Assembly: GCA_964552055.1 (NCBI GenBank)
Contig: CAZKFL010000002.1
Location: 10,665-74,664, forward strand
Source of the DNA: an uncultured bacterium
GTDB lineage: Bacteria > Chlamydiota > Chlamydiia > Chlamydiales > 2-12-FULL-49-11
Direction of reading: 5' to 3'
DNA length: 64,000 nucleotides
Part shown: positions 1-64,000 of the stretch, one piece after another
How positions within the stretch are numbered: position 1 is the stretch's first letter
Layout: each line of letters starts with the position of its first letter
Made by a program: the position numbers and the translations under genes
Notes under the pieces: model-generated
What the model saw: only the letters and a program-made list of their open reading frames with translations
Told to the model about the DNA's origin: nothing
The model's database searches: none

Positions 1-7
1 AGGCACT

Positions 8-1078
8 TTGGAACGTTTTTTTGAGGCATTTCGAGAAAAAGCTTTTTTCAGAACTTTTGGGATCGATCCTACGCAAGTAGCAATTTTGAGACCTTTCTCA
101 CCAGTAATGCCTATGGCACCAGAAGTTTTGGATCTTCACAAGTTACTATTGATCCATATTTGGAAAGATCTAGATACTGTACCGTCTTTAGCTGAAACTT
201 TGGTGGGAAAACAAATCTTAGAAGGTCTTGAAATTTCACTTCCACAAAAAGATGAACTAGTGGACTTTATCTGTAGGGCGCCTGCACCAAATACAATTGA
301 TGAATATGATATAATCTTAAGTCAAATAACTGAAAAGGCAAAAGAACTGGAAGCAAGTCGAGGTCAAGAAGGGATTCAAAAAATTCTTGACAATTGGACT
401 GACCCAGAATTGATGAAAATGTATCTAGATGGATGTTTATTAGGAATTGGGCGACTAGGCGTTATTCTTTCAGAATCTCAGGTTGAAGAATTCCGCGCAT
501 ATTTTGCAAGTCAACCTGCGCCAGCTGATCAAAGGGGATTAGAGGCCATACTCGAAGCAAGTATAAATCACGCAACTAAAGAAGGAAATGAGCTGGAAGC
601 GAGTCGAGGTAACGAAGAGATTCAACAAATTATTGCTAATTGGAGTGATCTTGAAATGATGAAAATATTTCTTGATGAATCTTTGCGCTTAATTCAATCT
701 CAAGGGATTACACTTTCTGAATCACAGATTGAAAAGTTCCGAGCTTATTTTACTAGTCAACCTGCACCAGCTGATCAAATTGGGCTAGAGGCTTTGTTTC
801 AAGAAAGCTTAGCTTATGGAGCTGAAGAAGGTTCAGAACTTGATAGAAGTCTTAGCGCATTAGGAATTCAAAATATTCTTGATAATTGGGATGATCCTGA
901 AACGATGAAAATATTTCTTGATGATTGTTTAGAGCAGATTCAACAACGAGGTATGACTCTTTCAGAATCTCAGGTTGAGGATGTTCGAGTTTATATTGCA
1001 AGTCAACCTGCTCCAGCCGATCAAAGCGGGCTAGAGGCTTTAATTGAATCAGCTCTACGACATGTTTATGATGCTTAG
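8..1078 (+). CDS. Acidic tandem-repeat protein of unknown function, probably 5'-truncated by the window edge
   Basis: The ORF is open back to the window start, with no in-frame stop before nt 8. It contains three ~82-aa repeats, each ending SQPAPADQxGLEA. No enzyme motif recognised. Confidence 0.6.
   Translation: MERFFEAFREKAFFRTFGIDPTQVAILRPFSPVMPMAPEVLDLHKLLLIHIWKDLDTVPSLAETLVGKQILEGLEISLPQKDELVDFICRAPAPNTIDEYDIILSQITEKAKELEASRGQEGIQKILDNWTDPELMKMYLDGCLLGIGRLGVILSESQVEEFRAYFASQPAPADQRGLEAILEASINHATKEGNELEASRGNEEIQQIIANWSDLEMMKIFLDESLRLIQSQGITLSESQIEKFRAYFTSQPAPADQIGLEALFQESLAYGAEEGSELDRSLSALGIQNILDNWDDPETMKIFLDDCLEQIQQRGMTLSESQVEDVRVYIASQPAPADQSGLEALIESALRHVYDA
344..1075 (+). repeat. Three in-frame tandem coding repeats of 246 nt
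   Basis: GA(A/G)CTGGAAGC(A/G)AGTCGAGGT recurs at 344 and 590, with a diverged copy at 836. The protein units share ELEASRGxExIQxIxxNWxDxExMKxxLD...LSESQxExFRAYFxSQPAPADQxGLEA. Confidence 0.85.
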
Positions 1079-2857
1079 GTCCGCATTTTTCTCATAGAAA
1101 AAACTGAAAGCTTTACCAGTTACTTTGCTAAGATAGGGGATGTTATTCAGCGTGGAATTTATCCCATTTGCTAATCTGATGTTATACCAAAGATTTCCTT
1201 TATCGATCCAACCCCGCCATGCGCTTCCCTTGAAGATGTTGGAGGTATATTCATAAATTGTTTTTAATGTAGATGGGGCATTCTCATTTGAGAGCGCATT
1301 TTGGGAAGGTAGAAAATAAAAGCTCATGTCAGCTTCTTTTATCCCGACATTTGGGATGTGTGATGAAATTTTCTGATCGACTCGCATCCAAGGAAGCTTT
1401 GAAAGTTTTGATAAGCTAAGAGTGAGCAATGCTGTGTTAACTGTTTTAATAAAAGGGTTTTTTGAATAGAAGATTGAAGTTGCGTTGAGGCCAATTCTTA
1501 AAATGTAGAGGTATTGGGAAAAGGTTTCTAAGGAAGTTCTTGCCCAAGAAATGCTTATTTTTTGCGTCTCGATGGTGGATAAAGAAAGATGAGAGACAAG
1601 GGTGTTTTTGAGATCGACTGCCAGTTTTAATCTTCGATTTAAGCCCAAAATGGCAAGTCCAGCTGTTATCGCAAAAAAGGCTGCTCCATAAATTAATGAT
1701 TTTTTATGTTTTGATGGAAGCTTTTTGTGGTCAACGCTTTCTTTAAGAGCCATACAATCGCGGATAAGAGCCGCAAGATCTGAGAGAATCATCGTGTGTT
1801 GCATGGCCAAGATATTGGCAATTACTTCTGGACGGGTCTTGATCAGCCCTATTAAAGTGAATTGAAACGCGTTATAAACCGTGTATGCAGTCTCGACAAC
1901 AGGTGATGACCAAAGAGTCCATTTTGGCGTGGAATTGGTTATATAAATCGTTGAGGAACTGCAACCCTCTCTTTTTGCGCGCAAAAAACTATGACTCGGA
2001 ATATCCCTGCAGTTAGGGCAAGAAGGTAAATTATTCTCTGGAATCTGAATAGAAGCAGCGTGGGAAGTCCCCATATAAGCTCCATTGTAGTAATGCCGAG
2101 TTTCACTAATTGTAGTAGAGCTATGATCCATGAACTGGGCGCTTTTTTGATGAAACCATGCTGAGAGACACGCGCTATGAAATGGATGTTTTTCTTTGCA
2201 GAAAAAAGAATCAGGAGTTTCATCCCGGCGGCATATGGAGCAAAAATTATTCCCTTTGTAGGTCTGGAGGAGGGCGCTATAGTAAAGTGTATTCTCACCG
2301 ATTTTTTTTGAAATTTCTACCCATTTTTGCTTAGATGTTTTGATGAGGTTGTATCCCATTCCTAAGGCAGTCAATGTAAATTGAATTTTGCTTGTTGTTG
2401 ATAGGCAAGCAAGCGCAATATTTGTTACCATTCGAGCGCTATAGAGAGCTCTTCCAAAAGATTGACTTCTAGGGGGTGCCCATCGAATGGATTCCCCTTT
2501 CCTCTTGGGAGATGCGAGCATTTCCGTTGGAGTAAAATGTCGATTCAATAATATAGGTAGAGCAATAGTTATTACGAGTAGAGTAGCCCCAACGCCGATT
2601 GTACCAATTGTGAGTCCGATCGGTACTCCGATATCAAGTATTTTTGTAAATTCCCAACAAATCCAACATACATTGATTGTATTGAAGACAACTTGTATTT
2701 GGTGAATGAGTTCAGCTGCATGGCTGTCACGGGATTGAATCTCTAATGCGGTTACTTGGATTGCAGTTGAACTAAGGCAAAGCCATTCTGGACATGCATT
2801 CTTGACAAGGTAGGTAATTCCGTTTTCAAAGTGGCTTTTTACATTTGAAATTTCCAT
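1055..2857 (-). CDS. Polytopic membrane protein with an internal RING-H2-type zinc finger (candidate E3 ubiquitin ligase-like effector)
   Basis: 600-aa ORF with several hydrophobic segments. Residues ~206-283 read C-x2-C-x10-C-x3-H-x2-H-x2-C-x~50-C-x2-C (FCSICRRDETPDSFFCKEKHPFHSAC...CPNCR). Confidence 0.7.
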   Translation of the reverse strand: MEISNVKSHFENGITYLVKNACPEWLCLSSTAIQVTALEIQSRDSHAAELIHQIQVVFNTINVCWICWEFTKILDIGVPIGLTIGTIGVGATLLVITIALPILLNRHFTPTEMLASPKRKGESIRWAPPRSQSFGRALYSARMVTNIALACLSTTSKIQFTLTALGMGYNLIKTSKQKWVEISKKIGENTLYYSALLQTYKGNNFCSICRRDETPDSFFCKEKHPFHSACLSAWFHQKSAQFMDHSSTTISETRHYYNGAYMGTSHAASIQIPENNLPSCPNCRDIPSHSFLRAKREGCSSSTIYITNSTPKWTLWSSPVVETAYTVYNAFQFTLIGLIKTRPEVIANILAMQHTMILSDLAALIRDCMALKESVDHKKLPSKHKKSLIYGAAFFAITAGLAILGLNRRLKLAVDLKNTLVSHLSLSTIETQKISISWARTSLETFSQYLYILRIGLNATSIFYSKNPFIKTVNTALLTLSLSKLSKLPWMRVDQKISSHIPNVGIKEADMSFYFLPSQNALSNENAPSTLKTIYEYTSNIFKGSAWRGWIDKGNLWYNIRLANGINSTLNNIPYLSKVTGKAFSFFYEKNADLSIINMS

Positions 2858-2949
2858 ATTGAAAAGAGTTTATTCTTACACTCTATTTAGATCAATAACC
2901 TTCAAATCTAATGGCATCTTAAAATATTTTTTGGCATGATGGGCTTTTT

Positions 2950-4002
2950 GTGAGCGGAGGCATTATGCTTTTTGGGTTTTTTTACGGATTAATTGCAGCA
3001 ACTAGTCTTAGGGCTGCCGAGTTAGTTGATTTTGACAAGATGATTTCCGATTTTATTCTCGAGGAGAGACAAATTGTAATTCCTGGCCATCCATTTGCGT
3101 TTAATCCATCAATACTTAGGTGGGTGGATGGAAAGTTGCTTTTGTCATTTCGTGAAAGAGATCCAAGTACTGGAGTTGCTGACTTGATCGGATTTGTTTG
3201 GCTAGATGCTGATTTTCATCCAGTCGGTGAAGCCTCGTTTCTTATGATTCATCGCGATATTCCTTTAAAAATTTCTAAAGCTCAAGGTGCAAGGATTTTT
3301 CAAGTGGGTAATATTTTTTGTATCGCTTACAATAATATCATAAGTGATTCGGAGCCCGAGACAAGGCGGATGATTGTCGCTCATCTCAACTATAAAAATC
3401 GTCGTTTCTTCATTAGAAATCCGGAATTTATTCTTGATTATAAGGGGGATCCTTCTCACTGGAGGGAAAAAAACTGGTCTCCATTTGATTGTCGAGGGTA
3501 TATTCATTTTTCCTATAGTTTGAATCCTCACCGTGTCTTTAAACTACCCAAGTTTGATAATACTTGCGCAACTGTGGGTCTGACTGAAGCAAATATTGAC
3601 TGGCCGTGGGGAGAGATGCGCGGTGGATCGCCTGCTCTTTTTGATGAGGATCACTATCTTGGATTTTTCCACTCATGGAAAGACCTGAAAAGTGTTCAGT
3701 CTAATGGGGAAAAAATTTCCCACTATTTTATGGGCGCCTATCGACATAAAAAAGCCCCGCCCTTTGAGATTACTCATGTTAGTGAAAACCCAATTATTGG
3801 AAAAACTTTTTTTCATGCGCCTGAATATCCCACCTGGAAGCCATTAAAAGTGATTTATCCAGGTGGTCACATATTTGATAAAAAATTTATCTGGGTGGTT
3901 TATGGTAGGCAGGATCATGAGTGCTGGCTAGTGAAGCTGGATAAAAAAGCTCTATTAAAGAGTCTTGTTCCTGTTGATTCACCTCTGCGCGAATCCCAAT
4001 AA
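2950..4002 (+). CDS. Secreted hypothetical protein, possibly glycosidase/glycosyltransferase-like
   Basis: 350-aa ORF. The GTG at 2950 or the ATG at 2965 gives a signal-like N-terminus (MLFGFFYGLIAATSLRA). An EKNWSPF motif resembles carbohydrate-active families, but the family could not be assigned by eye. Confidence 0.55.
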   Translation: MSGGIMLFGFFYGLIAATSLRAAELVDFDKMISDFILEERQIVIPGHPFAFNPSILRWVDGKLLLSFRERDPSTGVADLIGFVWLDADFHPVGEASFLMIHRDIPLKISKAQGARIFQVGNIFCIAYNNIISDSEPETRRMIVAHLNYKNRRFFIRNPEFILDYKGDPSHWREKNWSPFDCRGYIHFSYSLNPHRVFKLPKFDNTCATVGLTEANIDWPWGEMRGGSPALFDEDHYLGFFHSWKDLKSVQSNGEKISHYFMGAYRHKKAPPFEITHVSENPIIGKTFFHAPEYPTWKPLKVIYPGGHIFDKKFIWVVYGRQDHECWLVKLDKKALLKSLVPVDSPLRESQ

Positions 4003-4155
4003 TTGCGCCCACATGATCATCTAGTTTTGCGTCTTCAAAGAGGTGGTTTTGCACCTCCATTAAGAGTCTCATTTTGGCTATTTTCTCTTCCATATTTTGA
4101 AGAATATAATATTACAATTTTAAAAAAAAGAGAGGATTGTGGTAGGGTGTGAAAT

Positions 4156-5229
4156 ATGTTAAGACAATTTGCTTTGGCGTTATTATTTAAAAAGAGCAAG
4201 CAGTGGCTAATGCCTTTGTTTGTGGTTGTATTTTCAGTCTTTTTGCTCTTCCAACAATTTGCGGCGTTTCTATCAGTAAAGAGCGAAGTTGTTGGGTTTT
4301 GCAGAGAGTTGGAAGATGTTGATTTGTGGATAAAAGGTGATCATTTAAGCGGAAGTGATCTTGCAAAAGTAAAGATTCTTCCTGAAGTGCTTTTAGCGTC
4401 ATTTCTATTTAAAGGAAATGCAGAGGCTAACTCTTTGCACGGCGCTAAAAAAATGTGCACACTTCTTGGTGTTGATGAGTCGACCCATCTTGGATTGCCG
4501 TCAAAAGTGCTTTATGGTCAAGTTCGCTTAAAAGGGAGTGAGGAGAGTGTAATTTTAAATGAGAGCGCTGCTAGAAGCCTTTTTAAACTCGGGAATCAGA
4601 AGTTGAAATCAGGCAGCTCTCTATATTTAGATGGTCATCAAATCAAAGTTTCAGGTGTAACCTCTTTAAATAAAGGTCTTTTTGTTTACACAAACTTAGG
4701 TTTTGCTAAAGAGATTTCAAATGACGGCGAAACTATGATGGTGATTAAGGCGGCTGGCCAAACAAACTTATCTTCACTAAAGCAAAGAATTGAAAGAGTA
4801 TCGGGTCTTAAGGCTTACACAAGTTTAGAGTTTTCAGAAGAGCTGTTTCACTCTTATATGAAGGAAAATAAAGTCGTCTCACTATTTTCTGTTATTGTTA
4901 TTTGCGCGCTGATTTTGGCACTCGGAATTTTTGCTGCGATCTTTTATCACTTTTTTAAAAGTCAAATGAACAATTATTCCATTTTAAAAGCAGTTGGCGC
5001 AACTTCATCTTTTCTATCGCTTCTCTTAACTCTTCAAGCAGCGCTTATTTCTCTTATTGGATGGTCGATTTCATTTGTCTTGTATCTAATTCTTTCCAAG
5101 GTTTTTATGCATTCGGATTTTTTCTTCCCCCTTTCTTTCGGAATTGTTTTTTTAACGCTTTCTTCGCTTCTTGCTGTCTCAGTAAGTGCTGGACTTTTTA
5201 TAAGCTTTAAAGTTAAAGAGGTGACATGA
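4156..5229 (+). CDS. ABC transporter permease, FtsX/MacB-like
   Basis: N-terminal TM helix, a large extracytoplasmic domain, then a C-terminal TM cluster with ILKAVGAT. It shares a 4-nt ATGA overlap with the downstream ATPase gene. Confidence 0.8.
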   Translation: MLRQFALALLFKKSKQWLMPLFVVVFSVFLLFQQFAAFLSVKSEVVGFCRELEDVDLWIKGDHLSGSDLAKVKILPEVLLASFLFKGNAEANSLHGAKKMCTLLGVDESTHLGLPSKVLYGQVRLKGSEESVILNESAARSLFKLGNQKLKSGSSLYLDGHQIKVSGVTSLNKGLFVYTNLGFAKEISNDGETMMVIKAAGQTNLSSLKQRIERVSGLKAYTSLEFSEELFHSYMKENKVVSLFSVIVICALILALGIFAAIFYHFFKSQMNNYSILKAVGATSSFLSLLLTLQAALISLIGWSISFVLYLILSKVFMHSDFFFPLSFGIVFLTLSSLLAVSVSAGLFISFKVKEVT

Positions 5230-5930
5230 GCATCGTTGCATGTAATCAGATAGCCAAAACATTTGATGACCAAAAATTTGTCCTTGAAGGGGTTGACTTA
5301 CAGATTGAAGAAGAAGAGTTTGTTATGATTTCAGGTCCGCCTGGATCAGGGAAAACTACCCTTTTATCAATTCTTGCAGGCTACCAAACACCCATGAGTG
5401 GCACTGTTGCTATTCTAGGAAAAAACCTTTTTGAAATGAACTCTTTTGAAAAGGCTAAATTCCGTCGTGATAATTTAGGCGTTGTCTTTCAAAGCAGGAG
5501 GTTAATTGCCTCACTCACAGTTTTGGAAAATGTGATTGCTCCACTTATCTCGGGAAATGATTCAAAATTGAATGCTAACTTAAAAGCAATGAACGTGCTA
5601 AACTACATGGGTATTGATTTAAAAGCAAATTGCTATACGGCTGAACTTTCTGGCGCTGAGCTCCAGTTAGTCGCATTAAGCAGAGCTTTGGTGAATCAGC
5701 CAAGAGTTTTAATATTAGATGAACCAACACAATTTCTTGATCATCAAACTGGTGTAAAAGTGATGACTTACCTTCGTCAAATGGCTCTTGATCATCAAAT
5801 TACGATTATCTCGGTACTTAGCGATGTAAGGCTTTATCCATTTGCAAGTAGAGTGATTCGAATGAAGAGTGGAAAAATTGTTGATGTTTTAGGGGAGTCG
5901 CTTCTTGATTCGCCATTTTTAAGGATATAA
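5226..5930 (+). CDS. ABC transporter ATP-binding protein
   Basis: Walker A GPPGSGKTT, signature-like LSGAELQ, Walker B LILDEPT. Confidence 0.9.
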   Translation: MSIVACNQIAKTFDDQKFVLEGVDLQIEEEEFVMISGPPGSGKTTLLSILAGYQTPMSGTVAILGKNLFEMNSFEKAKFRRDNLGVVFQSRRLIASLTVLENVIAPLISGNDSKLNANLKAMNVLNYMGIDLKANCYTAELSGAELQLVALSRALVNQPRVLILDEPTQFLDHQTGVKVMTYLRQMALDHQITIISVLSDVRLYPFASRVIRMKSGKIVDVLGESLLDSPFLRI

Positions 5931-5934
5931 TAGT

Positions 5935-7149
5935 ATGAAAGTATTTGATGCCATTCATGGGTTTATCGAACTTGATGAACTTGAAACTAGACTGATCAAG
6001 ACTCTACCATTTAAGAGACTTTCTTGCATCAATCAAATTGCTTCTGCATCGCTTGTTTATCCGGGCGGCTACCACAAGCGTTACGATCACTCACTGGGAG
6101 TGATGCTCATCGTAACAAAAATCTATGATAAAATTGTATCTGCCCCGACATTCTTTGAACTATTTCCAGATTTTAATGCAGAAACAATTGCTTATTGGAG
6201 ACGGGTGATGCGCCTTGCAGGTCTTTTCCACGATATTGGACACTTGCCTTTTTCTCATACTGCCGAAGCCGAACTTGTGGGGAAAAAGGGGCATGAAAAA
6301 TGGACGATGCGCATTATCAGAAGTCCTTATATTAGACCTATTTTAGAAGCTGGTGGAATTCAAGTAGAAGATGTTGTGAAAGTAGCTGTAGGAGAAGAGC
6401 TTTATGGAGCTTCTTATACACCTTGGGAAAGAGCGATCTCTCAAATATTAACTGCCGATTTCTTTGGAGGAGATAGGATCGACTATTTATTAAGGGACTC
6501 CTATTTTACAGGTCTTTCTTATGGCAATTTTGACTATCAGCAGCTTATTAACAATCTAATATTGATGATTTACAACGGAAAAATCACTCTCGGTCTTGAA
6601 GAAAATGGACTAGAGGCTTGTTATGCGCTTCTTCTTTCAAGATATTTTATGCACAAAAGACTTTATCAATATGACCGAGTAAAATCGTACTGGTACCATA
6701 CAAAAGAGATTGTAAAAAACTTTTTTGAGGGAAGTGAGTATCTAGATTCTGTTGAAAAATACATCCAAGCAAACGACTATGATATATTTGCAGAAATGAA
6801 TAAGGCATTATTTGACCCCCTCCATAAAAGTCATGATCACGCTATGGCTCTTATGGATCAAAAAGATCCTATACAGGTTTTCCCTGTGACAACAGACCAA
6901 ATGAACTACCTTATTTCCATTGGTGAAAACCATTTTTTTGAAAAAAATGCGAGCAGTAAGGAAAAAGTCGGCTTATTCTTTCCTGTATTATTAAAAAATG
7001 GTACCATAGTTGAGGCGGAAGAAGTGGCAGAAGTCTCCATACCAGTTTATGTACAAAACTGGGTCTATGCAGACTTAGATTCCATGGTCCGAATCAAAGA
7101 GGCGCTTGATGGCGGTATTGCAGAAAGTACTAAGAGTTCTATCAGCTGA
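5935..7149 (+). CDS. HD-domain phosphohydrolase (COG1078 / SAMHD1-EF1143-like putative dNTP triphosphohydrolase)
   Basis: Motifs HSLGV, HDIGHLPFSH and DRIDYLLRD appear in the order typical of HD-superfamily dNTPase-like proteins. Confidence 0.8.
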   Translation: MKVFDAIHGFIELDELETRLIKTLPFKRLSCINQIASASLVYPGGYHKRYDHSLGVMLIVTKIYDKIVSAPTFFELFPDFNAETIAYWRRVMRLAGLFHDIGHLPFSHTAEAELVGKKGHEKWTMRIIRSPYIRPILEAGGIQVEDVVKVAVGEELYGASYTPWERAISQILTADFFGGDRIDYLLRDSYFTGLSYGNFDYQQLINNLILMIYNGKITLGLEENGLEACYALLLSRYFMHKRLYQYDRVKSYWYHTKEIVKNFFEGSEYLDSVEKYIQANDYDIFAEMNKALFDPLHKSHDHAMALMDQKDPIQVFPVTTDQMNYLISIGENHFFEKNASSKEKVGLFFPVLLKNGTIVEAEEVAEVSIPVYVQNWVYADLDSMVRIKEALDGGIAESTKSSIS

Positions 7150-8413
7150 ATACAATAGCTATTCACGCGCAGAAAAACTCTTTATCCTTTTTGTCATGAT
7201 TTGTAGCTTTTGCATTACAGCAGAAGCTTCAATTACAAGAGCTTCTGCAAATTCTATATTTTTGTCCGCCTATACCGCAAAACAGTTTCCGACTGCATGG
7301 CTGGTAAGTGTTTTTTTGAATTTTGCAATCGTCACATTCTATAATCATTTCTTGCCACGAATCGGCTGCATAAAAATGCTCATATTAAGCGTTTTTTGCG
7401 CAATTACGATGAATACTTTTTCAGCTTTTTTTGTAGGTGATTTCTATTTTCTACCCTTTATCCTCTACCTCTGGAAAGATATCTTTGTCATTTTGATGTT
7501 CCAACAACTCTGGTCCGTAATTCATGCCACCATGAATATCGCAAGAGCTAAATATTTATACGGGATTGTTTTTGGAATGGGCGGTCTTGGATCTGTTGCC
7601 GGCTCACTTCTTACCGGATACTGCGCAGTTAGTCTCGGCTCAGAAAAACTACTACTTACAACACTTCCTTTTTACCTTGTCATTGTAATTAGCTACTGCA
7701 TCGCTCTCAAAGTGCGCGATAAAGTAACTGATAAGCAAAATATTACCGAAATGAGTAGCGACTCTACAGACGTTATGGGGGGTATGAAACTCATCCGAAA
7801 ATCTTCCTTTCTAAAATTCATCCTCCTCATTGTTCTAGCAATGCAGATCTCATCGACTATCCTTGACTACCAATTTTGCTCGTACCTAGAAAAAGCGTTC
7901 ACCGTCCAAGACTTAAGAACCGCATTTCTCGGAAAATTCTTCGGTATCGTCAACACCGTTAATATCGTTCTCCAATTTGTCGGTAGCTACCTCCTCGTCC
8001 GCCTAATCGGTCTTGAGCGCTCTCACCTTGCAATTCCGATTGTTCTAGCCGTATATGCAGTCGGCTTCCTCTTCTTCCCGACCTTCCCCTTCATCTGCCT
8101 CTATTTCGCAAACATCAAAGCCCTCGACTACTCCATCTTCGGCATCATCAAAGAAATGCTTTATATCCCCCTCAAAGTCGATGAGAAATTCAAAGCCAAA
8201 GCCATCATCGACGTCTTTGCCTACCGCACCGCCAAAGCATGCGCCTCCCTCATTATCTTAGGCCTTGGTTGCATCACGACCATCAGCCTGAATACTCTTC
8301 TTTCCTACGGCGTTCTTTTCATCTTTCTGATTTGGATGGTAGGAGTGCTCGCTTTATTCAAGCACTACTACAAGGAAGTTGAAAGTCACCAAATCAGTTT
8401 GCCACCGAATTAA
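7106..8413 (+). CDS. Divergent TLC/NTT-family nucleotide transporter-like membrane protein
   Basis: About 12 hydrophobic segments. EMLYIPLKVDEKFKAKAIIDVFAYRTAKA matches the EMAYIPLD..K.KGKAAIDV..RLGKSG motif of the canonical NTT at 41419. The ORF start overlaps the HD gene by 44 nt. Confidence 0.7.
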   Translation: MMAVLQKVLRVLSAEYNSYSRAEKLFILFVMICSFCITAEASITRASANSIFLSAYTAKQFPTAWLVSVFLNFAIVTFYNHFLPRIGCIKMLILSVFCAITMNTFSAFFVGDFYFLPFILYLWKDIFVILMFQQLWSVIHATMNIARAKYLYGIVFGMGGLGSVAGSLLTGYCAVSLGSEKLLLTTLPFYLVIVISYCIALKVRDKVTDKQNITEMSSDSTDVMGGMKLIRKSSFLKFILLIVLAMQISSTILDYQFCSYLEKAFTVQDLRTAFLGKFFGIVNTVNIVLQFVGSYLLVRLIGLERSHLAIPIVLAVYAVGFLFFPTFPFICLYFANIKALDYSIFGIIKEMLYIPLKVDEKFKAKAIIDVFAYRTAKACASLIILGLGCITTISLNTLLSYGVLFIFLIWMVGVLALFKHYYKEVESHQISLPPN

Positions 8414-9845
8414 TTGCAGTAACATTTTCTAGAGCTAATAGGACATCTTGTGTAGGCACGTTTGGAGCAGTATAAATATAAGCCGGATTTAAATCGGTTG
8501 CAGCTGTTACGGATGTGCATGTATTTCCGTAATAGAAATTTTGGTTCCAATCTGCTAATGGTGGTTGAGGAGACCAAACCTGCTTTGCTGAAAATGCATA
8601 AATATCAATTCCTAAAAATAATGGATCTGAGCTGCCATTAAATCCTGTTTGAATAGCCTTAATTGCTTGCTTAATATAATCGGATTGCTTAGTGGTAGAT
8701 GTTTGAGTTATAGCTGTTTCTTTACATGTAGCATTTTCAGGAGACTTATCTGAAAATTCGCAAGCATAGGTCCCCCAATTTTCAAATTCATGCACACTTG
8801 CACTACCTGGAATTGCAAATTTATAAGAAATACTATATAATTTTGCTAATGCAATTGTTTGCTGTACTGTTAATAAGGCTGCATTGTAATAACCTTGGAG
8901 TGAATGAGGAACTGCACTACTTGTTACGATTCCTGTTGCATCACCTGTTGTAGTTGTCATGGGTAATGAGGTATTTCCTGTATCACAGATTCCACTTGTA
9001 TTAAATTGATTAGCAGACGCTTGACATGTTGCTAAATCGTTTGCACTCATATCTATCAAATCGTAAAGGGAAATAATTGCATAGCCATTATTTCTAACTG
9101 CATCAGTTGTCTTGTTATAAAATGTATATGTTGTAGTTCCGTTTAACATGTCGGCTGTAGCTTGATTCAGGCTCTTTGGAAAGGTAAAAACAGAGAAATA
9201 TTGCCCTGCTGCTGCCAATAGATTGCCTGCTTTATGATAAAATTCTAATTGATTTGCAGAAGTGCTATCAAACGGTTCAAGGTCAAATTGCACACCTTTT
9301 ATTTGTGGCTTATTTGTAGTTTGGGTAGGACCGTAACTTGCTACACCTGGTTGAATTGCACTTTGGGAGTTACCACCAGAGACGATTAATGATGCAAATG
9401 AATTTGCATCTGCTGTACTAATTTGATCATTAAATCCTTGTAGATATCCATTGTCGATTCTTCCATCTATAATAATATTGAGATCTGTAAGGGGTGTTAT
9501 GCTACTTGCTGAAAATAAAGGCAGAGGAACACTAGAAGAATCTTGTGAAAAATAATATCCATATTGAGTAGTTTCGTCCCAATATGTGGGAGAGCTTCCT
9601 TGTGCTGTCCATGGAAGCTCAATATCTGTTGCATAAGCATAAACTTGGGTAATTTTTAAAAGGCTGGCATTAGTATTATATGTGTTAATTGTATTTACTA
9701 CTCCTGATAACCATTTGGATTCATTAAAACTTGTGTCATTATTTGACCCTGGATAGCCTCCATAAAGCCATGTGCCAGTCGCTCCTAGAGTTGGAAGGAT
9801 TGAGGAAGTAGATGCTTTTAGAGATTTTTTTTTTGACTTTGCCAT
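8394..9845 (-). CDS. Ser/Thr/Asn/Tyr-rich hypothetical protein, weakly TIM-barrel glycosidase-like
   Basis: 483-aa ORF with a basic N-terminus. KGVQFDLEPF loosely resembles the GH18 DxxDxDxE strand, but only the D-x-E is retained. Function not supported beyond that. Confidence 0.5.
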   Translation of the reverse strand: MAKSKKKSLKASTSSILPTLGATGTWLYGGYPGSNNDTSFNESKWLSGVVNTINTYNTNASLLKITQVYAYATDIELPWTAQGSSPTYWDETTQYGYYFSQDSSSVPLPLFSASSITPLTDLNIIIDGRIDNGYLQGFNDQISTADANSFASLIVSGGNSQSAIQPGVASYGPTQTTNKPQIKGVQFDLEPFDSTSANQLEFYHKAGNLLAAAGQYFSVFTFPKSLNQATADMLNGTTTYTFYNKTTDAVRNNGYAIISLYDLIDMSANDLATCQASANQFNTSGICDTGNTSLPMTTTTGDATGIVTSSAVPHSLQGYYNAALLTVQQTIALAKLYSISYKFAIPGSASVHEFENWGTYACEFSDKSPENATCKETAITQTSTTKQSDYIKQAIKAIQTGFNGSSDPLFLGIDIYAFSAKQVWSPQPPLADWNQNFYYGNTCTSVTAATDLNPAYIYTAPNVPTQDVLLALENVTAINSVAN

Positions 9846-9907
9846 AAAACTACCTTTTTTTTATTTTAATTTTACTGGAATAGAAGCTTTTTACTAATTC
9901 ATTAGTT

Positions 9908-29140: not shown

Positions 29141-29851
29141 ATGCATCTTTCTATTCAGGCCTTTTCTTGGCTCGACATTCCACTTGTACTTCTCATCTTA
29201 GTAATTGAAATCTTGCTCTCTGCAGATAACACAGCAGCTCTTGGTATGATTGTGAGAAAATTACCCCCTGCAAAAAGACAAAGCGCTTTATTTGCAGGAC
29301 TTTATTCAGCATTTTTTTTAAGAGCTATAGGCGTTGTATTTGCAGCCATTCTTATTTATCTTTTTTGGGTGCAAATCATAGGGGGAATATACCTCATCTA
29401 TCTTGCTTGGCACTATGTTTTTGGAAAGAAAAAAGAAGCTTCAGCCTTATCTCCGATTTCCTATTGGAAAGCAGTAGTTTATATCGAGCTTATTGATATT
29501 CTTTTTGCAATTGATTCCATTCTTGGCGCATTTGCTCTCGCCTCTCTTTACTACCCATTTGAAATCATTGCTTCAAAACTCTGGGTTATCTATCTTGGAG
29601 GTATACTCGGCGCTCTTGCTGTCAGATTTGCGACGGGACATTTTCTTAAGGTCCTTAATAAATACAAAAAAGTAGAATATCTTGCCTTTCTTCTGATTGG
29701 CTGGATGGGTGTAAAGCTTTTAGCTGAAGGTAGCGCTTCTTTTATCCATAGCGAAGATCTGAGGCATAGCTTAGACATCTTTTTCTGGGTTGGTACTCTT
29801 GTTATAATAATTGTAGGGATTATCAGTATGAGGAAGAAGCGATTTTTTTAG
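29141..29851 (+). CDS. TerC-family integral membrane protein
   Basis: LSADNTAALGMIV and a second half with DILFAIDSILGAF, which are typical TerC repeats. Confidence 0.85.
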   Translation: MHLSIQAFSWLDIPLVLLILVIEILLSADNTAALGMIVRKLPPAKRQSALFAGLYSAFFLRAIGVVFAAILIYLFWVQIIGGIYLIYLAWHYVFGKKKEASALSPISYWKAVVYIELIDILFAIDSILGAFALASLYYPFEIIASKLWVIYLGGILGALAVRFATGHFLKVLNKYKKVEYLAFLLIGWMGVKLLAEGSASFIHSEDLRHSLDIFFWVGTLVIIIVGIISMRKKRFF

Positions 29852-31250
29852 CCATATTGTTGAAAATGATTAGATGAAACGGAATCATTGCGTACCAATA
29901 GAAATATCCTAAAAGACCCTTCGGACGAAAGGTAGCAGTCTGCTTTAATTTCTTTCCATCATCAATTAATTCAAATTCAAGCCAAGCCTCACCCGGTAAT
30001 TTCATTTGGGCAAACAAAATTAGATGAACATTTTCTTTATCAACTAATATGACCCTCCAAAAGTCAATAGAATCACCAACCTCAAGATTTAATTGATCTC
30101 GTCTCCCTCTATTAAAACCAGATCCTCCAAATAGCTTGTCAATAAGTCCGCGTAGTTTCCATGCCCAATTCATAGAATACCACCCAGAATTACCTCCAAT
30201 TGACCAGATTTTATCTTTTACTAGTTCAAGGGGAGATCTGATGGGTACAGTTACAATTTTGTTGAGACACCCTTCCTTAGGAACATTAATATCAGATAGA
30301 GGTGTTTTTAAATCCCAGGCATCCATCCAGCTGGAGATCACTTCATTTTGCGCAATCCTTTGAAATGCGAGGGTTAATGATTTTTCAAAGCTAAGGCATT
30401 CATGTGGAAGAATTTCATCAATTTGATAATTCAACTTCCTTGTATTTTGCTTCATGCTTTCAACCAAGTACTTACAAATTGAGAAGTTCACTGAGGTAAT
30501 AAAAAGTAGCCAGTAACTGGATAGCTTAGGGGTAAAAAATGGCACATTTATGATCCATCTTTTTAATCCTCGAAATTTCGCATACCTTAGCAATACATCA
30601 TGAAATGTCAAAGCTTCGGGGCCGCCGATATCATATGTATTTCCGAAGGTAGACGTATTTAGCAATGTCTTAGTTAAATAAAAAAGAACATCCACAATTG
30701 AAATTGGTTGAATAAAGTTCTTTATCCACTTAGGCGCAACCATAATCGGAAGCTTTTCTGTAAGATCTCTAATGATTTCAAAGGAGGCACTTCCTGCCCC
30801 GACAATAATACTTGCTCTAAGGACGGTGCAAGGGATTCTCCCCTTCTGTAAAATTCTTTCAAGAGAGAGTCTTGATTGGAGATGAGGTGAAAGTTTCTCT
30901 TCATCTTCAACTATTCCGCTTAGATAAATAATTTGCTTACAACTCGTGCATTCCATTGCTTTTAGAAAGTTTTTTGCTACAATACTTTCAGCCTTTTTTA
31001 AATTTGAGTAAATGTCTCGCATTGAATGAACTAAGTAGTATGACGCATCAACTTCAACTGGAAAAACGGGTACCGAGCTTGAATCGCTCAATGTCCCAAC
31101 AATAAAAAAAAGTCGCGAATTCTTTAAAAAGCTAAACTGAGCCTGCTTATTTCTTATAAGAGCATATACTTCATGCCCTTCATCTAACAACTTATAGATA
31201 AGCCTTTTTCCAACAAATCCTGTAGCTCCCGTAACAACTATCTTAGCCAT
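29823..31250 (-). CDS. NAD(P)-binding SDR/NmrA-like protein fused to a DUF2867-like C-terminal domain
   Basis: Rossmann motif VTGATGFVGKRL at the N-terminus. The 475-aa length and C-terminal region are typical of the SDR-DUF2867 architecture. Confidence 0.75.
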   Translation of the reverse strand: MAKIVVTGATGFVGKRLIYKLLDEGHEVYALIRNKQAQFSFLKNSRLFFIVGTLSDSSSVPVFPVEVDASYYLVHSMRDIYSNLKKAESIVAKNFLKAMECTSCKQIIYLSGIVEDEEKLSPHLQSRLSLERILQKGRIPCTVLRASIIVGAGSASFEIIRDLTEKLPIMVAPKWIKNFIQPISIVDVLFYLTKTLLNTSTFGNTYDIGGPEALTFHDVLLRYAKFRGLKRWIINVPFFTPKLSSYWLLFITSVNFSICKYLVESMKQNTRKLNYQIDEILPHECLSFEKSLTLAFQRIAQNEVISSWMDAWDLKTPLSDINVPKEGCLNKIVTVPIRSPLELVKDKIWSIGGNSGWYSMNWAWKLRGLIDKLFGGSGFNRGRRDQLNLEVGDSIDFWRVILVDKENVHLILFAQMKLPGEAWLEFELIDDGKKLKQTATFRPKGLLGYFYWYAMIPFHLIIFNNMAKKIASSSY

Positions 31251-31318
31251 ATTTAGAAAATTATATTATCTATTGTTTTATGTCGACGAAATGAGGGAAA
31301 ACGGTATAATCTTTTCGT

Positions 31319-31771
31319 ATGGAAACAAAAGAAATTGTCTCAAATCGCTCGGCCTATCATCATTATGAAGTGATTGAAACATACGAGGCTGGCATTGTTT
31401 TGCAAGGAACTGAAATTAAGTCACTAAGAGACAATGGTGGTAACTTGCAGGATAACTATGTGACAATTAAAAAAGGTGAAACATGGTTAAGGAACGCTTC
31501 CATTTCCCCTTACAAACATGGGAATATCTACAATCATGAAGAAAAAAGAGAGCGAAAGCTGCTTTTTCACAGAGAGGAGATTTTAAAGCTGCGTAAATTA
31601 ACTGAGATAAAAGGTCATACCCTTATTGCTCTTAGTTTTTATTTGAAACGCGGAATTATTAAAGTTAAGGTTGGTGTTTGCAGAGGCAAAAAAACTCATG
31701 ACAAGCGTGAGGACCAGAAGAAAAAGTCTCAACTTAAAGAGATCTCACAAGCTTTCAAAAATGCTGGTTGA
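31319..31771 (+). CDS. smpB: SsrA-binding protein
   Basis: [26 protein letters not shown] and a basic C-terminal tail, 150 aa. Confidence 0.95.
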
Positions 31772-31822
31772 CGCCAAAGCTTAGAATTCATTAAAATTGG
31801 TTTTTCTTTATAGGGGTTTTTT

Positions 31823-32929
31823 ATGAAATTTAGTGTTCAGCGTGATGCATTTTCTTCTTTGATTGGCAAGATTCAGGGTGTTGTTCCAGCAAAAGCTGTA
31901 ATTCCAATTTTAGCAAACGTATTGATTGAGGCAAAAGACAACCAGATTATTGTAACTGCTACTGATTTAACAGTTAGCCTGCGAGCAAGTTTAGATGCTC
32001 TAGTTCTTGAAGAAGGTGCTATTGCTTTACCTGCCAGAAGATTTTTTCAATTAATTCGGGAATTAAAAGCGCCAGAACTTAAAATTGAGACTGATAGTAA
32101 TCATGTTGCAGTTTTGACAAGCGGATCCTCTCATTTTCGAATAAACGGCCTTGATAAAGGTGAATTTCCGGCATTTCCTGAAATAAAAGGGGGCAAATCT
32201 TTTTCACTCCCCTCTGCAAGATTGAAAGAAATGTTTGTTAACACTTCCTTCGCTGCTGCAAAAGATGATACAAGACAGGTGCTTAATGGAATTTACATGG
32301 AAATTGATGAAAACAAAGTAATCATTGTTGGTACTGACGGTAAAAAACTTGCAAAAATTGAACAGACTGTTGAAAGTAGTTCAGGCGAAAAACAAGTCAG
32401 CATTATCCCTTTAAAGGCAGTTGACGAAATGGTTAAGCTACTTGATAATGAATCGGTTGAAACAACTCTAACATTAATGGGGGATAAAATTGCACTTGAG
32501 ACAGATAAGGGCTCACTTGTCTCAAAACTTCTTTCGGGGCAATTTCCTGATTACCAAAGAGTTCTGCCAGACAGAAATTCAATGCACAAAATGCATCTTC
32601 ACAAAGAAGAGTTGATGACGCTTCTTAAGCAAGTTTCTTTATTTACGTCCGAGGCAAGCCATTCAGTAAAACTGACATTTGAAAGTGGCGAACTAAAGTT
32701 GCAAGCAATTAATAGTGAAATTGGTGAAGGCAAAGTGAATATGCCTGTAGACTACCATGAAGAGAAGTTAGATATCGCTTTCAATCCTCACTATTTTATC
32801 GATATTTTACGTCATTGCAAAGATGAAACAGTTAGTTTTGGCATTACAGACTCGTTTAATCCAGGTTCTATTACAGACACATCTGAAGCCCACTATGTGC
32901 TCATGCCAATGAGACTTAGTAGTGATTAA
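31823..32929 (+). CDS. dnaN: DNA polymerase III beta sliding clamp
   Basis: 368 aa. The N-terminus MKFSVQRDAF...PILANVLIEA...ATDLTVSL and the three-domain length fit DnaN. Confidence 0.9.
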   Translation: MKFSVQRDAFSSLIGKIQGVVPAKAVIPILANVLIEAKDNQIIVTATDLTVSLRASLDALVLEEGAIALPARRFFQLIRELKAPELKIETDSNHVAVLTSGSSHFRINGLDKGEFPAFPEIKGGKSFSLPSARLKEMFVNTSFAAAKDDTRQVLNGIYMEIDENKVIIVGTDGKKLAKIEQTVESSSGEKQVSIIPLKAVDEMVKLLDNESVETTLTLMGDKIALETDKGSLVSKLLSGQFPDYQRVLPDRNSMHKMHLHKEELMTLLKQVSLFTSEASHSVKLTFESGELKLQAINSEIGEGKVNMPVDYHEEKLDIAFNPHYFIDILRHCKDETVSFGITDSFNPGSITDTSEAHYVLMPMRLSSD

Positions 32930-33956
32930 ACGTCTTCGCCTCTTTCAGTTTAGGAATTTTAAAGAAATTGATCTTGAATTTGAAAGAGGGCTCAATGCTA
33001 TAATTGGGCCAAATGCGATTGGGAAAACAACTATTCTTGAAGCTATCCGTCTTTTAAGCATTGGCAGATCTTTTCGAACTGCAAAGCTTAGCGAGCTTAT
33101 AAAAAAAGATGAGAAAAACTTTTTTATCCAAGCGTATTTCGAAAAGGATGGTATTGAGCAAACACTTTCCATTTCTTATGATGGAGTGAATAAGGAAATC
33201 AAGCATAACGAAACTTTCTATAATTCATTCTCTCCCCTATTAGGTCTTTTACCAACAGTTGTGTACTCACCTTTTGATATCGAATTACTGCACGGGGCGC
33301 CGTCAGAAAGGCGTAGGTTTGTAAATATTTTGATTGCCCAATCAAATGCTGCTTATGTGTATCACCTAACAAGATACGCAAAAGGGATAGCTCAGAGGAA
33401 TGCATTACTGCGAAGTAAAGACACAAAGTCAATTGAGCTATGGGAAGATGATCTCATTAAATCAGCTCTATATATTCAAGAGAAGCGAGCTCAGGCGATA
33501 AAAATGATCTCGGATAAAACAGAAAGGATCTATCTGGAATTATCCGAAAAGACAGAAAAAATAGCCCTTTCCTATGTGCCATCAAATATTTCTAGAGAGA
33601 TTTTTAAAAAGAATAGAGATCGGGAGATTTATCTAGGTTACACTATTGCAGGTCCCCATAGAGACGATATTGATATTTCTTGCAGCGGCTTATCAGCGAA
33701 AAATTACGCAAGCGAAGGGCAAAAAAGAACTATTATCGCATCTTTAAAACTTGCGGAAACAGAGAGTCTAGAGAATGCCACCCTTCTAATCGATGACTTT
33801 GGGATTCATCTTGACGATCAGAGAAAAGCAAGATTCGAGGATAAAATCCAAAATCAAAATCAGCTCTTCTTAACATCGCCAACTAACTATTTCAGGCGAG
33901 CTTTTTTATGTTCTTTGGACGCTCACCCTCTTCAAGTAAATTCATCTCCTCAATAA
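32922..33956 (+). CDS. recF: DNA replication and repair protein RecF
   Basis: Walker A GPNAIGKTTILEAI, SEGQKRT signature, LLIDDF Walker B. It overlaps the end of dnaN by 8 nt. Confidence 0.9.
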   Translation: MIKRLRLFQFRNFKEIDLEFERGLNAIIGPNAIGKTTILEAIRLLSIGRSFRTAKLSELIKKDEKNFFIQAYFEKDGIEQTLSISYDGVNKEIKHNETFYNSFSPLLGLLPTVVYSPFDIELLHGAPSERRRFVNILIAQSNAAYVYHLTRYAKGIAQRNALLRSKDTKSIELWEDDLIKSALYIQEKRAQAIKMISDKTERIYLELSEKTEKIALSYVPSNISREIFKKNRDREIYLGYTIAGPHRDDIDISCSGLSAKNYASEGQKRTIIASLKLAETESLENATLLIDDFGIHLDDQRKARFEDKIQNQNQLFLTSPTNYFRRAFLCSLDAHPLQVNSSPQ

Positions 33957-35520
33957 AAGCGCCTGCTAGCAAAGATTCTTTATCCTGAGGAAGGCAACCT
34001 TTCTCTCTCTGATGCTTAAAGAGCTCTATTACGCTGTTGGCTAGAATTTTTCCCAGCTGCACCCCCTCTTGATCAAAAGAATTAATCCCCCATATAAACC
34101 CTTGAAATGCAACCGTATTCTCGTGATAAGAAAGGAGGTTGCCAAGAGTATAGGGATCAAGAACGTTTGCTAGAAGAATGTGACTTGGTCTATTGCCGCC
34201 AAAGGATTTGTTTGGATTGCTATTTGAACTCCCTTTTGCAAGAGCAATTGCCTGCGCAAAAAGATTTGAAAGGAGTTTTTCTTGATTAGTGGTTTTATCA
34301 ATAATTGAATCTCCCTCGCTTTGAGCTCGCACAAACCCTATAAATTCAACGGGAATCGGGTCAGATCCTTGGTGTAAGCATTGAAAATAAGAGTGCTGAC
34401 ATTCCGAGCCAACAGTTCCCCAAATTACAGGGGTTGTGCCCTCCTGAATAAAACTGCCATCCTCTTGTGATACACTTTTTCCATTTGATTCCATATAGAG
34501 CTGCTGCAGGTGTGCGGACCAAAAATTCATCGGAGCAGAATAAGGAATTATGGCAAGAGTGTCTGCTTGGAGAAAATTCCTATTCCAAACAGCTAATAGA
34601 GCAGAAAATAATGGCAAGTTTTTTAGTGGGTCTTTTTCAAGAAGCGCATGCCTATCCATTTCATGTAATCCTTTTAAAAACTCTTCCCATACGCTCATAC
34701 CAAAAACAAATGTAAGAGGGACTGCGCCAACCATACTTGATACTGAATATCTTCCTCCGATATAATCCCACATATAGAAGACTTCTAAAAACTTCGACGG
34801 ATCATCCATAGGACTGCCCTTACCAGTGACCAAGATAAAGTGGTCCTTCACGTCGATTTTTGCTTCTGCGTATTTTTTTCGTAAGAGAGCTTCTTGAGAC
34901 TTAATTTCAAGTGTACCGCCAGACTTAGAAACAATTGCTACAAGTGTTGATGCAAGATCTACTTCATCCAAAATTCCATTTACTTTGTCAGGATCAATAT
35001 TTGAAGCAAAATACAGCTTTTTATCATTTGTTTGATAGGCCTTAAGTGCATGGTAAACAGCCTCTGTTCCCAAATAGGAGCCTCCAATTCCCACAATAAT
35101 CATTGCCTTATATTTTTTAGTGGCTGGGAGAAAATTCTTTAGCTTTCGAAGCTCTGTTACATAATCATCTCTAGCTTCCCTTGCAGCATCGGTGCATTTG
35201 CTATTTAGATCCAAATTTCGAATTGCAGTGTGCCCAACTCTTCGATTTTCACTTTCGCAGTTTTTTACATAGTTCATTACTTCCATATTTTGAAGTCGGA
35301 GCATCTTATCGTGAGCACCTACCTCAACTGCAAGATTGCAAAGGGCTTTACAAATCTTATCATCAACTCTTTCAGTTCCATAAAGCATTTTCCACCTATC
35401 AAACGAGAGCGTCATATTTTTAATTCGTTCTCTATTAAGACATTCTGGATGGGTCAGGTCGGGGGCTGATTTTGCAAGCGTGCGAAGCTCTTTTACAGAT
35501 TTGCAATCGTTAAATTTCAT
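33892..35520 (-). CDS. pgi: Glucose-6-phosphate isomerase
   Basis: GIGGSYLG, WDYIGGRYS, and ESNGK in the catalytic region, 542 aa. Confidence 0.9.
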   Translation of the reverse strand: MKFNDCKSVKELRTLAKSAPDLTHPECLNRERIKNMTLSFDRWKMLYGTERVDDKICKALCNLAVEVGAHDKMLRLQNMEVMNYVKNCESENRRVGHTAIRNLDLNSKCTDAAREARDDYVTELRKLKNFLPATKKYKAMIIVGIGGSYLGTEAVYHALKAYQTNDKKLYFASNIDPDKVNGILDEVDLASTLVAIVSKSGGTLEIKSQEALLRKKYAEAKIDVKDHFILVTGKGSPMDDPSKFLEVFYMWDYIGGRYSVSSMVGAVPLTFVFGMSVWEEFLKGLHEMDRHALLEKDPLKNLPLFSALLAVWNRNFLQADTLAIIPYSAPMNFWSAHLQQLYMESNGKSVSQEDGSFIQEGTTPVIWGTVGSECQHSYFQCLHQGSDPIPVEFIGFVRAQSEGDSIIDKTTNQEKLLSNLFAQAIALAKGSSNSNPNKSFGGNRPSHILLANVLDPYTLGNLLSYHENTVAFQGFIWGINSFDQEGVQLGKILANSVIELFKHQREKGCLPQDKESLLAGAFIEEMNLLEEGERPKNIKKLA

Positions 35521-35622
35521 AGTTTCACCTCGTTTTGCTTGATTTTAGACATAAAATGCAATTTTTCATCAAATGTTTTGAATTTAAATCAGAAAAAAAG
35601 TAGAATTATCACTTCTTACGTT

Positions 35623-35697
35623 CGGAGTATAGCGCAGCTTGGCTAGCGCGTCTGGTTTGGGACCAGAAGGCCGGGGGTTCAAATCCCTCTACTCCGA
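35623..35697 (+). tRNA. tRNA-Pro (anticodon UGG)
   Basis: Hand-folded cloverleaf. Acceptor stem CGGAGTA/TACTCCG, anticodon stem TCTGG/CCAGA with loop TTTGGGA, and a GGTTCAAATCC T-arm. No encoded CCA. Confidence 0.9.
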
Positions 35698-36722
35698 ATA
35701 AATTCTTCAAACAAGATTTCATCATCAAGACCTAGCTTCTCGCCAACTGAGATAACCTTTCCATCTGCAGCATTAAATCCTTGCAACATTCTTCTTCCCT
35801 CTCTTGATACTGCCTCAGAAAAAACAAGAATATAGTCTAGTCCATGCCAGCTTTCAATCATAAGCAGCTCAGGAAAAATAACATAATCAATTCTAGAATC
35901 GTTTAAAAGAGTTACTGCTTGATCAAATAAATCATAAGGAACCTTTCCCATTTCTGGCAGAACAACTCCCAAAAATGGAGGATTTCTTGGAATTAAGGGC
36001 GCACTTTTGTGGCCAATCATCCCTAAATCTCCGCTATCTTGCCATCCAAAACCTGAAAAAAGAGAATTCGCATGCTTTACTCCTGGCAAAATATAAGGAA
36101 AAAATGATTTTGATAATAGTTCAGCTTGATACGAGGGTCTATTTGTGTCTTTAAGGTCGAATAAGGCTATAAGAGGGACGTCATCAATCAATGAGGCTGA
36201 AAGGCGATGTAAATTTTGCATTAGGAGCTCCATCGAAAACAGTCTAAACATCTGTTTTGACAGGGCCTCTTCACCAAAATAAGCTCTTTTCCACTCATAA
36301 AAATCTGTATAAAGCGAAGCATCACTTGAGATTGAATCTGTGAAATCGCCACTTCCTCTATACAGAATAATTGCAGCAATTTGGCTCTTATATTTACTGT
36401 AAACTCTCTCTGAAAATGCATTAACTGCAAGACCTCTAGAGAAAAAGGCCGCAGAATCCCTCAAAAGGGCTTTCTTTTCTGAAAAACCAAAATCCAGTTC
36501 AAATGAAAGTTTAGCATTAAGCTTTATTGCCACTTCTATTTCGGACTCTAGGGATTCCCAGGCAAGATCAGATGATGGTCTTGCATCGATATAGATATTA
36601 AGAGTGTTAAAATTTTTATCTTTTACAAACTCATATCCGGTTTCGGCAATAACAGGCCTCACTTGACATCCCCTTCCAAAACAAACTGCATATGTCGTAT
36701 GGATTTTCCAAGGCTTTCCCAA
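35679..36722 (-). CDS. Hypothetical protein
   Basis: 347-aa ORF with no recognised motif. Its 5' end overlaps trmB and its 3' end overlaps tRNA-Pro on the opposite strand. The true start may be internal. Confidence 0.5.
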   Translation of the reverse strand: MGKPWKIHTTYAVCFGRGCQVRPVIAETGYEFVKDKNFNTLNIYIDARPSSDLAWESLESEIEVAIKLNAKLSFELDFGFSEKKALLRDSAAFFSRGLAVNAFSERVYSKYKSQIAAIILYRGSGDFTDSISSDASLYTDFYEWKRAYFGEEALSKQMFRLFSMELLMQNLHRLSASLIDDVPLIALFDLKDTNRPSYQAELLSKSFFPYILPGVKHANSLFSGFGWQDSGDLGMIGHKSAPLIPRNPPFLGVVLPEMGKVPYDLFDQAVTLLNDSRIDYVIFPELLMIESWHGLDYILVFSEAVSREGRRMLQGFNAADGKVISVGEKLGLDDEILFEEFIRSRGI

Positions 36723-37381
36723 AGTCGATTAAAATAGGACGAGCCGTATTCATTTGGCAGAGAGGAGACTTCAAGCGAATTCCATTTTGGATGACTGCTA
36801 ACAACCTTCATCATTTGCTCAGAATATTTTTGATGATCTGTAACTAGAGTCAATGTTGCCCCTTCTTTACACACTCTAGTTAACATTTCGATAAAAGGTG
36901 ACTGTATAATTCTATTTTTAGCGTGACTATTTTTTGGCCAAGGATCGGGAAAGTTTACGTACGCCTTCTCAACAGAATTCTCTTTAAGATAATGCGTGCA
37001 AAAATCCTCAGCCATCCCGCAGACAGGAAGAAGGTTAGTTAATCCTAAATTATGCTTTTTAGACCAAATTTGTCTTGTACGCTGAAATTTTTTCTCTACC
37101 CCGATCCAGTTATATTCTGGATAAAGTCCCGCAGCTCTTGCAATCCATTCCCCGTTCCCACTACAAAATTCAATACAAATAGGATTATCGTTCCCGAAAA
37201 TTTCTTGAAACGTAGTATCAAATTTTTCATGTTCATCATAATGTCTTGGAACACAAAGCATCCCTTCATGAAGGAGGGGCTTTCTCTCTTCCCAACTAAA
37301 AAGAATAGGTAAGTCTACAGGTCTCATGATATATAAGTGATGTGCCCAGGAAGGGACTTGAACCCCCACGCCTCGCGGCAC
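36659..37381 (-). CDS. trmB: tRNA (guanine-N7)-methyltransferase
   Basis: EFCSGNGEW SAM motif and VNFPDPWPK. The ORF-track start lies inside tRNA-Leu, so the likely real start is the Met at 37327 (MRPVDLPILF). Confidence 0.85.
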   Translation of the reverse strand: MPRGVGVQVPSWAHHLYIMRPVDLPILFSWEERKPLLHEGMLCVPRHYDEHEKFDTTFQEIFGNDNPICIEFCSGNGEWIARAAGLYPEYNWIGVEKKFQRTRQIWSKKHNLGLTNLLPVCGMAEDFCTHYLKENSVEKAYVNFPDPWPKNSHAKNRIIQSPFIEMLTRVCKEGATLTLVTDHQKYSEQMMKVVSSHPKWNSLEVSSLPNEYGSSYFNRLWESLGKSIRHMQFVLEGDVK

Positions 37382-37423
37382 CAGATCCTAAGTCTGGCGT
37401 GTCTACCATTTCACCACCTGGGC
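37343..37423 (-). tRNA. tRNA-Leu (anticodon UAG), long variable arm
   Basis: The reverse complement reads GCCCAGGTGGTGAAATGGTAGACACGCCAGACTTAGGATCTGG..GGTTCAAGTCCC..CCTGGGCA. The anticodon loop is CTTAGGA. Confidence 0.9.
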
Positions 37424-37454
37424 AGATAATGAAATGGAGATTCTAACAGGCAAT

Positions 37455-38795
37455 TTAGTTTTTTGTCAAGAAACAAAGCATTTGATACACAAGACGCGCA
37501 GCTGCAAGCTCAGACGAGAGCTCTCCGCCTTGTGGATTAAGCCCAACAAAGTCAATTCCAACCACTTTTTTCTTTCGAATGACCGTTCTTAGCAACTTTA
37601 TTACTTTTGCATAAGAAAGACCCATTGGTTCAGGTCTGTTACTCATCATAACACCTGGATCAAAAACGCTGGCGTCAATTGTAATATAGACATTTGACTC
37701 GCTTAATTCCTCAACAACATCTTCCATCCAATGATCGTCTTTTTCGTCAAAAATATCTGAAGCAAAGAAAATCTTATCAAATTGTAAATCACGTTTCTCT
37801 CTATTTGAAGTTGATCGAATCCCTACCTGAACGACATCTTTTGCATATTCAAGACCTTTTTTGATAGCGCATGCAGGACTATAAGCCGATCCGTCATAGC
37901 TAGCTCTAAGTTGTGTTGATCCGCCAAGGTGAAGAACAGAGAAATCTCCTATCACTTCTTTTAAGCCTTTTATAGCCCCTATTGTCACCGTTTGATCTTC
38001 ACCTAAAAAAATAGGGAATTTCCCATCATTCAAAAGCTTAATTACTTCTTCTTCTACAGCTTGAACAAAAACATGAGGCGTCTCAACTGAAACTAAAGCA
38101 GGAGCTGTATGAATTCCGACTTGAGAGAGCTGTTGATCCGTCTCAAGATCATAGTCTTCCATATATTTAGACGCTTTTAATACCGATAAAGGGGCATAGT
38201 GCTCTTTTATTTTAACGGGATACTCGTACAAAACAGGAATAACCACAAATTTTGAGCTTTCATAAGGACTTTCCTTGCCAAGGAACGGAGGAAGCTCCGG
38301 ATGAAATTTATTGAATGGAAGGTATTTTTCAGTAAATCCAATACCCACAAGTACGCTACCGTGATCTTCTACAATTTTTAATGTCTGCAAAAGAGGTTTA
38401 ATGTTCTTGATTTCGTACTCACCATTTTCAAATTCTTTTCCTAAGCTCTCTAATTCATTGTGCAATGCTACTTCAAGAGTTGATATTGAATATTCACCAC
38501 TTTTCTTACAAATCAATGTTCGATCTTTTTTTCCATTCCGGTAAAGATCGCCTAAAATAATTCCTGCGCTAATTGTAGAGCCTTTTGACCCTTCTGCAGT
38601 TGCTAAAATTGTGTCAACCACATCATTTGAGGGTAAAACTTGCGCCCCTTCAAGCAAAAAAGAATCTTTTGGAAGATAATGTGTATGAAAGAGAGGTCTG
38701 CATTGTGACAATGAACTTACTTCTAAAGCCTTAGTAAAAGCCCCTGTTTGAGACTTACTTTGACCTGATCCATTAATAAAGTAATAATTTTTCAT
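37455..38795 (-). CDS. Fusion protein: pyruvoyl-dependent arginine decarboxylase-like N-domain plus ureohydrolase (agmatinase/arginase) fold C-domain, with non-canonical active-site motifs
   Basis: The N-terminal ~160 aa resemble PvlArgDC (GSGxSxSxTGAFxKAL, TISAGI). The C-terminal ~265 aa align to agmatinase landmarks (VQVGIRS, VYITID..FDP, VGIDFV..NP). However GGDH reads GEDQ, DAHTD reads GGSTQ, DxD reads DAS, and the late Glu is Gly. Confidence 0.6.
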   Translation of the reverse strand: MKNYYFINGSGQSKSQTGAFTKALEVSSLSQCRPLFHTHYLPKDSFLLEGAQVLPSNDVVDTILATAEGSKGSTISAGIILGDLYRNGKKDRTLICKKSGEYSISTLEVALHNELESLGKEFENGEYEIKNIKPLLQTLKIVEDHGSVLVGIGFTEKYLPFNKFHPELPPFLGKESPYESSKFVVIPVLYEYPVKIKEHYAPLSVLKASKYMEDYDLETDQQLSQVGIHTAPALVSVETPHVFVQAVEEEVIKLLNDGKFPIFLGEDQTVTIGAIKGLKEVIGDFSVLHLGGSTQLRASYDGSAYSPACAIKKGLEYAKDVVQVGIRSTSNREKRDLQFDKIFFASDIFDEKDDHWMEDVVEELSESNVYITIDASVFDPGVMMSNRPEPMGLSYAKVIKLLRTVIRKKKVVGIDFVGLNPQGGELSSELAAARLVYQMLCFLTKN

Positions 38796-38911
38796 ATTTT
38801 TCTATTATTTAAATTTTTAATTACTAAATATAATTTATACTATTTGAATTTCTTTGTAAGATAAAAAAAAATCCTCGTCTATTATCCGGAAAAAAAACAT
38901 AATCTCTGTTT

Positions 38912-40327
38912 GTGGAAGTTAATGACCGAAAAAAGACCCTTGGCGTTTTTCAACTTATCATGATCAATGTGATCGCGGTAGATAGTTTACGCACGCTACC
39001 ATTTTCTGCTGAATATGGCCTCTCCCTTGTATTTTTCTATCTTGTAGCGGCATGTTTTTTCTTTATACCAAGCGGGCTTATTTCAGCAGAACTCGGAACA
39101 GGATGGCCTCATACGGGTGGTCTTTATATCTGGATTAGAGAAGCATTTGGTGAAAAAATCGGCTTAATAGCAATCTGGCTTAATTGGGTTTACAACCTTG
39201 CTTGGTACCCAACGATTATGGCTCTAATTGCCGGGACTTTTGCATATCTCTTTTCCCCAGAACTTGCTCAAAACAAAACTTATATGTATCTGCTGATTTT
39301 AGGCCTTTTCTGGGTGGCAACTTTCCTTAATTCGTGCGGAATGCGCATTTCGGTACTTATCAGCACAATAGGCGCGCTAATAGGAACTCTGATGCCAATG
39401 CTTTTTATTATAGTACTTGGTGGAATCTGGTTTTTTCAAGGCAGACCTTCAGAAATCACCTTCTCTCTTCCTGCATTATTTCCATCTATTGCAAGTTATG
39501 ACAAGCTCGCATACTTCAGTAATATTCTTTTTGGGCTAATTGGCCTAGAAATGGTTGCTGCTCATGCAGGCGAAATGAAAAACCCTAGGCGTGACTATCC
39601 AAAAGCTTTATTTGCCTCATCAATAATTATTATGTTTTCAATTGTTTTTGCATCACTTGCAATCTCAATGGTAGTCCCTCATAAGAATTTAAACCTTGTT
39701 GTTGGAGTCATCCAAGCATTTTCTCTTTTCTTTGAAGCATTTGGTATGCCTTGGATGACTAAGATCATCGCTGTTTGCGTTATTCTTGGCGGACTCTCTG
39801 GAGTTGCTGCATGGATGATTGGTCCTACTAAAGGAATTATGATTGCTAGCAAGGACGGCTCGCTACCCAAACTATTCACAAAAGTAAATAAGCATGGGGT
39901 TCCAACAGGAGCGCTCTACCTCCAAGCAGTCATCGTATCTGTTCTCTCTACAGCCTTTGTCTTCATGCCTACAGTCAATAGCTCCTACTGGCTTCTTTCA
40001 ATAATTACGGCTCAACTGGCGCTTATTGTATACATAACTCTCTTTGCAGCCTCAATCAAGCTACATCATTCAAAACGTGAAGTTCAAAGAAACTTCAAAG
40101 TCCCATTCGGCAACTTCGGCATCTGGTTTGTAGGCCTAAGCGGGATAGCAATAAGTCTTTGCGCAATCGCCGTCGGCTTTATCCCCCCTGAAAACATCCC
40201 CATGAATACCTCAATTGGCTATAAGTATCTTCTTATCTGTGGGATGCTGCTTCTTTCAGCTCTCCCCTTCCCTCTCTACTGGATTTCTAAGAATTCCAAA
40301 AAGAAGCGCTCCAAGCCCATCCTCTAA
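38912..40327 (+). CDS. APC-superfamily amino-acid antiporter, GadC (glutamate:GABA antiporter)-like
   Basis: GTG start. GLSLVFFYL..FFIPSGLISAELGTGWP.TGGLYIW, NPRRDYPKAL, AWMIGPTKGI, VNKHGVP and FIPPENI parallel GadC-family landmarks. Confidence 0.8.
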   Translation: MEVNDRKKTLGVFQLIMINVIAVDSLRTLPFSAEYGLSLVFFYLVAACFFFIPSGLISAELGTGWPHTGGLYIWIREAFGEKIGLIAIWLNWVYNLAWYPTIMALIAGTFAYLFSPELAQNKTYMYLLILGLFWVATFLNSCGMRISVLISTIGALIGTLMPMLFIIVLGGIWFFQGRPSEITFSLPALFPSIASYDKLAYFSNILFGLIGLEMVAAHAGEMKNPRRDYPKALFASSIIIMFSIVFASLAISMVVPHKNLNLVVGVIQAFSLFFEAFGMPWMTKIIAVCVILGGLSGVAAWMIGPTKGIMIASKDGSLPKLFTKVNKHGVPTGALYLQAVIVSVLSTAFVFMPTVNSSYWLLSIITAQLALIVYITLFAASIKLHHSKREVQRNFKVPFGNFGIWFVGLSGIAISLCAIAVGFIPPENIPMNTSIGYKYLLICGMLLLSALPFPLYWISKNSKKKRSKPIL

Positions 40328-40340
40328 TCCGTAAAATAAG

Positions 40341-40498
40341 ATTCACCGCAGAGACGCAGAGAACGCCGAGATCACAGAGGAAGAATAGGAAAAAGGAAGG
40401 TTAATTGCGCTTCAGAAGTCTCATATTTCTTCTTCTCCTTGATTTTTCTCTCACTTGTTCTCTGCGACCTCAGCATTCTCTGCGCCTCTGCGGTGAAT
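40341..40498. repeat. About 158-bp palindromic intergenic element with ~45-bp imperfect terminal inverted repeats (MITE/REP-like)
   Basis: The left arm ATTCACCGCAGAGACGCAGAGAACGCCGAGATCACAGAGGAA pairs with the reverse complement of the right arm ..TTCTCTGCGACCTCAGCATTCTCTGCGCCTCTGCGGTGAAT, with about 7 mismatches. Confidence 0.7.
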
Positions 40499-40535
40499 AT
40501 TTTTTTGTTTAGGCCTTGATTAAATAGATGCGAAT

Positions 40536-40862
40536 TTGCAAGGTATAGGTATGGAAGATATCGGACCTGTCTTAGCTACTACTATTTACCATCCTAAAGG
40601 AGGGCAAGAGACTGAATTTGTCAAAATCTGGACAAATAAGGTTGCAAGGCTCGCCTACTATATGGGATCTGATGATGTTCATATCTATCATAATGAAAAC
40701 ACAAGAGAGTTTGTGGCTACAATTCATTGGCCATCAAAAACTTTAGCAAGCATTTTTTTAGAGTCTTTGGAGTTTACCGAAGCGACCAAAGCAGTAAATG
40801 CTGCGTGCTTAATCCCCTCAAGCAAGCAAAGTTTTGAAATATTAAGAGAGCGCGCTGCATAG
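40536..40862 (+). CDS. Small hypothetical protein (possible ABM/dimeric alpha-beta barrel fold)
   Basis: About 103-108 aa (TTG at 40536 or ATG at 40551). The fold guess rests only on size and pattern. Confidence 0.35.
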   Translation: MQGIGMEDIGPVLATTIYHPKGGQETEFVKIWTNKVARLAYYMGSDDVHIYHNENTREFVATIHWPSKTLASIFLESLEFTEATKAVNAACLIPSSKQSFEILRERAA

Positions 40863-40879
40863 CTATAAATAAACATTAC

Positions 40880-41260
40880 TTATTGAGCTGGTGTAGCACT
40901 CTCTTTTTTTAGCATTGCATAGCATGTGCCAATCAGAACGCCTAAGGCTATGCAGCTAATCAACAATGTGTTAAATGTGCATATCGTTGGAACAATTTTG
41001 CCAATCAAAGTGTAGTCCATTGGTACCGTTGCGCTGCCCGCGACAATTAATCCCATATTTATATGAAGCGGGTTCGCAGCAACGCGTTCAGCAAATAAAC
41101 ATGCAATAGTACCCCCATATGGTGATCGCCAGATTTGTAAATTTTTTAGTAACACAGAAACCAAAGCACCGCTCGCTGCCCCTATTCCTGTACTTAAAAG
41201 ATATTGTTTAGTTCTTGTAACATTCATAAAAATCCTTAAAATAATAAGTTTACTCAGCAA
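40880..41260 (-). CDS. Small Gly/Ala-rich membrane protein
   Basis: Likely start at 27 (MNVTRTKQ), three to four hydrophobic helices. Confidence 0.45.
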   Translation of the reverse strand: MLSKLIILRIFMNVTRTKQYLLSTGIGAASGALVSVLLKNLQIWRSPYGGTIACLFAERVAANPLHINMGLIVAGSATVPMDYTLIGKIVPTICTFNTLLISCIALGVLIGTCYAMLKKESATPAQ

Positions 41261-41363
41261 TTGTACTCCAAGAGCAATTATCGAGCAATGTCATATACTA
41301 ATAGCTTTCTGTTAAGGATAATTGAGAAATATGGATTAATGAATTATTAAAACTATTTTTCTC

Positions 41364-41392
41364 TTGGCAATTAAAGAGAAAAAGGTTAGAAT
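41364..41392 (+). promoter_or_regulatory. Sigma70-like promoter candidate for the NTT gene
   Basis: TTGGCA (41364-41369), a 17-nt spacer, then TAGAAT (41387-41392), about 27 nt upstream of the ATG at 41419. Confidence 0.4.
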
Positions 41393-41418
41393 TCTAAGAA
41401 TTTTACCCGTATGTAGGA

Positions 41419-42939
41419 ATGACAATAGACACTAGTGATATAATTTTTAGTAAATGGCGCCGCAGACTCTGGCCTTTTCAAAGAGCAGAGTTCAAAAAAC
41501 TTTTCCCCTTAATTCTCATTAAATTTTTAATATCAATAGATTATGGCATTTTAACCAACATGAAGGACACAATGATTGTGTCTGCAAGTGGGTCAGGAGC
41601 TGAAGTTATTGCAGTTTTAAAGGGTTGGGTAGTATTACCAGCCGCAATGATTACTGTAGTTATCTATTCAAAATTGAGTAATGTCTTAAATAAGAAGAAG
41701 CTTTTCTATACCATGATGGGCGGCTTTTTAGCACTTATTTTCCTATACGGATTTGTTCTTTATCCAAATGCAGATTTTTTCTCTCCAAACGCTTCCTCGG
41801 ACTGGCTTTCTGCTAAATTTGGCGGTAAGCATGAACATTGGATTGCCGTCTACAGAAACTGGATTCACTCACTATTGTTCATTACAGCAGAACTTTGGGG
41901 CACAGTTGTTATCCTAGTTATGTTTTGGGGATTTGCAAATGATGTTACCTCCGTGGATGAAGCAAAACGGTCTTATAATATTTATATAGCTTCAGGCGAC
42001 CTAGCAGCCTTTTCAATTGGTCCTATAGTCTGCTTCTTTATGAATAGGATGGGAAAACACTCCTTTTTAATGGCAACGCAAAGCCTTCTCTTTGTAGTAT
42101 TAGCACTAGGTTTCCTTGTAATGGGGATTTTTTGGTGGATGAACAAATACGCCCTTACAGACAAAAATTTCTCCAATCCACTTGATTATCGAGGCTCTCC
42201 AAAGAAATTAAAAGAGAAACTATCTCTTTTTCAGGGGTTTAAGCACCTTGTTAAGTCTAAATATTTACTCGGCATTGCGGTTCTCGTAGTTGGATATGGA
42301 CTTTCGATGAACTTAATCGAAGTCACTTGGAAGGCCTCTGTTCATAGCCTTTACCCAAATCCTATTGATTACCAGACATTTACAAGTAAGGCCACTTCCT
42401 GCCTTGGTCTTGTAGCATTTCTAACATCTATATTTCTAGGGAGTAATATTATTCGTAAGTTCGGATGGCATTGCAGCGCTCAGCTCACACCTATAATGGT
42501 CGGTGTTACAGGGGTTTTGTTCTTCGCATTTGTGATAAATCCCAATATGTTAACTCCAGTTGCTGTTCTTTTTGGGGTCTCGCCACTTATGGTTGTCGTT
42601 CTCTTTGGAGCTTTTCAAAATATAATTAGTAAAGTTGCGAAGTATTCCTTTTTTGATCCCACAAAGGAAATGGCGTATATACCGCTAGACAATGACGCTA
42701 AATTGAAGGGTAAAGCTGCAATTGATGTTGTTGGGTCACGTTTAGGAAAATCAGGATCTGCCTGGATTCAAATAGCGATGATTGATCTAATTGGCTCAGG
42801 CTCAATATTTTCCGTTACACACATCCTCCTTCCAATTGTTGCTTTTGTCACAATTTCCTGGATTTTATCTGTTAGATCTCTTAGTCATCAATTTGAGGAA
42901 AAGCACCTAGAGCAAAAGTTAGCCGCAAAAATTAGCTAG
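41419..42939 (+). CDS. ADP/ATP (nucleotide) translocase, TLC/NTT family
   Basis: FKKLFPL...DYGILTNMKDTMIV, ELWGTVVILVMFWGFANDVTSVDEAKRSY and EMAYIPLDNDAKLKGKAAIDVVGSRLGKSG are hallmark NTT motifs. 506 aa. Confidence 0.9.
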   Translation: MTIDTSDIIFSKWRRRLWPFQRAEFKKLFPLILIKFLISIDYGILTNMKDTMIVSASGSGAEVIAVLKGWVVLPAAMITVVIYSKLSNVLNKKKLFYTMMGGFLALIFLYGFVLYPNADFFSPNASSDWLSAKFGGKHEHWIAVYRNWIHSLLFITAELWGTVVILVMFWGFANDVTSVDEAKRSYNIYIASGDLAAFSIGPIVCFFMNRMGKHSFLMATQSLLFVVLALGFLVMGIFWWMNKYALTDKNFSNPLDYRGSPKKLKEKLSLFQGFKHLVKSKYLLGIAVLVVGYGLSMNLIEVTWKASVHSLYPNPIDYQTFTSKATSCLGLVAFLTSIFLGSNIIRKFGWHCSAQLTPIMVGVTGVLFFAFVINPNMLTPVAVLFGVSPLMVVVLFGAFQNIISKVAKYSFFDPTKEMAYIPLDNDAKLKGKAAIDVVGSRLGKSGSAWIQIAMIDLIGSGSIFSVTHILLPIVAFVTISWILSVRSLSHQFEEKHLEQKLAAKIS

Positions 42940-42992
42940 GAGCCCCATTAATTAAATGTTATAATGAATACTCAAGCAAAAGAGGATCTTAT

Positions 42993-44132
42993 ATGAAAAA
43001 GAAAAGCAATTTATGCTGGTCAAACATCTTATTCTTAGTTGGTTATCATGTTCTTTTAGCGATACTTCTGCCTATTTACCTTGTGTTTTACACCCCCTCA
43101 AGCTCACTACTTATCCTGAGTTTTGTACTATTGTACACAACAGGTCTTAGCATTACAGCTGGTTACCACAGGCTATTTTCACATAGCACGTATAAAACCA
43201 ATAAAATTATTGAATCAATCTATCTATTCTTTGCAAGCATGGCTACACAAGGTAGCGCCCTCAGATGGTCTCATGACCACCGAATTCACCACGCTCATAT
43301 CGATAAAGATGAAGATCCTTATACAGTAAAACGCGGCTTTTGGCACGCCCACTTTATCTGGCTTTTTAAAAAGCAGAATCCTATCAAAGATAAGGTTGTA
43401 TCAGACCTTCTGAGAGATCCTATTGTTACATTTCAACATAAATATTATGAAATACTGATGGTTATCACAAATGTTCTTGCCACCATATTCATTGGCTGGG
43501 TAACAAACGACTACTTTGGAGCTCTTGTATTTGGATGGCTACTTAGACAATTTCTATTACATCATTTCACCTGGTTTATTAATTCACTAGCTCATTACTG
43601 GGGTCATCAAAACTACTCAACAGAGCACAGCGCCGTAGATAACTATGTTATTTCCCTACTTACATTTGGTGAAGGCTATCACAATTATCACCATACATTC
43701 GCATACGATTACCGAAATGGTATACGCTGGTACCACTTTGATCCTACAAAATGGCTTATTTGGTCATTAAGCAAGTTTAGGCTTGCTAGAGATCTTAAAA
43801 AGGTAAATCAGGCACGTATCGCCGAACAGATGATTAAAGAGCATAAGAGAGCCCTTTTAGAAAAGCTCCATGAATCCTTTACTGAGAAAAAGGAAGATCT
43901 AGAGCTAAAAGTAACTTATTTCACTGAAAACCTCATCGACAAACTCTCCAAACTCAATACACTTATGCAAGAATATAAATCTTGTAAAAAGTCGATGGAA
44001 GCTAGAGAAAAAGTTAGGCAGCTACTAAACGAAATCCATGATGTGAAAAAAAGTCTTAAGGCAGAATGGCGAGCTTGGAAAAATTTCTCCAAGTTTATTA
44101 TGACCCTTGAACCGCTTCCGACCTATGCATAA
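42993..44132 (+). CDS. Acyl-CoA (delta-9-type) fatty-acid desaturase with a C-terminal coiled-coil extension
   Basis: Histidine boxes GYHRLFSH, HRIHHAHIDKDEDP and HNYHHTF. The last ~90 aa are Lys/Glu-rich helix. Confidence 0.9.
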   Translation: MKKKSNLCWSNILFLVGYHVLLAILLPIYLVFYTPSSSLLILSFVLLYTTGLSITAGYHRLFSHSTYKTNKIIESIYLFFASMATQGSALRWSHDHRIHHAHIDKDEDPYTVKRGFWHAHFIWLFKKQNPIKDKVVSDLLRDPIVTFQHKYYEILMVITNVLATIFIGWVTNDYFGALVFGWLLRQFLLHHFTWFINSLAHYWGHQNYSTEHSAVDNYVISLLTFGEGYHNYHHTFAYDYRNGIRWYHFDPTKWLIWSLSKFRLARDLKKVNQARIAEQMIKEHKRALLEKLHESFTEKKEDLELKVTYFTENLIDKLSKLNTLMQEYKSCKKSMEAREKVRQLLNEIHDVKKSLKAEWRAWKNFSKFIMTLEPLPTYA

Positions 44133-44143
44133 AAACTAATACC

Positions 44144-45121
44144 TTGTTAAATCCCACTTTTGTTAGGGTGGGATTTATGAAACGTATTGGCCTTTTTCTT
44201 TGTTTATCGAGTTCATGTTTATTTTCAGAGTATCTCAATATTCCTGAGACTTCAGAGGGCCCTTGGTTCACAGGCCCTTTACTTACCCCATCTGCTTACA
44301 CTATTCCTCTTGGTCACTATAATTTTGAGCCGTACCTTTTTGTAGATAATGCATTTGGTCTCTATAATAATCACTGGACCGTAAAAAAACTCAAAGACAC
44401 ATTCTCCGCGATCAATTTCCAGTTTTGGGCCCAAATGGGTATCGCTTCTTTTATGGACTTTACTCTTGTTCCATCCTTTTTTTATACCTATATTGGCGAT
44501 GAAAGCTCCTGGCGATTTGGTGATATGTTTGCACAGGTCACTTTTCAGATGACAACAGAAACAGGCTTAAATGGTTTTGCGTCTAAGTTTGCAATCGGAG
44601 AAATTTTTCCACTCGGTGAGTACCAACATTTAGATAGTGAAAAGCGTTTAACAGATAGTGCTGGAGGAGGGAGCTTTGGAACCTCATTTGGATTTGTCTT
44701 TTCTAAGAGGTGGAATCTTTATTCTTTTCACTATTTTGCTGCAAGAATGTCTACAACAGCTATTTTATTTTCCCAGGTAAAAGTCCATGGCCTTAATTCG
44801 TATGGTGGTGGCAGAGGGACTAACGGAAGAGTCTTTCCTGGGACATCTTTTCCCCTACTTTTCGGATTTGAATACAATCTGACGCAAAATTGGGTGCTTG
44901 CTTTAGATATAGCCAGCACATATAGCTTTAGAACTCGATTTAAGGGGTCGTCTTTTTATCCAGTTGGTTGGGGTCCGTCCTATTCACTTAGCTTTGCACC
45001 AGCAATTGAGTATAACTATAGCGCGAACATAGGTCTAATTGGTGGTGTCTGGCTATCTGCTCTCGGAAGAAATTCACCACAATACATTAACTACGTTATT
45101 GCGATGAACTGGTACGTTTAA
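44144..45121 (+). CDS. Putative outer-membrane beta-barrel protein
   Basis: The likely start at 44177 gives the signal peptide MKRIGLFLCLSSSCLFS. The rest shows an alternating aromatic/Gly-rich beta-strand pattern and an aromatic C-terminus. Confidence 0.5.
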   Translation: MLNPTFVRVGFMKRIGLFLCLSSSCLFSEYLNIPETSEGPWFTGPLLTPSAYTIPLGHYNFEPYLFVDNAFGLYNNHWTVKKLKDTFSAINFQFWAQMGIASFMDFTLVPSFFYTYIGDESSWRFGDMFAQVTFQMTTETGLNGFASKFAIGEIFPLGEYQHLDSEKRLTDSAGGGSFGTSFGFVFSKRWNLYSFHYFAARMSTTAILFSQVKVHGLNSYGGGRGTNGRVFPGTSFPLLFGFEYNLTQNWVLALDIASTYSFRTRFKGSSFYPVGWGPSYSLSFAPAIEYNYSANIGLIGGVWLSALGRNSPQYINYVIAMNWYV

Positions 45122-46097
45122 TTGACTCAATAGCCCAGTCAAGGACCATTCTGTCCATCCAACGGAATTCCTTAAATATATTTAAACCAACAAAACCAAT
45201 GTGACCGCCATGCTCTGTCTTGTATATTTCAACATTTGGAGGAAGTTCGATGTCATCTAAAATCGTTGATTTTATGATTGGGTCATCATTTGCAAATAAA
45301 ATCTTTGTAGGAAGAGCAATTTTTGAAATAACCCTTTTCGAACTAGAATAATAGTAGTATTCAAAAGCGCTTGAAAATTTAGCTAAGGGCGCTGTATAAA
45401 GCTCATCAAAATCATTTAACGTGACTGTTTTCGGTAAATTATGTGGCCCAAGATCGAAAAACTCATGCCTAAATTTCACTTCTTTCATCAGTAATTTGAG
45501 AAAATAGTTTGCATATATTTGATTTTCAGGAAGAGTAAATAGCCTTGCGCTTGACAAAAGATCTGCTGGCGGGCTTATAGCTAAAACAGCCTTTAGATAT
45601 TTATCTCCTTCGCTTCCTAATTCACCTGCAAGCTTAAGTGAAATGTTTGCTCCAAGTGAAATCCCCATGAGGAGTTTGGGAGAATCTGGAAATAGTATTT
45701 TTATACTTTCTAATGCCTGAAAGACATCTCCACTTGATCCACTATGATAAATACCTTTGGCAAGCCCTCTTCCAGAGCCACAACCTTTTAGATTAATTCG
45801 AATCGATTGTATTCCATTATCGCGAAATTTTCTCGCTATTCTTTTCATATAGTGTGATTTATGAGATCCACAAAGACCGTGAATCATTAAAACAGTCCAA
45901 TCGTCTTTTTTCCAGTTTAGAGGCGTTGTAATTTCTAATGCTAATAAATCTCCATCCCTAAGTTTCACAACATGAGTTTTAGATGGAAGCTCCGGCTCAA
46001 AATCAATCAGAGAGCCAATCATCGTTTGATAATAGGAGCTCTTTATCAGCGGGTTAAAGTTCAAAAACTGCCCTTTCATAGGAAAGTCCCTTATCAT
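45096..46097 (-). CDS. Alpha/beta hydrolase, YheT/ABHD1-3-like
   Basis: LMIHGLCGSHKSHY, nucleophile elbow GISLGAN, and the late motif HGGHIGF. Confidence 0.8.
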   Translation of the reverse strand: MIRDFPMKGQFLNFNPLIKSSYYQTMIGSLIDFEPELPSKTHVVKLRDGDLLALEITTPLNWKKDDWTVLMIHGLCGSHKSHYMKRIARKFRDNGIQSIRINLKGCGSGRGLAKGIYHSGSSGDVFQALESIKILFPDSPKLLMGISLGANISLKLAGELGSEGDKYLKAVLAISPPADLLSSARLFTLPENQIYANYFLKLLMKEVKFRHEFFDLGPHNLPKTVTLNDFDELYTAPLAKFSSAFEYYYYSSSKRVISKIALPTKILFANDDPIIKSTILDDIELPPNVEIYKTEHGGHIGFVGLNIFKEFRWMDRMVLDWAIESIKRTSSSQ

Positions 46098-46207
46098 TTA
46101 TACATAAACTTATAATTGATAGATGAATTTTTATCACTGAATTATTGCAATTTACATTTTTTTTAGTTATATAACAAATATCAATCAACGCTAGAGATAG
46201 AGTATAT

Positions 46208-46840
46208 ATGCAAGAGTTTAATAATCAAGCACATTTGAATAGTAGGGAATTACCAAACATCTTCGGCAAGTGCTTGGGCATTGAAAAAATCGATTCCTTA
46301 GCAATCCAAATTCGCTCTAGTAAAAAAATGCCGCAAAAAGAAACATATGAAGCAGAAATACTAGAATATATAAATGAAGCTCTTCCACTTTCAGGAAAAT
46401 TAACAACTGATGAACGAGGATTTACCTATCTTGCTCTTCCTAATGAATACATTTATGAACTTCTCCCCTTTCTAGAAAATGGAAATGCTACAAATCCTCC
46501 TTATTTTGAAGGTTTACATAATGTTGGAGCTCATGTGAGCGTAATTCTTGCGTCAGAATCTCATCCAGGTTTAGATTTAAAAAATTTTGCCACTGAAATA
46601 CCCTTTACTATTACCGGTTGCTACTTTGTTGAGCCTGAGAATTGGTTAGAAATGGAAACAATTTGGTTTCTAACAATAGATGCACCAAAACTTTCTGAAA
46701 TTCGAACACGCTTAAATCTTTCGCCTTATATTGATAATAAGGAATTTCATATCACTTTTGCTGTGAAAAAGAGATTTCTTTCTATTCATGAACTTCTTGG
46801 AAAATCAAATGAAGCTATTGTTATAAAGAATATATTTTAG
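46208..46840 (+). CDS. Hypothetical protein with two HxT/S motifs (possible 2H phosphoesterase)
   Basis: GAHVSVIL (His codon at 46532) and EFHITFAV (His codon at 46748) lie 72 aa apart. That spacing and context match the 2H (LigT/CPDase) superfamily. Confidence 0.45.
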   Translation: MQEFNNQAHLNSRELPNIFGKCLGIEKIDSLAIQIRSSKKMPQKETYEAEILEYINEALPLSGKLTTDERGFTYLALPNEYIYELLPFLENGNATNPPYFEGLHNVGAHVSVILASESHPGLDLKNFATEIPFTITGCYFVEPENWLEMETIWFLTIDAPKLSEIRTRLNLSPYIDNKEFHITFAVKKRFLSIHELLGKSNEAIVIKNIF

Positions 46841-46869
46841 TTTTAATAAAGATTTTATTCAGATACTAT

Positions 46870-47508
46870 TTGTTCTCAATATTAAAAAAAGGGAACAATA
46901 TGAAGCTAAAAAATTATCTTTTGGTAGCATTTCTACTCAGCTCTTCAATTTCAGCACACGCAAGAAATGAAGAGCCTGCATTTAAAGCACTCGCCATTCA
47001 ATCTATTTCAAATAACACCCCTTATCGGCTCCTTTCAAGCAAAGATAACCAAGGTTGGAACCTAGAGACAGATGACGGCACTATTTGGAGAGCAATTGAT
47101 AACTCAAGCGCCTCCCAAATCAAATACTGGCAGTCTAATGACAAACTCGTTATCTATCCAACAGCTTATCCCAAGTGGAGTGGCGGCAGATACTATCTTT
47201 TAAATACACGGCTAAATAGCGCTGCAACAGTGGAACTTTCACAAGCGCCTATCACCGGTACAAGCACTAACATACAAATTACCTATATCGATTATACTTC
47301 CGGTTATATGGAATTAGAAGATGGTAGAGGGCGAGTTGTAAATTGGCGTTTGAATCGAAACGAAAGAGACATTTATGAGCACTGGCGCGCAGGACAGTCT
47401 ATACTTGTTGGCTCAAATGAAAACTGCTGGGCAGGTTGGCTTTCAAGTGACTCCTACATTTTAATAAATGTGGAAAAAGACAACTACGTTAGAGCAAACA
47501 TCGATTAA
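46870..47508 (+). CDS. Secreted hypothetical protein
   Basis: The likely start at 46900 gives the signal peptide MKLKNYLLVAFLLSSSISAHA. Confidence 0.5.
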   Translation: MFSILKKGNNMKLKNYLLVAFLLSSSISAHARNEEPAFKALAIQSISNNTPYRLLSSKDNQGWNLETDDGTIWRAIDNSSASQIKYWQSNDKLVIYPTAYPKWSGGRYYLLNTRLNSAATVELSQAPITGTSTNIQITYIDYTSGYMELEDGRGRVVNWRLNRNERDIYEHWRAGQSILVGSNENCWAGWLSSDSYILINVEKDNYVRANID

Positions 47509-47523
47509 CAACAGGAGAAATCT

Positions 47524-64000: not shown

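What the first reader, a model, noticed from the sequence alone, without database searches (positions are those of the whole stretch)
37455..40327. Decarboxylase-like/ureohydrolase-fold fusion with substituted catalytic motifs, divergent from a GadC-family antiporter
The 446-aa protein joins an N-terminal region resembling pyruvoyl-dependent arginine decarboxylase to a full-length agmatinase/arginase fold. Gene order and the divergently transcribed GadC-like antiporter recall the chlamydial AaxB/AaxC and enterobacterial Gad/Adi decarboxylase-antiporter acid-resistance logic. The Mn-binding signature of the ureohydrolase family is almost completely replaced: GGDH to GEDQ (nt 37989-38003), DAHxD to GGSTQ, DxD to DAS, and the late Glu to Gly. 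Structural landmarks are kept (VQVGIRS, FDP, NP). In my alignment, made from memory of the M. jannaschii enzyme, the Ser-Ser self-processing site corresponds to T-H-Y, so a pyruvoyl group may not form either. The protein could be a pseudoenzyme used as a sensor or regulator of the antiporter, or an enzyme with new chemistry.
Basis: partly seen in the sequence, partly recalled or inferred. Interest (0 to 1): 0.68.

Follow-up and report, generated by a model that had tools for sequence, protein, structure and literature searches.

The report
Doubly dead decarboxylase-ureohydrolase fusion in Chlamydiae
This environmental chlamydial gene descends from a fused arginine decarboxylase/guanidino-hydrolase that makes the polyamine homospermidine in sister lineages, but here both catalytic centres have been replaced and the partner gene is gone, yet the protein is conserved as tightly as housekeeping enzymes, so it probably has a new non-catalytic role.

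Summary
ORF 37455-38795(-) encodes a 446-aa protein with an N-terminal pyruvoyl-dependent arginine decarboxylase (PvlArgDC) fold and a C-terminal ureohydrolase fold. Of 12 catalytic or processing residues, 11 are replaced: N47R, S52T, S53H, E109K; H101Q, D124G, H126S, D128Q, H141P, D234S, E277G. Only D232 (D374) is kept. Fourteen orthologs from freshwater Chlamydiae MAGs (61-79% identity) carry the same replacements, nearly all invariant. dN/dS is about 0.05-0.11 and dN matches pgi and trmB.

The true fusion was found only at one syntenic chlamydial site, upstream of tRNA-Leu-trmB-pgi-recF. Other lineages there show a gradient from fully canonical to partly degenerate. All five lineages with an intact Ser-Ser or Thr-Ser site have a deoxyhypusine-synthase homolog (speY) directly downstream. 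The window clade and two other disrupted lineages lack it. Unfused pvlArgDC and speB genes in other bacteria are fully canonical, and several of those loci have a distant DHS/SpeY-like gene downstream.

The protein is therefore a selected double pseudoenzyme, a relic of the agmatine/SpeY homospermidine pathway. Its present role is unknown; I infer ligand binding, scaffolding or regulation. The link to the GadC-like antiporter is suggestive only. The acid-resistance (Aax/Gad/Adi) analogy is not supported.

The parts
37455..38795 (-). 446-aa two-domain pseudoenzyme ORF (stop codon 37455-37457)
   Evidence: Full-length AF2 model has pLDDT 91.9 and pTM 0.82. There are 14 full-length orthologs. dN/dS is 0.05-0.11.
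38316..38795 (-). N-terminal PvlArgDC-fold domain (residues 1 to about 160), catalytically disabled
   Evidence: Foldseek to 1n2m/2qqd gives E 2.5e-11, TM 0.73-0.82. hhalign to canonical fusion N-domains gives 99.8%. BLASTP to the L005 N-domain gives E 2e-27.
38679..38687 (-). H37-T38-H39, the position of the Ser52-Ser53 self-processing/pyruvoyl site. H37 is invariant; residues 38 and 39 vary (T/S/V and H/Y/N/S).
38697..38699 (-). R33 (invariant) in place of the processing residue Asn47
38505..38507 (-). K97 (invariant) in place of the catalytic Glu109
37458..38285 (-). C-terminal ureohydrolase (arginase/agmatinase) fold domain, residues 171-446, with the binuclear metal site dismantled
   Evidence: PF00491 E 2.9e-36. 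Foldseek to 3pzl gives E 1.9e-24, TMt 0.84.
37989..38003 (-). G265-E266-D267-Q268-T269 replacing GGE/DH. The His101 ligand is Gln, and all five residues are invariant in the clade.
37911..37925 (-). G291-G-S293-T-Q295 replacing DAHxD (D124G, H126S, D128Q)
37875..37877 (-). P307 (Gln in 13 of 15 clade members) replacing the proton-shuttle His141
37668..37676 (-). D374-A-S376 replacing DxD. D232 is the one ligand kept; D234 is Ser.
37542..37544 (-). G418 replacing the guanidinium-binding Glu277
38796..38911 (.). 116-bp AT-rich divergent spacer between the fusion and the transporter. It is unusually conserved: 81-88% identity to three orthologous loci, against 41-49% for the TLC-desaturase spacer.
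38912..40327 (+). GadC-family APC transporter (471 aa; GTG start here, ATG in orthologs), substrate unknown
37342..37423 (-). tRNA-Leu(TAG) immediately downstream of the fusion. It marks the right border of the cassette in all lineages and occupies the place where speY-DUF2608 sit in sister lineages.

Best explanation
The gene encodes a real, selected double pseudoenzyme. Its ancestor was a chlamydial fusion of a pyruvoyl-dependent arginine decarboxylase with a SpeB-type guanidino-ureohydrolase. That fusion derives from the unfused pvlArgDC-speB-speY operon seen in other bacteria, and together with SpeY it converts arginine to agmatine, then to N1,N9-bis(guanidino)homospermidine, then to homospermidine. 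In the window's lineage speY, DUF2608 and the flanking MFS and SDF transporters were lost. The decarboxylase domain lost its processing and catalytic residues: N47R, S53 replaced by H/N/Y (Ser is kept in two of the 15 clade members), and E109K. The ureohydrolase domain lost 5 of 6 metal ligands plus His141 and Glu277. Shown: both folds, the substitutions, their fixation, the purifying selection and the pathway context. Inferred: the protein no longer decarboxylates arginine or hydrolyses guanidino groups. Inferred: it is kept for a non-catalytic job. The most likely job is binding a small cationic metabolite (arginine, agmatine or a polyamine) in the remodelled, metal-free polar/acidic pocket (E266, D267, Q268, T294, Q295, D374, S376), and/or acting as an oligomeric scaffold or regulator. 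It may be co-regulated with the divergent GadC-like transporter.
For: Folds. Residue mapping by three independent routes: phmmer to PDB, MAFFT with canonical relatives, and hhalign plus hmmsearch to 1n2m. Fixation: the substitute residues E266, D267, Q268, G291, Q295, G418, R33 and K97 are invariant in 15 sequences that are only 61-79% identical. Of the 14 positions where the clade and canonical agmatinases are each conserved but differ, 6 lie in the metal/substrate motifs. Selection: dN is 0.15-0.22, equal to pgi and trmB, and omega is 0.05-0.11. The C-domain has 45% invariant positions and the N-domain 24%. Ancestry: every true fusion found lies at the same site upstream of tRNA-Leu-trmB-hyp-pgi-recF wherever the contig reaches that far. 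Five of five lineages with an intact S/T-S site plus E109 have speY overlapping or abutting the stop codon. The window clade, P0043 and P0046 have disrupted sites and no speY. The 22 distinct same-frame pvlArgDC and speB gene pairs tabulated in other metagenomes are canonical at all 12 sites; 10 further pairs lie in different frames and were not tabulated. The pathway chemistry is published (PMC13625781). There is a precedent for a dead arginase-fold domain fused to an active decarboxylase (F. nucleatum aODC, PMC8503589).
Against: No biochemical data exist. Every clade member keeps a hydroxyl residue at position 38 or 39 and an invariant H37, so atypical self-processing is not excluded. Strong conservation of the replacement residues would also fit a new catalytic site. 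dS is saturated (above 1.5), so the omega values are rough. Only the locus was examined, not whole genomes: an active paralog or an unlinked speY could exist elsewhere in the genome. The ligand-binding idea rests on residue chemistry alone; I could not inspect model coordinates.
Confidence: 0.65

Rival explanations
1. It is still an enzyme with new chemistry. The remodelled sites (H37 with T/S38 or S39, R33 and K97 in the N-domain; E266, D267, Q268, T294, Q295 and D374 in the C-domain) would form a new, metal-independent or differently processed active site.
For: The replacement residues are invariant rather than drifting. Each member has a Ser or Thr at 38 or 39, next to an invariant His. P0012 and P0014 have V-S, with Ser at the pyruvoyl-precursor position.
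Against: The residues needed for processing and protonation (Asn47, Glu109) have changed to Arg and Lys. All ureohydrolase-fold structures matched here are described as metal-dependent hydrolases (my background knowledge). Only 1 of 6 ligands remains. No new nucleophile is evident: C309 is also conserved in canonical agmatinases.
Confidence: 0.12
2. It is a dedicated cytosolic sensor or regulator of the divergently transcribed GadC-like antiporter.
For: The divergent pairing holds across the whole clade. The same transporter lies nearby in L005, L007 and L009. The 116-bp spacer is 81-88% conserved, while another spacer is 41-49%.
Against: About 20 kb around the locus is collinear in these genomes, so adjacency carries little information. 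L010, L013 and L015 keep the fusion without this transporter beside it. In L005, L007 and L009 an SDF gene lies between the two. The transporter stays 59-64% identical whatever the fusion's catalytic state. A 40%-identical paralog sits 11 kb away. No interaction evidence exists.
Confidence: 0.15
3. It is a prozyme-like partner: a dead paralog that oligomerises with and activates, or stabilises, an active decarboxylase or ureohydrolase encoded elsewhere. Models are the trypanosomatid AdoMetDC and DHS prozymes, from my background knowledge. Chains annotated 'metformin hydrolase subunit B' of MfmAB were among the structural matches, but whether that subunit is catalytically inactive was not checked here.
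For: Both parent families are obligate oligomers (background knowledge). Metformin-hydrolase chains, including one annotated 'subunit B', are among the structural matches. Polyamine metabolism has several such precedents.
Against: There is no second copy of either domain and no speY in the 64-kb window. Whole genomes were not searched.
Confidence: 0.08
4. It is a decaying gene with no function, or an assembly or annotation artefact.
For: The pathway partner genes are gone. Chlamydial arginine decarboxylases are known to be inactivated repeatedly (PMC2720952).
Against: Intact ORFs of 442-450 aa occur in 15 diverged sequences. Omega is about 0.05-0.11, dN equals that of pgi and trmB, and 45% of C-domain positions are invariant.
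Confidence: 0.03

Closest known systems
SpeY-pathway gene cluster: pyruvoyl ADC + SpeB-type G44G ureohydrolase + SpeY (e.g. Caldilinea aerophila; PMC13625781)
   Same: Same two protein families in the same gene order. Sister chlamydial loci still have speY immediately downstream. Unfused pvlArgDC and speB pairs occur in other metagenomes, several followed by a distant DHS/SpeY-like gene.
   Different: Here the two enzymes are fused, speY is absent, and 11 of 12 catalytic residues are replaced.
Fusobacterium nucleatum aODC fused to an inactive arginase/agmatinase domain (PMC8503589)
   Same: A basic-amino-acid decarboxylase is fused N-terminally to an arginase-fold domain whose Mn-binding aspartates are replaced.
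   Different: The Fusobacterium decarboxylase has the PLP-dependent AAT fold and is active. Here the decarboxylase has the pyruvoyl fold and is itself disabled, so no catalytic half remains.
Chlamydial AaxB (standalone PvlArgDC) with AaxC antiporter, and its repeated inactivation in C. trachomatis (PMC2720952)
   Same: Same decarboxylase fold in the same phylum, and a precedent for losing self-processing through point substitutions.
   Different: AaxB is unfused, is paired with an AdiC-like arginine:agmatine antiporter and a porin, and was acquired separately by Chlamydiaceae. Its inactive alleles are recent pseudogenes, not long-conserved proteins.
Catalytically dead paralogs in polyamine metabolism (trypanosomatid AdoMetDC and DHS prozymes, antizyme inhibitor, T. 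brucei arginase-like protein; the last is cited in PMC8503589, the rest are background knowledge)
   Same: Enzyme folds of polyamine metabolism retained under selection after losing catalytic residues.
   Different: Those have one dead domain and a known active partner or target. Here two dead domains sit in one chain and no partner is known.
E. coli GadC (PDB 4dji), for the neighbouring transporter
   Same: Best structural-sequence match (E 2e-57) and best NCBIfam models.
   Different: Scores are below the equivalog cut-offs. The protein ends at residue 471, and the match stops at GadC residue 469 of 511. No glutamate decarboxylase is nearby.

Membership tests
Pyruvoyl-dependent arginine decarboxylase (PF01862 / PvlArgDC) | Sequence profile match above the Pfam gathering score | tested here: not met
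   16.3 bits against a cut-off of 22.7, and only residues 2-82 match. A clade profile finds no PvlArgDC in the PDB by sequence.
Pyruvoyl-dependent arginine decarboxylase (PF01862 / PvlArgDC) | Four-layer PvlArgDC fold / homology | tested here: met
   Foldseek to 1n2m/2qqd gives E 2.5e-11, TM 0.73-0.82. hhalign to PF01862-positive sister domains gives 99.8%.
Pyruvoyl-dependent arginine decarboxylase (PF01862 / PvlArgDC) | Ser/Thr-Ser self-processing site (Ser53 as pyruvoyl precursor) | tested here: not met
   T38-H39 in the window. Position 39 is H/Y/N in 13 of 15 clade members and Ser in 2.
Pyruvoyl-dependent arginine decarboxylase (PF01862 / PvlArgDC) | Asn47 (processing) and Glu109 (catalysis/processing) | tested here: not met
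   R33 and K97, both invariant in the clade.
Pyruvoyl-dependent arginine decarboxylase (PF01862 / PvlArgDC) | Self-cleavage and arginine decarboxylation | not testable with these tools
   Needs protein expression, SDS-PAGE/MS and an activity assay.
Ureohydrolase / arginase family (PF00491) | Profile match and alpha/beta arginase fold | tested here: met
   125.8 bits against a cut-off of 22. Foldseek to 3pzl gives TMt 0.84.
Ureohydrolase / arginase family (PF00491) | Six ligands of the binuclear Mn site (H101, D124, H126, D128, D232, D234) | tested here: not met
   The residues are Q, G, S, Q, D, S, so one of six is kept.
Ureohydrolase / arginase family (PF00491) | His141 proton shuttle and Glu277 guanidinium contact | tested here: not met
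   P307 (Gln in most of the clade) and G418.
Agmatinase equivalog (TIGR01230) | Score above the NCBIfam equivalog cut-off | tested here: not met
   131.5 bits against 174.3.
Chlamydial PvlArgDC-ureohydrolase fusion of the SpeY (homospermidine) locus | Full-length two-domain homology and the same syntenic site (upstream of tRNA-Leu-trmB-pgi-recF) | tested here: met
Chlamydial PvlArgDC-ureohydrolase fusion of the SpeY (homospermidine) locus | speY (PF01916) immediately downstream | tested here: not met
   No speY in the locus or anywhere in the 64-kb window, nor in orthologous loci L001-L004 or the P0012 contig.
GadC glutamate/glutamine:GABA antiporter (neighbour gene) | NCBIfam equivalog score | tested here: not met
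   426.5 against 650 (TIGR03813) and 413 against 640 (NF053662). These are still the best models.
GadC glutamate/glutamine:GABA antiporter (neighbour gene) | Partner glutamate decarboxylase in the vicinity | tested here: not met
   No decarboxylase family among the 47 window ORFs scanned. The ORFs at 1..64000 of at least 150 aa that were not scanned are 58386-58913(+) and 58967-63889(-).
AaxABC / AdiAC arginine:agmatine exchange | AdiC/AaxC-type antiporter | tested here: not met
   The AdiC model NF007929 scores 78 bits against a cut-off of 574. AdiC structures match at E 1e-17, against GadC at 2e-57.

The most novel reading that the evidence does not exclude
The chlamydial ADC-ureohydrolase fusion has a second, non-catalytic function that outlived the homospermidine pathway. 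That function could be metabolite sensing or regulation of amino-acid/polyamine transport, or assembly of a larger complex. The window clade would then be a 'pure' form of that function: a double pseudoenzyme whose two former active sites have been rebuilt into ligand-binding sites. It would be a natural example of an entire two-step metabolic module converted into a regulator.
Probability: 0.25. Interest if true: 0.75.

Novelty: new variant of a known kind. Interest (0 to 1): 0.55.

Why it matters
Chlamydiae are usually regarded as polyamine scavengers. These loci suggest that some environmental lineages synthesise homospermidine through the recently described agmatine/SpeY route, using a fused ADC-ureohydrolase that I did not find described in the papers searched. 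The family gives a naturally graded series within one syntenic locus: fully active, then half dead, then doubly dead but conserved. That is a useful system for studying how enzymes become pseudoenzymes and what keeps them under selection. If the dead protein binds arginine, agmatine or polyamines, it could reveal how obligate intracellular bacteria sense host-derived cations.

Tried and rejected
1. A sequence-only profile of the clade N-domain against the PDB found no PvlArgDC. Homology had to be shown through sister fusions and fold search.

2. The second homologous-protein run, with a mixed alignment, returned only one extra fusion.

3. The metagenome scan seemed at first to give about 20 more fusions. 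On inspection, every non-chlamydial hit has stop codons between the two domains, so these are adjacent separate genes. I rejected them as fusions and kept them as the unfused ancestral state.

4. Rfam and promoter/terminator scans of the locus gave only the tRNA-Leu, with no riboswitch or leader.

5. I looked for a second copy of either domain, for speY, DUF2608, SDF or MFS, and for any amino-acid decarboxylase in the window. None was found.

7. dN/dS values are limited by saturated dS.
Full report
**What is there**

The window is from an environmental chlamydia. It has about 38% GC, a TLC ATP/ADP translocase at 41419-42939, and its orthologous loci all lie in Chlamydiae MAGs from lakes. ORF 37455-38795(-) encodes 446 aa. 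ORF 38912-40327(+), divergent across 116 bp, encodes a 471-aa APC transporter.

In Pfam the 446-aa protein has a strong Arginase-family match (PF00491, residues 200-441, E 2.9e-36). It also has a sub-threshold PvlArgDC match (PF01862, residues 2-82, 16.3 bits against a cut-off of 22.7). NCBIfam's agmatinase equivalog is the best model but scores below its cut-off (131.5 against 174.3).

**Checking the residue claims: C-domain**

phmmer alignments to three solved ureohydrolases (3pzl, 3lhl, 6vsu) agree with one another. In rat-arginase numbering:
- LGGEH aligns with LGEDQ, so H101 is Q268.
- DAHSD aligns with GGSTQ, so D124 is G291, H126 is S293 and D128 is Q295.
- SHAC aligns with SPAC, so H141 is P307.
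- DMD aligns with DAS, so D232 is kept as D374 and D234 is S376.
- VEF aligns with VGL, so E277 is G418.

An alignment with 26 canonical single-domain agmatinases (35-40% identical) gives the same columns. Those relatives carry H, D, H, D, H, D, D, E at 23-26 of 26 sequences. The nucleotide coordinates of each motif were verified by translation.

**Checking the residue claims: N-domain**

By sequence alone, the clade's N-domain profile finds nothing in the PDB. Other routes establish the homology:
- It aligns over its full length with the N-domain of a sister protein (L005) that is a bona fide PF01862 member (E 3.4e-26). The BLASTP E-value is 2e-27.
- A profile-profile comparison with six such domains gives 99.8% probability and E 7e-28.
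- Those domains in turn hit M. jannaschii PvlArgDC 1n2m at E 1.3e-6.
- An AF2 model of residues 1-172 (pLDDT 85.7) has the 1n2m/2qqd proenzyme as its top Foldseek hit (E 2.5e-11, TM 0.73-0.82).

Through this chain, Asn47 corresponds to R33, Ser52-Ser53 to T38-H39, and Glu109 to K97. The full-length model is confident (pLDDT 91.9, pTM 0.82), and its C-domain superposes on agmatinase 3pzl (TMt 0.84).

**More than chance**

Fourteen full-length orthologs (61-79% identity, 442-450 aa) exist. In the 15-sequence alignment these residues are invariant: E266, D267, Q268, T269, G291, T294, Q295, D374, G418, R33, H37 and K97. Position 293 is S or A, 376 is S or N, 307 is Q, P or H, 38 is T, S or V, and 39 is H, Y, N or S.

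There are 14 C-domain positions where the clade and canonical agmatinases are each conserved but differ. Six of them lie in the metal/substrate motifs.

Against four orthologous loci, dN is 0.15-0.22. That is the same as pgi (0.18-0.22) and trmB (0.14-0.17). Omega is 0.05-0.11, with the caveat that dS is saturated. In the C-domain 45% of positions are invariant, and in the N-domain 24%. This is a protein under strong purifying selection, not a decaying gene.

**Where it comes from**

An exhaustive HMM search of 1.84 billion representatives with the clade profile found thousands of plain agmatinases. It found only about nine other 50%-identity clusters of two-domain proteins. Where the contig extends far enough, each lies at the same chromosomal site, upstream of tRNA-Leu(TAG)-trmB-hyp-pgi-recF-dnaN-smpB.

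The fullest version of the locus is APC-SDF, then divergently MFS-fusion-speY-DUF2608 (L007). The window clade has only APC and the fusion.

State of the 12 sites and presence of speY downstream:

| Lineage (locus) | N-domain processing/catalytic sites | C-domain sites | speY downstream |
|---|---|---|---|
| P0050 (L013) | canonical | canonical | yes |
| P0048 (L016) | canonical | canonical | yes |
| L005 | intact | H101P, H141E, E277N | yes |
| P0042 (L006) | intact | H141E, D234A, E277N | yes |
| P0045 (L007) | intact | D124G, H126K, D128K, H141S, D234S | yes |
| P0044 (L015) | A-S | D234S | no |
| P0043 (L012) | V-T | H101P, H141R, D234N, E277G | no |
| P0046 (L010) | N47R, P-K, E109D | H126Q, H141S, D234S | no |
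| Window clade | N47R, T-H, E109K | 7 of 8 replaced | no |

So all five lineages with an intact Ser-Ser or Thr-Ser site plus Glu109 have a deoxyhypusine-synthase homolog (PF01916, speY) starting at or overlapping the fusion's stop codon. None of the lineages with a disrupted N-domain has speY there. The window clade includes the deep-branching P0012 contig.

L005's neighbours are 59-65% identical to the window's, but its fusion is only 34% identical. The fusion therefore evolved much faster on the branch separating the two lineages and then froze.

A metagenome scan added loci that looked like fusions. All of them have stop codons between the domains. They are adjacent, separate pvlArgDC and speB genes, several followed by a distant DHS/SpeY-like gene (21-25% identical to the L005 SpeY), in non-chlamydial contexts. 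The 22 distinct same-frame pairs tabulated are canonical at all 12 sites.

The published chemistry fits this arrangement. SpeY couples two agmatines to N1,N9-bis(guanidino)homospermidine, which a SpeB-type ureohydrolase converts to homospermidine. Clusters of SpeY, SpeB and a pyruvoyl ADC are described in that paper (PMC13625781).

**Interpretation**

The window protein descends from a fused ADC/guanidino-ureohydrolase of the SpeY homospermidine pathway. In its lineage the pathway partner and accessory genes were deleted, and both catalytic centres were rebuilt.

Loss of the two ancestral activities is inferred from residue identities, not shown biochemically. Non-catalytic retention follows from the selection data.

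Dead fusions also persist without speY in P0043 and P0046. This suggests the fusion protein has a function independent of homospermidine synthesis.

The former Mn site is now lined by fixed Glu, Asp, Gln, Thr and Ser residues. The former pyruvoyl pocket has gained Arg and Lys. This chemistry is compatible with direct binding of a small charged metabolite, but that is speculation until a structure or binding data exist.

There are precedents in the literature:
- The F. nucleatum ornithine decarboxylase is fused to an arginase-fold domain lacking Mn-binding aspartates (PMC8503589).
- The same paper cites a T. brucei inactive arginase.
- AaxB has been inactivated repeatedly in C. trachomatis (PMC2720952).

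I did not find a case where both halves of such a fusion are dead yet conserved.

**The antiporter link**

The transporter is GadC-like: E. coli GadC 4dji matches at E 2e-57 and AdiC at 1e-17, and the NCBIfam GadC models are best but below their cut-offs. It is not an AaxC/AdiC-type exchanger.

The 116-bp spacer is 81-88% identical across genomes whose synonymous sites are saturated, whereas the TLC-desaturase spacer is 41-49%. Regulatory constraint on the spacer is therefore likely.

Several facts weaken a functional link:
- The whole region is collinear.
- An SDF gene separates the two genes in L005, L007 and L009.
- L010, L013 and L015 lack this transporter beside the fusion.
- A 40%-identical paralog lies at 51779-53167.
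- No amino-acid decarboxylase was found among the window ORFs scanned.

The Gad/Adi/Aax acid-resistance analogy is therefore not supported. A regulatory tie to the transporter remains an untested possibility.

**Verdict**

The functional framing should shift from acid resistance to a relic of agmatine-dependent homospermidine biosynthesis. This is a new variant of a known kind, namely polyamine-pathway pseudoenzymes. It is of moderate interest, mainly because of the graded natural series and the unexplained strong conservation of a doubly dead protein.

Noticed in passing
window 37342-37423 (-); L001-L004, L005, L007, L010, L012, L013, L015: tRNA-Leu(TAG) lies between the fusion cassette and trmB in every lineage. 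It is on the same strand as the fusion only in the window clade and on the opposite strand elsewhere, so a small inversion accompanied the loss of speY-DUF2608. The mechanical ORF 36659-37381 overlaps the tRNA, so trmB must start further downstream. A near-consensus promoter (TTGACA-18-TAGAAT, 37469 to 37440, minus strand) sits in the last codons of the fusion and points at the tRNA.
   Followed up: partly
L007:4619-5950 (P0045); L005:5947-7353; L006:2715-4124 (P0042): Chlamydial fusions with an intact decarboxylase site and speY downstream already lack some or most ureohydrolase metal ligands. P0045 has D124G, H126K, D128K and D234S. The ureohydrolase step may not be done by this domain in those organisms. 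The end product could be bis(guanidino)homospermidine, or another hydrolase may act (the co-located DUF2608 is one candidate).
   Followed up: partly
L009:6062-6223: The ORF overlapping the end of the degenerate fusion P0049 resembles the SpeY N-terminus only faintly, and the glycine-rich SLGGA.ST.G stretch conserved in the other speY genes reads SLNSLPIVNG. It may be a degenerate speY. The contig ends after 54 codons.
   Followed up: no
L005:5753-5896: A 48-codon remnant is 46% identical to the MFS transporter that precedes the fusion in L006, L007, L009 and L010. It looks like an MFS pseudogene fragment in L005.
   Followed up: no
L022-L045, L066 and L051, L056, L059, L073, L078, L082, L084, L085, L088, L093: Non-chlamydial metagenome contigs carry adjacent but separate pvlArgDC and speB genes, several followed by a DHS/SpeY-like gene. 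The 22 distinct same-frame pairs tabulated are canonical at all 12 sites. tblastn reads through the stop codon, so these can be mistaken for fusions.
   Followed up: partly
window 51779-53167 (+): A second GadC-family APC transporter, 40% identical to the one next to the fusion. It is followed by a 776-aa ORF (53164-55494) with a weak protein-kinase match.
   Followed up: partly
window 10863-11699 and 11552-12403 (+): The malic enzyme is split into two overlapping ORFs, one with the N-terminal domain and one with the NAD-binding domain. This is a probable frameshift, either a pseudogene or an assembly error.
   Followed up: no
window 21107-22375 and 22406-22972 (-): A GH5 cellulase-family gene appears split into two ORFs, each carrying part of PF00150. 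It may be an interrupted gene.
   Followed up: no
window 38796-38911: The divergent spacer is much better conserved (81-88%) than other intergenic regions. About 45 nt just upstream of the fusion's start codon are almost invariant. No Rfam family or consensus promoter for the fusion was found there.
   Followed up: partly
window 7106-8413 (+): A 435-aa membrane protein has only a weak TLC/MFS match (53 bits). It is a divergent second nucleotide-transporter-like gene in the same window as the canonical TLC at 41419-42939.
   Followed up: no
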